A stretch of DNA of 58,566 bases. Source: a virus. Its lineage: Duplodnaviria; Caudoviricetes. A program made the translations under genes and the position numbers. Below, piece by piece: positions 1 to 58,566 of this stretch. How positions within the stretch are numbered: position 1 is the stretch's first letter; the number at the start of each line of letters is the position of its first letter. The notes beneath the pieces were generated by a model that was given only the letters and a program-made list of their open reading frames with translations, searched no databases and was not told where the DNA came from. The stretch spans positions 1 to 58,566 of IMG/VR virus record IMGVR_UViG_3300034106_000909; one strand, given 5' to 3'.

Positions 1-1
1 A

Positions 2-649
2 GACCTCATCAATCGGGTCGAGACTAAGATCAACAACATGCGCAAGGCAGAACGCGCAAACGACCTGCCTGACATTGACAAGAGCTACAGCATCGACGCA
101 AGCAAGCTCTACAACATAGGCTGCTGGGGCGCGGATCACGTCCACCTCATCGAGTCCATCCCCAAAGACTGGCTGAGCAAGTCTGTCGAAGCTAGCATCA
201 CCATCCACGGCTGGACCGACGAAGCCGTACAACTCAAGACCAGCGTGCGCTTCACCGGCATGACGTTCGCATACCAGCGACCCCGGGACAACTACTACAA
301 CAGGCAGGACTCCGAGCTGACGCTCGATGAAGTGCGCTCGTTCCCCGAGGAGACACCGGGCCGTGCCGAGCTGCTGCAACGCTGGGACGACGCCATCATC
401 GAGAGAGCCATCAACGCTCGATGGGGGAAGGTCAACACCGACATCACCGAGTTCCTGAACAAGTGCAAGTCGCTCAACGAGGCAGTCAAGCTGTTCCCCG
501 GTGTGCGTATGTACATCCACAGCGATGATATCGAGCGCCTAGACCGCAAGCTCGAGCGTCCTACACAGCGTGCCAAGATCGTTGAAGACGTAGACACCGA
601 GGGCCTTACAGCTGCAGCTATTGCAGCTAAGTTGGCAGCATCGGCATAA
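2..649 (+). CDS. Nmad5-like (nucleotide-modification-associated) phage protein, 5'-truncated at window edge
   Basis: Frame is open from position 2 (DLINRVETKINNMRK...); the C-terminal LNKCKSLNEAVKLFP resembles the Nmad5 motif. Confidence 0.55.
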   Translation, partial: DLINRVETKINNMRKAERANDLPDIDKSYSIDASKLYNIGCWGADHVHLIESIPKDWLSKSVEASITIHGWTDEAVQLKTSVRFTGMTFAYQRPRDNYYNRQDSELTLDEVRSFPEETPGRAELLQRWDDAIIERAINARWGKVNTDITEFLNKCKSLNEAVKLFPGVRMYIHSDDIERLDRKLERPTQRAKIVEDVDTEGLTAAAIAAKLAASA

Positions 650-662
650 CAGGAGATAAACC

Positions 663-851
663 ATGACAGACAAGATCACATACCCAACCATTCCCGTGGG
701 TCACCCCGACTACAAGTGGACGAGCGGCGCTGACGTGCAAGCCACATGGAGACGCTTCGGCTGGACGCCTCCGTTTGGTAATGCGTCCACACCTATTCCA
801 CCGAAAGAAGAGGTGATGCAAGTTACCCGTAAGTATTGGAGAGTCAAATGA
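663..851 (+). CDS. Hypothetical early protein
   Basis: AGGAG RBS; DVQATWRRFGW motif. Confidence 0.7.
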   Translation: MTDKITYPTIPVGHPDYKWTSGADVQATWRRFGWTPPFGNASTPIPPKEEVMQVTRKYWRVK

Positions 852-946
852 CATGGCCGTTCCCATCACAGCCACTTCCTAACAAACCGGGTGAACCCAA
901 GTTCAACCCAGACAACTACGAGGATGCACCACTATGTCACCAATAG
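848..946 (+). CDS. Small Pro-rich peptide (MTWPFPSQPLP...EDAPLCHQ, 32 aa)
   Basis: ATGA overlap with the upstream gene; fills the gap; translated by hand. Confidence 0.5.
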   Translation: MTWPFPSQPLPNKPGEPKFNPDNYEDAPLCHQ

Positions 947-1581
947 AGAGATTCGAGGCGCTTACCAAGCGCCAGCAAGATGAGATACTCGACAAGCACC
1001 GCCACTACAACACAGAGCACCTTGACTGGTGGGACGCAGTCTACGACGACTTCAAAGCTGACATGGACAAGGTCGGCATCGAGGTAGAGCGTATGTACTT
1101 CAGCGGCTTCTCATCACAAGGTGACGGCGCATGTTTCGAGGGTCGTGTGTATTCATGGGGAGACTTCTTGCCATCAATCTTACGCAACTGCCCAGCACTC
1201 ATATCGCTGGCTGAACAGGCTTGGAGCTTCCGAGTCCAACACCGGGGCCACTACTACCACGAGAACTGTACGTCGTTCTACTCTGACATGGCATGTCCAA
1301 GCGACTATTGCTACTCCGAGTTGGACGAGTTCGTCCATGCCTACAGCCCTTACAAGACAGAGATACAGGACGCAGTGTTTCTAACAATCTTGCAGGACTA
1401 CGATTACGACAAGCTGCATGATGAGTTCGAGGAAGCCTTCAAGGACCACATGCGTGACCTGTACAACAGACTAGAAGTTGAGTACGACGCGCTGACCTCG
1501 GACGAGTCCGTACTAGAAGCACTGCATGCCAACGACATGCTTGATGAAATCATTGATGAACTGGAGAACGAATATGCCTGA
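934..1581 (+). CDS. Acidic conserved phage protein (YFSGFSSQGDGA motif family)
   Basis: 215-aa ORF with GAGG RBS and a recognisable FSGFxSQGDGA motif. Confidence 0.75.
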   Translation: MSPIERFEALTKRQQDEILDKHRHYNTEHLDWWDAVYDDFKADMDKVGIEVERMYFSGFSSQGDGACFEGRVYSWGDFLPSILRNCPALISLAEQAWSFRVQHRGHYYHENCTSFYSDMACPSDYCYSELDEFVHAYSPYKTEIQDAVFLTILQDYDYDKLHDEFEEAFKDHMRDLYNRLEVEYDALTSDESVLEALHANDMLDEIIDELENEYA

Positions 1582-2056
1582 CTTGAAATCAGAACTGCAG
1601 AAACTCGCAGACCTTAAATTTGACGACGATGGAGACACCATGACAGTAATTACACTACCACCAGCAGTAGCTCGCCCAGATTCCTTGGGCGTATCAGAAA
1701 CATTCTTCAACATAATCAGGGACAATCCCGGGAGCACGAGATCGCAGTTAATTACGCTCGCACGCAAAGCCGGTATCAAAGACGCGTCGTCGTCATCACT
1801 GGTTGTGCAGTTCCTCAAGCGCGGCCTCATAAGAGCGCAAAAGAACGCCAGCGTGTCTGCATACTTCGCCGTGGGCAACAAATACATTAGCGGGTACATC
1901 CCCAAGAGCAAGCCTGTTGCAAAGGTGACACCTAAGCCAGCACCAGTGCCTGATAATGCCAAGCTCACAACGAGCGTGCCGCAGTTTCTGGACACACTGT
2001 CTATCGTGCAAGCCCGTGAGCTGTACGACGCACTCAAGAAAATCTTCGGAGGCTGA
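1574..2056 (+). CDS. Putative winged-helix DNA-binding protein
   Basis: GGAG RBS before MPDLKSEL; FNIIRDNPGSTRSQL...SSLVVQFLKRGLI is wHTH-like. Confidence 0.6.
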   Translation: MPDLKSELQKLADLKFDDDGDTMTVITLPPAVARPDSLGVSETFFNIIRDNPGSTRSQLITLARKAGIKDASSSSLVVQFLKRGLIRAQKNASVSAYFAVGNKYISGYIPKSKPVAKVTPKPAPVPDNAKLTTSVPQFLDTLSIVQARELYDALKKIFGG

Positions 2057-2058
2057 GC

Positions 2059-2376
2059 ATGAGCATGCACCTCGCACCCCTGCCAATCCCCGTCGAGCAA
2101 GCCTACGGCGGCGGCGACACGCTCAACATCCGCAAACTACAAGATTTCTGCGTGGTGACCAACAGCAACTTCAGGACAGTGGACGCCATGGTGGATAGCC
2201 TGCGAATGCGCCTAGATGAAGTCCGCGTTATCAACAAACAACTCACCCAGCTCCTCAACTGGATCGCGGTGACCAACCCACAGATACTCGATGAATTCCA
2301 AACCACCGCGACTGCCTTCGACAAACTCATTCCGCGAGACGCCGGAAGTGGCTATGTCCCGAGCGCAGCAACTTAA
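2059..2376 (+). CDS. Hypothetical protein
   Basis: GGAGG RBS; tightly packed in the operon. Confidence 0.7.
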   Translation: MSMHLAPLPIPVEQAYGGGDTLNIRKLQDFCVVTNSNFRTVDAMVDSLRMRLDEVRVINKQLTQLLNWIAVTNPQILDEFQTTATAFDKLIPRDAGSGYVPSAAT

Positions 2377-2482
2377 AACATGTGGCAAGTGCAGCAGCAA
2401 CGCAGAGTCCTTGGGTGGCGTGCAGATGCGCGACAAATGGTACTGCGCTAAGTGCTGGATCAAATACCTGAACAGGAAGTGA
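2354..2482 (+). CDS. Small Zn-finger protein (CxxC...CxxC)
   Basis: MSRAQQLKTCGKC...YCAKCW. Confidence 0.6.
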   Translation: MSRAQQLKTCGKCSSNAESLGGVQMRDKWYCAKCWIKYLNRK

Positions 2483-2483
2483 C

Positions 2484-2954
2484 ATGCGCAAACGCAGTAA
2501 ATACAGGCCCAAGCATGTATTACTTAACCCCATGGGGTTTGTGATGGAGAACCTATCTCCTGTGCGTTCACACACGTCGTTCATGGTTGACCTCAAGATC
2601 AAGAACCATGCAGCGATGGACTCCCTGACCAAGGGTTCGGCGACACGCCACGACATTGACATGCTCATCTCCATGGTGAACATGACTGAGGCGTTCGCTC
2701 GACTCGGCTTCGGTGACGCCTACAGCGATGTGGTGCTTGCTGGGTTGCAAGCCCTGCGGCATGTAGGTAAACGAGGTGCAGCATCTGACAGCTTTATCCT
2801 GAAGGCGTCAGAGATGAACGCACTGAACTCCGTGATGGAGCTGCATGACGCACAGATGGAGGTGGTGACTCTGAAAGATATGGACGCAGCCATTGCGCTT
2901 GTCCGCGAAGAGTACCGCTTGAAGAAGATGACACCTATTGTGGAGAAGACATGA
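2484..2954 (+). CDS. Conserved hypothetical phage protein (MRKRSKYRPK...)
   Basis: 156-aa ORF with RBS, packed in the operon. Confidence 0.8.
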   Translation: MRKRSKYRPKHVLLNPMGFVMENLSPVRSHTSFMVDLKIKNHAAMDSLTKGSATRHDIDMLISMVNMTEAFARLGFGDAYSDVVLAGLQALRHVGKRGAASDSFILKASEMNALNSVMELHDAQMEVVTLKDMDAAIALVREEYRLKKMTPIVEKT

Positions 2955-3043
2955 ACAACTGTGAGCACAACTGGCAGGCCATCTCTGGGCCGGGGATGTA
3001 CAAGTGCGCCCGGTGCGGCGCTTTTAGGAGGATTATCAAATGA
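2951..3043 (+). CDS. Tiny Zn-ribbon peptide (CxH...CxxC, 30 aa)
   Basis: MNNCEHNWQ...YKCARCG; GGAG RBS; ATGA overlaps at both ends. Confidence 0.6.
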   Translation: MNNCEHNWQAISGPGMYKCARCGAFRRIIK

Positions 3044-3150
3044 AAAACAAGCTGATCCTGATCGGCGGGGTGATTGCCTCTGCCGTGGTGTCCATCGCCC
3101 TGATGTGGGGTGTGTGGACGGGTATTGCTTATTTGATGGAGGCTGTATGA
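3040..3150 (+). CDS. Single-pass membrane peptide (36 aa)
   Basis: AGGAGG RBS; MKNKLILIGGVIASAVVSIALMWGVW. Confidence 0.65.
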   Translation: MKNKLILIGGVIASAVVSIALMWGVWTGIAYLMEAV

Positions 3151-3377
3151 GAGACACATTAGACATGGCCCGTGAAGCTGGCTTGTTGACTTGGCTGAAG
3201 CCGCCAGAAGATGTGATTGAACGATTCAAAGCCTTTGCCGATCTTGTCCGTGCTGATGAGCGTGAGGCGTGTGCAAAGGTGTGTGACGAACAAGCTTTCG
3301 AGTTATACGAAAGCAGGGCACACCACAAATGTGCTGAATATTTAGCTGAACAAATCCGAGCAAGGGGGAACATATGA
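3147..3377 (+). CDS. Hypothetical protein (EREACAKVC family)
   Basis: GGAGG RBS; ATGA overlap; MAREAG...EREACAKVCD motif. Confidence 0.7.
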   Translation: MRDTLDMAREAGLLTWLKPPEDVIERFKAFADLVRADEREACAKVCDEQAFELYESRAHHKCAEYLAEQIRARGNI

Positions 3378-3487
3378 AAGCACAGCCAACAACGAAGCAA
3401 CTTATTGAGATGCTGTACGAGCGACTGCCTGAATTGTTTGACCGACCACCCGCACAGCCAGCACCTGTGCAGGAGAAGAACGCATGA
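3374..3487 (+). CDS. Small hypothetical protein (37 aa)
   Basis: ATGA overlaps at both ends; translated by hand. Confidence 0.55.
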   Translation: MKAQPTTKQLIEMLYERLPELFDRPPAQPAPVQEKNA

Positions 3488-3720
3488 CACCAAAACAAGA
3501 AGAAGCGTTGCGGGATTACTTGCGTGAGGCTGTCGTGCCGCTGATTGAAGATGTGCTGACCAAGAAACTGGGGCAAGCCATGACATTTGCAAAAGAAGAA
3601 CTTGCACAGCCCAAACGTGAGTGGCAAGGGCTAACGGAGGATGAACGCGATACGATTTTAAGATCAGAGAGCAGCATCTTTGAAATGACTGAAGCTATTT
3701 TGAAAGCGAAAAACACATGA
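3484..3720 (+). CDS. Hypothetical protein (REWQGLTEDE family)
   Basis: AGGAG RBS; translational coupling. Confidence 0.7.
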   Translation: MTPKQEEALRDYLREAVVPLIEDVLTKKLGQAMTFAKEELAQPKREWQGLTEDERDTILRSESSIFEMTEAILKAKNT

Positions 3721-3908
3721 CCCCCGAAGAACGTGAGAAGGCCATCAAGCGCAAGCCGTGGAAGTTCTGCCGCAAGTGCAAGTGCGACATCAAATCGCCC
3801 ACGCAATACTGTTATGACTGCTACAAGGGTCATAACTTTACCGCCAGCCCCTACGGGCTTATCAACGCAAACAAGGCGTTTAAATTTGTACCCTCGGAGA
3901 ACAGATGA
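3717..3908 (+). CDS. Small Zn-finger protein
   Basis: CRKC...CYDC; ATGA overlap. Confidence 0.65.
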   Translation: MTPEEREKAIKRKPWKFCRKCKCDIKSPTQYCYDCYKGHNFTASPYGLINANKAFKFVPSENR

Positions 3909-4114
3909 AAACAGCATTTGAAATTATTGAAGCTAACGGCTTGACCCTGCATGGCGACATTGAACACTTTGCCGAGCTGGTGCGTGAAGACGAGCGCAAA
4001 CGAGTAACTAACATGTTGCTGTATATGCACAACAAAGCAGCGCCGTACCACAACTACTACAAACACGCGGCGATTGAATTGAACCGTAAAACTGGTGAAG
4101 GGGAATTAGTATGA
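3905..4114 (+). CDS. Hypothetical protein
   Basis: GGAG RBS; ATGA overlap. Confidence 0.65.
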   Translation: MKTAFEIIEANGLTLHGDIEHFAELVREDERKRVTNMLLYMHNKAAPYHNYYKHAAIELNRKTGEGELV

Positions 4115-4437
4115 CTGCATCCTTATACAACTGTGGACACTGCGGTAGACCACAAATCGTGGGTAGCCCTTGCCTGTGCTGGAGGCAGGGCAACGAGATG
4201 ATCTCCATTGAAAAGCTGGGCGTAGCGATCAGCGATTTTATCGGCCAACACGAACTGATGTGGTCTGACGCTTTGGTTGAGGCGTGGCAGGAGGCAGAAG
4301 CTGACTACACGGATGAGATGACCCGCGCAATGGCACAGCCAGCAGTCCCCGATGCCATCACCGACACCAGCGAGACCCCTGAGTACATCCAAGGCTGGAA
4401 CGACTGCCGCGCAGAGATGCTACAAGGTAAAAAATAA
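4111..4437 (+). CDS. Hypothetical protein (C-terminal GWNDCRAEML motif)
   Basis: Coupled ORF; may start at the internal Met at 4198. Confidence 0.65.
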   Translation: MTASLYNCGHCGRPQIVGSPCLCWRQGNEMISIEKLGVAISDFIGQHELMWSDALVEAWQEAEADYTDEMTRAMAQPAVPDAITDTSETPEYIQGWNDCRAEMLQGKK

Positions 4438-4558
4438 CGGGGCAAAAACGACCCACGAAGCCCATCGCGGTAAAAGCTGCAATGCCATCGAAACTCAGGC
4501 CCCGCGTTTCATCTGGGGACGAATTGCAGAAACGGGCATCACCACTAAAGGAGCACAC

Positions 4559-4684
4559 ATGAACTGCAAACACCGCTGGGAGCCAAGCAACTTCGGCATC
4601 AAATGGCGCACACCCGGCCACTACATTTTTGAATGCAAGCGATGCGGAAAAAGCATCTTTGCGACACTGAAGGAGAAGACATGA
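4559..4684 (+). CDS. Tiny Zn-ribbon protein (CxH...CxxC)
   Basis: AAAGGAG RBS; MNCKHRWE...FECKRCG. Confidence 0.7.
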   Translation: MNCKHRWEPSNFGIKWRTPGHYIFECKRCGKSIFATLKEKT

Positions 4685-4821
4685 GAGCACTGATCGACTA
4701 CATCAAAAAGCTGTTTGCCCGTGTGCCTCCTGCGGTCACAGATGAGCACTGTCCGTACTGCCGAGGCTTGGGCTACGACAGCAGCGGGTGGACTTGCTCA
4801 TGTTTGAGGGAGAAGAAATGA
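4681..4821 (+). CDS. Small Cys-rich protein (CxxCxGxG)
   Basis: AAGGAG RBS; HCPYCRGLG...CSC. Confidence 0.65.
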   Translation: MRALIDYIKKLFARVPPAVTDEHCPYCRGLGYDSSGWTCSCLREKK

Positions 4822-5006
4822 AACGAGACATCAAAGCATGGGCCGTCAAGATAAACGGCAGGAGTTTTATGCTTGGAACCGATGGCCTGCCAATGCTGTG
4901 GAGGGTCAGGGTGCCTGCGTTTGAAACGTCCATGACTGTCAAGCACTTTCGCAACATCAAAGCCAAACCAATCCGCGTCAGAGTACGCGTAGAGGAGATC
5001 GAATGA
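4818..5006 (+). CDS. Hypothetical protein
   Basis: GGAG RBS; ATGA overlap. Confidence 0.65.
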   Translation: MKRDIKAWAVKINGRSFMLGTDGLPMLWRVRVPAFETSMTVKHFRNIKAKPIRVRVRVEEIE

Positions 5007-5287
5007 ACTGGACTACAGAAGAGGAGGAAGCCATGCAGCAGATGTTGAGTAATGGCGTTAATGGTACGAGTGCCCTCGACGTGCAGGTCGCAGGCAACCA
5101 CTACAAAGACTTAGCCATTCAACCTGTGGAGTACATCCACGCCAACGGCATCGGGTACTTCGAGGGCAACGTCATCAAGTACGTATCACGTTGGAGAGCG
5201 AAGAACGGCATCAAAGACTTGGAGAAAGCCAAGCACTACATTGAACTACTAATTGAACTGGAGACACGCACATGTTCGACTCCCTAA
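5003..5287 (+). CDS. DUF3310 / SaV-like protein (T7 gp1.7 nucleotide-kinase-like)
   Basis: QVAGNHY...GNVIKYVSRWRAKNGIKDLEKAKHY signature. Confidence 0.88.
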   Translation: MNWTTEEEEAMQQMLSNGVNGTSALDVQVAGNHYKDLAIQPVEYIHANGIGYFEGNVIKYVSRWRAKNGIKDLEKAKHYIELLIELETRTCSTP

Positions 5288-5574
5288 CACACGCTTTATT
5301 CGGTAACAACATGGTTAGCGGCCAGCTGGGTATAGCCAGCAGCGGAAACATAGCCCAGCAGTACACCAACGCAATCGTGCAAAAAGAACAATTGGCCAAA
5401 TCCAAAAAACTGTTTCACGGCACCGTCGAGGTGTTGCAAGTGTCCAACGGTTACATCGTCAACATCGGGCGCAAAGAGGGCTATGAGTACGAGACGTACA
5501 TAGCCGACACCATCACTGACGTGAACGAGCGCATCGCCGCCGCTATCGTCGCCTTCCAACTGGAGAACACATGA
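5272..5574 (+). CDS. Hypothetical protein
   Basis: GGAG RBS; 100 aa. Confidence 0.7.
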   Translation: MFDSLTHALFGNNMVSGQLGIASSGNIAQQYTNAIVQKEQLAKSKKLFHGTVEVLQVSNGYIVNIGRKEGYEYETYIADTITDVNERIAAAIVAFQLENT

Positions 5575-5873
5575 GTATCAAACAATGGTTCCGTAACTGG
5601 ATGCTAACCGACGACAGCGAGCCCGTAAAAGCAAACTGGGCATCGCAGCCGTCAATTCTCAAGGGTAGTGTGCAAGACCACATAGAGTCGGAGGCAGCAC
5701 AGATGACCTTTGCCATCATCAAAGCCATGAACGGTCGCATCATCAAAGTATCGTCATACAAGCCGCAAAATCGCGGGCCTGACTGGCATCACGAGCTCTA
5801 TATCGTCAAGGACGATGAGAAAATCCCAGACGTGATTGCAAGAATCATGGCCATCAAAGCATTGGAGAGTTAA
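5571..5873 (+). CDS. Hypothetical protein, probable paralog of the upstream gene
   Basis: Shared NG-x-I-x-x-[IV] ... YI ... IA ... LE C-terminal layout. Confidence 0.7.
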   Translation: MSIKQWFRNWMLTDDSEPVKANWASQPSILKGSVQDHIESEAAQMTFAIIKAMNGRIIKVSSYKPQNRGPDWHHELYIVKDDEKIPDVIARIMAIKALES

Positions 5874-6314
5874 ATGAGCGCAGACCAGATCGAGCTGTGG
5901 CACAAACGTGCCAGACCTAAGCCAACAGAGGCAGACTTCAACGTGCAGCTTGGCTGTCACCTCGAGGAGGTAGTTGAGATGTTTGAGGCCTTTCAGTTAG
6001 ACAACGAAGACGACGAACGCTTCCGACTAGGGCTTCGCTTAGCCCTGCACAACATGGCCGACGCACTCAAGAAAAACATAGTTGTTGCACAAATCACTGA
6101 CCGCAAAGAGTTCCTTGACTCACTGGCCGATCAAGTCGTTACCGCTGTCGGCGTTGGATACTGCGCTGGCATGAAGACCTCCGACGCGGTTGCTGCTGTG
6201 AACCGTAGCAACTACAGCAAGTTCGACAAGAACGGCTACCCCATCTTCAACGAGCAGGGCAAGATCGCCAAGGGGCCTGACTATGCACCACCAAACTTGG
6301 AAGGCCTGTACTGA
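5874..6314 (+). CDS. MazG-like NTP pyrophosphohydrolase
   Basis: EEVVE and DSLAD acidic motifs; SNYSK...GKIAKGPDY tail. Confidence 0.85.
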   Translation: MSADQIELWHKRARPKPTEADFNVQLGCHLEEVVEMFEAFQLDNEDDERFRLGLRLALHNMADALKKNIVVAQITDRKEFLDSLADQVVTAVGVGYCAGMKTSDAVAAVNRSNYSKFDKNGYPIFNEQGKIAKGPDYAPPNLEGLY

Positions 6315-8269
6315 TGACCCCCATATACATCGACTTTGAATCGTTCTGGAGCACCGAGCACACGCTCAGTCGCATGTCTCCAACCGAGTACGTTATGCAC
6401 CCTGACACGGAGATCATCTCTGTGGCTATCAAGGTGGGCAATGCACCGACCTATGTGCTGTTCGGTGAGCAGAACATTAGAGATCATCTCCAGTCTATTG
6501 ACTGGTCAAACGCTATGGCTATCGGCCACAACATGTCGGGCTTTGACTCCATGATCCTCGCATGGCGCATGGGTGTGAACCCCAAGATGTACGGCTGCAC
6601 TGCTGCCATGGCAAGGCCCAAATACTCCAAGACCAGTGCGCTTGTAAACGGCAAGTCACTGACGGGCGTATCGCTCAAGAAGCTGGCCGTCGAACTGAAG
6701 GTCGGCGCTAAGCTGGACCTCGAGGCTACCAACACCAAGGGTAAACACCTATGTGACTTCAGCGAAGACGAGCTGGCTCAGATGGAAGACTACAACAAGG
6801 TGGACACAGACTTGTGTGCGGCTATCTTCAAGAAGCTACACCCCACGTTCCCCAAGCAGGAGTTACTGCAGATCGACATGACCACACGCATGCTGGTCGA
6901 GCCCAAGTTCTTGCTGAACTACGCAATGGTGGACAAAGCGCTGGAAGACGTGAAGGAAGAAAAACGACGTTCACTGCTGGAGCTTGCCCAAACTTTGGGT
7001 GTAGCCGAGTACGCCGCCAACACGCTTGAGCATGGCACAACCATCGAAGAGCAAGTTCGCACTGAGTTAGCCAGTTCTGCCAAGTTCGGAGCACTGCTGG
7101 CCAAGCTCGGCGTTGAGACCCCGATGAAGCAATCGCCGACCAACCCTGAGAAGATGACGCCTGCACTGGCCAAGACAGACGATGGGTTTATCGCCTTGCA
7201 GAGCCATGAGAACCCTGTTGTAGCTGCGGCTGCCTGTGCCAGACTCGAGGTCAAGTCCACCCTGCTGGAGACCCGACTGCAAGCGTTCCTCAGAGCCGCC
7301 GATGCGTGTGATGGCAGACTACCTGTACCGCTGAAATACTGTGGCGCGGATACAACAGGTCGCTGGTCTGGTGAGCAGTACAACATGCAGAACCTACCGC
7401 GCATCGACCCAAAGAAACCCAAGCCGTCCGACGCCTTGCGTATGTCACTGAAGGCACCCAAGGGACATAAGATCATCGTGGCTGACTTGTCTGGTATTGA
7501 GTTGCGGGTCAATATGTTTCTGTGGAAAGTCCCGTACGCCATGGAGTTATTCACCTCAAGCCCTGACAAGGCTGACTTGTACCGATATTTTGCAGCGCAT
7601 GACCTGTACGACATCACCGAAGACGAAGTCACGAAGAACCAGCGGCAGGTGGGTAAGGTCGCTCACTTGGGCCTAGGCTTTGGGGCTGGCGGCGCTACGT
7701 TCCAGAAGGTAGCCAAGCTGATGGGCGGCATCGACCTGTCACTGGAAGAAGCCACTGACGTGGTGAACAAGTACCGTGACGCTCATGGTGAGATCGTCAA
7801 CGGCTGGAAGCAGTTCCAGAACAACCTGACCAACATCCGCCAAGGTATCGAGGCATCCATCGACCCGTGGGACATGTGCCAAGTGGAGCATGAGGCTGTG
7901 CGCTTACCGTCCGGTCGTCGCATCTACTACCCGTCACTGGTCAAGCAGAACGAGAACGGCAAGCACGAATGGTGGTACGGCAACGGCAGGTCTAAGGCCC
8001 GCATCTACGCCGGGAAGGGCGTTGAGAACTTGGTGCAGGCACTGGCCCGTGACGTCATCGCTGAGCATGCTGTGCGGTTCTACAAGGACACTGGCTTGCG
8101 CCCATCGTTGGCTGTCCATGATGAGTTGGTTTACGTCGTGCAAGACAAAGAGGCGCAGCAAAACCTCGATCATTTGCAGGGCATCATGCGCCAAGGCGTG
8201 TCGTGGTGGCCAGAGCTCGTGACTTGGTCTGAGGGTGACATTGCGGATTGCTACGGCGAGGCAAAATAA
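6314..8269 (+). CDS. polA: Family A DNA polymerase with 3'-5' exonuclease domain
   Basis: ExoI IDFES; TGRWS; motif A DLSGIELR; motif B RQVGKVAHLGLGFG; motif C VHDE. Confidence 0.95.
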   Translation: MTPIYIDFESFWSTEHTLSRMSPTEYVMHPDTEIISVAIKVGNAPTYVLFGEQNIRDHLQSIDWSNAMAIGHNMSGFDSMILAWRMGVNPKMYGCTAAMARPKYSKTSALVNGKSLTGVSLKKLAVELKVGAKLDLEATNTKGKHLCDFSEDELAQMEDYNKVDTDLCAAIFKKLHPTFPKQELLQIDMTTRMLVEPKFLLNYAMVDKALEDVKEEKRRSLLELAQTLGVAEYAANTLEHGTTIEEQVRTELASSAKFGALLAKLGVETPMKQSPTNPEKMTPALAKTDDGFIALQSHENPVVAAAACARLEVKSTLLETRLQAFLRAADACDGRLPVPLKYCGADTTGRWSGEQYNMQNLPRIDPKKPKPSDALRMSLKAPKGHKIIVADLSGIELRVNMFLWKVPYAMELFTSSPDKADLYRYFAAHDLYDITEDEVTKNQRQVGKVAHLGLGFGAGGATFQKVAKLMGGIDLSLEEATDVVNKYRDAHGEIVNGWKQFQNNLTNIRQGIEASIDPWDMCQVEHEAVRLPSGRRIYYPSLVKQNENGKHEWWYGNGRSKARIYAGKGVENLVQALARDVIAEHAVRFYKDTGLRPSLAVHDELVYVVQDKEAQQNLDHLQGIMRQGVSWWPELVTWSEGDIADCYGEAK

Positions 8270-8271
8270 TG

Positions 8272-8299
8272 TTGACAGCACTCACCATGCTGCTACCAT
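8272..8299 (+). promoter_or_regulatory. Sigma70-type promoter
   Basis: TTGACA-16 nt-TACCAT with TGn extension, in an intergenic gap. Confidence 0.65.
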
Positions 8300-8363
8300 A
8301 GAGCCACGAACAAAAAGCCCCAACGTCGAATGACGCATTGGGGCACAACCGCATTGGAACAAC

Positions 8364-9020
8364 ATGACAAACCCGGCTTGGACGTACAGCCAACTCGACA
8401 CATTCGAGACGTGCCCGCGTAAGTTCTACCACCTCAAGGTCAAGCGCGATATCGTTGAGCCGCCTACCGTATACACTGAGTGGGGTACACGAGTTCACAC
8501 CGCGTTCGAGGACTTCATCAAGGACGGCGTCATGCTGCCCGAAGGTATGGAGCAGTGGCAGAAGCTGGCATTCAAGCTGGCCAAACTGCCCGGTGCAAAG
8601 CTGTGCGAACAGGCATACGCACTCGACCGTAACTTCCAGCCTACAGAGTGGAGCGGTTCATGGACTCGCGGCATCGCTGACTTGGTTGTGCTTCATGGCG
8701 ACAAGGCCATCGTCGCAGATTACAAGACCGGAAAGCGCAAGCCCACAGAGCAGCTCGACTTGTATGCCAACTATGTGTTTGCCCACCACCCAGAGATCAA
8801 CAAAGTTACCACGGGCTTCATTTGGCTCAAGGAAAAGAAGATCGACTGGACGCCACGCGAACGCTCTGAGGTGCCCATCATTTGGCAGAACTTTGTACCC
8901 CGTGTAAACAAGCTGGAGTCAGCCTACGAAAGAGACAGGTGGCCAGCCAAAACGTCAGGGCTGTGTAAGGCTTGGTGCCCAGTATTGAGCTGTGAATTCA
9001 ACGGAAGGAAAAACACATGA
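8364..9020 (+). CDS. PD-(D/E)XK (Cas4/RecB-like) exonuclease
   Basis: CPRKF...GTRVH...GIAD...DYKTG plus C-terminal CxxxCxxxxC. Confidence 0.9.
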   Translation: MTNPAWTYSQLDTFETCPRKFYHLKVKRDIVEPPTVYTEWGTRVHTAFEDFIKDGVMLPEGMEQWQKLAFKLAKLPGAKLCEQAYALDRNFQPTEWSGSWTRGIADLVVLHGDKAIVADYKTGKRKPTEQLDLYANYVFAHHPEINKVTTGFIWLKEKKIDWTPRERSEVPIIWQNFVPRVNKLESAYERDRWPAKTSGLCKAWCPVLSCEFNGRKNT

Positions 9021-9493
9021 GCGACGAGATATACGAAGAGTTGCATTACTGTTCGCACTGCAACCAGAAGGTGCGTAAGATGAACCCGCACCGTATGTGC
9101 AAAAACAAAGTAGCCATGCTGGAGTTTTTAGCCAAGGCTAACGATTGGGTGTTTGTAGAGGCTGGGCGCGGCGCGGTAGTTGACGGGCAATTTATTAGAG
9201 CCCCGTACAGGGCTCAGGCACATTGCAGTGTGCTGGCGTGGTTTGGTCTCGCCGAGCATGGCGAACGACGTTCGGGTCTGTACCGCATCACAGAAAAAGG
9301 CGTGGACTTTCTGCAAGGCAATCACTTGGTGCCCAAAACCATTTGGAGCCGTGACGGGCACGTAGTTGACCGCGACACACTCATGGTTGGAATTAACAGC
9401 GTCAAAGACGTGGTGCTAGACAAAAAATACTGGGATAACTATTCGCTCGTACAGCGCTATCCGAAAGAAGAAAACAATGGCTCAAACCCCTGA
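9017..9493 (+). CDS. Hypothetical protein (N-terminal CxxC, wHTH-like segment)
   Basis: CSHC; LAWFGLAE...GLYRITEKG. Confidence 0.7.
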   Translation: MSDEIYEELHYCSHCNQKVRKMNPHRMCKNKVAMLEFLAKANDWVFVEAGRGAVVDGQFIRAPYRAQAHCSVLAWFGLAEHGERRSGLYRITEKGVDFLQGNHLVPKTIWSRDGHVVDRDTLMVGINSVKDVVLDKKYWDNYSLVQRYPKEENNGSNP

Positions 9494-9815
9494 AGGCAAG
9501 GTCAAAGACGCTTGCAAGCAATACCTCAAGTCCATCGGCGCTTGGTTCTTTATGCCCGTGTCCAATGGCATGGGGCAAGTTGGAATCCCTGACATCATCT
9601 GCTGCTACAAGGGCATCTTCATAGCTGTTGAAACCAAAGCACCGGGCAAGCGTAGCCAGACAACTGCCAACCAAGACCGAGTAATCGGTGCCATCAAAGA
9701 AGCTGACGGATGGGCCATCGTGGTGGACAATGTCGAGCAGCTTGAACAGTTCGTTCTGGCCATCAAAGCCTACTATCGTTTGGAGAATGAAAATGCCGAA
9801 ATCTACCCCTCGTAA
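9477..9815 (+). CDS. VRR-NUC nuclease (putative junction resolvase)
   Basis: PEGKVK...GIPDII...ETKAPG...Q motif set. Confidence 0.9.
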   Translation: MAQTPEGKVKDACKQYLKSIGAWFFMPVSNGMGQVGIPDIICCYKGIFIAVETKAPGKRSQTTANQDRVIGAIKEADGWAIVVDNVEQLEQFVLAIKAYYRLENENAEIYPS

Positions 9816-10059
9816 ATTGGAATACCAGAAGTCCTATAACGCTCGCCCTGAAGAAGTGGCCAAGCGTGTGAAGAACAACGCTGCAAGGCGCGAAGCCATC
9901 AAAGACGGCAAGGCCAAGGTCGGCGATGGTAAAGACGTAGCGCACAAGAAATCACTGGAGAACGGCGGTGGCAACCACAAGGCCAACACAGCAGTTCAAG
10001 ACCGAACAACCAACCGTGGATGGAGGAAAGGCAGTGGCAGTTACAACCCCGATAAATGA
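9793..10059 (+). CDS. Basic HNH-like protein
   Basis: GDGKDVAHKKSLENGG...N...NR; GGAG RBS. Confidence 0.65.
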   Translation: MPKSTPRKLEYQKSYNARPEEVAKRVKNNAARREAIKDGKAKVGDGKDVAHKKSLENGGGNHKANTAVQDRTTNRGWRKGSGSYNPDK

Positions 10060-10063
10060 AGGC

Positions 10064-10261
10064 ATGTGGACGCCGGGATTTGTATTCTTCGGCGTGCCGC
10101 TACCTAAAGGGATAGTTCGCTGCGAGCTAATGCGCGATCTTATGTGGGATGTCGTAAACGTACACTGGATCACACAAGATGGATCAAAACACTCCATGCC
10201 ATTTGAACAAACAGACGAAGGAGTCATGGCAGCTATCGCCGCAATGAAACTCACATGCTAA
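10064..10261 (+). CDS. Small hypothetical protein
   Basis: Fills the gap before the helicase; start uncertain. Confidence 0.5.
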   Translation: MWTPGFVFFGVPLPKGIVRCELMRDLMWDVVNVHWITQDGSKHSMPFEQTDEGVMAAIAAMKLTC

Positions 10262-11826
10262 TTCACAAAGAAAAAAAGGCTGTCGTACTCAAGCTTCGCA
10301 ACCCATCACGAGTAACGACAGTCATACCAACCGCGAAGTTGGTAGAACACAAAGGATCGACACTGGTTGCGATACCACACAGGCCCGACGAAACTCGGGT
10401 GCTGCGTAACTTGGGCTTTGAGGTTCCTGAACCCATGCCCATTCACTACGACTGGCCCAAGGTCAGCGGCAGACATGCGCCGTTCTCTGCGCAGCTCGAC
10501 ACAGCATCGTTCCTTTCTATGAACAGCCGTGCGTTCTGTCTCAACGGTATGGGCACTGGCAAGACCAACAGCGCACTGTGGGCGTATGACTATCTGCGCC
10601 GCACCAAGACCGTGAGCAAGGTGCTTGTGGTGTGTCCTCTGTCTACCATGGAGCGCACATGGGCTGACTCAGCCTTTCAGACGTTCCCACATCTTGACTG
10701 CGTTGTGCTGCACGGCACACGAGAGCGCCGTAATAAGCTGCTTGCACAAGACGTTGACATCTATGTCATCAACATTGACGGGCTATCTACCATCAAGGAT
10801 GCGCTGGCCAAGCGGCCTGATATCGACCTGATCGTCATCGACGAGCTTGCACTGGCACGCAACTCAGGCACAGACCGCTGGAAGATTCTCAACACTATCT
10901 GCAACAAGCAGGCTCCTCGCCGTGTGTGGGGCATGACAGGATCGCCAACACCTAACGCACCGACTGACGCATGGGCGCAGTGCAAGCTGGTAACTCCTGA
11001 CAACCCAACCATGCCCAAGTATTACAGCGCGTTCCGCGACCGCGTGATGCGCCAGATCACCCCATTCAAATGGGCGGCGCGGCAGGACGCCAACGAGGCT
11101 GTGTATCAGATGATGCAGCCAGCTATCCGGTTCTCGCTGGATGACTGTGTGGACTTGCCAGAGCAGACGTTCATCACCCGCGACGTGGCCCTCACCAAGG
11201 AGCAGGAGAAGGCCTACAAGGACATGATTAACAAGCTGTCTACCGAGTATGCAGGCGGTCAGATTCTGGCTGTCAATGAGGCTGTGAAGGCCAACAAGCT
11301 CATCCAAATTGCGTGTGGTGTCGCCTACGGGACAGGTGGTGAACACGTCGTCATCCCATCCAAGCCACGCATGGACGTACTCAAGGAAGTCATCGAGGAA
11401 TCTGAAGGCAAGGTCATCGTCTTCGTGCCGCTGACAGGCGCTTTGGAAAGCGTAGCGTCAGAACTGCGTAAGGATTTCACGGTAGAAACGGTGCATGGCG
11501 GAACTAGCAAGTCCGAGCGAGATCGTATTTTTAGTGAGTTCCAACGAGGGCTTGACCCAAGGGTTTTGGTGGCTAACGCCTCAACCATGAGCCATGGCCT
11601 GACACTGACGGCAGCAACCACCATCGTGTGGTACGCCCCGGTTCACTCGAATGAGACTTACGAACAGGCTTGTGCGCGTGTAAGACGCCCGGGCCAGACA
11701 AGAACCACAGTGATCGTTCACATTGCAGGTACGGATGTTGAGCGGCGTGTGTATAAGAGGCTGCAAGACAAGCAGTCTATGCAGGGTGTGTTACTCGACA
11801 TGATGAAGGAACGGATAGACCAATGA
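10255..11826 (+). CDS. SNF2-type SF2 helicase
   Basis: MGTGKT, IDE, TGSP, HGLTL and QACARVRRPGQ motifs. Confidence 0.93.
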   Translation: MLIHKEKKAVVLKLRNPSRVTTVIPTAKLVEHKGSTLVAIPHRPDETRVLRNLGFEVPEPMPIHYDWPKVSGRHAPFSAQLDTASFLSMNSRAFCLNGMGTGKTNSALWAYDYLRRTKTVSKVLVVCPLSTMERTWADSAFQTFPHLDCVVLHGTRERRNKLLAQDVDIYVINIDGLSTIKDALAKRPDIDLIVIDELALARNSGTDRWKILNTICNKQAPRRVWGMTGSPTPNAPTDAWAQCKLVTPDNPTMPKYYSAFRDRVMRQITPFKWAARQDANEAVYQMMQPAIRFSLDDCVDLPEQTFITRDVALTKEQEKAYKDMINKLSTEYAGGQILAVNEAVKANKLIQIACGVAYGTGGEHVVIPSKPRMDVLKEVIEESEGKVIVFVPLTGALESVASELRKDFTVETVHGGTSKSERDRIFSEFQRGLDPRVLVANASTMSHGLTLTAATTIVWYAPVHSNETYEQACARVRRPGQTRTTVIVHIAGTDVERRVYKRLQDKQSMQGVLLDMMKERIDQ

Positions 11827-12209
11827 AATTATCAGAAGCAGTGAGCCTGTACATACAGCTCCGTGACAAGAAGGCAGAGATGAAGGCAGAGTTTGACGCC
11901 ACCATCGCTCCCTTAAACGACAAGATGGACAAGCTGGAAGCCAAACTTCTGGACGTGTTCAACAAGACCGGCATGGACTCAGTCAAGACTGAGAACGGTA
12001 CGGCTTATACCGCTGTGCGTACAACCGCCAGCATTGCAGATCGTGAGGCTTTCATGGAGTTTGTGAAGGCCAACGAAGAATGGAGCTTGCTTGAAGTGCG
12101 TGCATCAAAGACCGCCGTTGAGCAGTTCCGTGAGTCCAACAATGACGAACTGCCACCGGGTGTAAATATCCGGTCAGAACGCGTTGTAAACATCCGCCGC
12201 TCGGCATAA
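11823..12209 (+). CDS. Conserved coiled-coil phage replication-module protein
   Basis: Position between helicase and SSB; LPPGV C-terminal motif. Confidence 0.75.
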   Translation: MKLSEAVSLYIQLRDKKAEMKAEFDATIAPLNDKMDKLEAKLLDVFNKTGMDSVKTENGTAYTAVRTTASIADREAFMEFVKANEEWSLLEVRASKTAVEQFRESNNDELPPGVNIRSERVVNIRRSA

Positions 12210-12236
12210 ACTCTCAACCCCAACTAACCGAAGATC

Positions 12237-13178
12237 ATGAACATCATTCCATTTGACTCCGGCAGCAAACTGCCCGCATTCCTGAAAAAAGTCGACGTCG
12301 CGGCTTTGAACTCTGACCTTACAGCCCACGCTGGTGGTGGCTTCCCTGTGATTTCGATCAAGGGTAAGGTCTTCGCAGTCGTCCGTGATGGCGACCGTGA
12401 GATTCAGATGAACCCCAAAGACCCCGACAGCGCAGCTACCAGCCTGAACGTGGTGTTGTTAAAAGCCAACAAGGGCACCAGCAAGGTGTTCTACATCAAG
12501 GGCTACGACAAGGACACCAGCGAAGGCCAGAAGCCTGACTGCTACTCCAACGATGGCGTTGAGCCAGCGGCTGATGCACAGAACAAGCAGGCCAAGAAGT
12601 GCGCTACATGCCCTCACAACCAGTGGGGTTCGCGTGTCTCTGAGAAGGGCGCTACCAAGGGTAAGGCTTGCGCTGATGCTGTTCGTATGGCCGTGGCTCC
12701 TGCGGGTCAGATCAACGACGCCATGCTGCTGCGTGTGCCACCTGCGTCCATCAAGGCTCTGGGTGAGTACGGTCAGATGCTGGCCAAGCGCGGTGTCGGC
12801 TACAACATGGTCGTGACCAAGGTCGGCTTCGACCTGCAAGCTGAATCTCCCAAGCTGACGTTCTCTGCTATCGGCCTGCTGGATGACGACGGCTTCGCTG
12901 AGGTGCAGGAAATCGCTGCATCCGACGTGGTGTCCAACATCCTCGGTTCGTCTATCATGGCCGCTGTTGCTGCTGAAGCTGCTGCGCCTGCGGAGGAACC
13001 TGAAGAAGAGCCCGCATCAAAACCAGCGGCTAAGCCCAAGGCAGCGCCCAAGCCAGTAGTTGAAGAAGACGAAGAGGAAGCCCCGGCACCTAAGCCAGCG
13101 GCCAAACCCAAGGCTAAACCAGCTCCTGTGGCTGATGTCATGGACCTAGACCTCGACGACATAAACTTCGACGACTAA
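12237..13178 (+). CDS. Single-stranded DNA-binding/annealing protein
   Basis: PDC...CxxCP...KAC core, Ala/Pro/Lys linker and acidic tail DLDDINFDD. Confidence 0.7.
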   Translation: MNIIPFDSGSKLPAFLKKVDVAALNSDLTAHAGGGFPVISIKGKVFAVVRDGDREIQMNPKDPDSAATSLNVVLLKANKGTSKVFYIKGYDKDTSEGQKPDCYSNDGVEPAADAQNKQAKKCATCPHNQWGSRVSEKGATKGKACADAVRMAVAPAGQINDAMLLRVPPASIKALGEYGQMLAKRGVGYNMVVTKVGFDLQAESPKLTFSAIGLLDDDGFAEVQEIAASDVVSNILGSSIMAAVAAEAAAPAEEPEEEPASKPAAKPKAAPKPVVEEDEEEAPAPKPAAKPKAKPAPVADVMDLDLDDINFDD

Positions 13179-13246
13179 GCAGCCAGTGGGGTCAGTGACG
13201 TATCTTTTTAGACGCGACTGCAGTACACTGACCCCCACTCTTGTGG

Positions 13247-13265
13247 GCCCGCTTGCGGGCTTTTT
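13247..13265 (+). terminator. Intrinsic terminator
   Basis: GCCCG-CTTG-CGGGC followed by TTTTT. Confidence 0.75.
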
Positions 13266-13319
13266 CGCTTTCTGGAGTCGTCATGAGTTGCATAAATACA
13301 ACAGTTAGTGGGGTGACCA

Positions 13320-16300
13320 GTGAACACCCTTGAGTTTCTCAAAGCAATCCTGCCCGAACACGGCATTCACTACTTAGCTCTGTTCAAAGAGGGCTACAAA
13401 TTTCCGGCTCACAAGGTTTACATCGACCTTGAGACCATGGCAGAGGCAGTTGACGGTATGGCTGGCAGCAAGCAGCTGTCTGTGTATCACGCCTGTGCTT
13501 CGTACCAGAAGGCCGTCATCGAGTTGGACGAGCTGGACAAGAACGGCAACAACAAACGCAAGTACCGAGTCCCTGAGAACTGGGACAAGGCCAAGTCGTT
13601 CTGGGTGGACGTTGACTGCGGCCAAGACAAGTTCGACAAGGGGCAGGGCTATCTGACCAAGAAGGACGCTGTTGTGGCCATGGCCAAGTTCGCCAAAGAA
13701 GTAGGCGTACCAAGGCCGCTGATGGTTGACTCCGGTAACGGCATCCATGCCTACTGGCCCTTGACCAAAGACATTGGACCGGAACTGTGGCGCAAGGTAG
13801 CCGTAGTCCTCAAGTCCACGCTGGCTCACTGCAAGGTTATCGCTGACCCGACACGCACAGCAGACTTCAGCTCCATCCTCAGACCCGTGGGTTCTACCAA
13901 CCGCAAGAACGGTGACGCCAAGACCGTTAAGGTACTGGCTACCTGCGAAGCCATTGACCCCAAAGAATTTGCTCAGCCACTGTTTGACTACGCCAAAGAG
14001 AATGACGTCAAGCTGATCCGCGAAGCGCCTAAGAAGCAGTACCAGCCGAATGATCTTAATTCCGATCTGACCGGCCACCTGCACCAATACCCCGAAGTTC
14101 CCGTCGATGCGAACGTCATGGCTGACAAATGCCAGCAGGTCGGAAAAATGCGCGACACCAAGGGTGATGTGTCCTACGATCACTGGTGGAAAGTTATCGG
14201 ACTGCTGACTTTCTGCGAGGGTGGGCGCGAAACTGCGGAGGAGTGGACAGTCAACCGCGCAGCTACTGACCATAAAAACTTGGACTGGGATGTCAAGTAC
14301 GACACTTGGAGCGCTGGCCCAACATACTGCGAGACGCTGGATAGCTGTAACCCGGGTGGCTGCAACGGCTGCGCGTTCAAGGGCAAGATAACTACCCCAC
14401 TGCAACTCGGGCGCGTCATGCCCGAGCCGGAAGAGACCGTCGAGGAGGTGGTCACTGAGTCCGGTACTACAGAGCAAACCACTGTTCCTGCCGTACCTAG
14501 GGGCTACCAGTGGGACAGCCACCTGCTGAGTCGGTTGATTCCCGACAAAGAAGGCGTCATGCAGGTGTTCCCCTTCTGTGAGAACTTGTTCTACCCCATC
14601 ACGCGCATACGTGGCGAAGACGGCACGTTCCGTTATGGCATCCGGTTCCACCTGCCCGACAAACGCGTTCGTGAATTTGAAATCCCCGGTGAGTCGGTGG
14701 CGTCCCCGACAGACATGCTGCGGGCCTTAGCCCGGTACGAACTTACCAAGAGCAACCACAAAAATGCAGGAGAGCACATGGCCGCATACCTGTTGGACCA
14801 GCTCCAAGCCCTCAAACGTAATATCTCTGAAACCAACACCCTGACTTCGTTCGGGTGGAAGGAAGATCACAAGGCGTTCCTGCTTGGTGAAACGCTTCAT
14901 TTCGCTGACGGTTCTGAACGCCCAGTGCTGGTGGGCGGTAACGCCAAAGAGCGTGTGGCTACGTTCCGCAATGGCCGTGGCAGTCTGCAAGGCTACGCAG
15001 ACGCTATGAACTTCATGTACAACCGCCCCGAAGCTGTCCACTGGCAGTACACCGTGTGCGCTGGATGGGGATCACTGCTGTCGCATCACTGCGAAGACCT
15101 GTACAAGGGTTTGATTCTGGCGCTGCAGGGCGGCAAGTCAGGTCGCGGTAAGACTACTGCGTGCCACGCTGCGCTGGCTGCGTTCGGCAATCCTGAGAAG
15201 ATGACCCTCAACTCCAAGGAGGGCTTCACCACCAATGCTTTGTGGGCTACGCTGGGTGTGTTCAACAACATCCCCGTGCTGGCTGACGAGCTGACCAACA
15301 TGGACGCTCCGGTGTTCAGTGATGTGGCGTACGGGGTATCCAACGGCCAAGACCGTATCCGCATGACCTCCAAGGGCGGCACTGTGGTGTTCGCCAAATC
15401 GTCCGAGTGGCGTCTGAACGTGTACGTGACTGGCAACCGGGACTTCTACGGACTGCTTGCGGCCAACCAAGCCAACTCACAGGCTGAGGCTGTGCGCCTG
15501 ATTCAGCTCAACGTGGATCGCTACGACCCGCTGATGCTGGTAAACCGAGCTGAGTTCCCTGACACCGAAGAAGGTGAGGACGCATGGAGGTCAGCCTCTG
15601 CCATCGTGGCTGCGGAGAACATCAAGCAGATGACGGCCAACTCTGGGCACGCTGGTGCTGCCATGGTCAAGTACATCTTGGCCAACGAAGCTGAGGTTCG
15701 CAAGGACATGCAGACCATGCTGTCCAAGTTCACCGACGTGCTGTCCAACCCCAAGTTTAGGTTTTACAGGGCACACAGCGCATGCACAATCGTGATCGCC
15801 AAGATCGCCAAGAAGCTGGGTATTGTGGACTTTGATATCCGTGAGATGTACAAGTTCACCGTGGGCCTGCTGCACGAACTGGCTGAGTCCGTGGAAGAGA
15901 ACAACACCGTGACGTCGGAAGATGCGTTCCAGCGCATGGTTGGCCAGCTTAGCCCCCGCGTCATCGTAACCACCGAATGCCGAGATGGTCGTGACGCTCG
16001 TGGCCCTGAAACCCCGCGTAACCGCGTCATTGGACCGATTGCAGGTCGCTACATACTTGGCACAGTCAACCACAAAGAGTTTGCCGGTCGTTTGATTTTG
16101 AGCCAGAAGGAAGTGCGGGAATGGTGCATGGCCAACCGCATGGACTACCAGTCGATGGTAGCCAGCCTCAAGGAAGCTAAGGCTCTGGTATCCCATGGTG
16201 AGAAGTTTGTCATCACCCGTGGAACTGACTGCACATCACAGCAGCAACGCTGCATTGTGGTGGATACCAAGCGCCTGAACGCTGAGTCAACAGCCCCTGT

Positions 16301-16352
16301 ATTGACCTTGGTTAGCAACAGACTTGACGGGGATGCAGCCAGCGATATATGA
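13320..16352 (+). CDS. Primase-helicase (AEP/RepB-like primase, PriCT, DUF927-type P-loop helicase)
   Basis: DVD and SGNGIHAYW primase motifs; Cys cluster; Walker A GKSGRGKTT; Walker B LADE. Confidence 0.88.
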   Translation: MNTLEFLKAILPEHGIHYLALFKEGYKFPAHKVYIDLETMAEAVDGMAGSKQLSVYHACASYQKAVIELDELDKNGNNKRKYRVPENWDKAKSFWVDVDCGQDKFDKGQGYLTKKDAVVAMAKFAKEVGVPRPLMVDSGNGIHAYWPLTKDIGPELWRKVAVVLKSTLAHCKVIADPTRTADFSSILRPVGSTNRKNGDAKTVKVLATCEAIDPKEFAQPLFDYAKENDVKLIREAPKKQYQPNDLNSDLTGHLHQYPEVPVDANVMADKCQQVGKMRDTKGDVSYDHWWKVIGLLTFCEGGRETAEEWTVNRAATDHKNLDWDVKYDTWSAGPTYCETLDSCNPGGCNGCAFKGKITTPLQLGRVMPEPEETVEEVVTESGTTEQTTVPAVPRGYQWDSHLLSRLIPDKEGVMQVFPFCENLFYPITRIRGEDGTFRYGIRFHLPDKRVREFEIPGESVASPTDMLRALARYELTKSNHKNAGEHMAAYLLDQLQALKRNISETNTLTSFGWKEDHKAFLLGETLHFADGSERPVLVGGNAKERVATFRNGRGSLQGYADAMNFMYNRPEAVHWQYTVCAGWGSLLSHHCEDLYKGLILALQGGKSGRGKTTACHAALAAFGNPEKMTLNSKEGFTTNALWATLGVFNNIPVLADELTNMDAPVFSDVAYGVSNGQDRIRMTSKGGTVVFAKSSEWRLNVYVTGNRDFYGLLAANQANSQAEAVRLIQLNVDRYDPLMLVNRAEFPDTEEGEDAWRSASAIVAAENIKQMTANSGHAGAAMVKYILANEAEVRKDMQTMLSKFTDVLSNPKFRFYRAHSACTIVIAKIAKKLGIVDFDIREMYKFTVGLLHELAESVEENNTVTSEDAFQRMVGQLSPRVIVTTECRDGRDARGPETPRNRVIGPIAGRYILGTVNHKEFAGRLILSQKEVREWCMANRMDYQSMVASLKEAKALVSHGEKFVITRGTDCTSQQQRCIVVDTKRLNAESTAPVLTLVSNRLDGDAASDI

Positions 16353-16353
16353 T
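16324..16353 (+). promoter_or_regulatory. Sigma70-type promoter overlapping the primase stop codon
   Basis: TTGACG-18 nt-TATGAT. Confidence 0.55.
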
Positions 16354-16358
16354 CCGCC

Positions 16359-16435
16359 CGCCGATTGTCATGTCGGTTCCTTTAGTGTGTTGAGAAACCT
16401 TGACCCCCGAGCTGCAAAGCCCGGGGGCTTTTTTT
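16359..16435 (+). ncRNA. Candidate antisense sRNA complementary to early-gene RBS regions
   Basis: Promoter upstream, 5' hairpin, single-stranded UUCCUUUAGUGUGUUGAGA, intrinsic terminator. Confidence 0.5.
16404..16435 (+). terminator. Intrinsic terminator at the convergence of the two arms
   Basis: CCCCCGAGCT-GCAA-AGCCCGGGGG followed by C and T7. Confidence 0.8.
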
Positions 16436-16437
16436 CG

Positions 16438-16575
16438 TCACTTCTTGGCCTTGGCCATGCAAGCGCCCATCTTGGCGCACTTGGCTGGGTTAGGGCACTT
16501 AGCACATGGCTTGAATGGAGCAGCTTTTTTACCTGCGGGGGCCTTGGCCATCATCATCTTTTTACCGTACATCAT
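16438..16575 (-). CDS. Tiny Lys/Ala/Met-rich protein with 4 Cys (45 aa)
   Basis: GGAG RBS; MMYGKKMMMAKAPAGKKAAPFKPCAKCPNPAKCAKMGACMAKAKK; below the ORF-track cutoff. Confidence 0.7.
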   Translation of the reverse strand: MMYGKKMMMAKAPAGKKAAPFKPCAKCPNPAKCAKMGACMAKAKK

Positions 16576-16595
16576 GGGAATCTCCAGTTGGGGGG

Positions 16596-16829
16596 TTAGC
16601 GGAACTTCGCGGTTTTTGCAGCTATCTTTTTGGGTTGAGCTACAAACTGTTTCCCCGCAGCTTTGCCAGCGCGTTTTGCACGCGTTGTCGCAGCGTATTC
16701 AGCAGGGCTAAGACTTTTAATTGCAGACTCAGGTAGATACCTTTCGCCCGTGTCAGATGATCGTTTTCCACTTTTGGTCTTCCAGTTTTGGTTGGTCCAC
16801 TCTTTGAGGGACTTCTGAGGGGCTTTCAA
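16596..16829 (-). CDS. Small basic protein (DUF5872-like, C-terminal part)
   Basis: SLKEWTNQNWKTKSG...ERYLP motif. Confidence 0.75.
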   Translation of the reverse strand: MKAPQKSLKEWTNQNWKTKSGKRSSDTGERYLPESAIKSLSPAEYAATTRAKRAGKAAGKQFVAQPKKIAAKTAKFR

Positions 16830-17014
16830 TCTCTGTACCCCCCGCCAGCGGCTTTATATTTCTTGGCCACAAGTTGCGCCTTACGAGCTGACCATTGGCC
16901 AGCACCAGTGCCTTGGGTAGCTGCGGCTTTTACCTGACTGACGATCCGCTTGCGCAGCTCGGGCTTGGTGTAATTGCCAGCAGCGTTGACTGTGGATTTG
17001 GACTTGGTGGCCAT
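16826..17014 (-). CDS. Small basic protein (DUF5872-like, N-terminal part)
   Basis: YTKPELR...GQWSARKAQL...GGGY motif. Confidence 0.75.
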   Translation of the reverse strand: MATKSKSTVNAAGNYTKPELRKRIVSQVKAAATQGTGAGQWSARKAQLVAKKYKAAGGGYRD

Positions 17015-17015
17015 G

Positions 17016-17270
17016 TCAGCACTTCCATGCACGCAACGATTTGTTGATGCGGCTGTTGGGGTCGTTGGCCGTCTTCTCGCTGGTCAGCTTCTTTTTCATG
17101 CCTTCCATCCGAGCACAGAACGAGTCGCGTCGTGGACCGCCTTCTGGTTGAGGAGCCTTGAGCCCCGGCTTGCCGGGGTTAGCTTTGTTGTAGGAGGCAC
17201 GCCCCTTGGCGTTGAGCCCGCCCTTCTCAGCTTTACCTTCTTTGCGTGTCCACGCAGGTGTCTTAGCCAT
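17016..17270 (-). CDS. Small basic protein (DUF6321-like)
   Basis: GGLNAKGRAS...RRDSFCARM...SLRAWKC. Confidence 0.78.
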   Translation of the reverse strand: MAKTPAWTRKEGKAEKGGLNAKGRASYNKANPGKPGLKAPQPEGGPRRDSFCARMEGMKKKLTSEKTANDPNSRINKSLRAWKC

Positions 17271-17281
17271 GGTGTTTCTCC

Positions 17282-20200
17282 TTAGTTGGCTGTTACATCT
17301 TCGGCCAGTTTACGCTGACCTTCACGGTACTGTACACCACCAACCGTACGCTTCTCGCGCTGCGCTTGTTCCTGCGGAGCCTTGAGCAGGTTGGACATTG
17401 GTTGAGGCTTGAGGCCGTTACGCTGACGCGCTTGCTGGAGTTTAGTCCATGCCTCACGAGCCTCCTGCATGGCAGCAGTATCCTTCTGGCGAGACGCTTG
17501 GGCGTAGTCGTTCTTGATACGCGTGGTGCGGTCTTGAAAGTTCTGCGTGATATCACGCATGCGGTTCTGGCGCTCGTAGGTCACTGACTGCTGGACCGAT
17601 GGTATACCAAGGCCTGTCAGCACAGTTTCTATTGCTCCAATTTCGCTTTCTGGCAGGACTACGTCACCGTTGCGGCGGGTCATACCCTCAGTTGCCTGAC
17701 GGCCAGACTTAAGCGCATCGGACACACCCTTGGGCATTACACGCTCGAGACCCTTGTAGTAGTCACCCTTGGACATGAGGATGAGACCGTCAGCAACTCG
17801 GGTAGCCATACCCAAAGATGCCCCGCCAAGAGCTGCACCAAAAGCTTCAACTTGACCTGAAGTGGTGCTCAAGTCAGCGTTACTAAATGGCAGAATGGAC
17901 AACATATTGCCCGCACCGATCTTGCCGGACAAGTCCATACCAACAATCGTCGGAGCGCCGCGCATAATCATGTCAGCCCACTCAGGGCCAAGCGCCTTGC
18001 GCATATCAGCAGTCAAGTCGTATGGCTCGTCTTCGTCACCGAACAACCCCAACACAAACGAAATAGCCGCGTAGCCCGGCATGCCCATCAAGCCAGCAAA
18101 CACTCCAGTGTGGCCAAGCGAGTAGGCCAGTGTCTTCATGGCAGCAGCACGCTCATCAGGCTTGGTAAACGCATCACGAATCAGCTTGGCATAGAACGCG
18201 ATCTGGATCAATTGGAACTTGCGGAACTGCAGCGCCACCTTACCCCACTGGGTGTTGAACGCACGAGGAGCGTTAAAGGCTGTGTAGTCACCATGGGTGT
18301 CAGTCAAGATGTCAGCAGCGTACTGCGTGGCTGCAGCTTTAGGGTCTGCAATTTTTGGGTCTTTTTTAGCCCGCTCAAACTCCAAACGGTACGCAGCAAT
18401 GGCGGTAGACAAACGGTTGGTAGCTTCAACTTTCTGCACGGCCATGCGCATACCTTTGTTCAGGCGCTGCGCAAACTTGCTGAGGTTGCCGTCGGCTTCT
18501 ACCTTGTACTCGTTGATCTCAGTGGCCAGACCAATGTCGATCTTGCCTTGGTTGACCAAGTCGTTAATAGCTGCACGCACATCAGCAGGCACCTTGGAGA
18601 AATCAAACTGCTGGTCAAACAGTTTCACGTCCTTGAACAGTGGGCCCAACTCACCATACGCCTTAGCCAGTTCCGCAGCAGCTTTGGTGTAGTCATGACG
18701 ACCCGCCATGGCAGGCAGAGACATCATGAATGGCTGTGTCAAGTTCTGTAAATAGTACGCAGGGCTGGAGGCCAAGAAGAACTTGGACGCCATGTTGGTC
18801 AAGCCGTTGAGGAACGGACTTGGTTTAGGGTCAAGCGAGTCAGCGTAGCGCTGCGTCAACTCATCAAAGATTTCAGACTTGCGTTCGCGTTCGCCAGTGC
18901 GTGACTGGTTGCGCATCTGCTGCAGGGCATCCTGAATCTTAGGCTCAAACTCTACGCTGGCCAAGAAGTTAGCATCGGCACGGCCTTGCTGCGTGAACGA
19001 CTGAAGCATGTCCACTTCACCGGCTACACCACGGCGACGCATCTCAGACTTGCGGGCACTACCCTCAGCCAACGCTTCCAAGTACAACTGGTTAATGATG
19101 TTGAGCAGCTTGCCAGCAGATGGGTCAATCTTGCCATCTTCTCTGGTGTTTTGTGAGGTCACAGCCGAGCGCATCTTTGTCAGCGCGGGCATCAAAGCGT
19201 TTTTGCTAAAGTCATCCATGGCTTCAGCACGTTTAACGATGTTGATGTCCAAGTTCGGATAGGCTTCGGCCAGTGAATCTTTTAAATTTCTACCAGTCCA
19301 CTTGGTGTCAACAAACGACACGCTGTAGTGGTTTGGGTCAGACTCCATCTTTTTGATGGCCTCCGCGTCTTTATTTTCTTTGGCAGCCCTAAAAGCGGCA
19401 GATTCAGCAACCACAGCATAAGTACCAGTGCGCTTAATAGGCGCGTAGGGCACGCCCTCACGGATGCGGAACAGCGTCTGGAAGCGCTTGAGCGTATCGG
19501 CTTTTTCTGCTTTGAGCTCAGCCAAGTTTTCTTTGGCTTTTTTCAAATCTTTTTTGTCGGTGGTGTTGTTGACTAAGTCCTGCGCAGCCTTAATCATGGC
19601 GTCGTACTCAGAGTTGGCTGCGTTCAGCACAATCGTCTTCTTGCTTGACAGCATAGCGTCGCCATGGGCAAACACGTCTTTGGCAAACTGCTGAGCCTTG
19701 GGGCCCAGCTTGTTGAACATGGCCTTCATCGCTGGGTCAGCTTTGAACTTCGCAGTGTCGTAGCCCCACTTCCCCGTGCGGGTGGACTCAAACAAGAACT
19801 CGTTGACTGAGCCGGGGCCGTCCCCTTTGTTGGCATCTTCAATCAAGGCATAGCGGTCGGCAATCTTTTCAATCTTGCGCTCTTCCTCACTGACCTTGGC
19901 GTTGCGGGCAGCAAGGCGGTCGGAGAAAGTCTTGGCAGCGCCCAGACCCAAAGCTTGAGCACGCTTGACCAGATCGTTTGTAAACAGCGCGTAGTCGACA
20001 TACTTGCCGCCCAAGTCACCAATGGCCTCAGTTATACGCTTCACAGGCTGCTGAGACATCTTCGGCAGCTTGGCAATGTTGCGGTCGATCAGGCCTTGAG
20101 AGCGGTTTGCCCTGAAACGAACGGCAGTTTGCCGGAGGGGAACTTGTCTCGGCTGACCATTCCCTTGCGTGGTTTGGCCCCCAGCTTGCGTTGAGCGTTG

Positions 20201-23200
20201 AGCTTCATTTGCCTTTGCAGCGGCGTAGTCGGTTTGCTTGACTTGTTCATATACTTGCTCCATGAAATCTGCCACTTCTGGCAGGTTGTCTTCCAAAAAT
20301 TCACGACCGTCGCGTGTAGTGTATGTGGCCCACAACTGAGCAAACAATTCCTCGCGGATGCCATTGCCGTCCAAGTCACCGTGCTGCGTACGATCAAATG
20401 GATACGACAAGTGCTTTGACAAGTCGGATGTGGGGTTGCTATTGTAGTGATCGAACGCAGCTTTCATAACCGCGCCCATGGGTTTGATCTCGCCGTTTTG
20501 CAACCGCACGTTAAATTCAGGCAAGCTAGAAAATACACCACCGCCTTCAAGATGTGTCTGATCTGCAGCATGACCGACTTCATGGTACACAGTCCACTCG
20601 ACACGCTGAGAGTCTGTTAAAGCACCACGGCGTAACAGCACAGCTGCTTGACCGTCAATGGCAGTAAAGCCGCCATCCCAGTTCACCTTGGAGTCGGTGA
20701 CATACCACCCACCGACGTAATCAACCAAGTCGCCAAGACCTTCTTTGCGCAAGCGGTCAGTAGCAGCGCCAACACCGGGAACAGCTTCAAGACGTGACAG
20801 CTCTTGCTCCTGCAGTTCAACAGTCGCATTGTCTTCGTCCACCGTGGTTACAGTGCGCAGTGCGTTGAACTTTGCGCCACCTCTAGCCAACTTAGTCAGC
20901 TCATTTTCAACGTCATCCTTGGTCCAGTTGTCTGGGCCGAACTCAATGAAGTTCTCCTGCTGGGCCTTGGTCAAGTCAGCGAACTTGGGAGCCTGCGGGA
21001 AGTCAGCAGCGACTACATCCCACGCTTGAGCGGCTTGTTCTGCTTCGGTGAGGATGACGGCTGGGACTTGGGCTTTACCTTCTGCGGCAGGCTTTTTGGC
21101 ACGCCGTACTTTTGTGCCCACTCCTTGGCCAGTTTCGGCTTTTGGCTGAACAGATACCCCTGCTGGGCTTTCGACTTGAACGGCATCTGGCTCTCCTAGT
21201 TCTTTGGGTTGTTCGGCTTTAGCGGCGGTTTCCTCCGCAGCGTCTTTTTCAGACTTGCGGCCAGCAAGGGCTCGAACTTCTGCTTGAGCTTGCTTTTCAA
21301 CTGCCTTGACCTTTTCAATCTGCGCGGCCAGAGTGGCATTCAGTTGCGCCAATACTGCTTCGTCGGTCTCTACGGCCAGCGCCTCAAGCGTGGCGTCAAT
21401 TTCTTTTTGGAGATCGGTAAAGCCTTCAACAGCAGATGTACTAGCGCCTGCAGTCTTGACGATGTTACCCAGACCGGCTTCAATGGCTTGGTCCTCGTCC
21501 ATGCGATCTTGGCTGTCAGTAAATACCTCTTTGGCAATTTGACCTTCTGTGCTTTCTGGCGAAACCGTGTTGAACGCATCTGCAATCTGCGCATCAGTCA
21601 AGTTAAATTTAGTCTTGGCGCTGGCAATCAGCGCTGGCCATTCTTTTTGGCCAGTAGCCCCAGCAATTGCTTGGATAGAAGACCGGCTAAGTCCATACTT
21701 GGTAGCCGCTTCTGGCTCAGGCATGCCCATGCCAACCACGTCAAAAATGATGCCGCCGTTACGTTCACCAAAGATTTGCTGCAGTATTGCTTGGCGTTCG
21801 TCTACGACTGGTCCTGCGGCGGCAGGTGTCGCTTGTCCTTGCGTTTCTGCTTGCTGGGCTTGAGCGGCTTTAGCGGCATTTGCGGCTTCCAATACTGTCA
21901 TGGGTCGCGGAGCGCGACGGAAACGGGTTTGTGGTGCTGTGTCTGTAGCAGGTGCAGTCTGAGTTAAACCGGTAGATGGTTGCCCGGGGGTACTTGGAAG
22001 AACGCTAGTTTGTTGAAGTGCTCCTCCAGCGACTGGGGCACCTCCGACCATTGTTCCTGCGACAGGAGCAGCTGGTCCTGCATTTCCCACGCCTCCTTGA
22101 ACGACAGGGCTCCCGACTCCCAAGCCTCCTGCAGGCTGCTGTACAGTAGAAACTGGTGCGCCACTTGGTGCCTCCTGACGAGCTTTAATAATTGCCGAGT
22201 CCAACAACTCTCGTGCTTTTTCCAAGCGCTTGGGAGTCATCGGCTTATCGCTAGCAAACTTCCAAACGTCTATGAACAAGTCGGAGTCCAGCGGCACTCC
22301 AGTTGCTTGAGCGTCAGCCGTAATTTCTGAGTAAAACTGCAACGACGACGGAGTCGGTGTCACATTAAACGTGTCACGCAGTTCGTACGAACGTGGGTCG
22401 CGTACGGTACTTGCTACTACTTGAGCAGTTGCCGCTGCCTCTGCTGGCTTTTCTTGGGTCAAGTCAAGCGCTGCTTGCGAACGCTGCAGGGCTTCGCCCA
22501 CTGTCAAGGGGCGTTCAATGCCGGTCTCTGGGTCGCTGACAAACTGGCCAGTGGGTTCATCGTACGCCGCTTTGAACTGCGCTACATAGTCTTTACGCTT
22601 GGGGCGTGTGATACCTACGTTCTGGTTAATAAACGACTGTAAGCCAACAGTTTGGTCTTGAGTAACAAACTGGCTTTCAAGTGGGCGTTGCACCAAAGGT
22701 GTTTGATCTTGTTCAGTAGATGTCAGATCGCGCTCACGAGCAGCGTCACGGAAACCTTGGCTACGACGCCAACCGCCAGCAGCACCGCCAAGCAAGCCAC
22801 CAAGCAGACCGCCACCTACAAAGGACTCTGCGTAGTCGTCCATGGCCTCCGGGCTAAACAGTTCAACACGCGGGTCAACGGCTAACCGGCCCACGTTGGA
22901 GATGTATTCTTGGCCGACTTCACCAATAGCTTCGGATAAGCCCGTACGACCAAATGCCGCGCCAGTGCGTGCAGCACCGCCCGTAAACCCGCTAAGGTTG
23001 TCAAGATATCGGTTAGCCACAGATGCAGCGCGTTCAGCCCGAACACCAGTACCGGCCAACTTGCCAACAATACCAGTAGCAGCTTCAACACCGCCATAAG
23101 CCAGACCAAGAGGAACAGCCGTCAAATCGGTGCGGCCAGTCTGCTCACGTTGAGCTTGCGCCACAGCACCTATACCGGTAAGACCGGCGACACCGTACGC

Positions 23201-23557
23201 GGCAGCTGGACCCCCGATAAGCCCAGCTCCAATAATAGGCAGCATACTCGGCAAAGACTGAGCACCCAACTCTAGGGCGTACCGCCCCACATCTCCAACA
23301 CCTGAAATGTTTCTAAATGAACCAACCGCGTCCTGATTAGTATCGTAGTAGCGCTGGGAAGTACGCCGGGCTTCAGCTTCTTGAGCTAAACGATAGTCCC
23401 TTGAAAGACCAAAAGCTTCAGGCAATTCGAGCGCAGCAGCCGCCGCAGTAGAAGCACCCGAACTAAATAGCGCACCAACACCAGCTTCAGGAGTCGCTAC
23501 TCGGTACTGCTGGCTGTAGCGTTCTGCAATTTCTTCGTCTGTCAGGCGGCGGGACAT
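17282..23557 (-). CDS. Large internal virion/ejection protein with a zincin-like metallopeptidase motif
   Basis: 2091 aa; last large gene of the virion module; YHEVGH...EELFAQ. Confidence 0.8.
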   Translation of the reverse strand: MSRRLTDEEIAERYSQQYRVATPEAGVGALFSSGASTAAAAALELPEAFGLSRDYRLAQEAEARRTSQRYYDTNQDAVGSFRNISGVGDVGRYALELGAQSLPSMLPIIGAGLIGGPAAAYGVAGLTGIGAVAQAQREQTGRTDLTAVPLGLAYGGVEAATGIVGKLAGTGVRAERAASVANRYLDNLSGFTGGAARTGAAFGRTGLSEAIGEVGQEYISNVGRLAVDPRVELFSPEAMDDYAESFVGGGLLGGLLGGAAGGWRRSQGFRDAARERDLTSTEQDQTPLVQRPLESQFVTQDQTVGLQSFINQNVGITRPKRKDYVAQFKAAYDEPTGQFVSDPETGIERPLTVGEALQRSQAALDLTQEKPAEAAATAQVVASTVRDPRSYELRDTFNVTPTPSSLQFYSEITADAQATGVPLDSDLFIDVWKFASDKPMTPKRLEKARELLDSAIIKARQEAPSGAPVSTVQQPAGGLGVGSPVVQGGVGNAGPAAPVAGTMVGGAPVAGGALQQTSVLPSTPGQPSTGLTQTAPATDTAPQTRFRRAPRPMTVLEAANAAKAAQAQQAETQGQATPAAAGPVVDERQAILQQIFGERNGGIIFDVVGMGMPEPEAATKYGLSRSSIQAIAGATGQKEWPALIASAKTKFNLTDAQIADAFNTVSPESTEGQIAKEVFTDSQDRMDEDQAIEAGLGNIVKTAGASTSAVEGFTDLQKEIDATLEALAVETDEAVLAQLNATLAAQIEKVKAVEKQAQAEVRALAGRKSEKDAAEETAAKAEQPKELGEPDAVQVESPAGVSVQPKAETGQGVGTKVRRAKKPAAEGKAQVPAVILTEAEQAAQAWDVVAADFPQAPKFADLTKAQQENFIEFGPDNWTKDDVENELTKLARGGAKFNALRTVTTVDEDNATVELQEQELSRLEAVPGVGAATDRLRKEGLGDLVDYVGGWYVTDSKVNWDGGFTAIDGQAAVLLRRGALTDSQRVEWTVYHEVGHAADQTHLEGGGVFSSLPEFNVRLQNGEIKPMGAVMKAAFDHYNSNPTSDLSKHLSYPFDRTQHGDLDGNGIREELFAQLWATYTTRDGREFLEDNLPEVADFMEQVYEQVKQTDYAAAKANEAQRSTQAGGQTTQGNGQPRQVPLRQTAVRFRANRSQGLIDRNIAKLPKMSQQPVKRITEAIGDLGGKYVDYALFTNDLVKRAQALGLGAAKTFSDRLAARNAKVSEEERKIEKIADRYALIEDANKGDGPGSVNEFLFESTRTGKWGYDTAKFKADPAMKAMFNKLGPKAQQFAKDVFAHGDAMLSSKKTIVLNAANSEYDAMIKAAQDLVNNTTDKKDLKKAKENLAELKAEKADTLKRFQTLFRIREGVPYAPIKRTGTYAVVAESAAFRAAKENKDAEAIKKMESDPNHYSVSFVDTKWTGRNLKDSLAEAYPNLDINIVKRAEAMDDFSKNALMPALTKMRSAVTSQNTREDGKIDPSAGKLLNIINQLYLEALAEGSARKSEMRRRGVAGEVDMLQSFTQQGRADANFLASVEFEPKIQDALQQMRNQSRTGERERKSEIFDELTQRYADSLDPKPSPFLNGLTNMASKFFLASSPAYYLQNLTQPFMMSLPAMAGRHDYTKAAAELAKAYGELGPLFKDVKLFDQQFDFSKVPADVRAAINDLVNQGKIDIGLATEINEYKVEADGNLSKFAQRLNKGMRMAVQKVEATNRLSTAIAAYRLEFERAKKDPKIADPKAAATQYAADILTDTHGDYTAFNAPRAFNTQWGKVALQFRKFQLIQIAFYAKLIRDAFTKPDERAAAMKTLAYSLGHTGVFAGLMGMPGYAAISFVLGLFGDEDEPYDLTADMRKALGPEWADMIMRGAPTIVGMDLSGKIGAGNMLSILPFSNADLSTTSGQVEAFGAALGGASLGMATRVADGLILMSKGDYYKGLERVMPKGVSDALKSGRQATEGMTRRNGDVVLPESEIGAIETVLTGLGIPSVQQSVTYERQNRMRDITQNFQDRTTRIKNDYAQASRQKDTAAMQEAREAWTKLQQARQRNGLKPQPMSNLLKAPQEQAQREKRTVGGVQYREGQRKLAEDVTAN

Positions 23558-23600
23558 AGATACCCTTCAATTTGTTGCATGCGACATTGTCGCATGCCTA

Positions 23601-25328
23601 TTAGCGTCCGTAAATGCTAGGAGCGCCCGGGGCAACCCCATAACTAGATGCTGGTCCCAACCCAGTTGTGCGGGCTCCTTGAAAGCCTGATGGGCCTGTT
23701 GGGTTACTGCGCCGTCTTTCTTCTTCAGCAATACGACCTTGCAGAACGTCATAGTCGTCCAACGCCTCTTTGAGTTTTTTCATGTCGCGCTTGTCGCGGA
23801 TGTCAAACTCTTCGTTGTTGAACATAACAGCGTCGCCGTCGTTGCTCCAAATCAACCGACTTGCGTTGTTGTCAGATACTCCAGCGGCTTTGAGTGCCGC
23901 TGGGCGGTCGTCAGGTAATACACCTTTGGCAGAGATAAAACCACCGAGACCGTCAGTCTGCATTAGCTTACCGCCCACCTTGTACTGGACGCCAGCCTCT
24001 TCAACTTTGACAGGTTTTTCAGGTTGCTGCGCTTGATTAAGCGCCGAAAGCGATGGTGGTGCGCGCAAACCTTTTGGAGTCGTGGCTCGAAGTTGATCGT
24101 ATTCGCGTGCGTATATTGCCGCCGCTTGTCGACCTGCTGGCCCTAGACCAACAGCAGTTTGATACCCTTCAAGTACTCCATCAACCTTGCGCTGAAATGC
24201 TTGCTGAGCTTCCGATTCGCCGCCGCGCATACGGTCATTTTGTGTTCTGGCTCGATAATAATCAGCGATGTCTTTGGCCTTCTGCACGTCCAAGTCATAC
24301 TTGGCCAATTCCAAAAACCCACCGGGCTTGGCCTTGGCGTCAACAATCATGCCCAACTCACGTTCGTTCTTGGCATCTGCAAACACTGACCTTGTGCCGT
24401 CGGTGTTAACCTGAATCACGCGGAACGGATTCTTAGGGTCGCGCTCCAGCTTAAACGAAGTGTTTTGCTCGTCAAACCACTCCAGCGCAGGGATTACACC
24501 TTTGGCACGCGACTGACGGAAGCCTTCATCAAACTTCTTGGACTGTAGACTGATCTGGTTCAGCTCTTGTCGGCTGTAGTTATCCCGCAGTTGTGCAGCG
24601 GCCTGCGGGCCTTGGGTTCTTTCCACAAGCGAAAGAATGGCATCAGTGCGTTCTTCCGGCTTTGCAAACGTCTGCTTGTTAATGTCGGCAAACCCTGTGT
24701 CAAAGGCTTCTTGCATGCGTTGTTTGCGCTGCGCATCTGTAAGCTGAATGCCACCTAGTTCTAGGTCTTGCTCAGCTCTTGTAAGCCCGAGTCTGCCAGC
24801 AGCTACTTGAGTTTCCAGTGCTTGTCGACGCAATGGGGCTTCTTCAGCCTCACGTTCTGCACGAGTAGCTTCGGCAAGCGCAGCTTGACGCATACGGGGG
24901 TCGGACAGCCCTTCAGCCATAGCACGGCTGCGCAAAGCCTCAATGCGGTCAGGGGTCAGTTCGCCCTCAAACCGACGGCCCAAGAAGTCAGTCACTCGCT
25001 GCTGGTTAAATGCTGCTGGTTGAAGTTGAGTGCGGTCAATACCAACTACGTCTGTCCCCATGCCAGTACGCGGGATTTGAGCCTCTGTAAAGTCTGGAGT
25101 TACAGTGTAGTTACCGCCTTCACCAGCCTGCACGTTGTAGTACGGACGGCCTGTCTCTGGGTTGATGGCGCTGGCCATGGCTTCCAGCTGCTGGCCTTGC
25201 TCAGCGGTATACCCCTGCGACATTTCCGGCGCAGCAGTGCGGATACCTTCTAAGCGGCGGCGCTCTTGACCCTCTTTAAAGGCTTTACCTAGTGCGATTC
25301 CAGACTGAAATCCTGCGGCTATGCTCAT
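23601..25328 (-). CDS. Internal virion/ejection protein
   Basis: Helical, Ala/Gln/Glu-rich; position in the ejection cluster. Confidence 0.7.
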   Translation of the reverse strand: MSIAAGFQSGIALGKAFKEGQERRRLEGIRTAAPEMSQGYTAEQGQQLEAMASAINPETGRPYYNVQAGEGGNYTVTPDFTEAQIPRTGMGTDVVGIDRTQLQPAAFNQQRVTDFLGRRFEGELTPDRIEALRSRAMAEGLSDPRMRQAALAEATRAEREAEEAPLRRQALETQVAAGRLGLTRAEQDLELGGIQLTDAQRKQRMQEAFDTGFADINKQTFAKPEERTDAILSLVERTQGPQAAAQLRDNYSRQELNQISLQSKKFDEGFRQSRAKGVIPALEWFDEQNTSFKLERDPKNPFRVIQVNTDGTRSVFADAKNERELGMIVDAKAKPGGFLELAKYDLDVQKAKDIADYYRARTQNDRMRGGESEAQQAFQRKVDGVLEGYQTAVGLGPAGRQAAAIYAREYDQLRATTPKGLRAPPSLSALNQAQQPEKPVKVEEAGVQYKVGGKLMQTDGLGGFISAKGVLPDDRPAALKAAGVSDNNASRLIWSNDGDAVMFNNEEFDIRDKRDMKKLKEALDDYDVLQGRIAEEERRRSNPTGPSGFQGARTTGLGPASSYGVAPGAPSIYGR

Positions 25329-25329
25329 A

Positions 25330-26271
25330 TCAGACCTCCACCATTTCCAAGCCGAGACCGGCGTAATTTACTGCCATGAAGCCGTCAGGCATCGTGAAGA
25401 CCATGTCTGGGTGCGTCTCTAGTACATCCTGCGCCATCACGCCGAGGAAGCGGCGACCGGAGCCATTGGTGTATTCAAACTCGTACAGAGGCAGCATGGT
25501 GCGCTCATCACGGCCAACCAGCTCAATGTTCTGCTTTAGTCGGCGATCAGAGAAAATTGTTGCACCAGCGCCGAGTACTGCGCCAAACATCTCACCTTGG
25601 CGGTTCTGACCAGCGTTGTACAAACCAGCTTGACCCGTAGCGATGTTACCCATCGTAGTGCCTGCAGCGCCGTAACCTTGCTGCAACTGATTGCCCGGGG
25701 CCATGGATGTGTTGATGCCTGAAGTACCTGCAGCGTTAGCGCCGCCATAAGCTGCCGTCGAAGCACCTGCAAGGTTGCGGCCAAGGCCTGTGACGTCCAT
25801 GCGACGGGCAAAGCCAAGCTGTTCAGCCTGAGTGCGTGCGCCTGTCATGGCGTTGGCGCGTTGTGCGGCAAGACCCAGATTACCCTGAGCCTGCAGTGCC
25901 ATAGCAGCACCAGAGTTTGGATTCACACCCCGAGCGGCCATGGCCCGCTGGCCCATCTCTTGTTGAACACCAAAGGCACGACCCGCTGCAGCGGCGGCTT
26001 GGCCAGCCATCTGCTCACGGTATCCCTCAGTGCTGAAATTTTGCGCGTCTCGGACAAGCCCCTGCTCTACAGGCCGGAAGGTATCCTTCTGGTAGTTATA
26101 GTAGTCTTGCGCTTGCGTCATTTGTTGCTGTTGAGCAGCCATCTGCTGCGCAGCAATTTGCTGAGCCAACGGCTTGATGTCAGCGTATTGATCGCGGGCA
26201 AACTGAAGCTGTTCTCGCCCGAGAGCTTCCATGCCAGAATAGTCTGGTGCTGGTTGCGATTTACCGCCCAT
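25330..26271 (-). CDS. Pilot/ejection-like protein with a C-terminal peptidase S74 (intramolecular chaperone) domain
   Basis: Gly/Ala/Gln-rich body followed by SDRRLK...GVMAQD...VNY. Confidence 0.8.
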   Translation of the reverse strand: MGGKSQPAPDYSGMEALGREQLQFARDQYADIKPLAQQIAAQQMAAQQQQMTQAQDYYNYQKDTFRPVEQGLVRDAQNFSTEGYREQMAGQAAAAAGRAFGVQQEMGQRAMAARGVNPNSGAAMALQAQGNLGLAAQRANAMTGARTQAEQLGFARRMDVTGLGRNLAGASTAAYGGANAAGTSGINTSMAPGNQLQQGYGAAGTTMGNIATGQAGLYNAGQNRQGEMFGAVLGAGATIFSDRRLKQNIELVGRDERTMLPLYEFEYTNGSGRRFLGVMAQDVLETHPDMVFTMPDGFMAVNYAGLGLEMVEV

Positions 26272-26274
26272 GAT

Positions 26275-26691
26275 TTACTCCTTGCGCAGCCATCGACAGT
26301 TGTCAGGCCGCATTACCAAAACGTGCATGTCGGCACCCGGTGCGCCGTCTTTCATGACGAACTCTTCCTCGAAACCGAGGTGTTTGTCAAATGCCAGTAT
26401 TTTAGGCTCATTTGAGGGAACCATGCCAGTCAATCTTTTCAGGCCGCAATGCCTGAACGCGTAGTCGCACACCGCTTGGAACAACGGGATGATCTGTTTG
26501 GTCTGCTGGGCGATGGCAATATGGCACGTAGCGTTGGCTCCGTTGTAGTTGTTGATGACCACTCCAGCCAAGACATCATCACCACTCACCACCCCAATGG
26601 CGTAGTAACTACCCCAGTCAGCGCCTTGATTAACCCGCTCGGCAACCCATGCACCGATGCGTTCTTTCTGGTCGTAGACAAGATGTGCCAT
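26275..26691 (-). CDS. GNAT-fold protein (virion-assembly acetyltransferase-like)
   Basis: RLTGMVPSNE...FDKHLGFEEE; position before the ejection genes. Confidence 0.75.
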   Translation of the reverse strand: MAHLVYDQKERIGAWVAERVNQGADWGSYYAIGVVSGDDVLAGVVINNYNGANATCHIAIAQQTKQIIPLFQAVCDYAFRHCGLKRLTGMVPSNEPKILAFDKHLGFEEEFVMKDGAPGADMHVLVMRPDNCRWLRKE

Positions 26692-26705
26692 GCGAGGATT
26701 ATGGC

Positions 26706-27050
26706 TTATTGGGGTGGTTTTGGATACTCGTCTTTGACGGCTTTGATCTGCGAGTAGAACGGCTCGATTCTAGGAATCAGGTTATTGTTCATGGCGTGCC
26801 AGAAGTCGTCAAGCTGGTCTCCAATGGGCGGGTATGCTGCTTGGCGTTCTGCAACGTAACTCATAACACTGGTTACAGTTTTGACACACTTTCCGTCTAC
26901 CATTGCCACGTCAACATCTACACGCAAGTATGGCGGGGTAAGGTTAAGCACTTCTATGTACTCAACGTAGGTATCGTCTGGTTTGAAGTCACTGGGGCCA
27001 GCAACTATCTGTCCGTCCACAACTTTTACCCATCGTGTATAGCTCATCAT
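26706..27050 (-). CDS. Tail fibre assembly chaperone-like protein
   Basis: RQAAYPPIGDQLD...IKAVKDEYPKP motif, downstream of the fibre gene. Confidence 0.7.
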   Translation of the reverse strand: MMSYTRWVKVVDGQIVAGPSDFKPDDTYVEYIEVLNLTPPYLRVDVDVAMVDGKCVKTVTSVMSYVAERQAAYPPIGDQLDDFWHAMNNNLIPRIEPFYSQIKAVKDEYPKPPQ

Positions 27051-30000
27051 CGCACTCCAAACAATATGCCGTCAATATTTTGAATGGTATATGCAGCATT
27101 AAACCCACCTACAAAAACAGCAAAAGTTGTAGCTGTGGAGTAAGAATTGCTGGTAACACCAGCCCCGTTTGTCGCTAAGCCGAACACGCCAGAGTTTGTG
27201 TTGTACGCAACTTGTTCTCCATAGATAGCATCTCCCACGGCGCTGGCGTTAGCAAGCAAAAGAACGGCCAAGTCTTTGTTAGTGCCGCTACCTTGAGATT
27301 GCACGTTAATCACCGCCGCAATTTTATGCGAGGCAGTTTCTGGGGCTGGCATTGTGTAGTAGCCGACTAAGTACTGAGGGGGTGAGTTTATATAAGAACC
27401 AGAAAAACCATTCAAGTAGTACGGGCCGCTTGTTGTTGAGACTGGAACGCCTCCGCTAATCTCCACATAAATTCCGGAGAACGAATTTATCTTTACGGCT
27501 TTAAGCAGCGCACCAGTAACCTGACCAGAGCGGACTGTGAGTTGGTTGAACTCGGCGTCGCCGTTGCTGTCAATCTCCCACCCACTAGAACCCGACACAT
27601 AGTTAGCAGACCGTACATAATTTGTGCCAACACTACTACCACCAACCGTACCTGCGGTGATGTCACCGCCAAAAAACGCGCTGCCACTCTCCCCATCAAG
27701 TGCAAAAGTTGCTACGCCAGAAGAGTTAAACGCAGCCAATCCCCCAGCACTAAAACCAATGCCGTACCCGCCTGTCCTAGTTCCGGACGAATTCCACGTC
27801 AGTGTGCCTACAGACAAACCACCAGCACCCGCCAGTACGTTTTGTGCGTTGGAGTTGAGTTTATTGGCTAGCCCAGACACTGCTGCGTTGGCTGTGCCCT
27901 GAGCTGTGGACGCCGCACTGACTGCTGAGTTGGCTGTGCCCTGAGCCGTGGACGCTGCACTGACTGCTGAGTTGGCTGTGCCCTGAGCCGTGGACGCTGC
28001 ACTAGCAGCATTGTTTGCCGTGGTTACTAGCGTACTTGCAGCAGTACCGGCTACAGAGCCAGTAAAGTTCGCGGTGCCCGCGTTCAGAATAATGTTGCCG
28101 TCCGTGTCTCGAATGGACAATCCGTTGGCGTTGATTTGTGACGCAGTAAGCTGGCCACGAATAGACGCAGCGGCAAATTCGGCAGTTCCGTTACCGTCAA
28201 TTCTCCAGCCAGCAGACCCAGTAACAAAATCAGTGGACTGAATGTACTCTCCAACAGCAACAGAGCCAGCAGTCAGTTTGGCAACACCAAGGCTGACAAT
28301 TTTGGCGTCATCTACAGCCAAGTCAGCAATCTGCGCGTTTTGAATCGTAGCGTTCAGGATGTAACCAGCGTCAAAGTATATGCCTGCTGGAACATCTTGG
28401 CCATTGATCTGCGTTGGCACCGCCTGCACAGCGAGAGGGACTCGGCTGGATACCTGCCATGTCACCGAGCCATCTACGATCAATGTGCCGATGTTTCCGA
28501 CGGTGAGAGCGCCAGCGCCTGTCGAACCGCCGATTTTGCACACCAGAGTTTTGCTGTCTTGTCCAGCGACACGAGCAATAGCGCCTTGAGCGTACGCAGT
28601 GTTTGTAGTCCTAAGCGAAATAAGGCTCTGTGGTGTCGTGACCGCAAACCGACCTACGTTGGCAATAAACTCAGAAGTTGTTGCGCCAGCGTAAATACCA
28701 TATCCAGCTACGTTACCGTTAACGTCGAGCTTGATGGTGTACTGCAACTTCAAACCATCGTTGAGGGTTTTCTGTGCTGTGAATCGCTGCTCTAAAGTTG
28801 CAGAGTCTGCGCCGTCGCTGACGTTCACCTGTTTGACTGCCGTGGCTATGGGGATGCCTACATTCCATGTCCCGCCTGCGGCTTCGCAAGCAGCACGGTT
28901 TGTGTCGTCGGTAGCTAACCCGCCAATCGTGCAGTAGCCAATCTTGGTGGTCTCCACCGCTGAGATACTAGCGGCAACTGCTGTTACGGAACCTGTAATT
29001 TCAGCGTCGGGTGAATACACCCATGCAGAGCCAGACCAAAGGTACAGCTTGTTGCTGTCGTTGGTGTCGTACCAGACATCCCCAGTCAAGAGCGGAATAT
29101 CTGCAGAGTCTTCTGGGTCCACTCCGCGTTTAGTGGGTGCGTCAGCTGTGCGAAACACCTTGGACTGGACATCAGCGTAAGCACGCAAAAACGTGCCGCT
29201 CTGGGCGATGGCGTTCTCTGTGTCTGTTGCTGTGAGGTAATCGTTGGTAAGCGTGGCTGTTAGCGAAGTCACAGAACCTGTGATGGCTCCATCAGGAGAA
29301 TACACCCACGCAGAACCAGTCCACAAATACAGTTTATTCAGATCGTCGGTGTCAACCCAAACATCACCATTTTGCAGCGGGATGTCCAGTGAAGTGTCTG
29401 CGTCCACGCCACGTTTGGTTGGCGCAGTAGCTTGCCTGAATGTGCGAGAAGCCGATGTGTTTGTGTACGCCCTGAGAGCTGTCTTGCTGCTGGCAATGGC
29501 CGAGTTGACTGTAGCCGTCGTGGAGTAATCGTTGATAAGCGTAGCGCGTGTTGCTGGCAAACCAGTGTCAATGTTGTTGACCTGCGAATCCAGTTGCTCA
29601 AAAAGCAACGTAGTGGCTATGTCGTCTTCAATGCGTGTCTCACGCTCTATTTGCAAGTCCGCATGAAGTGTCGTAGTCTCGTTAAGAAAGTACGTGTTAA
29701 GCGTCAGAATGTCCTCAGCCAAGGCGCTGTCGGCGCTGGCTCTAGCAAGTTGTTCCCGCGTAATACTTCCGAAGTTGTCGGAGATGTCTGAGTCTGTGAT
29801 GTCCAGCCATTCAGTGCCTGTCCACTGGTACTGCTTGTACTTAGGTGTTGCGTACTCACCAGCAAAGTAGTCTGGGTTGTAGCTTATCCGCGTGTCCACC
29901 CAAATGTCGTTGACTGACGGACTTGTTGGGGCAGTAGTCTGCCTAGACACTTTAGTCTTGCTTGACGCTGTAGCTGCGACAACTGAGATGTCGCTTGCAA

Positions 30001-30976
30001 GGCCAGTGTCCGCAGTCGTACGCGCTGTTTTCTCGGAGAAGATCAACCCAGCTGTGACAGACGCCACGTCTGTGCCAGTGTAGGTTCCGCGCATCTGCGT
30101 AGCTAGGGCCTGACGCGAAGTGACTTCCCCGCCTAAATCAGTAGTAAGCGTGGCAATTTCTGATGTGTGAGCAGCAACAATATCGGCCAGCGACGAATAG
30201 TCGCCGATCTTGAGCCAGTACGTAGCGTTCGTTGGCAGGTTGCCAGTCGTGGTGCTTATAGCTTTGTACAGCCCGCCGTTGTACTTTACGATGTCGTCTG
30301 CGGCATAGGTGGTGCCGTTGTCGTAGTCTGGGTACGAAGTGATCGCATCAATCTGCCCTTGGATTTGAGCCAGCTGGTTTGGGATCGTTCCCGGAACAGC
30401 CGCAGAACCGTCAATCAAGTCGATCCGATTGTTCAAAGCTGTAGCCAACTGAGTCGTTGTTATTTGCCCAGCCAGAAGGCCAACGGTGTAAGTTACGTCA
30501 GAGCCAGTTGTAGCTGAGACGCCAACCAGTGCGTTGTACGGCCCGGGAGTGTTGTCTGTGTTGACAAACCGCACCCAGTAGTAACGTGTAGCACTAGGTC
30601 CAACCTCGTCGACGTAAATAGCCCCGGGCGACATGCCCAGAAGAACTGCTGCAGACTGCGAACTTGTGCTTGATCTCCACACCTCTGCGTAGGCATGGCC
30701 GACGTAGGCTGGGTTATCCCATGCAACGATGATGTTGCGAATTGCTGCGGTGGCTGTGACGGTTGTAGGAGGTGGCGGCGTGGCAACAAAAGTCGATGTC
30801 GGTCTGATAACCCCTGACCCATCCACAGTCGCAAGGCCTGAACTAGCCAAGTCGTTGGCAGTCAACAAACGATCTGGGCCAGAACCGGACACAAGCTCAC
30901 GCATGCGGTCAAGGAACGACCGCAAGTCGCGTGGAATATCAGACGTTACAAACGGCAGTTTTTTAGACACTGGCAA
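27047..30976 (-). CDS. Tail fibre / host-specificity protein
   Basis: 1309 aa; N-terminal Fn3-like YYWVRFVN; carbohydrate-binding-like module; coiled coils; DUF1983-like YTIKLDVNGNVAG. Confidence 0.8.
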   Translation of the reverse strand: MPVSKKLPFVTSDIPRDLRSFLDRMRELVSGSGPDRLLTANDLASSGLATVDGSGVIRPTSTFVATPPPPTTVTATAAIRNIIVAWDNPAYVGHAYAEVWRSSTSSQSAAVLLGMSPGAIYVDEVGPSATRYYWVRFVNTDNTPGPYNALVGVSATTGSDVTYTVGLLAGQITTTQLATALNNRIDLIDGSAAVPGTIPNQLAQIQGQIDAITSYPDYDNGTTYAADDIVKYNGGLYKAISTTTGNLPTNATYWLKIGDYSSLADIVAAHTSEIATLTTDLGGEVTSRQALATQMRGTYTGTDVASVTAGLIFSEKTARTTADTGLASDISVVAATASSKTKVSRQTTAPTSPSVNDIWVDTRISYNPDYFAGEYATPKYKQYQWTGTEWLDITDSDISDNFGSITREQLARASADSALAEDILTLNTYFLNETTTLHADLQIERETRIEDDIATTLLFEQLDSQVNNIDTGLPATRATLINDYSTTATVNSAIASSKTALRAYTNTSASRTFRQATAPTKRGVDADTSLDIPLQNGDVWVDTDDLNKLYLWTGSAWVYSPDGAITGSVTSLTATLTNDYLTATDTENAIAQSGTFLRAYADVQSKVFRTADAPTKRGVDPEDSADIPLLTGDVWYDTNDSNKLYLWSGSAWVYSPDAEITGSVTAVAASISAVETTKIGYCTIGGLATDDTNRAACEAAGGTWNVGIPIATAVKQVNVSDGADSATLEQRFTAQKTLNDGLKLQYTIKLDVNGNVAGYGIYAGATTSEFIANVGRFAVTTPQSLISLRTTNTAYAQGAIARVAGQDSKTLVCKIGGSTGAGALTVGNIGTLIVDGSVTWQVSSRVPLAVQAVPTQINGQDVPAGIYFDAGYILNATIQNAQIADLAVDDAKIVSLGVAKLTAGSVAVGEYIQSTDFVTGSAGWRIDGNGTAEFAAASIRGQLTASQINANGLSIRDTDGNIILNAGTANFTGSVAGTAASTLVTTANNAASAASTAQGTANSAVSAASTAQGTANSAVSAASTAQGTANAAVSGLANKLNSNAQNVLAGAGGLSVGTLTWNSSGTRTGGYGIGFSAGGLAAFNSSGVATFALDGESGSAFFGGDITAGTVGGSSVGTNYVRSANYVSGSSGWEIDSNGDAEFNQLTVRSGQVTGALLKAVKINSFSGIYVEISGGVPVSTTSGPYYLNGFSGSYINSPPQYLVGYYTMPAPETASHKIAAVINVQSQGSGTNKDLAVLLLANASAVGDAIYGEQVAYNTNSGVFGLATNGAGVTSNSYSTATTFAVFVGGFNAAYTIQNIDGILFGVR
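27879..28003. repeat. Three tandem 42-bp repeats in the tail fibre gene (SAASTAQGTANSAV)
   Basis: Near-identical units at 27879, 27921 and 27963. Confidence 0.9.
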
Positions 30977-32582
30977 GCTCCTGCATAGATTGCGCTGTAG
31001 CTACTGAGAATACCTCAGTGTTGCCTTCAATGCGGAACTCCCAGTCACGACCAACTGCTACAGGCAGTCTAAATGGCATACGGTTTGCCACAGTCTGCGT
31101 ATGCACAAGCGACCCGTTGACGTAGTATTTCGCTGTGACCGGATAAGCCTCAGCCTCCACCTGCGAGCACGAGTACGACATGTCGTACGGCATGGTGAAT
31201 TTCTTGGAAGTCCAGATGTAGCTGAGCGCTGACCCAGCCTGCCACACTTTGATAGAGCGGTCTGCAAATGCAAGGAACAGCTTGTCGTTAACAAGGTCCG
31301 TGTAGCCAGCAGTGGCGTAAATGTTGTGTAAGGTGAACTGACCTGTGAGCAGATCGTAGATGAAACCGCCTGTCGTCGCCCCGGTGTCGTAGAACGCCAC
31401 GTACTTGCGGTCGTGCATGTAGGCATGGATTGACGATGGGTTGAACAGCGCCTGCCACTGGGCGTAGGTGAACGCACTCTCAGACACGAGTTTGGAGCCG
31501 CCAGAGTTCAACATCACAAGGCCGTCTGGGCTGGCGTACATCACTACGCCATTGGCGCTCACAATGCTGCGCTTAGACGCACAGGCCTGATCCAGATCAG
31601 ATTTGACCACCACCATGGAGTCGGGGTGGCTACCTTGCAGGAAATACGGCGTTCCCGTTGTCATCACAGCAAGAGTTGTATCCATGCGCCCAAGACCCAC
31701 TACAGGAAAGTCAATGGTTTGGTTGTACGCCACGGGCCATGCGTGCGGGTGGTAAGGGTCACAGAAATAGATGTCCCGGCCCACGAAGCCAGCCATGATG
31801 CCGTTGGGCAAGTTGGTAAGTCCCTTGAGCGTTGCCGGAGGTGGAAGCCATGTCAAGCTCGGGATTTCTTCGCCGAGGTTTTCCGCCAAAACTGCGTCTG
31901 TGTAACTGCTGGTGCCGATTGCAATCTCGGCAACGAACAAGTACGTACCGGATACGGAGCGGTAGATGCGTCTGTGGGTGGCGGTGTACCCAGAAGGAAC
32001 TGTGTCAAAGTTGGACACCGCAACGGTCTCACCCACTTTCACATCAATACTTGCCGAGGCTGGTGCTGGGGCAGACTCAAAGTCGTAACCAGATTCTTTG
32101 TTGACCAGCGTATAGGTATAAACCCTAGTTTCAGCCAAAGCTGTTGCATCGACGGGGGTGCCGCCAAGAGTCAAGAGCGCAATCGTTGTAGGGGCTGGTA
32201 TGCCCAATGGGCGTGACACCGTGGGGTAGTCCGACCCAGACAAAGCAAGTGTGGAGTACGTCGCCTTTGGCAGCGTGCCGTCAGTGTAGAACGTCCACTC
32301 CGAGGTGTCACCAGAAATCTGGCCACGGCAGACGTTTACATCGGTAGTCCAGTGGAACCAGTACTGCGTTGTGGAGATGATGTCTTGGCCAAAGCGGTAG
32401 ATGGTCAGGGGCGTACCAGCCTTGGTCAGCGTAGCAACAGTGGTGCCAGCGCCAATCAATGGTTGCAAAGAGCCGTTGAACACAGCGCAGTTGCTTGCTA
32501 CCTGAGCCGCAGTGTCCGGGAGATAGCGTGGCGGTACTTTGGGCGAGATGCCACCAAAAGACTTGATCGGGATAACGGCCAT
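30963..32582 (-). CDS. Tail tube/nozzle (P22 gp10-like DNA stabilisation) protein
   Basis: Start MAVIPIKSFGGISP after GAGG RBS; beta-propeller-like; PHAWP motif. Confidence 0.7.
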   Translation of the reverse strand: MAVIPIKSFGGISPKVPPRYLPDTAAQVASNCAVFNGSLQPLIGAGTTVATLTKAGTPLTIYRFGQDIISTTQYWFHWTTDVNVCRGQISGDTSEWTFYTDGTLPKATYSTLALSGSDYPTVSRPLGIPAPTTIALLTLGGTPVDATALAETRVYTYTLVNKESGYDFESAPAPASASIDVKVGETVAVSNFDTVPSGYTATHRRIYRSVSGTYLFVAEIAIGTSSYTDAVLAENLGEEIPSLTWLPPPATLKGLTNLPNGIMAGFVGRDIYFCDPYHPHAWPVAYNQTIDFPVVGLGRMDTTLAVMTTGTPYFLQGSHPDSMVVVKSDLDQACASKRSIVSANGVVMYASPDGLVMLNSGGSKLVSESAFTYAQWQALFNPSSIHAYMHDRKYVAFYDTGATTGGFIYDLLTGQFTLHNIYATAGYTDLVNDKLFLAFADRSIKVWQAGSALSYIWTSKKFTMPYDMSYSCSQVEAEAYPVTAKYYVNGSLVHTQTVANRMPFRLPVAVGRDWEFRIEGNTEVFSVATAQSMQELASV

Positions 32583-32595
32583 GATGATTTCCTCA

Positions 32596-33228
32596 CTAGG
32601 CCAGATTGTAATTGGGATCACCCAGTAGAGCCAGTGCCTGATTTGTGTGCAAGATGCGGTCATCCAGACCAATCGTGCCGCCGTTGATCTTCTTGGTCAG
32701 AGCCAAGTTGTTGCCAGACTCGGCCAAAGCGTTCAGCTTCTGAGTGTCCCAGAACCACCCGGCAGTCATGGCAGCGTACTGGGGAGTGGCCACAAGGTCT
32801 GGCTCCATAATGAAGTCCACGCCAAGCGCTTGGCCTGCATGAAAATAGTTTGCCGACCCAGTCAACTGGATGCAACCACGACCGCGAAAACGAAAGCCAT
32901 CACCAGAAGCCTCATCCCGATTGCCCATGCGGTTGCCATAAATCCGGTTTGCAATTTTCTTTGGTTGTCGTTCATATGCAGCGGCCTCTTCAGGCGTGAA
33001 GCCCCATGTGCGCTTGGGCGTGCGCGGAAATAGTTTGAGCAGTGTTGCCGCTCTGTAGTTCAGGTTCTCCTCCAGCACACGAAAGTTGCCGCACTCATGG
33101 CCGCACTGGCCTATGAACGCAGCCTGCTGGCGGGGCGTCAGGATGTTGAACCGCTCAAAGGTGGCGTTTAGCGCATCAGCCCACTGAGGGCCAATGTGCA
33201 ACTTCTGGAGTTGGTCAGCGTTGAGCAT
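32596..33228 (-). CDS. Endolysin, glycoside hydrolase family 19
   Basis: FIGQCGHE...FRGRGCIQLTG..NY...INGG..GL..R. Confidence 0.92.
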   Translation of the reverse strand: MLNADQLQKLHIGPQWADALNATFERFNILTPRQQAAFIGQCGHECGNFRVLEENLNYRAATLLKLFPRTPKRTWGFTPEEAAAYERQPKKIANRIYGNRMGNRDEASGDGFRFRGRGCIQLTGSANYFHAGQALGVDFIMEPDLVATPQYAAMTAGWFWDTQKLNALAESGNNLALTKKINGGTIGLDDRILHTNQALALLGDPNYNLA

Positions 33229-33727
33229 TGATGATGTTCCTCATGTTGTCGTACGCGTCGATGCACGAGTTTAATTGGTTGATTGCCTTGTCCCCATCGG
33301 CGGCAATCTGTGCAATTAGTTGGAGGGTTTGGCGCTCGGACTCGCTGGCACCAGTATCTGGGTCAGGCGCTCGGTCAGGTTGGCTTGGCGCTTGGTTGCT
33401 ATCTCCGCTGGCAACGGGGGCACTTGGGGCGGCTTGTACGCAACTTGCGGAGGGGAGGCGCACCCTGCCAGCAGCGATGAGGCGATTAAGATCAGTTTGC
33501 TTTTTGTTGACAACATCATTGGCCTTTCTCAGTTCGGTTTCTTTGTCGGCGACAGCCTTGGTCATCGCCTGCTCTTTTTCACGAGCCTCTTCGTTCTTTT
33601 TGGCGATCTGTGCCTGCATTTCAGCATCACGGTCGCCCCAGCCACTGTTGTAGCCGTACTTGTAGATTCCAAAGATGACAAGCAGCGCCAGCAGCACTGC
33701 TATACCTGTACGCTGTATGGAGGTCAT
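33215..33727 (-). CDS. Rz: Inner-membrane spanin (Rz-like)
   Basis: N-terminal TM, coiled coil, C-terminal QLNSC; adjacent to the endolysin. Confidence 0.85.
   Translation of the reverse strand: MTSIQRTGIAVLLALLVIFGIYKYGYNSGWGDRDAEMQAQIAKKNEEAREKEQAMTKAVADKETELRKANDVVNKKQTDLNRLIAAGRVRLPSASCVQAAPSAPVASGDSNQAPSQPDRAPDPDTGASESERQTLQLIAQIAADGDKAINQLNSCIDAYDNMRNIINAQR
33316..33519 (-). CDS. Rz1: Outer-membrane lipoprotein spanin (Rz1-like), embedded in Rz
   Basis: Signal peptide with lipobox LAGC; Pro-rich; alternate frame wholly inside Rz. Confidence 0.82.
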   Translation of the reverse strand: MMLSTKSKLILIASSLLAGCASPPQVAYKPPQVPPLPAEIATKRQANLTERLTQILVPASPSAKPSN

Positions 33728-34257
33728 AATGCTTCCTTGCGGGCTTCGGCGATTTCTGCGCGGTCCTCTTCAGGTTCTTGGTGCTCTGGCGGTGTTGTCG
33801 GCGGTGGACCGGGAGTCCAGCTCTCGTCCAGCTCAGGATTCTTCCACACAGGCATAGCGCCAAAAGGCTGGCTTGGCAAGCCGTACGCAGACTGTGGAGG
33901 CGCATAACTGCTGTTACCGTACCCACCCCCCATGGAGTGGCACATCGGCTGTCGTGGGGGCTGCGGTGCAAACGCTCTGGCTGCGGTAGACATAGCCCGC
34001 TTACCGATCACACCACCAATACCACCTACTATCAACAACACAATGTCGTTGAGCATCTTGGTGTAGGCTTGGTCGATAGGAGCCATCGACTTAATTGGCT
34101 GCGTTACAAATGTTACGGAGTACAGCAACGCCGTCACAATGCCGAACAAAATGACCGTCACAGCCACTACTACGAACGCCCAGATGCGGACTTCCAGTAG
34201 CGCGGTTTCCTCTTCAACGGACCGGAGTTGGCTCGGAGGTTGGTTTGGTTTGGTCAA
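33724..34257 (-). CDS. Two-TM membrane protein, holin candidate
   Basis: Two hydrophobic helices and a Pro-rich tail; probable TTG start after GGAG. Confidence 0.6.
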   Translation of the reverse strand: MTKPNQPPSQLRSVEEETALLEVRIWAFVVVAVTVILFGIVTALLYSVTFVTQPIKSMAPIDQAYTKMLNDIVLLIVGGIGGVIGKRAMSTAARAFAPQPPRQPMCHSMGGGYGNSSYAPPQSAYGLPSQPFGAMPVWKNPELDESWTPGPPPTTPPEHQEPEEDRAEIAEARKEAL

Positions 34258-34426
34258 TTTGCTTCTCCAAGATTGGGGCGACAAGGTACTCAGGGCAAGT
34301 TTGCGTAAACTGGCAGCGAGGCTTTTGGCATCGTTCAGCATGGAAGTTGTCCGGGTTTTGGCAATAGTAGCGGTACTGCTCGTCGCAACCGACCAGCAAC
34401 AGCAGAGGCAGCATCAGTTTCCACAT
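34214..34426 (-). CDS. Cys-rich lipoprotein
   Basis: GGAGG RBS; lipobox LVGC; YRYYCQNP...C...C...CP. Confidence 0.78.
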   Translation of the reverse strand: MWKLMLPLLLLVGCDEQYRYYCQNPDNFHAERCQKPRCQFTQTCPEYLVAPILEKQIDQTKPTSEPTPVR

Positions 34427-34443
34427 TTAAGCCTCCAAAGGTT

Positions 34444-34893
34444 TTATTTACGGATGTAGGTCATGTAGATAACAATGCCGTAGACAATCAACGCCGTCAA
34501 GATAACGGCGGCTACTCCAATTACAGCGTACTCAACTAGTTCTTGCATGCGCTGTTTGCGCAAGATAGCGGCCCGGGCAGCAGCTTCTTTGGCTTCCCGG
34601 CGTTGCCGAGCAGCTTGAGCTTGGAACTTCTGCCAATCACCCCACATACCGGGACGGCCAGCGTAGACCATGCGCTCACGCAGCTCTTCCTCTTGCTGCT
34701 TGAGTTGCTCAAGCGCCATAAATTCTTCAAGGTCGGAACCGCCACCTTTTTTGGTGACGTTCTCTTGAATCTTGGCCTTGTTGTCAAAGTAGTCAAAGAC
34801 CCGTGAGCCGAGCTGGTGCAGCTCCTTGCCGTTTGCCAGTGCGCCTTTGATTACTGCGAAGGCTGCGTTCGCCGCTGCAATTTCTGCAATCAT
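34444..34893 (-). CDS. Membrane-anchored protein (C-terminal TM)
   Basis: GAGG RBS; coiled coil followed by a hydrophobic C-terminus. Confidence 0.75.
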   Translation of the reverse strand: MIAEIAAANAAFAVIKGALANGKELHQLGSRVFDYFDNKAKIQENVTKKGGGSDLEEFMALEQLKQQEEELRERMVYAGRPGMWGDWQKFQAQAARQRREAKEAAARAAILRKQRMQELVEYAVIGVAAVILTALIVYGIVIYMTYIRK

Positions 34894-34982
34894 CGCAATA
34901 CCTCAATAAAAACCTTGGCGCACCAGATTACCATACCAATAAGTAGGACCGCAGCAAGGAAGCTAACGGCCCAGTCTTTCAT
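34890..34982 (-). CDS. 30-aa single-TM peptide
   Basis: MKDWAVSFLAAVLLIGMVIWCAKVFIEVLR; ATGA overlap. Confidence 0.55.
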   Translation of the reverse strand: MKDWAVSFLAAVLLIGMVIWCAKVFIEVLR

Positions 34983-34984
34983 GG

Positions 34985-35188
34985 TCAGAGCCCGAAAAGC
35001 TTTTTGACCAGCTCAGCCGCAACACCGGGGCCAAGCAGCACAGCAGCGATCACAGCGTAGAGCAGATACTCGATCTTCGCCATCCGTTTGGAGCCCGACT
35101 CAAAAGACTTTTGGATGCCCTCATAACGATGGGCGCAAACTTGTTCGTGCGTTGTCAATCTAGCCTCCGTTGCGTCAACCGTGTTCAT
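34985..35188 (-). CDS. XhlA-like coiled-coil/TM protein
   Basis: RLTTHEQVCAHRY...C-terminal TM; GGAG RBS. Confidence 0.7.
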   Translation of the reverse strand: MNTVDATEARLTTHEQVCAHRYEGIQKSFESGSKRMAKIEYLLYAVIAAVLLGPGVAAELVKKLFGL

Positions 35189-35203
35189 GTACTGCTCCAA
35201 AAA

Positions 35204-38200
35204 TCAGAAAAAGGATAAAAAACCAACCGCGTTGATGAAGAACCAGCCAAGGTTGTTGCCAGCGTTGACGTTGCCGTTAGAGGTAAACGCTTGGAATCTG
35301 GCCCCGCCTGTCGCCGCGCTGTCTTTCAGAGTGACATAGCTGACGTCACTGACCCCACTGGCTGCAGACAGTGTAGCTCGTGAACCGTTCACCGTACTCT
35401 GCAAAAACTTTTGATTCGTGCCCGACGTAGCAATAGAGCCGACTGTGTTTGTCGTGCCGTTCTTTAGCTTAAGCGTCCCGTTGGTCAGCGTAAGCGCCCG
35501 GGTAGAACCAAGCGTCAACGCATCAGTGCAGGTCCACGTTCCGCCGATACCATCAAAAGTGATGGTGTTGTTAATTGTTACGCCGTTGCTAGTGATGGTC
35601 TGTGATGTCGTGGCAACAAAAGTCCATCCGTTTGATCCGCCTGTAACAGTCATGCCTGTTGACAGCACAAGATCGCCGTAAATTTGCGGAGAAATGTCGC
35701 CAAGTGTTGAACCAGAAAACCCGGTGAAGTCTAGCGTCCTGTAAAACCGATTGGCGGTGCCAAGGCTTACGATGTCCGCCCCGGATTTGATGTAAAAATC
35801 AACTATGTTTGCAGCAGAAGGATCGACGTTTGGACCTGTTATGGTGCGAGTTTCCCCAGACACGCCGACTCCAGTAAGCTCGACCGTTCTGGTTCCGGTA
35901 ACCGTAAGCCCGGTTGCTGTTCCTGAAGTCCAAACTGTTTGGTCTCTGCCTGTAAGAACTATCTTGCCAGTGCCAAAGTTAATTGCTCTTGTGTTGCTAT
36001 TACTTGTGCCGACGTTGTTACAAGTCAGTGTGTAACTTCCGAGGTTCAGCGTGCCGGTAGTCAGCCCTAAAGCTGCGGACATAGTTAAATTATCTTGCAA
36101 AGTCCAAGCGCCGCCAACGCCGTTAAAAGTGACTCCGCCGGGGAACGAGCCACCGTTTGAGGTGATTGTTTTTGTGCCAGATGTGGCAGCAAATGTAGCC
36201 GTACCCGAGCCGCCTGTTGCGGTAGCACCGCCAAAGTTCCAGTTCCCAAAAATAAAAATTGAATTTGAAAAAAAGACCGTGCCAGTGAATCCTGTGAAAT
36301 TCACGTTTCTATACGCGCCTTGCGTTGTGGACAGGTTAATTGTGTCTGCGCCAGCCGTTACATCTACGCTGATGGCATTGGACTCACCGGCTGCGCCAAA
36401 AACTGTGCCCCGACTGGTTCCAAACGGAACGTCAGCTGTAAGTCGAATCAGCGGGTTAGTCCCAGTGACCGTCAAGTTAGTTGCGATACTTGTTGAAAAC
36501 ACAGTCGCAGTTGTGCCAGTTAAATCTATCTTGCCAGTTGTTCCAAACGCTAGTGTTCTTACGTTGCTGTTGCTTGAACTAAAAATACCCGCAGTCAGCG
36601 TGTATCCCGCCAAGTTCAGCGTGCCGTTGGTTAAGGTAAGAGTTGCTGTTGATGGAATCGTCAAAGCATCTTGCAAAGTAAAAGTACTTCCGACGCCGTT
36701 AAAAGCTACGTTCCCGTCGATTGTTTTGCCGTTGCTGGTAATTGTCTTTGTTCCAGATGCGCCTAAAAAACTTATAGACAAACCAGATGTGGAAAAAGTT
36801 GACACGGACGACAACACCAAAGAGCCGTAAAAACTCGGCGAACCCCCAGAGACCGTACCGCCAAAGCCTGCGAAATCAACAGTTCCATACGAACGAGCGC
36901 CGTTTGGGTTAAACCCGTCTGTTCCCGCAAGAATGTAGTGGTCGCAAATGTTAACGCCTTCAACTGTTGTAGCTGTGCCGGGGCCGGAAATCTGTCGAAG
37001 TCCGACACTTCCGCTGTAGCTGTACTCAACGCGTTTGCTGCCTGTGATTGTTAAGTTGGTTCCGTTGTCTGTGTTGAACACCGTAGAACTGCTGCCAGCC
37101 AAAACCATCTTGCCAGTGCCAAAAGCCAGCGTCCGAACTCCAGTGCTAGAGCCGTTGAATTGGTTGGCGCTCAACACGTTATTGTTCAGGTCAAGCGTAC
37201 CCTGCTGAAGCGTCACCAAGTTGGTGGTTGTCAGGTTGCCTGAAAGCCGAACAATGTTGGTTGTTGATCCGTTGCAGTTGATAGGGAACGTGAGGACATC
37301 CCCATTGGTGGTGATGGTTTGTGTTGCGCCGTACCCTTGGAAGTACCAAGTGCCTGTTCCGGTTATCGTTGCTACAGATGGAACGGTGTAACTACCAACA
37401 ACAAAGGGTGTAACTGTTCCTGAAGCTAAGGTAAAAGCAGTGGTTCTTGTGCTGGCGTCTATGGTCCCAATAAACCAGTTATCGTTAAAAGTAATAGTGT
37501 TACCGGCGGTTAAGCCAGTGTCTTCAATAATGGCAGTATCTTGCGCTAAAGGAAAGTTGTTAGTGCTAGTTGCGCCACCAGAAGTTAAAGCCCAAGCAGT
37601 TGTTTGTGTCCAGTTACCGCTTGAAGCAAGGTTCCAATATTTGTTTACTCCCGCAGCAAAGGTGATGTTGCTGTTGCCGCCAGCGTTACCTAAGCGAGTG
37701 CCAGACCAAGTACCTGACGCACCAGCCGCAGTGATGTCCCTAAAGTCCACATCAGCAAGAGTTGCTATCGTAGCAACGGTAAGCGTCACGGGCGTGCCTA
37801 TTCCAAGGCCTGTTGGTGTCACCGAAAAAACGTGAACCCTACGAATAGGGGTGTTTGCCGCACCTAAAGTAAGTGTTCCTGTAATTGTTTGGCTTGAGCT
37901 AAATATTACACGTCTAATGCCAGTTGCAGTAACGCTTGTTTGCGTCAAATTGTTGAACGTGTTTACGCCTTGAATGGTAGTTGTACCGCCATTAGTGCCG
38001 CTAAACGTGACGTTGTTAAAAGTCTGTCCGTTACCGTTAATTAACGGGCTTGTTGCACTACAAGTGATCGTGGATGTGCCAGCATTGAACGTCAGTCCGG
38101 TTGGGTTAGCAATGTTTATGCACGTTGACGCAGTAACAGTTACAGCCGAAGCGTTAAGAGAAATTGATCGTGTGGCTGTGCCGCTTGTTGACAACGCACC

Positions 38201-38707
38201 AGTATTTAATGCGTAGTTACTCGCGCTGGTGCTAAAAGCTCCATTGGTGACAGCAAGACCTGCCGTGTTTGTGAAGGCGCTACCAAGCGACCAGCCGCCA
38301 CCAACGCCAGCAAATGTGGTTGCATTTGCAGCCCAAGTCACGTTGTTGGTCGTGATTGTTCTGCCAGTGGTGGTCGACAAAAAGTTAATGGCCGCACCAG
38401 TGGTCGTAGAAAATACAACGCCAGTGGCTGCGTTTGTCCAACTACCGTAGCATTCAAGAACTGAAGTGGCCGCAGATGTGATAGTGACGTTGCCTGATGC
38501 AGGTCCAGCAATCGTGATGTCTCGCGCTCTTGCACTTAAACCCACCGTAACTGCGTAGGCTGTGGCGTTGGAGGATGAGTTAAAAAACACGTCGTCAGCA
38601 GACGTGGGTGCAGAAGCGCCAGAAGCGCCGCCAGAGGTTGCAGACCAGTTTGCGGTACTTGATGAGTTCCAAGGTCCATCACCGCCTACCCAGTAACGAT
38701 CAGCCAT
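35204..38707 (-). CDS. Large Thr/Gly/Ser-rich beta-helix repeat fibre/adhesin
   Basis: MADRYWVGG start; repeated TITSNG...FNGVG..TLQD...GTLNL...FGTGK units. Confidence 0.75.
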   Translation of the reverse strand: MADRYWVGGDGPWNSSSTANWSATSGGASGASAPTSADDVFFNSSSNATAYAVTVGLSARARDITIAGPASGNVTITSAATSVLECYGSWTNAATGVVFSTTTGAAINFLSTTTGRTITTNNVTWAANATTFAGVGGGWSLGSAFTNTAGLAVTNGAFSTSASNYALNTGALSTSGTATRSISLNASAVTVTASTCINIANPTGLTFNAGTSTITCSATSPLINGNGQTFNNVTFSGTNGGTTTIQGVNTFNNLTQTSVTATGIRRVIFSSSQTITGTLTLGAANTPIRRVHVFSVTPTGLGIGTPVTLTVATIATLADVDFRDITAAGASGTWSGTRLGNAGGNSNITFAAGVNKYWNLASSGNWTQTTAWALTSGGATSTNNFPLAQDTAIIEDTGLTAGNTITFNDNWFIGTIDASTRTTAFTLASGTVTPFVVGSYTVPSVATITGTGTWYFQGYGATQTITTNGDVLTFPINCNGSTTNIVRLSGNLTTTNLVTLQQGTLDLNNNVLSANQFNGSSTGVRTLAFGTGKMVLAGSSSTVFNTDNGTNLTITGSKRVEYSYSGSVGLRQISGPGTATTVEGVNICDHYILAGTDGFNPNGARSYGTVDFAGFGGTVSGGSPSFYGSLVLSSVSTFSTSGLSISFLGASGTKTITSNGKTIDGNVAFNGVGSTFTLQDALTIPSTATLTLTNGTLNLAGYTLTAGIFSSSNSNVRTLAFGTTGKIDLTGTTATVFSTSIATNLTVTGTNPLIRLTADVPFGTSRGTVFGAAGESNAISVDVTAGADTINLSTTQGAYRNVNFTGFTGTVFFSNSIFIFGNWNFGGATATGGSGTATFAATSGTKTITSNGGSFPGGVTFNGVGGAWTLQDNLTMSAALGLTTGTLNLGSYTLTCNNVGTSNSNTRAINFGTGKIVLTGRDQTVWTSGTATGLTVTGTRTVELTGVGVSGETRTITGPNVDPSAANIVDFYIKSGADIVSLGTANRFYRTLDFTGFSGSTLGDISPQIYGDLVLSTGMTVTGGSNGWTFVATTSQTITSNGVTINNTITFDGIGGTWTCTDALTLGSTRALTLTNGTLKLKNGTTNTVGSIATSGTNQKFLQSTVNGSRATLSAASGVSDVSYVTLKDSAATGGARFQAFTSNGNVNAGNNLGWFFINAVGFLSFF

Positions 38708-38709
38708 AT

Positions 38710-38874
38710 TTATTCCTCAACAGCAGGTGTTGTGATAGACAAAAGCCACTGGTCATACCGAGCCTGCTTCATGGCTTCGATCTCAGCGTCGGTCATGGTT
38801 TGGCCGTCCAACAGCACGATGGCGTCAACGTATTTCCCGTAGGGGCTGTCAAACTCGAAATCAATTTTGGTCAT
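38710..38874 (-). CDS. Small fibre-associated protein
   Basis: AAGG RBS before MTKIDFEF. Confidence 0.65.
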   Translation of the reverse strand: MTKIDFEFDSPYGKYVDAIVLLDGQTMTDAEIEAMKQARYDQWLLSITTPAVEE

Positions 38875-38882
38875 GACGTACC

Positions 38883-39344
38883 TTACGCAAAGCCAAACAC
38901 TTTGGCGACCATCTGCCACTTGGCAGAGGTGCTGTTGTACACAAATCCAATGTAGTCATAGAGCGTACCACCGGAAGTTGTCAGTGGCAGCGCAATGTCT
39001 GTAGAGCCTGCAAAAGCTGCGTTCCAAGAAAATGTCTGTACGTTGGTAGACCTGATACGAAGGATGAACTTCTGCCCGTTGTACAAGGTTCCAGTCGGGG
39101 CGTTCACCGTCAACGTACCAACAGCCTGCGTGTTGGCCTGAGTGGCAATATCCGTGGTATCAGCGTTTACGGTTAGGGAAGTCGCGTCAGCTAGAGCAAC
39201 CACACGCGGCTGAATGGCCTTGTTCGTCAATGTGGCTGTCGTACTGGCTTCCAACTTATCTGTGTTCAGATTGTTGAAGTTGTTGTCGACTTCGGTGTTT
39301 GTAAGGGGTGATCCCTTAACACTGCGTAAAACGATGGTGCTCAT
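38883..39344 (-). CDS. Virion fibre-anchor-like protein
   Basis: LRSVKGSPLTNTEVDNNF motif. Confidence 0.7.
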   Translation of the reverse strand: MSTIVLRSVKGSPLTNTEVDNNFNNLNTDKLEASTTATLTNKAIQPRVVALADATSLTVNADTTDIATQANTQAVGTLTVNAPTGTLYNGQKFILRIRSTNVQTFSWNAAFAGSTDIALPLTTSGGTLYDYIGFVYNSTSAKWQMVAKVFGFA

Positions 39345-39380
39345 ATATTCCTCTCAGGTACTAGGCGCAAGCTACCAAAA

Positions 39381-39818
39381 TCACGAGACCGTAACAGTCC
39401 ACGTAATGGACATGGAGTCCGTGGCACCCTTGTTCACAACCGCAAACTCAGTACGGCACAGCAGCGTACCAGAGCTTGCCGCATTGAAAATACCAGCCTC
39501 GGTGACAGCGCCAGTGCCGACGCCTTGCCCAAAAGCAGCTACATACGTCACCACAGCCAGTGCTGAAGTACTGGACGACAGCGCCACTCGTGCGAGTTCG
39601 GTGCCCAATGCGGTATCGCCGACAACAGGATCAACCGTACCGGAGCCGATGGCCATGTGGCTCATGGCGGTAGGCGTACCTACCATGCGTGCAGCGATAA
39701 ATGTCTTGCCGACAGTGACGACCAAGTTTGGTACAGTCTTTTCGCTCTTGAGTTGGCCATCAGAACCAAACAACTTGATGTTCAGTTCGCCCTTGGCTTT
39801 GACGGTTTCTTGGATCAT
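39381..39818 (-). CDS. Virion structural protein (tail-fibre N-terminal-like)
   Basis: NLVV..GK...MAIGSG...EAGIFNA...W.VT. Confidence 0.75.
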   Translation of the reverse strand: MIQETVKAKGELNIKLFGSDGQLKSEKTVPNLVVTVGKTFIAARMVGTPTAMSHMAIGSGTVDPVVGDTALGTELARVALSSSTSALAVVTYVAAFGQGVGTGAVTEAGIFNAASSGTLLCRTEFAVVNKGATDSMSITWTVTVS

Positions 39819-39827
39819 GACAATCTC

Positions 39828-40502
39828 CTATGCAAACGTGCGGTACTCACCGACGTAATCAGCTTCAAAATATGTCAGGTCGCAGTACCCCTGCGAGATT
39901 ACCGAACCTGACTCCGAAAACCCAAATGAATCTGCAACCGCTTTGGAGACGGACCGTACTTCTGAGTCCGCTGTACCTGCTGTGTCGGAGAGAATTTTGG
40001 TAGACGCTACGGCTGCAGCGTCCGCAAGCGTAAGTGTATCCGCAAGTACCTTGTTAACGCTAGTCTGCGCTGCGCTTATGGCTGCAAAAGCCTCGTTGAT
40101 GACTTTAGACACGGCGGTTTCTACCGTCTCCACTGTGGTCACAGTGTCATCCACGGACCTCAGCGCAGTCACTACGATGCTTATGACATCCGCCACAGTA
40201 ATAGTATCTCTTGGGCGCTTGGTCACAGTTCTACGTGCGCTATCGGTTGGAGTAACAATCTCCGCCCTTTCACTGCTCAGCGTAAAACTACTGACGTCAG
40301 CCACCGTCACGGTCTCTCTGATCCTCTTATTGAACCCAAGTTCGTCAAGTGCCACGGAGGCTGCTATGGCCACATAAGACAGCGTAAACCCGGCGTCTAC
40401 CGCTGACACGCTGGCTTGGGCTGCTACAGTTGCCGCAGAAGCCGTCAGATCGTCATACGAGATCGTGGCTACCAGACCCGTGCTGACGATTGTGTTGTTC
40501 AT
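39828..40502 (-). CDS. Ser/Thr/Ala-rich repeat structural protein
   Basis: K.L.D repeats; YFEADYVG tail. Confidence 0.65.
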   Translation of the reverse strand: MNNTIVSTGLVATISYDDLTASAATVAAQASVSAVDAGFTLSYVAIAASVALDELGFNKRIRETVTVADVSSFTLSSERAEIVTPTDSARRTVTKRPRDTITVADVISIVVTALRSVDDTVTTVETVETAVSKVINEAFAAISAAQTSVNKVLADTLTLADAAAVASTKILSDTAGTADSEVRSVSKAVADSFGFSESGSVISQGYCDLTYFEADYVGEYRTFA

Positions 40503-40834
40503 CAGAAGTCCTGACGCAACTTAAACTTGAGGAGGTCGTATACAGTTTGAACAGTGGTGTCAGAGAACGTGATTTCGATCTCACCTTCGTAGTCGCCCGG
40601 ATCGCCGTCAAGCGACGTAGGATCATCTGACCAGTAAAACACTACGACGCCGTTAGCGCCGTCAGTCACAGTTCCAGTAAGCGTAGACTTCAGTGTCGTA
40701 GCGCCAACAGCCCGGAACTTCAGCCGAACTGTCGCACCAGTGATGTTGATTACAGCCCCAGTTGTGGAATCTGTCAAAGTAGTAACAAGGTTTGGACGGG
40801 TGTCGCCCTGAACCAGTCGAATCTTTTCGGCCAT
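40502..40834 (-). CDS. BppU-N-like Ig-fold structural protein
   Basis: QGDTRP...GDYEGEIEITF motif. Confidence 0.7.
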   Translation of the reverse strand: MAEKIRLVQGDTRPNLVTTLTDSTTGAVINITGATVRLKFRAVGATTLKSTLTGTVTDGANGVVVFYWSDDPTSLDGDPGDYEGEIEITFSDTTVQTVYDLLKFKLRQDF

Positions 40835-40843
40835 GTGAGCTCC

Positions 40844-41455
40844 TTATGCCGCTGGGCGTTGGCGCACCATCATGTGGACGCCACGAAAATCACGAATGCG
40901 GGCGTTGGTAATGGCCCGCTCATACAAGCCCTTGTGCATGCCAGCCAGAGCCATGTCGGACCATTCCTTGCCCGGAATCATGGCCAGTTGCGCGATTGCG
41001 CCGCTAACGATGGTGTCAGCAAACGTCTCGTAAATCCAGTCTTCTACGCCCGTGCCAGCGCGGTTTGGCTTGAGTACGGCGTACACCTTGAGCGCAGTGC
41101 GCTCTTCTGGTATGGGGAAGATGCGGATGCTGTTGTCAGCCTGAACCCAGAACTCGCGGGGCTCGCCAACCTCGGACAACTTTTCAGCGCCAATCAAGCG
41201 CAGGTCAGTGCGTGTGAGAGTAGCTTCCCCGTACACCACAGAGATGACGTTTTCCACAAGACCTGTATCCGGGTCGAGGTCGTAGTCAACCGTGCCAGCC
41301 ACAACAGTGATGCCACTGATCTGCTCGCGCCACAGGTACGTGCGTGCGAAGAAATCGGACGCCGTAGACGCCAGATACAACTTCAAGCTAGGGTCTGGGC
41401 ACCCGGGCAAATGCGGGGCCAGCAATGGAAGAAAGTCGGCCCACAATTTTGCCAT
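40844..41455 (-). CDS. Head-tail adaptor/tail protein
   Basis: PGCP...FFART..W...IPGKEWS; synteny. Confidence 0.7.
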   Translation of the reverse strand: MAKLWADFLPLLAPHLPGCPDPSLKLYLASTASDFFARTYLWREQISGITVVAGTVDYDLDPDTGLVENVISVVYGEATLTRTDLRLIGAEKLSEVGEPREFWVQADNSIRIFPIPEERTALKVYAVLKPNRAGTGVEDWIYETFADTIVSGAIAQLAMIPGKEWSDMALAGMHKGLYERAITNARIRDFRGVHMMVRQRPAA

Positions 41456-42132
41456 TACGCAACCCCCGGCTGCGATGCAGCGTTGGCCTGTGCAGACACG
41501 CCCAGAGCGCTCTGGAAGGCTTGGTAGTGAGCCACAGCACGTTGGGCATTAGCAGCGTACTCTGCGTCCTTGCTGTAGGCTCTGTAGAGCACATAGTCCA
41601 GCATGGCGTTGAAATAGCTGTCGTCGATACGGATGACCTCAGCCGTGGCTGAGTTAATCAACTGCGCTTCAGTCAAGGTATGCGCCAGTGGCACTGACGC
41701 GTAGATCACCTCAAGGCGTGCCGCTGTCGTAGCTGGTGGGTACACCAGAAACTCTTTTGGCAATCGAGGGTCAAACATGTAGTGCTGGATGTCCACAGTC
41801 GGTGTTTCAGCGTACCAGTTACGACGCTGATCGTCGAGCATTTTGCGGTTAACTATGCGGACTGCACCTTTGGCAGATGTTGCAGCAGTGTTGCGCACAA
41901 CTTCAACGACTCGGAGCGCCGAAGCAAATGTAGTGGTTACGACTTGTCGAGCTCCAGCTACGCAGGTAAATTCACCAGTCGCAGTGTTGGAGTCAGGCCG
42001 AATGTTAACAGTCTCACGATAGCTGTCGTTGATATAGTTCTGCAACTCCAATACAGGCCACCGTACAGCCGTGGTATCTTGGAGCAGCGTCTGCGCCCGG
42101 GAGATAAGGTCTACAACTTTTGCGGTGGCCAT
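41455..42132 (-). CDS. Head-tail adaptor (DUF6682-like)
   Basis: LQD...RW..EL...YVLYRAYSKDAE. Confidence 0.75.
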   Translation of the reverse strand: MATAKVVDLISRAQTLLQDTTAVRWPVLELQNYINDSYRETVNIRPDSNTATGEFTCVAGARQVVTTTFASALRVVEVVRNTAATSAKGAVRIVNRKMLDDQRRNWYAETPTVDIQHYMFDPRLPKEFLVYPPATTAARLEVIYASVPLAHTLTEAQLINSATAEVIRIDDSYFNAMLDYVLYRAYSKDAEYAANAQRAVAHYQAFQSALGVSAQANAASQPGVA

Positions 42133-42140
42133 GGTCTACC

Positions 42141-42428
42141 TCACAGTTCAGGCTCTACATCAGCCAATTCTACCGCAGCAGGGGCTTCAGGTGTAGGCTC
42201 ACCTTCAACTACTGGCTCTGCTGCCTTCTTTGCGCGTTTTGGCTTAATTGCAGCTTCTTCCACAGCGGCGTTGGAGTGCGCATTGGCCAGCTCTTGGCCT
42301 TCCGGGGTGTATTCCCACTCAGTACCAATCATACGGGCCAAGACGACAATCTTGCCGTCTACAGTAGCGCGAATCTTGTTGTTGAGGGTTTCGCCACCAA
42401 GGCGAGACATAAGCTCAAGTGCGTTCAT
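42141..42428 (-). CDS. Hypothetical protein
   Basis: GGAG RBS; follows the capsid genes. Confidence 0.7.
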   Translation of the reverse strand: MNALELMSRLGGETLNNKIRATVDGKIVVLARMIGTEWEYTPEGQELANAHSNAAVEEAAIKPKRAKKAAEPVVEGEPTPEAPAAVELADVEPEL

Positions 42429-42447
42429 TTAGTGCTCCATAAAAGGT

Positions 42448-42472
42448 AAAAGGGGCTCCGAAGAGCCCCTTT
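42448..42472 (-). terminator. Intrinsic terminator (UUCG loop)
   Basis: GGGGCTC-TTCG-GAGCCCC-TTTT on the minus strand. Confidence 0.8.
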
Positions 42473-42485
42473 ATTGTGCCACCGA

Positions 42486-42818
42486 TTAGGCGCTGAGAAC
42501 AGCACCCCAGTTTTCGTCACCCAAGCTGATGTAAGCACCAGACATGTTAGCAACCAAAGCTTTAGCGGCGTTCGCAGAACCGTTGTTGATCTTGCCACCA
42601 GTGGCAGGATACACGTTCAATGAGTTAGCCGAACTATTGACAATATAAACAACGTCACCAACAGGGCGCTCAGCGGGCAACTTAACGCCATCAGCAGCCG
42701 TACCTGTAGTTACGAAGTTAACGGCACCAGTCAGTGCAGTAGCACCGGCCTGAGTTTGGGTTGTGCCAGCGGTGGCTGTTTGATAGCCGCCGATGCTGCG
42801 AGAAAATTGAGTAGACAT
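42486..42818 (-). CDS. Capsid decoration-like protein
   Basis: Small Ala/Gly/Thr-rich gene directly after the MCP; GGAG RBS. Confidence 0.65.
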   Translation of the reverse strand: MSTQFSRSIGGYQTATAGTTQTQAGATALTGAVNFVTTGTAADGVKLPAERPVGDVVYIVNSSANSLNVYPATGGKINNGSANAAKALVANMSGAYISLGDENWGAVLSA

Positions 42819-42834
42819 GAAAATCTCCAAAAAT

Positions 42835-42867
42835 AAATGAAACAGAATGGGCCCCCGTAGGGGCCCA
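42835..42867 (-). terminator. Hairpin/leaky terminator after the MCP
   Basis: TGGGCCCC-TACG-GGGGCCCA followed by a T-rich tract. Confidence 0.65.
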
Positions 42868-42872
42868 GTTCA

Positions 42873-43874
42873 TCAGGTGGCGGAACCGACTTGGGCCACG
42901 ACCAGAGCTTCAGGCTTGACAGTCTTGCGACCGTACACAGCCAAACCACGGACGATATCGCCGAAGTCAGTCTGGTTACGCAGGGGCTCAGTCTTGTTCA
43001 CGGTCATGGCGAAAGACATTGCTGCCTTGGTGCCAGCGACCATGGTACGACGTGCCTTGGCGCTCGACACAGTGCCGCCAGTGGCGGGGTCTGTCAAACC
43101 AGCAACCAGTGCCTTGCCAGCAGCGCCGCGTGGCAGCAAGTTGGACACGTACACAGTGAAGCGGTCCAGCATACCGATCTTGCCGCTACGGATGGTCGAC
43201 TGAGCGTCGCCAGTGAAGTAGGCTTGAGCGATGTTGGACTGCATCAGCAAATGACGGTCGAAGGGGCTGATAACCAACCAGCGGCCATCTTCAGGCACGT
43301 TCTGCTCGTCCAACACTGTGGACATGCGCAGGATACCCTTCAGCACGTTCTCAGGAGTGGCTTGGTCGATGGGGGTAACGTCTGTGCCCAAGTTGTAGGC
43401 AGCAGAGATAGCACCAGCGGTAGCGCCTTCGTTGGCAGCGGCAGGGCCTTCAGTGACCATGTTGTTGAAGAACACTTCGTTTTCGATGGCGATCTTCAAC
43501 TGCTTGGCAGCGTCTTCGGTGAACATGTTCATCAAGTTCATGTCGGACTGATAGGCCAGCACGTCGTTGACTTGCACGCCGAAGTACTTGCCCTTGTTCA
43601 CTTGCATATCTTGGAAGATAGGAGTGGGGACTTCGTACGACAGGTTCTGGCCAACGGTGTAGTCGGAGATGCTGATCGAAGGAGCCAGACGGATACGGAT
43701 GGTATCGCCTTGGTTCTTCAACTCGCCTTCGTAATCGGTGTTAGCGATTTCCGACAACATGGTGTTCTGGTAGAACTTGGCCAGCAATTTGCCGGACCAC
43801 AGGGTGGGGATGAAAGCACCGGAATACGAAGGGTTCGTATTGAACGGCGACTGGACGGGATAAACTGCAGCCAT
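42873..43874 (-). CDS. Major capsid protein
   Basis: FIPTLWS...YEGE...GDTIRI...FGDIVRGLAVYG; AGGAGG RBS; strong codon bias. Confidence 0.9.
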   Translation of the reverse strand: MAAVYPVQSPFNTNPSYSGAFIPTLWSGKLLAKFYQNTMLSEIANTDYEGELKNQGDTIRIRLAPSISISDYTVGQNLSYEVPTPIFQDMQVNKGKYFGVQVNDVLAYQSDMNLMNMFTEDAAKQLKIAIENEVFFNNMVTEGPAAANEGATAGAISAAYNLGTDVTPIDQATPENVLKGILRMSTVLDEQNVPEDGRWLVISPFDRHLLMQSNIAQAYFTGDAQSTIRSGKIGMLDRFTVYVSNLLPRGAAGKALVAGLTDPATGGTVSSAKARRTMVAGTKAAMSFAMTVNKTEPLRNQTDFGDIVRGLAVYGRKTVKPEALVVAQVGSAT

Positions 43875-43923
43875 GATGGCCTCCTAAATTAAAACAGGTT
43901 GGGGTTCAACGCTGTGTCACTGG

Positions 43924-44883
43924 TCACGCAACTACGCGACCTTCCATGAACGCAGCATCAATTTCAGCTTCAAGTTTCTTTGCCGCGTCGCTCTGCCCTT
44001 TGGTCCCCAAGTCTGCTGCCTTACGGAACATTTTTTCAATGTCCGCGTTGGTGTAGACCTTACCTTTTTGAGAGGTAGGTGGGGCGCTCGTGGCACCACG
44101 ATTTGGCTGAAGTTGACGCTCAAGCTCTTCGGTCTTGTCGGCTTTTTGCTCCACGGGTGCAATGGTCTGTTTGAACATCGCCACGTAGTGTGCAACACCT
44201 TCAGCATCGCCTCGGTTGAACGCTTGTTGTGCAACAGAAGAACGGGGGGCTCGGAGCAGCGGATCAACTTCGTTGAGCCAAGCGATCCACTTGGGATCAG
44301 CATTGACTGCTTCAAAGTCCGGCACCATACGGTACAGGCGCTGCTCAAAACTTGCTTCAGACACTTGGGTGCCGGTGCTGGTCAGCTGCTCGCGCAACTT
44401 CTCATTCTCGGCTCTCATGGCGTCCAGCTCGCCTCGAAACTCTGATGCCACTTCGCGGGCAACTTTGCGTTGGACTTCAATCAAGTCCTGACCAAATGCT
44501 TCAACATCAGCATCAGTCACCAACTTTGTAGGAGCTGCGGGCTTAGCTGGCTCAACTGGCTTGGTCTCAGAGGCTTTGCGGAGGCTATCCACTTGGGCCT
44601 TGAGCTCACGCAAGTCTGCATGCAAGCGAGGCACTTCAGCGTCGTACATGCCCTTGAGGGTTTTGTACTTCTGCTGCCATGTCTCTTCCGCGACTACTGG
44701 CTCTGTTGGCGTCGGCGTTGGCTCAACAGGTTTGGGCTCAGTTGGCTGAGGCTGTGGGTCTTGGGGAGGCTCTGCTGGCGTTGGTTCAGGGTCTGCGGGT
44801 GCAGGATTCTGGCCCTCTGCGAGCTGCTTTTCCAGTGCTTCCAGTTCTCGTAACTGCGCTTCTACTTGTCTAGGCAATGCCAT
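43924..44883 (-). CDS. Scaffolding protein
   Basis: Pro-rich acidic coiled coil; YKTLKGMY; C-terminal EIDAAFMEGRV; precedes the MCP. Confidence 0.8.
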   Translation of the reverse strand: MALPRQVEAQLRELEALEKQLAEGQNPAPADPEPTPAEPPQDPQPQPTEPKPVEPTPTPTEPVVAEETWQQKYKTLKGMYDAEVPRLHADLRELKAQVDSLRKASETKPVEPAKPAAPTKLVTDADVEAFGQDLIEVQRKVAREVASEFRGELDAMRAENEKLREQLTSTGTQVSEASFEQRLYRMVPDFEAVNADPKWIAWLNEVDPLLRAPRSSVAQQAFNRGDAEGVAHYVAMFKQTIAPVEQKADKTEELERQLQPNRGATSAPPTSQKGKVYTNADIEKMFRKAADLGTKGQSDAAKKLEAEIDAAFMEGRVVA

Positions 44884-44972
44884 TTCAATTTCCTTTTAGC
44901 TCCAACTCTGCTTCAGGCTCCTACTGCGGTCTGCCGTCGACATAATGGTTTGCTCGGACTACAAAAATCGGA

Positions 44973-45215
44973 TCATTTGATCCGGTCGAAGACCTCTGAC
45001 GATTTTTCAACCGCTTCGAGGAAATCTGATAAGACCTGAGCCTGACCTTGGAGGCGGTACAGACGGTGCGGTTCTTCTGCCTGCGTCAAGGAAACCTTGG
45101 TTTCCTCCAGCTTGGTTCGGAACAGCGCCAGTAGCGCTTCGTTTTCTTGCAGCTTGCAGCGAATCAACGCTTGCATGTGCTGCCGATCAGGCTTTTGGCC
45201 TACAAAAATCTTCAT
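44973..45215 (-). CDS. Small conserved head-assembly protein
   Basis: LYRLQGQAQVL motif; between portal and scaffold. Confidence 0.7.
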   Translation of the reverse strand: MKIFVGQKPDRQHMQALIRCKLQENEALLALFRTKLEETKVSLTQAEEPHRLYRLQGQAQVLSDFLEAVEKSSEVFDRIK

Positions 45216-45221
45216 GTGTGG

Positions 45222-45251
45222 ATTCTATACAACAAATTCAAAAAAAGTCAA
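45222..45251 (-). promoter_or_regulatory. Sigma70-type promoter, probably giving a leaderless transcript
   Basis: TTGACT-18 nt-TAGAAT, 6 nt before the ATG at 45215. Confidence 0.6.
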
Positions 45252-47329
45252 ACACCGTTTGGTCGGGCTGAAATCATATTTCCCTCCCGGCCACCGACTT
45301 GGCTGCCGTCGGGCAGCATATTCTTTGGAGCTGGACCCTGCGTCATGCCCGGAGCGCCGCCTTGGAGTTCGCCAGCGATCATGGCCAGCTGCTCTTGGAG
45401 CTGAGCGTTTTGCTGCTGCAGGTTCTGCATAGCTGTCAGCGTCGGACGGTCTGGGACGATCCTGTTGACGTTGCCGCTCAGGTTGCGGGCCTGCTCGCGC
45501 AGGAGTTCCGCCGCGCCGTCCATACCCACGATCTGCTGGGCCACTGGGCTGTTGAGCACGATCTGCAGGAACTCGTTACGGCGGACTGCCTCAGCTTCTT
45601 TGACCACCAAGCTGGTAGCGCCCTTGGCCACAGCCTTGACGTCGCCGATCAGGTCTGGGTCTTTGCTGTAGCGCAGGTTGTCTTGGTACAAGCGTTCGAT
45701 GGATGGCACGATGACGCTGCGGTCAATGTTGCTGATAACCTGCTTGATACCCTTGCCAGCGTTGGAGATCAACATGGACAAGCCAGACGACGTGCGACCA
45801 GCCCCGGGGGAGCTCTCGCCAGTCATGTAGCGTGGGATCATGGTGTCTTCGTCAGCGCGAGCGCTGAACTTCTCGAACACCGCCATCAACTCATTGGCGT
45901 TGCTGTTTGGCTGGAAGAACTGCAGTGGCTGCGAGCCATCGTTGAACTCAGAGCTCTGGAACTGCCAGATTTTCCAAGGGTACATCTCGGTGATGTCCTC
46001 GCCCGGGGGCAGGCGCGACACGTTCACACCCACCTGCGGACCAGAGCTGATGCCCATGTTGTTGGCCAAGCTGCGAGCTGCGGCGTTCACCATGTTCTGC
46101 GAGTCACGGCACAAGTCGGCCACACCCTTACCAGCCACAGCGCCGGGTACGCGCTCGTACGAAGTCACGTAGTAAGGCTTGCGGCCCAGCGGGTCGTAGT
46201 TCAGCACAGCACGGATCACTGTGGAGCCTACCAGCCACACTTCGCAGGGGTAGTTCAGGTCTGGGTCAGGAATCTCTTTGGCGGACAGACCCCACGTCAA
46301 CAAGTCCTTACCCTGCACGCTGTCCCACATCTGCAGTGCGTCGATCAGGTCGGTTGTGAAGATGGTCTGGGTAGTGTCCTTGCCCTCGGCGGTTGCCTGA
46401 GCGCTGTCAGTCCACAGCCACTCGTTGAGGTTGCCCATCTCGAAGGAGTTGAGCACTGAGCGGATGGCGTCATCGTTGTACCCGGGCACGCCGATCAAGG
46501 CCTGCAGGTCTTCGCGAGTCATGCGGTGACGCTCAACGATAAAACCCTCTTGGATGTCTGAGCACCATGGGGCCCAGTAGAACATGAACGGGTCAACCCG
46601 CTCCCACTCATTGCGGATTTCCTCAGACGGCACCAGCTCGCCGTTTTGCCAAGCCATAGTCTTGCGCTTGCGCTTGACTGGGCCCTTCATCACAGCGTAG
46701 GGGAACGTCACGACGTCATCCAAGAACGCGTTCAGTGCATCTGTCCAGCCCCCCTCAACGAGCTGGTCTTCCATCTTCAGTTCCATGCGGTCAACGCGGT
46801 CGTTGGCCTCTTCACGGAGTTTGCGCATCGCTGCGTCTTTCATCAAGCTGGCGGTCTCCCGCAACTGTGTGGGGTCTGGCATATCCATGCCCTGCTCCAT
46901 CATGGCCTGCAACTGCTGCTGCATGCTGGCCATCAGCTCTTGGATGATCTCTGGAGGCATGGTGGGCTCTGGTGTAGCCTCAAGGCTCCACGGCTTGTCT
47001 GTGCCTGTGCCCAGCAAGGTATCACGCAGCCAGCTCGTAGCAGCGCGGCACTTCACCGATGTCAGCTGGATGTAAATCTCCGAGCCGCCTTGGCGCTTGA
47101 TGTCAGCAAGTTTGTCAGGATCGTACTCACCGTTGCGCTGGCGCAAACACTGCAGCATGCGCTCTTCGATGGTCCGTTTGGCTTCACGGGCGGACTCCCA
47201 GCGCTTGCGTGCATGAGCAGCCAGCCCTTGGATCACAGGCTGAGCCTGCATGTCCGTGTTGCGTTTCTGCGACTCGCGCTCCAGATCGGAACTACGAGCT
47301 ACGGGAATGAGTGCGATGCCTGTTGCCAT
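45248..47329 (-). CDS. Portal protein
   Basis: 693 aa; podovirus portal layout with RTSSGLSML and a Gln-rich C-terminus; synteny. Confidence 0.88.
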   Translation of the reverse strand: MATGIALIPVARSSDLERESQKRNTDMQAQPVIQGLAAHARKRWESAREAKRTIEERMLQCLRQRNGEYDPDKLADIKRQGGSEIYIQLTSVKCRAATSWLRDTLLGTGTDKPWSLEATPEPTMPPEIIQELMASMQQQLQAMMEQGMDMPDPTQLRETASLMKDAAMRKLREEANDRVDRMELKMEDQLVEGGWTDALNAFLDDVVTFPYAVMKGPVKRKRKTMAWQNGELVPSEEIRNEWERVDPFMFYWAPWCSDIQEGFIVERHRMTREDLQALIGVPGYNDDAIRSVLNSFEMGNLNEWLWTDSAQATAEGKDTTQTIFTTDLIDALQMWDSVQGKDLLTWGLSAKEIPDPDLNYPCEVWLVGSTVIRAVLNYDPLGRKPYYVTSYERVPGAVAGKGVADLCRDSQNMVNAAARSLANNMGISSGPQVGVNVSRLPPGEDITEMYPWKIWQFQSSEFNDGSQPLQFFQPNSNANELMAVFEKFSARADEDTMIPRYMTGESSPGAGRTSSGLSMLISNAGKGIKQVISNIDRSVIVPSIERLYQDNLRYSKDPDLIGDVKAVAKGATSLVVKEAEAVRRNEFLQIVLNSPVAQQIVGMDGAAELLREQARNLSGNVNRIVPDRPTLTAMQNLQQQNAQLQEQLAMIAGELQGGAPGMTQGPAPKNMLPDGSQVGGREGNMISARPNGV

Positions 47330-47332
47330 ATC

Positions 47333-48139
47333 TTAAATCCAAGGAGTGCCGGGGGCGGATGCGTTTGGTCCAGCAACCAGCACGATTACAAACATTGAAG
47401 TGCAAGAGTTGTTGTTCGCGCCTCCTATGGCAGTTGCCTCAATGTCAGTCTTTTCTGGTATCGCAATTGGGAACTCAAACGCGTAATCAGCTGTGCCGTT
47501 GTTAAGTGTAACTATTGAAGCGGTGCGGCGTATACCATCGGCACCGGCTGTCAATAGACGACCTTGAACTGACGTAGAACCACTGGCCTGCCCCGCAGAA
47601 AACATACCCTGCATCAAATATCCTGTATACCCTGCAGGGATAGTGTAGTGTCCAGTCACAGTGTCGTTGTAGTTAAACTTGATGATGTCATACACAGTAG
47701 CTGGAACCCCAGATGTGACGGTGCCAGTGCCGATGTATATGTCGCCTGCTGCGCTCTGCCCCGATCCTGCTGTTGCAACTGTGGCGTAGTTAATACGCAA
47801 GTAACTGTTAACAGTCGTCACGGCTGTCTGACCGCTTAATGTGACAACCTCAGAAATTTCGTTGTAGCTGGCACCCAGCCCCTCGATCAATACTGTGCGA
47901 GCACCAGTGCCAGCGCTTGTATCAGCGGCGTTGGACGAGCTAACCTTCATCTGAATCGCAGCCGCTGGGTGTGAAATAAGGCCAGTGTACGGCCAGACTG
48001 TAACTTCAGTTTGATCGACGTCACCGTTATAGCCGAAGACGGTTACGCTGCGGTGGCCCGGAATCTGCCCCCTAGCAACCTGCAGTGGGAAATCCTCGTT
48101 ACGTCGTTCAGATGTAATTGACGGGTAGAAAAAAGACAT
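47333..48139 (-). CDS. Beta-rich putative virion protein inserted between terL and portal
   Basis: GGAG RBS; FGYN.DVD...SSSNAADT..GTGART...IPEKTDIE. Confidence 0.7.
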   Translation of the reverse strand: MSFFYPSITSERRNEDFPLQVARGQIPGHRSVTVFGYNGDVDQTEVTVWPYTGLISHPAAAIQMKVSSSNAADTSAGTGARTVLIEGLGASYNEISEVVTLSGQTAVTTVNSYLRINYATVATAGSGQSAAGDIYIGTGTVTSGVPATVYDIIKFNYNDTVTGHYTIPAGYTGYLMQGMFSAGQASGSTSVQGRLLTAGADGIRRTASIVTLNNGTADYAFEFPIAIPEKTDIEATAIGGANNNSCTSMFVIVLVAGPNASAPGTPWI

Positions 48140-48161
48140 GCCTGTCTCCAAGAGTTACCCG

Positions 48162-48189
48162 ATTGTACGCTGAGCTGTCAAGCGGTCAA
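48162..48189 (-). promoter_or_regulatory. Sigma70-type promoter
   Basis: TTGACC-16 nt-TACAAT. Confidence 0.6.
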
Positions 48190-49658
48190 GTGTAGGCGTA
48201 CGAGGACTTCTTGACTTCGCGTCTGCCGGTGTTGAGCGTGCCGCCCCGGATGTTCATGTCAATCACGGAGTCGGCGTACTGGTTGGCGTCGTGTACGTGG
48301 GAGAAGCCGTTCTTGTCTGGTTTGTCCTCCATCTCACCGGACTTTTTGATTTTGTACCGGTATCCATACCGGAATCCCTTGACCAACATGGTGCATCCCG
48401 GGTCGATCAGGTACATCGCCTTACCTTCTAACTGTTGCACAAGCAAGCGTTCAACAGCCTGAATACGCTTCTCCGGGTCGTTTGTCGGTGGCCGCTGGCA
48501 CTTGAACCCGGCCTGCTTGACGATATCCACCAGCGACACCTCGCCTTGCTGCTGCTTGGCGTACCCTGCTGGGTCTGGAGCCACAACGAACGAGCACCCC
48601 TGCATGTTGTTCGCAATGAACGGATTCAGTTTTGTCCGCAAGAACGTCTCGATACCCATGTTCTCTGAGGTCAACTCCGCCAACGTCACAACACGCCCAC
48701 GAGGGTCGCGCTGCTTAAACACTGCTGCTGGGGTGCGCCCAAAGTCCAGACCGATGATGACGGGGTAGTCCTCGCTGCGGATCGGCTTGATCTTCTCTTT
48801 GGCCACATGAAAATCGTATGTGAACGTCTTCTCGTACACCGGCGTGCCTGACAGACTACGACCATACTCCGAGCGCAGGTAAACCCGCAGCCAGTCCTCA
48901 GTCTTACCCGGAATGATGTTGGGGTAGTACTGCTTGGGCAGGTTGTTGTAGTTGTCGCACTCAGGGTTCACGACCCACTCAGCGCCGTCCTTATCGAGCA
49001 GCACCTCTTCAGCCTCTTCGCCAAACTTCTCAAGGTACGCGTCAGGCTTAATAATCGCAGCGGGCTGCTTGTACACCGCCCAGTTCGACGGCGGCTCTTC
49101 CATTTTGTTATGCCACCACGTGTCTTCGTCTGGCATGTTGGTATCAAACAGCGCACACGACCGTGTGGGCCCACCGTCCTTCATCGACGGGTATCGGTTC
49201 AGACGACCCAGCAGACCGTCCACAACTTCGCTGTGCAGCTCCCGGCTCTCGTTACCCCACAGGAACGTGGTCTCCAGCGACAGCGCTTTCCGCACGTCGT
49301 CCGGCGTATCCAGCGCGATGAACAGCCACTCCGACTCCACCTTCGTGCCGTCCGGCAGGTTCGCCATGAGGATAAACGTCTTCTCCACGGCCTTCCAGAT
49401 ACCGGCTTCACCCGGTGGCAGCCAGTCAAACACCGTCTTTCGAGTCGTCAGGGCCAGCTGGTCCGCCGTGTTACGCACGATAACCGCCCGAGTTTTACGG
49501 ATTTTCTTGGCGTTCGGTGCCTGCCCACAGGCCATACGAACCAGCTCATGCACGCATGTGACCGACTTGCCACCACCGACGGGCCCCGCCAGCACGCGGA
49601 CGTACGCCTCGTCAAGCATGAAGTTACGCTGCGTCTCGGTCGGTTTGTAGTTGCTCAC
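48186..49658 (-). CDS. terL: Terminase large subunit
   Basis: Walker A GPVGGGKS; Walker B WGNE; DTN coupling motif; nuclease GLDFG and HVHDANQY. Confidence 0.93.
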   Translation of the reverse strand: MSNYKPTETQRNFMLDEAYVRVLAGPVGGGKSVTCVHELVRMACGQAPNAKKIRKTRAVIVRNTADQLALTTRKTVFDWLPPGEAGIWKAVEKTFILMANLPDGTKVESEWLFIALDTPDDVRKALSLETTFLWGNESRELHSEVVDGLLGRLNRYPSMKDGGPTRSCALFDTNMPDEDTWWHNKMEEPPSNWAVYKQPAAIIKPDAYLEKFGEEAEEVLLDKDGAEWVVNPECDNYNNLPKQYYPNIIPGKTEDWLRVYLRSEYGRSLSGTPVYEKTFTYDFHVAKEKIKPIRSEDYPVIIGLDFGRTPAAVFKQRDPRGRVVTLAELTSENMGIETFLRTKLNPFIANNMQGCSFVVAPDPAGYAKQQQGEVSLVDIVKQAGFKCQRPPTNDPEKRIQAVERLLVQQLEGKAMYLIDPGCTMLVKGFRYGYRYKIKKSGEMEDKPDKNGFSHVHDANQYADSVIDMNIRGGTLNTGRREVKKSSYAYT

Positions 49659-50167
49659 TTGATCTCCTTGACCTCAGCGTCCAGTGTAACCGGCGTGATG
49701 GTCTGCTGGTTGCTCAAGTTTATGCTCTGGCCACCACCCAAGTCGATAGAAATGCTGAACCCCGGGCCAACATCTTTGATTTTCTCCTCTTTGGGCTCCA
49801 ACCCTGCGGCCTTGATGAGCGTCTTGAGGACTTCGTGCTTCTGACTGAGGCTGGCATCGACCGAAGCTGCACTGAGGTACACCTGATCGAGCAAGTCCCC
49901 GGCCATCCATGCTGCCTTGGCTTTGAACGTGACGCCGTTTTTCTCGTACTCGGACCGTTTCATCTGAACTTGCAGTTGAAACCACGGCTGCACGGCCAAT
50001 TCGTTGTAATCCTCGACGGACATCCCGTGGCGAGCGGCCACGATTAGCTCATCTTCTAGCCCAAGGGCCACCGAAGCCACCATTTCCTCGCTGATTTGCG
50101 GAAACGACACCGTTTTTGGCTTGTATTCCAGCGGCAGATCGTCCATTGGTACGTCTTCAGGCTGCAT
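49655..50167 (-). CDS. terS: Terminase small subunit (putative)
   Basis: Directly upstream of and coupled to terL; helical with a C-terminal beta strand. Confidence 0.7.
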   Translation of the reverse strand: MQPEDVPMDDLPLEYKPKTVSFPQISEEMVASVALGLEDELIVAARHGMSVEDYNELAVQPWFQLQVQMKRSEYEKNGVTFKAKAAWMAGDLLDQVYLSAASVDASLSQKHEVLKTLIKAAGLEPKEEKIKDVGPGFSISIDLGGGQSINLSNQQTITPVTLDAEVKEIK

Positions 50168-50327
50168 TTGCGGTCTCCGAAGCCTGTTTTTGGGCTTTTT
50201 CGAGGGCTAAATAGTATTTTTCCATGGCAATTCTGGCCATTTCAGCCGAGGAAACCCCCTTTTGGGAGGCCAAAACACGGTATTTTTCGATCAATTCTTC
50301 AGGCAAATACAGGTTCCACCGCTTCAT
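50157..50327 (-). CDS. Ribbon-helix-helix (CopG/Arc-like) DNA-binding protein
   Basis: MKRWNLYLPEELIEKYRVLASQKGVSSAEMARIAMEKY; GGAG RBS. Confidence 0.8.
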   Translation of the reverse strand: MKRWNLYLPEELIEKYRVLASQKGVSSAEMARIAMEKYYLALEKAQKQASETANAA

Positions 50328-50420
50328 TTTGTGCTCCAAATGTATGTATACACACGTATTGTACATACGTTTTTTAATTTTTTGGGGCTTTTTTACAAGG
50401 GGGCGGGGTGTTTTTAGGGG

Positions 50421-50436
50421 TGTATGTATACATACA
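50421..50436. promoter_or_regulatory. Perfect 16-bp palindrome TGTATGTATACATACA, operator candidate
   Basis: The 12-bp core recurs at 50341, 51866 and 52292. Confidence 0.6.
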
Positions 50437-50520
50437 TGTCGTAAGTTGGGTGTGCTACGTGACTGCGTCGTAAGCAGAGGGCGGGGCGGGTGCCGCCTTG
50501 GGGGGCCTGTGGGGGGTCGG

Positions 50521-50580
50521 GTAGCGGCCTGACCAGTAGTGGAAGGGTTGCATCATGCAGTAGCGGCCTGACCAGTAGTG
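50521..50580. repeat. 21-bp direct repeat GTAGCGGCCTGACCAGTAGTG x2
   Basis: Copies at 50521-50541 and 50560-50580. Confidence 0.9.
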
Positions 50581-50582
50581 AA

Positions 50583-50970
50583 GCGCAGTGTTCAACAGCG
50601 CAGTGGTGAGAATTGGCGACCAGCGGAAATCGCGAATAGCCCTTGTGTCGAGTAGGGTAACTCCCCGAAGCCCAGTGCGGGTAGAGGTGCGAAGCCAGAG
50701 GACACGTGGAGAGTCACACGCCAACGGGTTATGCCGGGCCGGGTGTCAAGCCACAACCTGCCTAGCAGGAATGGACTCATCGCGTCGCCGGAAGTGGACG
50801 TGTCCTGAGATTGCCATGTGACTGCCGATCACAGCGAGTATGCAAGATGACTCAATGTGCGTAGGGGTCATGAATCGTATATCGCAGGCTTTTTGAGGTT
50901 GCCTGACCAACAAACTAACCGAGCGCCAACAACCGAGGGCGCTAATACTCGGAAGCCCTCTCAAGGGGCT
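50583..50970 (+). ncRNA. Candidate structured non-coding RNA/leader
   Basis: Many nested complementary segments; no credible ORF. Confidence 0.4.
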
Positions 50971-51028
50971 TGAGTGTGTATCCGCTTTGGGTACACATCA
51001 AAGCTCAATCAACCACTAAGGAAAAATC

Positions 51029-51553
51029 ATGGAAAAAGCTCAAATCCTCAAGAATATCGGTTCAATCGGTCGTGCATCCAAAAAGCTGACCGCCGACATT
51101 CAAGCGACTGCTGTCGGTTGCGCTCTCCACGCTGTCAAGCATGGGGACGTGACTCTTGCAGACCAACTCGTGGACGCCTTGGGTAAGGGTATGCGTAAAG
51201 CATCCTTGCGTGCATGGTTCGAGACCAACACGCCAATGTTCATTGCCAAGGGCAAGGACAAGTTCAGCTTCGATACTGAGCGTGCTAAGACTATGCGTGG
51301 CATGGATGCCAAGGTCTTGGAAGAAGGGCTCATGGCGCTTGCATGGGAAGAAGCCAAGCCAGAAGAAAAGGTCGTGTCAGTATTTGACGTGTCCGAAGCG
51401 TTCGACAAGTTTATCAAGCGTGTCGAGTCTATGACCAAGGATGCCGAGGTCACAACCCGCAACCGTGAAATGCTGGATTACTTGCAGTCCGCCAGTGCTC
51501 AGTACCACGAAGCCAAGGCCATGAACAGCCGAGTGTCTCTGTCCGCCGAGTAA
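51029..51553 (+). CDS. First early protein, hypothetical
   Basis: AAGGA RBS; strong codon bias; HAVKHGDVT motif. Confidence 0.8.
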   Translation: MEKAQILKNIGSIGRASKKLTADIQATAVGCALHAVKHGDVTLADQLVDALGKGMRKASLRAWFETNTPMFIAKGKDKFSFDTERAKTMRGMDAKVLEEGLMALAWEEAKPEEKVVSVFDVSEAFDKFIKRVESMTKDAEVTTRNREMLDYLQSASAQYHEAKAMNSRVSLSAE

Positions 51554-51616
51554 TCACAGGTCTCAGCCTGAAGCCCACCATGTGGGCTTTGGAGTGTCAC
51601 TTGTAAAGGAGTAATC

Positions 51617-51865
51617 ATGTCTCGTGTTCACCTAGTCCACTCAGGTGCTATGTCCAAGCACCACACCAGCACAGCCGCACCCAAGCCTGTCAGGTTGCGT
51701 ACACCACCACGTGTAGGCTATTCGAGTCGCCGAGCCAAGTCCAGTGGTGGGCAGGCGTTCATCTACACAGCCGCCGCAACCAACGGGTTCAGGTATCCAA
51801 AGCTGACACCAAGCGAATCAGGCGCTGGCTTTTGGCACCAACGCAACTCTAAGCCATGCAATTGA
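51617..51865 (+). CDS. Small basic early protein
   Basis: AAAGGAG RBS. Confidence 0.6.
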   Translation: MSRVHLVHSGAMSKHHTSTAAPKPVRLRTPPRVGYSSRRAKSSGGQAFIYTAAATNGFRYPKLTPSESGAGFWHQRNSKPCN

Positions 51866-51880
51866 TGTATGTATACACAA

Positions 51881-52205
51881 CTATCCAATTATCCAAGGGG
51901 CTTTTTACCTTGGATAATTAGGTTTCTCTTTAAAATCAATGGGTTAGACGTGCAATTAGACAATTAGACAATTATCCAAGATATTAGGTACACACAGACG
52001 ATGCGTGTGTGTTCTTGTGTGAAGGTGCGCTGAGCGCACACAATCCATACAACCCTAAAATCCTCGCGCACACTCCAGCTTTTCTGGATAATTGGATAAT
52101 TAGCCTAGGGTATACCCTCATACCCTTTCACAGCCTAGTATCCATGCGGGTTCCAGCATCAGTACCCGCTAACATCGACTATCCAAGCCCATCAAACCTT
52201 GGATA
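51881..52205. repeat. Iteron-like TATCCAA(G) repeats with an IHF site; origin candidate
   Basis: AATTATCCAAGG/CCTTGGATAATT inverted pair plus further copies; AATCAATGGGTTA at 51934-51946. Confidence 0.6.
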
Positions 52206-52269
52206 CCACCTTGCCTAATTACCCCATCAACGTACGTATACATAACGTGTGTATACATCAGGAGTCATC

Positions 52270-52428
52270 ATGTCCCAACGTCAACAGCTAATGTATGTAT
52301 ACATCAAAGATGACATGGAAGAGGACGAACCGTTCATCTTCGAGGCCGACACCAACGTCAACCCCTTGGACATGGATGACCCCGAGACCGCATATCGGGA
52401 ATACTTGGCTGATCGATTCAGCAGGTAA
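52270..52428 (+). CDS. Small highly acidic protein (52 aa)
   Basis: AGGAG RBS; MSQRQQLMYVYIKDDMEEDEPFIFEAD... Confidence 0.65.
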   Translation: MSQRQQLMYVYIKDDMEEDEPFIFEADTNVNPLDMDDPETAYREYLADRFSR

Positions 52429-52434
52429 CGTACA

Positions 52435-52458
52435 CATACATACATACATACATACATA
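52435..52458. repeat. (CATA)6 microsatellite
   Basis: Read directly from the sequence. Confidence 0.9.
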
Positions 52459-52579
52459 CCTAACATCGGGGCTACGCATACACACAGAGTGTGTGCATCA
52501 GCTTGGGGGTGGCATCCCCTTAACCCATCAATTCGCCTAAGCACCACCTCTCCCCCTCCCTCAACACATGGAGAACCCC

Positions 52580-52762
52580 ATGGACAAAACATATACGGTG
52601 GAAATCCGTGACGTGTATGGCAAGCAAACCGTATATCCAGTATGCGACACGGCGCACACGTTCGCAGCACTCACTGGCTGCAAAACCCTGACTGACCTCG
52701 CCCTGATGCGTATCAACTCATTGGGATACACGATGGTGATTAAGCCAAGGACACTGCCATGA
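52580..52762 (+). CDS. Conserved small phage early protein
   Basis: VYG...YPVC..A..FA.L.G.KTL motif; GGAG RBS. Confidence 0.75.
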   Translation: MDKTYTVEIRDVYGKQTVYPVCDTAHTFAALTGCKTLTDLALMRINSLGYTMVIKPRTLP

Positions 52763-52923
52763 GACTCGTATGGTTACTGTGGGGTAGTGATGCCGAAAAG
52801 CCGTGGCTTGAGGCCGTGTTCATCGACAAGGTGCTGGCTGAAGCAGGACTGCGCCACCTCAAGGACACCGATGACGGGCGTGGCTACATCTATTGGATTC
52901 AAGAAAAGGGGGTAACCAGATGA
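52759..52923 (+). CDS. Small hypothetical protein (54 aa)
   Basis: ATGA overlaps at both ends; AAGGA RBS. Confidence 0.6.
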   Translation: MRLVWLLWGSDAEKPWLEAVFIDKVLAEAGLRHLKDTDDGRGYIYWIQEKGVTR

Positions 52924-53156
52924 AACAACGCAAACGCAAGAAGCTCATACTCAAGAAGATGGACAAACCGTCATGGGAGTACTTCATACAGAGCACGACC
53001 ATGTACAGGACAAGGGCTATCAAGCCCTGCAAGTCATACTGCCCATGGTGCAGTGACTGTAACGCAGTCCTATTCCGAGACTTGCATGGGCGATTCCCTC
53101 ACACCCTGCAAGAGTTCAACGAGTTCGAGGGTAAACAACAGGAGAATGAGCCATGA
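52920..53156 (+). CDS. Small basic Cys-containing protein
   Basis: PCKSYCPWCSDC. Confidence 0.6.
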   Translation: MKQRKRKKLILKKMDKPSWEYFIQSTTMYRTRAIKPCKSYCPWCSDCNAVLFRDLHGRFPHTLQEFNEFEGKQQENEP

Positions 53157-53398
53157 CAGAAGCCCAGCAACTTTTCATACAAAAACACAAAGCCTTCCAT
53201 GCCATGCGTGAAGTGGTGGAGGGCAAAGCCATGACCAAGGAAGACTGGATCATCCTGCGGCTACTCATGGCCGGTAGGGCGACAGCCGCCGTGACCAAGA
53301 AAGACTATGTGCTGTCGATACTGTACCTAATCAACAAGTACAGCACGAAGAAAGTGCATGACTGCATCGACCAGCTATATATGGAGGGTAGGCCATGA
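53153..53398 (+). CDS. Hypothetical protein
   Basis: AGGAG RBS; coupled. Confidence 0.7.
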   Translation: MTEAQQLFIQKHKAFHAMREVVEGKAMTKEDWIILRLLMAGRATAAVTKKDYVLSILYLINKYSTKKVHDCIDQLYMEGRP

Positions 53399-53520
53399 CC
53401 AGACACACCCAACATGGCAGCATCCCATCCGTATGGCAGGACGATGGGTTCGGGGTACTGCACCGCATCACATTTCAGCAACTGATTGCCCGTATCGAAT
53501 CGGGTTGGAGGGAACTATGA
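53395..53520 (+). CDS. Small hypothetical protein (41 aa)
   Basis: GGAGG RBS; ATGA overlaps. Confidence 0.55.
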   Translation: MTRHTQHGSIPSVWQDDGFGVLHRITFQQLIARIESGWREL

Positions 53521-53606
53521 AACTCAGACACGTTCTGCTACTACTGCTGTATGTATTCTTGTTCGGCATCCTGTTCATGGACTTACGTGTATGGAGGCCG
53601 GGGTGA
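53517..53606 (+). CDS. 29-aa single-TM peptide
   Basis: MKLRHVLLLLLYVFLFGILFMDLRVWRPG; GGAGG RBS. Confidence 0.6.
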   Translation: MKLRHVLLLLLYVFLFGILFMDLRVWRPG

Positions 53607-53842
53607 GATGGGACGACACATACAAAGGCGGTCACCAATGCTACCAATGGCACGACCTGCTGGCTGGCGAGGGCACTGACACAGACGAATTGCTTGGTTA
53701 CGTAAGACACAAGATAACCAACGACGAGTTCATCGCTCAGATCAACGACAGAACCCAGATGAGCAAGAAGTTCGACAACCTCGAGGACGCCAAGGCACAC
53801 ATCGTCACCTACTACGTGACCCAGAAACTGGAGGGCACATGA
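53603..53842 (+). CDS. Hypothetical protein (F..L..AKA family)
   Basis: GTG start after GGAGG; GTGA overlap. Confidence 0.65.
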   Translation: MRWDDTYKGGHQCYQWHDLLAGEGTDTDELLGYVRHKITNDEFIAQINDRTQMSKKFDNLEDAKAHIVTYYVTQKLEGT

Positions 53843-54117
53843 AATTCGACTGGATGGACTGCGGCTCAGGGTACTGGCGTTGCACCGCTGACAAGCCAGT
53901 GAAAATTAAAACCCTCGAGTGGAGCTCACTGATGCGCATGACACGCATCACAGACATGGGCTACATCATGCACCGTGGTGGGAGTTACCAAGGCCACATA
54001 TATGGGAGCGTCAACCAAGACGCTATGCCCAAGAGCTTCAACACCATCGAAGCCGCCAAGGCATATGTCGAAGAACAAGCCCTTATAGGGTTAACCCTGA
54101 ACAATCTAACACGTTGA
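53839..54117 (+). CDS. Hypothetical protein (F..I..AKA family)
   Basis: GGAGG RBS; coupled. Confidence 0.7.
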   Translation: MKFDWMDCGSGYWRCTADKPVKIKTLEWSSLMRMTRITDMGYIMHRGGSYQGHIYGSVNQDAMPKSFNTIEAAKAYVEEQALIGLTLNNLTR

Positions 54118-54252
54118 CGTGTGGCTGTGTAAGTTTCGCGTAAGACGACATACATACACTCAAAAATTCGGCTACCCCATCGTTCAGGCGTCACGCATGG
54201 GGGCAGGCATCCAGACGCTACATAACTATCTCTCAACACACAAGGAATCATC

Positions 54253-55257
54253 ATGCGTTACAGCAATATCAAAACATCTGTTCTCGAACAGTTCCAAGTG
54301 GAGGGCGGCAATGCCGTTGTCCCATTCATCCTAGGCGCACCCGGTGGTGGCAAGTCAGCCTGTGCTCGTGAGGTTATCTCTGAGCTTGGCATCGAGCCCG
54401 ACAAGATCGTGGAGTTCACGGCATCCCTGCGTGACCCTGTTGACGTGCTTGGCGTACCTGACAACACTGGCGAGTACACACGCTGGGTTCCACCCCAAGA
54501 GTTCTACAACCTGCGCCAAGGTCAAGGACGCGCAGCACTCATTCTGGAGGAACTGTCCGATGCGCCTGTGCCAATGCAGAACGCCTTATGTGGCGTGATT
54601 TACGACCGTCGTGCTGGCAACCTCATGCTGTCTGACGAGTTGTTCATCATCGCCACTGGCAACCGCACCGAGGACAAGTCTGGTGCCAACCGCATCACAT
54701 CCAAGTTAGCCAACCGCACACGGCGCTTCGACTTCCAAGAGACCATCGAGGACTGGACTGCATGGGCGCTCGACAAGGATATCGACCCTGTGTTGATTCA
54801 GTTCCTGCGTTTCCGTCCCGGTCTGCTGTCTGACTTCGATGCCAACCGCTTCGCCAACCCAACGCCTCGTTCATGGGAGCGTGTCAACCTCATCCCTGAC
54901 AGCCTCGACAAGGGTCTGTTCTTCGACAACTGCGCTGGTGAGGTGGGCGAGGGCGCTGCTGCTGAGTACACTGGCTTCAAGCGTATCTACGAGTCACTGC
55001 CTGATATCGACGGTATCTTGCTCGACCCTGCTGGCTCAGATGTACCCCAAGACCCTGCGACGCTGTACGCCCTGACTGGTGCGCTGGCTCGTAAATCCAC
55101 CAAGGACAACTTCGACCGTGTGTCTAAGTACTTGAGTCGCCTGTCTCCTGAGTTCAACGTCATGGCAACCAAGGACGCGATCAAGCTGCAGCCTGCGATC
55201 AAGCACACACGTAGCTTCGTCGAGTGGGCGTCCAAGAACGCAGAAGTCCTCATGTAA
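54253..55257 (+). CDS. MoxR/dynein-related AAA+ ATPase
   Basis: Walker A GAPGGGKS; Walker B LILEE; ATGN; LANR; TPRSW. Confidence 0.9.
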   Translation: MRYSNIKTSVLEQFQVEGGNAVVPFILGAPGGGKSACAREVISELGIEPDKIVEFTASLRDPVDVLGVPDNTGEYTRWVPPQEFYNLRQGQGRAALILEELSDAPVPMQNALCGVIYDRRAGNLMLSDELFIIATGNRTEDKSGANRITSKLANRTRRFDFQETIEDWTAWALDKDIDPVLIQFLRFRPGLLSDFDANRFANPTPRSWERVNLIPDSLDKGLFFDNCAGEVGEGAAAEYTGFKRIYESLPDIDGILLDPAGSDVPQDPATLYALTGALARKSTKDNFDRVSKYLSRLSPEFNVMATKDAIKLQPAIKHTRSFVEWASKNAEVLM

Positions 55258-55260
55258 CCC

Positions 55261-55530
55261 ATGAGCTACGTATGGGAGCCCGAATTGCAACCCAGCAAGT
55301 ACGACGGGGACGACAACCTTGTGTGGAGGGTAGAGCACCACCTTAAGAAGTGCTTGCCCAAAACCGAGGGCTCTGCCTTCGACTACAAGATCAGCGTGGC
55401 ATGGATCGTCAAGATAAATGACCGCAAGTGGCTCTGCAACTTCATCACCACCAACGACGAGAGCAGGACGTTCCGCTCTCTGAAAGCAGCCAAGGCATAC
55501 ACCGTGGCAATCATCACACTGGAGAACTAA
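55261..55530 (+). CDS. Hypothetical protein (F..L..AKA family)
   Basis: Operon packing; FRSLKAAKAY. Confidence 0.65.
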   Translation: MSYVWEPELQPSKYDGDDNLVWRVEHHLKKCLPKTEGSAFDYKISVAWIVKINDRKWLCNFITTNDESRTFRSLKAAKAYTVAIITLEN

Positions 55531-55531
55531 C

Positions 55532-56404
55532 ATGACACCTACAAAACTCTCGGACAAGGTAGTCCTTGTCAAGCTGACCCTTCGTCGCGCAGCACTCACC
55601 AAGCGCGATGCGTACCTGTCAGACAAGATTCAGCGTCAAGAGGGCGATACATCGCTGACTGTGCTGACTAAGCTGTTCAAGGACAAGTCATCTGCTATCA
55701 ATGAGATCATGTCCAAGTATGGTGAGGTCTACCAGTACCACAAGAAGAACACGCTGCCATACGTAGATGCTGGCCCTCGTATCCTGCCCAATGACTTGTA
55801 CATGGAGTACACGCAGGAGATGAAGCACCGCATCGCTCAGGTGGACAACATGCTCGACACATACATGCCCATGTATGACCAGCTAGTGCAAGACGATGTG
55901 ATGTACCGCAACGCAGGCCATGCCGCTGGGCGTGCCAACGCATCCGAGTACCCCACTGCTGATGACTTCCGCATGTCCATGTCAGCCGAGTTGCGATTTC
56001 AGCCCATGCCAGACGCATCGCACTTCCTGTTCGACCTCAGTGAAGATGATGTTGCATCGTTCAAGCGTGCCGAGGAAGAAGCCGCGCAAGCTGCCAACGC
56101 TGACACTGTGCAGCGCATGCTCAAGCCCATACAAGCACTGGTGACCAAGCTGGGCGAGTACCAAGGTCTCAAGGGTGAGCGCTTCCACAACAGCCTAGTG
56201 GAGAACGTCATTGATGGATGCACACTGGCACGCAAGCTGGCAATCAACCCGACACCTGAGTTACTCGCAGATATCGCTGAGTTGGAAGAAGCCGCGCAGG
56301 GTTATCTCAAGGATGTGGAGATGATTAAGGGCTCAGCCAACAAGCGCGACGAAGCCAAGAAGAAGTTGCAAGACGTGGCGTCAAAGATGGCGATGTTCTC
56401 ATGA
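55532..56404 (+). CDS. DUF3150-like helical protein
   Basis: TKLF...TLPY...G.RILP...EYP motif pattern; lies in the AAA/vWA cluster. Confidence 0.6.
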   Translation: MTPTKLSDKVVLVKLTLRRAALTKRDAYLSDKIQRQEGDTSLTVLTKLFKDKSSAINEIMSKYGEVYQYHKKNTLPYVDAGPRILPNDLYMEYTQEMKHRIAQVDNMLDTYMPMYDQLVQDDVMYRNAGHAAGRANASEYPTADDFRMSMSAELRFQPMPDASHFLFDLSEDDVASFKRAEEEAAQAANADTVQRMLKPIQALVTKLGEYQGLKGERFHNSLVENVIDGCTLARKLAINPTPELLADIAELEEAAQGYLKDVEMIKGSANKRDEAKKKLQDVASKMAMFS

Positions 56405-56598
56405 ACTTCACTGACCTTGAGTATGTGCTGATGATCGCAGTAGCTGTGCTGCTGTGGCGTAACGCATCCGTAAAGATGTGGGCTGAGCATGAGGAACGCA
56501 GAGCCAACAAGTATTCACGCTGGCTGATAGGCGTGTATGAAAAGAAAGGAAAGATTGTGCAGAAAGACGATGGATACTTTTTTGAGGAGATCAAATGA
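56401..56598 (+). CDS. Small membrane protein
   Basis: N-terminal TM; ATGA overlaps. Confidence 0.65.
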   Translation: MNFTDLEYVLMIAVAVLLWRNASVKMWAEHEERRANKYSRWLIGVYEKKGKIVQKDDGYFFEEIK

Positions 56599-57137
56599 GC
56601 GACATGAACAACAACGAACGAGGGCGACTCACGGGTATGCCCGGTACAGAAACAACTGTGACGCTGTACCCACAACGACTAGGTGTGAGGATGCGCAACA
56701 GCATCATCCGCATGCTAGAGAACCGAGTTCTTACTGGCGGCTGGTCGTCCATGTCAAGGCAGATAGCGCAAGCACTGGCTATCAATCATGGGCTTCAGGT
56801 CGGCAGCAACAACTGGAACGGCTTACGTGTACTAGGTCTATCTGCAAAAGCAGCACCACTGATAAAGGAAGTCGTCCATGCGGACTTCACGGCGTGGGTA
56901 CTGGAAAACTCTATACGCAGCGATGGGTACTACAAAGACCAACACGACAAGGCAATGGCGAGTATCGACGCGGTAGACCAGAACTTCTACATCCCCATGC
57001 ACGACAAAGAGTCAATCCGTAAGGTTATAGAAATCTTGACAGACCATACTTCACAGGAGCTCAAAGACAAAGCAAAGCACGTAGCCAATCTGCTCAGAGG
57101 CACTGAGCCAATACATATCATCACTTTCAAGGAGTAA
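56595..57137 (+). CDS. Hypothetical protein
   Basis: GAGGAG RBS; 180 aa. Confidence 0.7.
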   Translation: MSDMNNNERGRLTGMPGTETTVTLYPQRLGVRMRNSIIRMLENRVLTGGWSSMSRQIAQALAINHGLQVGSNNWNGLRVLGLSAKAAPLIKEVVHADFTAWVLENSIRSDGYYKDQHDKAMASIDAVDQNFYIPMHDKESIRKVIEILTDHTSQELKDKAKHVANLLRGTEPIHIITFKE

Positions 57138-57139
57138 TC

Positions 57140-58249
57140 ATGGCAGTCACAACACTCGACCGTGCTAAGGTATCAATCGTTACCCAGCATCCGTTCTTTG
57201 CATCCATCCTCATGAAGCGCAAGCTCATCGAGGACAACACCATCAAGACTGCTGCTGTCGATCAGCGCGGTCAGATTTACTACAACAAGGCGTTCGTTGA
57301 GAAGCTGTCTGTTGACGAGCTTGTGTTCTTGCTGTGTCACGAGGTCGGCCATGTAATCGGTCAGCATGCACTGCGCCGTGGCACACGTCACGCCAAGAAG
57401 TGGAACATCGCAGGTGACGCATGGATTAACGACATGCTCAAGGACGCAGGCATCGGCGCTGTTATCCCCGGCTGTGTCAATATGCCCGGCTCCAAGGACG
57501 AGACAGTTGACGTCATCTACAACAAGCTGCCTGACCAGCCTGACGGCGACGGCCCCGGCGGTACTGGTGACGACCTGATCGAGCGTGGCACACCACTCAC
57601 TAGCGAGGAGGCCGACCGCATCGACGCCGAGACCCGTGTAGAGATCGCCCAAGCAGCGCAAGCAGCCAAGGCTCAGGGCAAGATGCCCGGTGGTCTGGCC
57701 AAGATCGTGGCTGACCTCATCGACGTGCAGACTCCGTGGCACGATATCCTCGAGCGTTACATGACTACGTTCACTCGCGGTGACTACACATGGGCACGAC
57801 CCAACCGACGCTTCGCTGACTGCTATCTGCCAAGCACAGGCAAGACCGCCGAGATGGGTGAGGTTGTCATCCAAGTCGACGTGTCCGGCTCCATCAGCAA
57901 GGTCGAGCTTGACCATTACAACGGTCACTTACAGCGCATCGTGTCGCAGTGCAACCCATCCCGTGTCCATGTCTTGTATGTCGACACTGCGGTAGCCAAG
58001 CACGAGGTGTTCGAGCAGGGCGAGGAGGTGGCGCTGACGTTCTACTGTGGCGGTGGCACTGACATGGAGGAGGGCTTCAACTATATCGCCAAGGAAGGTA
58101 TCAAGCCCGAGGTGTTCGTGTGCTTGACTGACGGTTACACAGACTTCAACGAAGCCAACGCGCCTGACTACCCAGTCGTGTGGTGTATCTCTAGTGACAT
58201 CAAGGCTCCTTACGGCGACAATATCGCTTTTACCTTGGAGCAACCATGA
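57140..58249 (+). CDS. DUF2201-type metallopeptidase-vWA protein
   Basis: HEVGH zincin motif and WNIAGD; MIDAS DVSGS...GGGT...LTDG. Confidence 0.88.
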   Translation: MAVTTLDRAKVSIVTQHPFFASILMKRKLIEDNTIKTAAVDQRGQIYYNKAFVEKLSVDELVFLLCHEVGHVIGQHALRRGTRHAKKWNIAGDAWINDMLKDAGIGAVIPGCVNMPGSKDETVDVIYNKLPDQPDGDGPGGTGDDLIERGTPLTSEEADRIDAETRVEIAQAAQAAKAQGKMPGGLAKIVADLIDVQTPWHDILERYMTTFTRGDYTWARPNRRFADCYLPSTGKTAEMGEVVIQVDVSGSISKVELDHYNGHLQRIVSQCNPSRVHVLYVDTAVAKHEVFEQGEEVALTFYCGGGTDMEEGFNYIAKEGIKPEVFVCLTDGYTDFNEANAPDYPVVWCISSDIKAPYGDNIAFTLEQP

Positions 58250-58404
58250 ACCCCATCGACCAGCTCGAGACTCTCATCGACACTTACAACGGCGTCTTCA
58301 AGCAGTGTTACGACGCACTAGCTGCTGATGCACCACAGGAAACACGAGATGCTCTCAGAACAGCAATCGCAGGATTCCTTGAGTCACCCGATACAGAAGA
58401 GTGA
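58246..58404 (+). CDS. Small acidic protein (52 aa)
   Basis: GGAG RBS; ATGA overlap. Confidence 0.65.
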   Translation: MNPIDQLETLIDTYNGVFKQCYDALAADAPQETRDALRTAIAGFLESPDTEE

Positions 58405-58566
58405 ACGCATCCGCGTAGAGCGGAGCAATACCGTTGGCGTGCAGGTAGTACGCAACCAGCAAGGCTGGCACGTCAACGTATCAATCAACAAGGTGCCGAA
58501 CACCAGCTACGGCCCTTTCAAAGAACCAATAACGCTCACAGAAGCGTTGGTATATGTTTCAGCACT
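58349..58566 (+). CDS. Hypothetical protein, runs off the window end
   Basis: Open frame MLSEQQ...TLTEALVYVSA with no stop before the edge. Confidence 0.45.
   Translation, partial: MLSEQQSQDSLSHPIQKSERIRVERSNTVGVQVVRNQQGWHVNVSINKVPNTSYGPFKEPITLTEALVYVSA

What the first reader, a model, noticed from the sequence alone, without database searches (positions are those of the whole stretch)
16324..16435. Candidate phage sRNA antisense to the ribosome-binding regions of several of its own early genes
Seen: a TTGACG-18-TATGAT promoter overlapping the primase stop codon, then a 5' hairpin (GCCGA/TCGGT), a single-stranded tract and a GCAA-loop terminator with T7. The reverse complement of 16364-16395 is TCTCAACACACTAAAGGAACCGACATGACAAT. 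It matches four translation-initiation regions elsewhere in the genome. (a) AAA ATPase leader 54231-54255: TCTCAACACAC (11/11), then AAGGAA after a 2-nt bulge, then CATG. (b) 4543-4562 CACTAAAGGAGCACACATGA: 17/20, with one mismatch pairing as G-U. (c) 52560-52582 CTCAACACA...GAACC..ATG. (d) 51009-51023 TCAAC-CACTAA-GGAA. Known: trans-acting sRNAs repress translation by covering the SD and start codon. Inference: this is a multi-target RNA made at the end of the replication operon that shuts off early-gene (or host) translation, i.e. an RNA-based early-to-late or superinfection switch.
Basis: partly seen in the sequence, partly recalled or inferred. Interest (0 to 1): 0.85.

Follow-up and report, generated by a model that had tools for sequence, protein, structure and literature searches.

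The report
Phage small RNA mirroring gene starts
A short RNA gene at the end of this phage's primase gene is conserved in dozens of related uncultured phages and keeps changing in step with the ribosome-binding region of the phage's own ATPase gene, so it most likely switches that gene's translation off.

Summary
All features sit at the stated coordinates: TTGACG-18-TATGAT across the primase stop codon, a 5' hairpin, a UUCCUUU tract, a terminator with seven T, and the four matches.

Comparison with relatives supports a + strand RNA gene.
- The element follows the primase gene in all 13 whole genomes searched, once each, and in 62 sequence versions.
- Conservation peaks at TAnnAT (58 of 60) and at TTG 18 nt upstream (47 of 60).
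- The 5' hairpin is paired in every cell of a 21-sequence alignment. Four of its 6 pairs show compensating changes, with 16 G-U cells and no A-C.

The seed co-varies with the ATPase leader of the same genome in five matched forms. That start region ranks 1-3 of 85-105 in 7 of 7 nearer genomes. The hairpin loop tracks codon 2 of the exonuclease gene in 13 of 14 genomes.

- Within one genome, pairing energies are no better than shuffled controls.
- Matches (c) and (d) rank 10th and 11th of 98 and are not conserved.
- The gene of match (b) is absent from 11 of 12 relatives.
- In the four most distant genomes, neither target pairs.

No RNA data could be found. Verdict: a new family of a known kind, a trans-acting repressor RNA. 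Its timing role is inferred only.

The parts
16324..16329 (+). -35 element TTGACG, inside the last codons of the primase gene
   Evidence: Across 60 distinct versions, TTG stands 18 nt upstream of the -10 in 47 of 60. Information content is 1.25-1.6 bits, against 0-0.7 bits in the flanking coding positions. The amino acid encoded there varies (L, F, V, T, D, S) while the bases stay the same (sequences).
16348..16353 (+). -10 element TATGAT, overlapping the primase stop codon TGA (16350-16352)
   Evidence: TAnnAT is present in 58 of 60 versions. It is kept whether it overlaps the stop codon, lies 12-17 nt inside the coding sequence, or lies after the stop. Caveat: the -10 was used to anchor the profile.
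16360..16377 (+). 5' hairpin H1: stem GCCGAU/GUCGGU, loop UGUCAU. It starts at the predicted first base of the RNA, 7 nt after the -10. The loop plus its 3' arm is the reverse complement of a start-codon context (ACAUGACAA).
   Evidence: In alignment A3 all cells are paired, 4 of 6 pairs change on both sides, and there are 16 G-U cells and no non-standard cell. H1 is more stable on the + strand in 51 of 59 versions, on the - strand in 6, with 2 ties.
16376..16395 (+). Seed. GUUCCUU (anti-SD, 16376-16382), a UA bulge (16383-16384), and GUGUGUUGAGA (16385-16395).
   Evidence: The duplex with 54231-54248 has 18 bp with a 2-nt bulge and scores -24.4 kcal/mol. The seed changes together with the ATPase leader in relatives. 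It is unpaired in the centroid fold.
16404..16435 (+). Intrinsic terminator: stem-loop 16404-16427, then C and U7 (16429-16435). It is shared with the primase mRNA and probably also serves the convergent minus-strand operon.
   Evidence: In the model-fitted alignment A4, 7 of 7 stem pairs show changes on both sides. The stem alone is more stable on the minus strand in 37 of 59 versions.
54231..54255 (+). Predicted target 1: start region of the ATPase gene (54253-55257; PHROG 1297). It comprises the leader UCUCAACACAC, the SD AAGGAA and the AUG.
   Evidence: It ranks 2 of 98 start regions in the window and 1-3 in 7 of 7 nearer genomes. Its mean z is -2.94, against -1.17 for the next gene family. 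The site is unpaired in the local fold.
8356..8370 (+). Predicted target 2: start region of the exonuclease gene (8364-9020; PHROG 69). GGAAC pairs with 16376-16380, and ACAUGACAA pairs with 16365-16373.
   Evidence: Its net pairing energy ranks 3 of 98 in the window. The first base of codon 2 (A or G) matches the H1 loop base (U or C) in 13 of 14 genomes.
16312..16371 (-). Minus-strand 19-codon ORF with SD. Read here as the unavoidable mirror image of an RNA that carries an anti-SD and an anti-AUG, not as a gene.
   Evidence: An SD followed by ATG is present in 38 of 62 versions. The ORF is 6-53 aa long, and a 1-nt loop indel shifts the frame between the window type and the L006/L007 type. 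The shared residues II and RQ coincide with the -10 and -35 elements.

Best explanation
Window 16360-16435 (+) encodes a small RNA of about 76 nt.

How it is made (inferred):
- Host sigma-70-type RNA polymerase starts it from a promoter built into the last codons and stop codon of the primase-helicase gene.
- It ends at the terminator it shares with the primase mRNA.
- This is the layout of 3'-end-derived small RNAs that have their own internal promoter.

What it looks like (shown):
- The RNA is the mirror image of a translation start region.
- It has a 5' hairpin whose loop holds an anti-start-codon context.
- It then has a UUCCUU anti-Shine-Dalgarno tract and a lineage-specific anti-leader tract.

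How it most likely acts (inferred):
- It acts in trans on the phage's own replication-arm mRNAs.
- Its seed pairs with 54231-54248, covering the SD of the ATPase gene about 20 kb upstream on the same arm.
- Its loop, 3' arm and anti-SD tract pair with the exonuclease start at 8356-8370.
- In both cases this keeps the 30S subunit off the mRNA and represses translation.
- Because the gene sits at the far end of the replication arm, the RNA would build up as that arm is expressed and feed back on those genes. The timing is also inference.

Shown by computation: conservation of promoter, hairpin and terminator; folding on the + strand; and co-variation with the two start regions. Not shown: that the RNA exists as a transcript, and that it represses.
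For: 1. Conservation and copy number. The element is found once per genome, always after the primase gene, in 13 of 13 whole genomes. It is also present in 62 sequence versions from phages whose primase is 41-92% identical to the window's.

2. Promoter. Information peaks fall at T, A, A, T of TAnnAT (1.9-2.0 bits) and at TTG 18 nt upstream (1.25-1.6 bits). Neighbouring coding positions score 0-0.7 bits. TAnnAT occurs in 58 of 60 versions and TTG in 47 of 60.

3. Structure on the + strand.
- In A3, an alignment not fitted to the structure, 94.1% of cells are paired against 88.2% in shuffles, and no shuffle of 500 reaches the observed value.
- H1 is 100% paired, and 4 of its 6 pairs change on both sides.
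- There are 16 G-U cells and no A-C cell.
- H1 is more stable on the + strand in 51 of 59 versions.

4. ATPase target.
- Five leader forms are each matched by the RNA of the same genome: TCT, CCT, CTT, CAT or TTT before CAAC, and ACAC or CAC after it. One genome (G006) pairs through a G-U.
- Cognate pairs beat swapped pairs, with mean -19.3 against -14.6 kcal/mol over 17 pairs and permutation p about 5e-5.
- The ATPase start region ranks 1-3 of 85-105 in 7 of 7 nearer genomes.
- Shuffled flanks with the anti-SD kept reach the observed energy in 0-3 of 500 trials in those genomes.

5. Exonuclease target. The loop base and codon 2 agree in 13 of 14 genomes. Two predictions made beforehand were borne out, for the L008/L006 genomes and for G020. 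Net energy ranks are 3, 8, 7, 2, 10, 1, 3, 3 in eight genomes.

6. The exact motif ACGCATNGGGGC occurs only upstream of these two genes. The motif was derived from these two sites, so this is only a hint.
Against: - No transcript evidence: no RNA run was listed.
- Within a single genome, the number and strength of predicted duplexes are not above shuffled-flank controls.
- A genome-wide scan finds 4-58 windows of about 11,000-12,500 with lower energy than the ATPase site.
- In the window itself the minus strand of the whole element folds slightly better, -28.2 against -25.3 kcal/mol. The terminator stem alone is more stable on the minus strand in 37 of 59 versions.
- In the four most distant genomes (G001-G004), neither target pairs. 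The ATPase start ranks 13-107 by seed duplex, and the two starts rank 27-85 and 34-76 by net energy. Shuffles reach the observed energy in 74-463 of 500 trials.
- In G009 and G013 the ATPase start ranks 41 and 19 by seed duplex but 6 and 2 by net energy. In G013 the exonuclease start ranks 44 of 105.
- G014 is discordant for the exonuclease rule.
- The permutation and shuffle tests do not correct for relatedness among the genomes.
- The -10 was used as the anchor for the promoter profile, so its conservation is partly circular.
- Host, chaperone and life style are unknown.
Confidence: 0.6

Rival explanations
1. It is only the 3' untranslated end and terminator of the primase mRNA. On this reading the hairpin protects the mRNA or helps termination between convergent operons, there is no separate promoter and no action in trans, and the resemblance to start regions is incidental.
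For: - The terminator is plainly the primase gene's terminator and sits between convergent arms.
- Single-genome pairing energies are not exceptional.
- No RNA data exist.
Against: - TAnnAT and TTG are conserved at fixed spacing, independent of where the stop codon lies and of the encoded amino acids.
- The seed has no role in termination, yet it changes in step with the ATPase leader 20 kb away.
- The loop changes in step with exonuclease codon 2.
Confidence: 0.12
2. The functional strand is the minus strand. The element would be a real or vestigial gene start (leader, SD, ATG) for a tiny ORF (16312-16371), or a read-through start site behind the late operon's terminator.
For: - The minus strand reads as a textbook start region.
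- In 38 of 62 versions an SD is followed by ATG at 5-10 nt.
- In G010 a true gene start (27066) has the same layout of hairpin, leader, SD and ATG, and gives a weak model hit on its opposite strand.
- The terminator stem is often more stable on the minus strand.
Against: - The ORF is 6-53 aa long. A 1-nt indel shifts its frame between close relatives.
- 24 of 62 versions have no SD followed by a start codon.
- All wobble pairs of H1 are G-U on the + strand, which would be A-C on the minus strand.
- A + strand promoter is conserved.
- A mirror start region is what an anti-SD plus anti-AUG RNA must look like on the other strand.
Confidence: 0.08
3. The shared sequence is a DNA or RNA site for a co-evolving protein, such as a regulator or translational enhancer-binding factor. 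It would be present at the ATPase leader and, inverted, after the primase gene. The co-variation would then reflect the protein's specificity and not RNA-RNA pairing.
For: - The motif family (T/C)CAAC(A)CAC just before the SD recurs at several start regions, such as G010 27066, 36447 and 30731.
- A second conserved motif lies upstream of both the ATPase and exonuclease genes.
Against: - The positions that vary fastest are the ones that stay matched. That is typical of base pairing, not of a protein site.
- One lineage tolerates a G-U.
- This reading does not explain the + strand promoter, the + strand-specific hairpin, or the separate loop-codon 2 match.
Confidence: 0.07
4. It is a real small RNA, but its main targets are host mRNAs, reached through the CUCCU/UCCUU anti-SD tract. 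The phage matches would be secondary.
For: - The anti-SD tract, promoter, hairpin and terminator persist in the distant clade, where neither phage target pairs.
- The GUUGCC loop core is conserved there even without AUG complementarity.
- Lambda's PreS acts on host genes (abstract; discussion section).
Against: - The host is unknown, so this was not testable.
- It does not explain the lineage-specific co-variation with phage leaders.
- It is not exclusive of the main reading.
Confidence: 0.1

Closest known systems
c4 antisense RNA of phages P1 and P7
   Same: - It is a phage-encoded RNA of similar size.
- It blocks translation of the phage's own gene by pairing around the ribosome-binding site, through sequences thought to sit in loops.
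- The RNA-target match differs between related phages (heteroimmunity).
   Basis: passages of the review PMC12197685 read.
   Different: - From recall, c4 is cut out of the same transcript that carries its target.
- Here the RNA has its own predicted promoter and the targets lie about 20 kb and 8 kb away.
- No Rfam family, whichever are in the library, reached its threshold, so there is no sign of homology.
- No immunity function has been shown here.
3'-end-derived small RNAs with an internal promoter (the DapZ and MicL type in enterobacteria; recalled, not read here)
   Same: The promoter lies inside the 3' end of the upstream coding sequence, the terminator is shared with the parent mRNA, and a seed acts in trans on start regions.
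   Different: - The RNA is encoded by a phage and is aimed at the phage's own genes.
- The -10 element overlaps the stop codon.
- Chaperone dependence is unknown.
Lambda OOP RNA and P22 sar RNA
   Same: These are short phage RNAs (77 nt and 68/69 nt) that repress a phage gene by base pairing (table and text passages of PMC12197685).
   Different: OOP and sar are transcribed opposite to their target gene (sar from recall). Here no gene lies opposite the RNA, because the minus-strand gene ends at 16438, so the pairing is with distant sites.
Lambda PreS (LPR1) and small RNAs of virulent Pseudomonas phages (PAK_P3 sRNA1 and sRNA2)
   Same: These are phage-encoded trans-acting or candidate trans-acting small RNAs (abstract and discussion for PreS; passages of PMC4933390 for PAK_P3).
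   Different: - PreS acts on host dnaN and alaS.
- The PAK_P3 RNAs have no established target, only 11-nt matches.
- Here the support is comparative (co-variation), with no expression data.

Membership tests
Trans-acting base-pairing small RNA that occludes the ribosome-binding site | A separate transcription unit, with its own promoter and an intrinsic terminator | tested here: met
   In silico only. The -35 and -10 elements are conserved at fixed spacing. The terminator is conserved with compensating changes.
Trans-acting base-pairing small RNA that occludes the ribosome-binding site | The RNA accumulates as a discrete short transcript | not testable with these tools
   No RNA run was listed for the stretch.
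Trans-acting base-pairing small RNA that occludes the ribosome-binding site | A seed complementary to the target's SD or start region, kept through evolution | tested here: met
   - ATPase.
- Exonuclease.
- Not met in the four most distant genomes.
Trans-acting base-pairing small RNA that occludes the ribosome-binding site | Repression of target translation that depends on the pairing | not testable with these tools
   This needs reporter fusions with compensatory mutations.
Any curated Rfam family (anti-hemB, mmgR and the other weak hits) | A score at or above the family's gathering threshold | tested here: not met
   There were 0 matches at gathering thresholds in the whole window. The best sub-threshold hit was anti-hemB at 18.1 bits against a threshold of 49.5.
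Cis-antisense RNA (OOP and sar type) | Transcribed opposite to, and overlapping, the gene it controls | tested here: not met
   The nearest minus-strand gene ends at 16438, beyond the RNA's 3' end. The only overlapping minus-strand ORF is not conserved.
3'-end-derived small RNA with internal promoter | A promoter inside the upstream coding sequence, and a terminator shared with the parent mRNA | tested here: met
   The anatomy is shown, and promoter conservation. The start site has not been mapped.
Small protein gene on the minus strand | An open frame and peptide conserved among relatives | tested here: not met
   38 of 62 versions have SD plus ATG, lengths are 6-53 aa, and the frame is shifted in the L006/L007 types.

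The most novel reading that the evidence does not exclude
The RNA and its target leaders may form a fast-diversifying specificity pair, like c4 and its sites in P1 and P7. Each lineage's mirror-start-region RNA would silence the replication genes (ATPase, exonuclease) of any incoming phage that carries the same leader, and spare those that have drifted. The five matched leader/seed forms among close relatives would then be the trace of an RNA-based exclusion contest between co-occurring phages, not simple self-regulation.
Probability: 0.12. Interest if true: 0.85.

Novelty: new member of a known kind. Interest (0 to 1): 0.6.

Why it matters
- Few small RNAs are known from phages outside prophages of model bacteria, and fewer still have a target. 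The passages of PMC4933390 and the review PMC12197685 say so.
- Here a whole family is defined from sequence alone in a widespread group of uncultured, apparently freshwater phages of about 60 kb. Both its structure and its target pairing are supported by compensating changes.
- This gives a concrete, cheap experiment: cognate against non-cognate RNA-leader pairs in a reporter.
- It also gives a search image for phage small RNAs in metagenomes. The image is a promoter across a stop codon, a mirror start region, and a shared terminator at the meeting point of convergent arms.

Tried and rejected
- RNAalifold on the raw 62-sequence MAFFT alignment A2 gave 0 pairs because the register was inconsistent. 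I then used a 21-sequence subset that I chose for alignability (A3) and a covariance model.
- A4 is fitted to the model and includes about 5 weak, probably spurious matches: L083:6638, L001:5850 minus, L045:6084 minus, L018:6010 minus and L042:716 minus.
- A second hairpin (H2, anti-SD against an SD-like GAGGA or GAAAAG) folds in many versions. Its register differs between clades in A3, so I did not count it as a conserved helix.
I repeated it at 10-nt steps for 7 genomes. The ATPase site lay in the top 0.03-0.5% but was never the single best window.
- The best start region in the window by seed duplex is gene 11823 (-27.6), a long G-U-rich duplex. It is absent from the six best-ranked gene families (by mean z) of the nearer genomes. 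In the distant clade its orthologue ranks 1 in G002 and 3 in G003. This is left open.
- Gene 55532 ranks first by net energy in the window (-23.3) and first in G004, but 8 to 69 elsewhere on the seed measure. This is also left open.
- A search for start regions carrying the complement of the distant clade's GUUGCC loop gave no consistent gene.
- The first attempt to list loop matches printed far too much and was only partly read.
- Pseudomonas phage Rollin, whose primase is 25% identical, has overlapping genes after its primase homologue and no such element.
- No cultured close relative was found by terminase search, where the best identity was 39.5%. The host stays unknown.
- No RNA holder was listed for window 14000-19000. 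This is not evidence either way.
- Supplementary files were not consulted.
- Literature: two searches. Neither listed a small RNA after a phage primase gene, nor one with co-varying own-gene targets, among the 32 titles shown. That is all I can say about what is in print.
Full report
**What the window is**

- The window is a complete virus record of 58,566 bases.
- One arm on the + strand (50224 to the end, then 1 to 16352) carries replication and recombination genes. These are the ATPase, DNA polymerase, exonuclease, helicase and a 1010-aa primase-helicase with DUF927.
- The minus-strand arm (16438-50167) carries the terminase, portal, capsid, tail genes and a DarB-like giant protein.
- The finding lies in the 85-nt gap where the two arms meet.

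**The observation**

- All features are at the stated places.
- TTGACG (16324-16329) and TATGAT (16348-16353) are 18 nt apart, and the -10 element spans the primase stop codon.
- The hairpin lies at 16360-16377 and the UUCCUUU tract follows it.
- The terminator stem-loop lies at 16404-16427 and is followed by seven T.
- The four quoted matches to start regions are present.
- No Rfam family reaches its threshold. The best sub-threshold hit scores 18.1 bits against a threshold of 49.5.

**Relatives**

- A primase query found 27 loci in viral contigs.
- A 9-sequence primase alignment found 273 relatives in metagenome contigs, of which the best 80 were kept.
- I dropped loci whose primase gene or downstream DNA was cut off: L009, L023, L058, L068, L070-L072, L084 and L107. 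I dropped three where my script picked another ORF (L102-L104), and I dropped exact duplicates.
- That left 62 versions, including the window, spanning primase identity from 92% down to 41%.
- Each version folds into the same order of parts:
  - a TAnnAT box;
  - a hairpin starting about 7 nt later, present in 59 of 62;
  - a CUCCU or UCCUU tract;
  - a G+C-rich stem with a U run.
- One lineage (L078) lacks the hairpin but keeps the rest.
- A covariance model built from 21 versions finds one copy in each of 13 whole genomes, always at the primase 3' end. There was one extra weak hit (E 0.19) in G010.

**Strand and structure**

- On A3, a MAFFT alignment not fitted to any structure, I named a two-helix structure. 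I chose the 21 rows for alignability.
  - 94.1% of cells are paired, against 88.2% in shuffles. No shuffle of 500 reaches the observed value.
  - Sliding the 3' partners by 1-3 columns drops pairing to 31-58%.
  - The 5' hairpin is 100% paired, and 4 of its 6 pairs change on both sides.
  - There are 16 G-U cells and no non-standard cell.
- G-C, G-U and A-U versions of the same pair occur in close relatives: L056, L052, L053; L031, L005, L039; and L088, L091.
- Each G-U would be an A-C on the other strand. Accordingly the hairpin is more stable on the + strand in 51 of 59 versions, on the minus strand in 6, and tied in 2.
- The model-fitted alignment of 65 distinct rows leans towards the model and holds about 5 spurious rows. 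It gives 96.3% paired cells, and 12 of 12 pairs have double changes.
- Two results point the other way.
  - In the window itself, the minus strand of the whole element folds slightly better, -28.2 against -25.3 kcal/mol.
  - The terminator stem alone is more stable on the minus strand in 37 of 59 versions.
- I read these as the terminator serving both convergent arms.

**Promoter**

- I anchored the profile on the -10 box and examined 60 distinct upstream stretches.
- Information content peaks at T, A, -, -, A, T of the box (1.9-2.0 bits, with 0.4-1.0 in the middle).
- It also peaks at TTG 24-22 nt upstream of the box (1.25-1.6 bits).
- Flanking coding positions score 0-0.7 bits.
- TAnnAT is present in 58 of 60 stretches, and TTG at the 18-nt spacing in 47 of 60.
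- The box keeps its distance to the hairpin in three settings:
  - when it overlaps the stop codon (xTA TGA T);
  - when it lies inside the coding sequence (GTA nnA TCT, where the middle amino acid varies but its third base is always A);
  - when it lies after the stop.
- The -10 result is partly circular because I used it as the anchor. The -35 result is not.

**The minus-strand reading**

- The mirror strand looks like a start region because an RNA with an anti-SD and an anti-AUG must look so.
- As a gene it fails.
  - SD plus ATG is present in 38 of 62 versions.
  - The ORF is 6-53 aa long.
  - A 1-nt indel in the loop shifts the frame between the window type and the L006/L007 types.
  - The only shared residues (II, RQ) are the -10 and -35 elements read backwards.

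**Targets within this genome**

- By seed duplex energy, the ATPase start region is 2nd of 98 at -24.4 kcal/mol. The duplex has 18 bp with a 2-nt bulge and covers the SD.
- Matches (c) and (d) are 10th and 11th.
- Match (b) scores -23.7 and ranks 6 of 99 by net energy.
- By net energy, which includes unfolding of both RNAs, the top three of 98 are gene 55532, the ATPase and the exonuclease, at -23.3, -23.1 and -22.3.
- This is not more than chance within one genome. With the anti-SD kept and the flanks shuffled, control RNAs give on average 6.3 start regions at or below -20, against 5 observed. Their best hit averages -24.6.
- In a scan of all windows on both strands, 16 of 11,670 windows beat the ATPase site.

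**Targets across genomes**

I fetched the ATPase loci of relatives and paired them with the RNA of the same record. I also fetched twelve whole records.

| Genomes | ATPase leader | RNA seed (+ strand) |
|---|---|---|
| Window clade | TCTCAACACAC | GUGUGUUGAGA |
| G007, G008 | TCCTCAACACA | UGUGUUGAGGA |
| G006 | TTCTTCAACACA | UGUGUUGAGGAA (one G-U) |
| L008 genome | TCTTCAAC | GUUGAAGA |
| G010, G012, G015 | CTTTTCAACCAC | GUGGUUGAAAAG |
| G011 | TCATCAA.CCA | UGGUUGAUGA |

- In each case AAGGA opposite UCCUU follows after a small bulge.
- G020 keeps the block CCTCAACACA, although 9 extra bases separate it from the SD.
- Over 17 distinct pairs, cognate duplexes average -19.3 kcal/mol against -14.6 for swapped ones. 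The permutation p is about 5e-5 and is not corrected for relatedness.
- Among 32 gene families present in at least 5 of the 7 nearer genomes, the ATPase start has mean z -2.94 and ranks 2, 2, 1, 1, 2, 3, 1. The next family has -1.17.
- Shuffled flanks reach the observed energy in 0-3 of 500 trials in those genomes.
- In the six more distant genomes the picture is weak or absent.
  - Seed-duplex ranks are 41, 19, 71, 107, 13 and 65.
  - Shuffles reach the observed energy in 16, 39, 463, 374, 74 and 285 of 500 trials.

**The exonuclease start**

- The loop and 3' arm of the hairpin are complementary to ACAUGACAA at the exonuclease start, and the anti-SD is complementary to its GGAAC.
- Where codon 2 is ACA, the loop reads UGUCAU. 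This holds in the window, G006, G007, G008, G011 and G017.
- Where codon 2 is GCN, the loop reads UGCCAU. This holds in G016, G005, G009, G010, G012, G018 and G020.
- The cases of L008/L006 and of G020 were predicted from the loop before I looked, and both held.
- G014 is discordant. That makes 13 of 14.
- Net-energy ranks for this start region are 3, 8, 7, 2, 10, 1, 3, 3 in eight genomes, 44 in G013, and 34-76 in the distant clade.

**Interpretation**

- The simplest account of all of this is a + strand small RNA made from its own promoter.
- It is a mirror start region that pairs with the ATPase leader and SD, and probably with the exonuclease start, and so blocks ribosome binding.
- The rivals are a plain 3' end, a minus-strand start, and a protein site. 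Each leaves at least two of three things unexplained: the promoter, the strand-specific hairpin, and the two separate co-variations.
- Whether the RNA is made, when it is made, and whether it represses are not shown.
- Its role in the distant clade, where the promoter, hairpin, anti-SD and terminator persist without these targets, is open. Host targets are possible.

**Comparison with what is known**

- The kind is known. The passages and sections I read describe:
  - phage RNAs that block translation by pairing at the ribosome-binding site (c4 of P1 and P7, sar, OOP; passages of PMC12197685);
  - phage trans-acting small RNAs (PreS of lambda; abstract and one discussion section of the preprint 10.1101/2024.10.31.621285);
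  - abundant small RNAs of unknown function in virulent phages (passages of PMC4933390).
- This family matches no curated RNA family. It has the layout of 3'-end-derived small RNAs with an internal promoter, a comparison I make from recall.
- I file it as a new family of a known kind.

Noticed in passing
window 8333-8344 and 54193-54204: The exact motif ACGCATNGGGGC occurs only twice in the genome, about 20 and 50 nt upstream of the exonuclease and ATPase start codons, the two predicted RNA targets. With up to 2 mismatches there are 25 matches against 18.3 expected. The motif lies in hairpin-capable stretches: GCCCCAA...TTGGGGC before the exonuclease gene, and GCGTC...GACGC before the ATPase gene, which becomes GCGTAC...GTACGC in the 66% clade. 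It may be a shared promoter, operator or RNA structure.
   Followed up: partly
G010 record 27021-27080 (locus L180:7014-7080): The start region of a 222-aa gene with no homologue in the window is complementary to that phage's small RNA over about 40 nt: leader, SD and start codon (seed duplex -26.0; net energy -32.9, rank 1 of 85). Its opposite strand gives a weak hit to the RNA model (E 0.19). It is either a further target or a clue to how the RNA gene arose.
   Followed up: partly
window 16438-16575 (-): This is the last gene of the minus-strand arm. It encodes a 45-aa Lys/Ala/Cys-rich peptide with no Pfam match. Relatives carry similar short Cys-rich ORFs at the same place, but with much sequence and length variation.
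   Followed up: no
window 16404-16435: The terminator stem carries a conserved A-C mismatch on the + strand, which is a G-U on the minus strand. The stem alone is more stable on the minus strand in 37 of 59 versions. It probably terminates both convergent arms.
   Followed up: partly
window 17016-17270 (-): This 84-aa DUF6321 gene shares 71-78% nucleotide identity over 110-250 bases with genes of many Synechococcus, Prochlorococcus and Planktothrix phages. The rest of the tested 1.5 kb has no such matches, apart from one 64.5% match to a Roseobacter phage.
   Followed up: no
window 17282-23557 (-): This 2091-aa protein matches a DarB-like antirestriction family in its C-terminal 770 residues (E 2.9e-56). 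It lies at the end of the structural arm.
   Followed up: no
G002 record, gene 33882-34238: In the distant clade, this gene's start region matches its phage's RNA in two 8-nt blocks (ACAGGAGA and ATGGCAGT) separated by the hairpin's 3' arm. That is the same two-block pattern as the exonuclease start in the nearer clades (net energy rank 2 of 116).
   Followed up: no

Follow-up and report, generated by a model that had tools for sequence, protein, structure and literature searches.

As judged from covariation among relatives, the ca. 450 untranslated bases that precede the first early gene of this phage fold into a conserved multi-domain RNA. The studied stretch, positions 50583-50970 of the window (the complete virus record, 58,566 bp, analysed at its full length), is on balance probably the core of a + strand untranslated leader of ca. 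550 nt (ca. 50480-51028), which belongs to the first early unit and would act in cis. Comparison of related loci showed two conserved folded domains in this leader, a 5' domain and a tandem pseudoknot. A preliminary description of the stretch, made from the letters alone, had proposed a multi-domain phage ncRNA or structured leader, and this proposal agrees with the finding of two separately conserved + strand domains directly upstream of the first rightward gene. From 5' to 3', the leader would consist of the 5' domain, a lineage-specific connector, the tandem pseudoknot, two hairpins and the ribosome-binding site, followed by the gene, here called gpA.

The window is divided into two arms separated by a spacer of 662 non-coding bases (50367-51028), within which the studied stretch lies. 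The minus arm begins at 50366 with a divergent ribbon-helix-helix gene (CopG-like; 50157-50366, - strand; Pfam RHH_5, E = 9.5e-7), which is followed by terS, TerL and the structural genes. The rightward arm begins with gpA (51029-51553, + strand), an open reading frame encoding 174 aa and assigned to phrog_1448 of 'unknown function'. The largest proteins are a protein with a DarB-like C-terminal part, a tail fibre, the family A DNA polymerase PolA, a DUF927 primase-helicase and an SNF2 helicase, and no RNA polymerase gene was found in the phage by Pfam and PHROGs annotation. The match to the DarB-like antirestriction family (E = 2.9e-56) concerns the C-terminal part of a 2091-aa structural-arm protein (17282-23557, - strand). 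The stretch had been described as non-coding, and among 19 relatives there is no ORF of constant length, strand or position.

Relatives were collected from viral contigs by TerL similarity (297, the best 80 of which were analysed), and a search with gpA added 25 viral loci and 38 metagenome loci. Among the best 80 TerL loci, gpA adjoins the ribbon-helix-helix gene in 13, with a gap of 552-793 nt between the two genes as calculated by subtraction.

The 5' domain (M5; 50612-50769, + strand, 158 nt) comprises eight helices with 29 pairs arranged in two arms. The helices are P1 (50615-50617/50639-50641), P2 (50623-50625/50631-50633), P3 (GTGTC 50645-50649/GACAC 50701-50705), P6 (GTGG 50706-50709/CCAC 50751-50754), P6b (50715-50717/50743-50745), P6c (50720-50722/50737-50739), P7 (50725-50727/50734-50736) and P8 (CCTGC 50757-50761/GCAGG 50765-50769), the last being a 5-bp stem with a 3-nt loop. 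RNAalifold, when run unaided on plain MAFFT alignments, returned P1, P2, P3, P6 and P8 from 19 sequences, with compensatory changes in 18 of 19 pairs, and 26 pairs (25 compensatory) from 37 distinct sequences; the eight-helix model combines the RNAalifold helices with three inner helices read off the alignment. When this model was evaluated on the 19 sequences, 90.2% of the paired cells could pair as compared with 69.4% in shuffled alignments, two-sided changes were seen in 25 of 29 pairs (14.9 in shuffles), and the covariation score was 0.542 (0.186 in shuffles). None of 500 shuffles reached the observed pairing, two-sided-change or covariation values, and the covariation score fell to 0.03-0.12 when the partners were slid by 1-3 columns. 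A covariance model of the domain (R2) gave 149.5 bits at 50609-50776. The leader also holds the near-invariant single-stranded motifs GAGTAGG and ATAGTCAC. P8 forms part of a larger covarying fold, which speaks against a hairpin promoter of the N4 type, a reading that is further disfavoured because the giant virion-arm protein matches a DarB-like family and not a polymerase. In the cells of M5, G.U combinations far outnumbered A.C combinations (76 vs 8), indicating that the folded strand is the + strand and that an RNA in the sense of gpA is the natural reading.

The 3' domain (M3; 50875-50958, + strand, ca. 80 nt) contains two consecutive H-type pseudoknots preceded by the invariant-like motif YATAWCG (50878-50884). 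In the first, the loop of H1 (50885-50889/50901-50905) pairs with a downstream segment to form PK-A (GGTT 50897-50900/AACC 50917-50920), and the linker ACCAACAAAC joins the two. In the second, S1 (50922-50927/50938-50943) and S2 (50933-50937/50948-50952) are interleaved as in a classical H-type pseudoknot. Since the H1 loop pairs with bases that lie just before S1, the module amounts to two pseudoknots in a row. In the MAFFT alignment A1 (20 sequences), 89.4% of the paired cells could pair (69.1% in shuffles) and the covariation score was 0.496 against 0.149, the former being reached by none of 500 shuffles, although such shuffle controls overstate significance because the sequences are related to one another. 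The corresponding values for 42 distinct sequences were 96.1% against 77.3% and 0.443 against 0.121, with 0.015-0.058 for slid partners, in an alignment (A4) that was fitted to a covariance model of H1 and S2 and so favours those helices. In these 42 sequences, S2 covaries in all five pairs and H1 in three of four. PK-A reaches a length of 4 bp or more in 37 of 39 sequences, with 14 different complementary versions, and it is found in 20 of 21 sequence classes as compared with 167 of 392 mixed combinations. Covarying stems thus surround the GCGCC/GGCGC helix, which is invariant in 42/42 sequences, together with the conserved segments ATA, CG and ACCAA, an organisation like that of a riboswitch core; as a conserved pseudoknot in the gpA leader, the module equally has the structure expected of a pseudoknot operator. 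A covariance model of the domain (R1) gave 84.5 bits at 50875-50958.

Some further readings of the 3' domain were rejected. The pseudoknot module is single in the window, and the 21-nt repeats that lie upstream of it are not a pseudoknot, which does not fit a type III toxin-antitoxin system of the ToxI kind. A sigma-70 promoter inside the H1 loop (TTGACG/TTGAGG) was discarded, as those bases covary with their PK-A partner. The H1 loop TTTTTGAGG (50890-50898) is complementary to gpA codons 6-9, CCTCAAGAA (51046-51054), in the window and in many relatives with a long loop. A switch between these two segments, which was derived from the minimum free energy (MFE) structure, was also dropped; 21 of 40 sequences allow pairing of at least 7 bp, yet so do 466 of 1268 mixed combinations, and most members with a short loop lack it.

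All of the base-paired strings named in the preliminary description are present where it placed them, and about half of the helices drawn from them are conserved. CCTGC/GCAGG, CAGGC/GCCTG and CCGAG/CTCGG, which correspond to P8, H1 and S2, covary. AGCGCC/GGCGCT, which is S1, combines the five invariant pairs with a sixth that switches from A-U to U-A. AAGCCCT/AGGGGCTT recurs in relatives but hardly varies. The remaining helices, including the long-range 9-bp helix and the proposed pseudoknot, are not conserved ones. The 9-bp helix AGGACACGT (50699-50707)/ACGTGTCCT (50798-50806) showed one-sided changes only in the five sequences available for it, ATGACTC/GGGTCAT is weakened in four of these five, and GCGAGTATG/CGTATATCGC gained no compensation among the five and overlaps H1. 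GAGTC/GACTC, which is broken in one close relative (L177), shares bases with P6b. The pairing of GGCGAC with GTCGCC, which had been suggested as a pseudoknot, is present in the window only, and the conserved pseudoknots lie at 50885-50952 instead. The 9-bp helix and these four others are confined to the window or its four closest relatives and clash with the supported helices; the 5' strand of the 9-bp helix is used family-wide by the covarying P3 and P6. The 9-bp helix could represent a lineage-specific alternative pairing, for which the five sequences provided no support.

The segment between the two domains (50770-50874, + strand) is a lineage-specific connector, which holds ACGTGTCCT, GCGAGTATG and ATGACTC/GGGTCAT. 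Its homologs are found only in the four closest relatives (L176-L179), and no compensatory changes back its helices in these five sequences. In the other relatives, two shorter hairpins occupy its position. The insertion at the 5' edge of the studied stretch (50583-50611, + strand) is peculiar to the window; none of the 15 rows of the main group in alignment A2 has it, and the sequence found there in L177, L194, L195 and L191 is different and unalignable.

Two checks proposed in the preliminary description gave opposite answers. The comparison of homologs yielded many compensatory changes in both domains, whereas the folding energy of the whole stretch was not better than that of dinucleotide shuffles. 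The MFE of the studied stretch was -131.6 kcal/mol, and 69 of 100 dinucleotide shuffles folded as well or better (z +0.52). The z values were +1.54 for the minus strand, +1.06 for the 5' domain alone and -2.57 for 50875-51000. Since the 5' domain, which is supported by covariation, itself gives z +1.06, the energy criterion is weak, and this case shows that a shuffle-based energy test can overlook a real structured RNA. The energy value is what speaks for chance helices in a functionless spacer; this reading is contradicted by covariation and conservation in dozens of distinct sequences from three collections and is hardly credible.

Upstream of the studied stretch, the spacer holds three features common to all leader types. 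The first is a promoter-like block (50446-50477, + strand; TTGGGT, 17 nt, CGTAAG(C)), whose counterpart in relatives consists of a T-run, TTGgtC, 17 nt and CGTAAGC. The consensus of 32 distinct relatives is TTTTTT.G.C.TGCT.T..GA..G.GTCGTAAGC, with CGTAAGC almost invariant. This block is presumed from its conservation to be the start region of the rightward transcript; it has no sigma-70 -10 element, and no sigma-70 consensus match was found there or elsewhere on the + strand of the spacer. The second is a G-rich tract including GGGGGGCCTGTGGGGGGT (50478-50520, + strand), which is kept in relatives of every leader type, except that a C-rich tract on the same strand replaces it in six of them (L187, L188, L190, L191, L194 and L195). 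The tract is prone to G-quadruplex formation. The third is a pair of perfect 21-nt direct repeats GTAGCGGCCTGACCAGTAGTG (family D7; 50521-50541 and 50560-50580, + strand; 39 nt apart). The relatives carry other words at this position, yet always in two copies, and the word type is independent of the leader type and of which terS or ribbon-helix-helix gene is present. These repeats may be protein binding sites.

Several palindromes and repeats lie around the leader-gpA unit. The palindrome TGTATGTATACA (also as CGTGTGTATACA) occurs 21 times in the window as compared with 2.46 expected, and its copies, which are probably operators of the ribbon-helix-helix protein or of another repressor, form one cluster on each side of the unit, at 50341-50436 and at 51866-52456. 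The gene-poor segment 51866-52270 contains repeats of (A)ATTATCCAAG/TTGGATAATT in both orientations, which we take to resemble DnaA boxes, and it may serve as a replication origin or as a further control region. A short tandem run of ACATACAT at 52434-52461 adjoins more operator-like words.

This environment bears on the possibility that the stretch works at the DNA level as a replication origin, a packaging site or an operator array, with the repeats serving as protein sites or single-stranded DNA hairpins. The stretch adjoins the terS side of the genome, the G-rich tract and 21-nt repeats close by have the appearance of DNA sites, and the outer bases of a hairpin just downstream (T2, below) resemble the operator palindrome. 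The stems, however, stay paired while their sequence changes freely, unlike protein sites; the excess of G.U over A.C points to one strand; pseudoknots and long-range helices are atypical of duplex DNA sites; and, as an origin, the TTATCCA-type repeats grouped at 51866-52270 are the better candidate. A DNA-level role is accordingly regarded as very improbable.

Downstream of the tandem pseudoknot, which ends 76 nt before the gpA AUG, two hairpins precede the gene. T1 (AAGCCCT/AGGGGCTT; 50953-50971, + strand) keeps its sequence in the main group, is replaced by other hairpins in L192, L075 and L141, and is absent from L187, L188 and L190; it is not terminator-like, as no U-run follows it. T2 (TGTGTATCC/GGGTACACA; 50975-50997, + strand) lies just beyond the studied stretch, and its inner stem covaries. 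Of the 18 rows listed, 14 have T2 and then TC(A/C)AAGC ahead of the first gene, among them relatives with other leader types. The tail ATCAAAGCTCAATCAACCAC with the ribosome-binding site AAGGA (51018-51022) occupies 50998-51028 (+ strand) and is unpaired in the MFE structure except for two pairs that close a small loop over AAGGA. No conserved helix covers AAGGA, so that an expression platform of the riboswitch kind was not seen, and the + strand of the spacer holds no terminator-like site and hence none between the two domains and gpA. With neither a helix that hides the ribosome-binding site nor an attenuator, the read-out through which riboswitches and operators usually work is not apparent here.

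The absence of such a site also bears on the idea that the whole leader or the 5' domain alone is freed from the early transcript and acts in trans as a free-standing large ncRNA, for example as an RNP scaffold with the cognate first-gene product, as a decoy directed at a host factor or at a defence protein, or as a ribozyme. The size and complexity of the RNA (eight helices and two pseudoknots, with near-invariant single-stranded motifs) fit this idea, as do the tie of each leader type to its own first gene and the heavy structure of another leader type (type B, below). Between the RNA and gpA, though, there is neither a terminator nor a recognisable processing site, and no Rfam family of self-cleaving ribozymes or large RNAs was matched; we therefore consider a trans-acting RNA unlikely, while granting it an appreciable chance.

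Processive antitermination of the put type, in which the folded leader would bind the host RNA polymerase and make it resistant to downstream terminators, was considered in the same context. The leader lies directly downstream of the presumed early promoter, the rightward arm is long, and the phage, in which no polymerase gene was found, would depend on that of its host. A weak hairpin GCCCAC-CAT-GTGGGC followed by TTTGG (51573-51592) stands directly 3' of the gpA stop codon. On the other side, the leader is several times larger than a put element, its 3' domain is linked to gpA and not to the whole arm, and a second regulatory region with the same operator-like palindromes is present at 51866-52456, which suggests that the downstream genes have their own promoter. 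Antitermination is thus a rather doubtful explanation. The hairpin after gpA may be a weak terminator that closes the leader-gpA unit; it received no flag in a terminator consensus scan.

The linkage of the 3' domain to gpA was strict. The M3 model matched 54 of 58 gpA-encoding sources, always on the gpA strand and upstream of gpA, and of the four misses, two lack upstream DNA and two are the most divergent gpA loci. When the model was run over 71 sources (633 kb), among them the terminase relatives that have a different first gene, the window was the only match. Two sequences in which the pseudoknot appeared without the 5' domain, L196 (about 2100-2346) and L223 (1-600), were set aside as likely assembly chimeras, as they join unrelated DNA at the common word CCAAGGTG; by our own reading of its sequence, L223 runs into a bacterial ispH-like gene. 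The M5 model, run across 83 sources, found the window and two weak matches in variant members, and the other leader types were not detected by it.

Relatives without gpA carry different non-coding stretches of ca. 400-650 nt at the same genomic place. The type B leader (ca. 580 nt; L009 4235-4815, - strand; also in L006, L010, L020, L026, L043, L047 and L053) gave 117 predicted pairs, 48 of them compensatory, when eight sequences were folded with RNAalifold, and it has no Rfam match. The first gene differs with the leader type: gpA in type A, a protein of 164-171 aa in type B and one of 145-149 aa in types C/D, the latter two being unrelated to gpA. Two more leader versions, at ca. 8400-9040 of L024 and ca. 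7870-8245 of L046 (reverse-complement coordinates), have the 145-149-aa first gene in common.

The AlphaFold2 model of gpA is mostly helical with two short strands (pLDDT 79.9). No PDB fold match (Foldseek), Pfam family, protein-atlas lead or recognisable RNA-binding fold was found for it. Homologs of gpA sit early in Autographiviridae genomes. Those of Pectobacterium phage Arno160 (L202, 646-1149) and Acinetobacter phage MD-2021b (L204, 1-1173) are among the first genes and again lie behind long stretches without annotated genes. The M3 model gave nothing above 9 bits at four cultured Autographiviridae loci with gpA homologs.

The leader RNA matches no described RNA family in Rfam. At the gathering threshold, Rfam 15 gave no match in the whole window or in 10 related loci, and at E up to 10 on 50200-51200 it gave three chance matches only, all outside the studied stretch. 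ARAGORN found no tRNA or tmRNA gene in the window. A full-text literature search returned no description of the leader RNA. A blastn search with the 662-nt spacer found no match in cultured phages. A gapped pattern returned 16 stretches from bacterial and archaeal genomes, which scored only 14-28 bits as compared with 55-90 for true members, and no prophage copy or host was found there. The pattern AGTCACACGCCAAC returned 96 stretches from viral contigs, mostly by chance, with L117 and L141 as the only new true members. Related sequence was found as contigs in four public runs (shares 0.04-0.13); these are pieces of relatives and include three short contigs of one metatranscriptome.

Taking these observations together, we infer that the leader of a promoter-leader-gpA unit would act in cis on the gpA transcript. 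The tandem pseudoknot would most likely be a platform to which either a protein, possibly gpA itself, or a small ligand binds, and as such would set gpA translation or mRNA stability; its strict linkage to gpA, the invariant G-C helix and the A-rich crossing loops are what point to a gpA-linked platform. The 5' domain would most likely be a compact fold that spares the long leader from termination or degradation, and leader protection, an action on the polymerase and a function in trans are all possible roles for it.

Pseudoknots that act as translational operators in 5' leaders are known from T4 gene 32 mRNA, the E. coli alpha-operon leader bound by S4 and the rpsO leader bound by S15. The present module resembles them in having an H-type or double pseudoknot in an untranslated leader, tens of nt before the start of one gene, with which it travels. 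It differs in that the pseudoknot is clear of the ribosome-binding site, an extra folded domain of 158 nt precedes it, and there is no sequence or Rfam similarity. As far as such an analogy goes, T4 gene 32 and the S4-bound alpha-operon leader would be the closest counterparts of the tandem pseudoknot. The put element of HK022 is a two-hairpin antitermination RNA that heads the early transcript of a phage dependent on the host polymerase; the leader is likewise a phage-encoded folded RNA at the head of the early transcript in a phage that appears to rely on the host polymerase, but it is much larger and has pseudoknots, and its 3' half goes with a single gene instead of an operon.

Pseudoknot riboswitch aptamers such as preQ1, SAM-II and guanidine-III share with M3 the covarying stems around invariant joining nucleotides and an A-rich loop that crosses a G-C helix. 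Unlike them, M3 has no visible expression platform, a non-metabolic gene lies downstream, and no Rfam match was obtained at E up to 10. In the Pistol ribozyme, the loop of a hairpin pairs with bases that lie 3' of an A-rich linker, and H1 and PK-A share this loop-to-downstream pairing past an A-rich linker; the other helices form a second H-type pseudoknot rather than P2/P3, and Rfam gave no match. GOLLD, ROOL and OLE are large ornate bacterial or phage-associated RNAs (PMC12286853). The leader is similar to them in its several hundred nt, its several domains, its richness in covariation and its occurrence in uncultured phage DNA. It is unlike these RNAs and HEARO in that their Rfam models do not match, the leader is contiguous with the gpA message rather than stand-alone, and no tRNA genes are nearby.

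The leader offers a well-supported example of a large structured RNA at a defined and experimentally convenient site, the first transcript of a phage. RNAs of several hundred nt with such covariation are rare and have usually proved to be ribozymes, RNP scaffolds or sophisticated regulators. It contains a compact tandem pseudoknot strictly tied to one gene, and many cultured T7-like phages have a gpA relative among their first genes. The heads of the early arms might even be exchangeable cassettes, each made up of an ornate RNA of 400-600 nt and its own small early protein and acting as an RNP, or through the RNA as a ribozyme or decoy, in host takeover or counter-defence. We regard this as a speculative and rather improbable extension, which, if true, would amount to a new class of phage RNA machine beyond a regulatory leader. 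In sister phages, other first genes are preceded by leaders that are unrelated to this one and just as structured, which suggests that a general, unrecognised layer of RNA control or RNA-protein action may operate at the start of infection.
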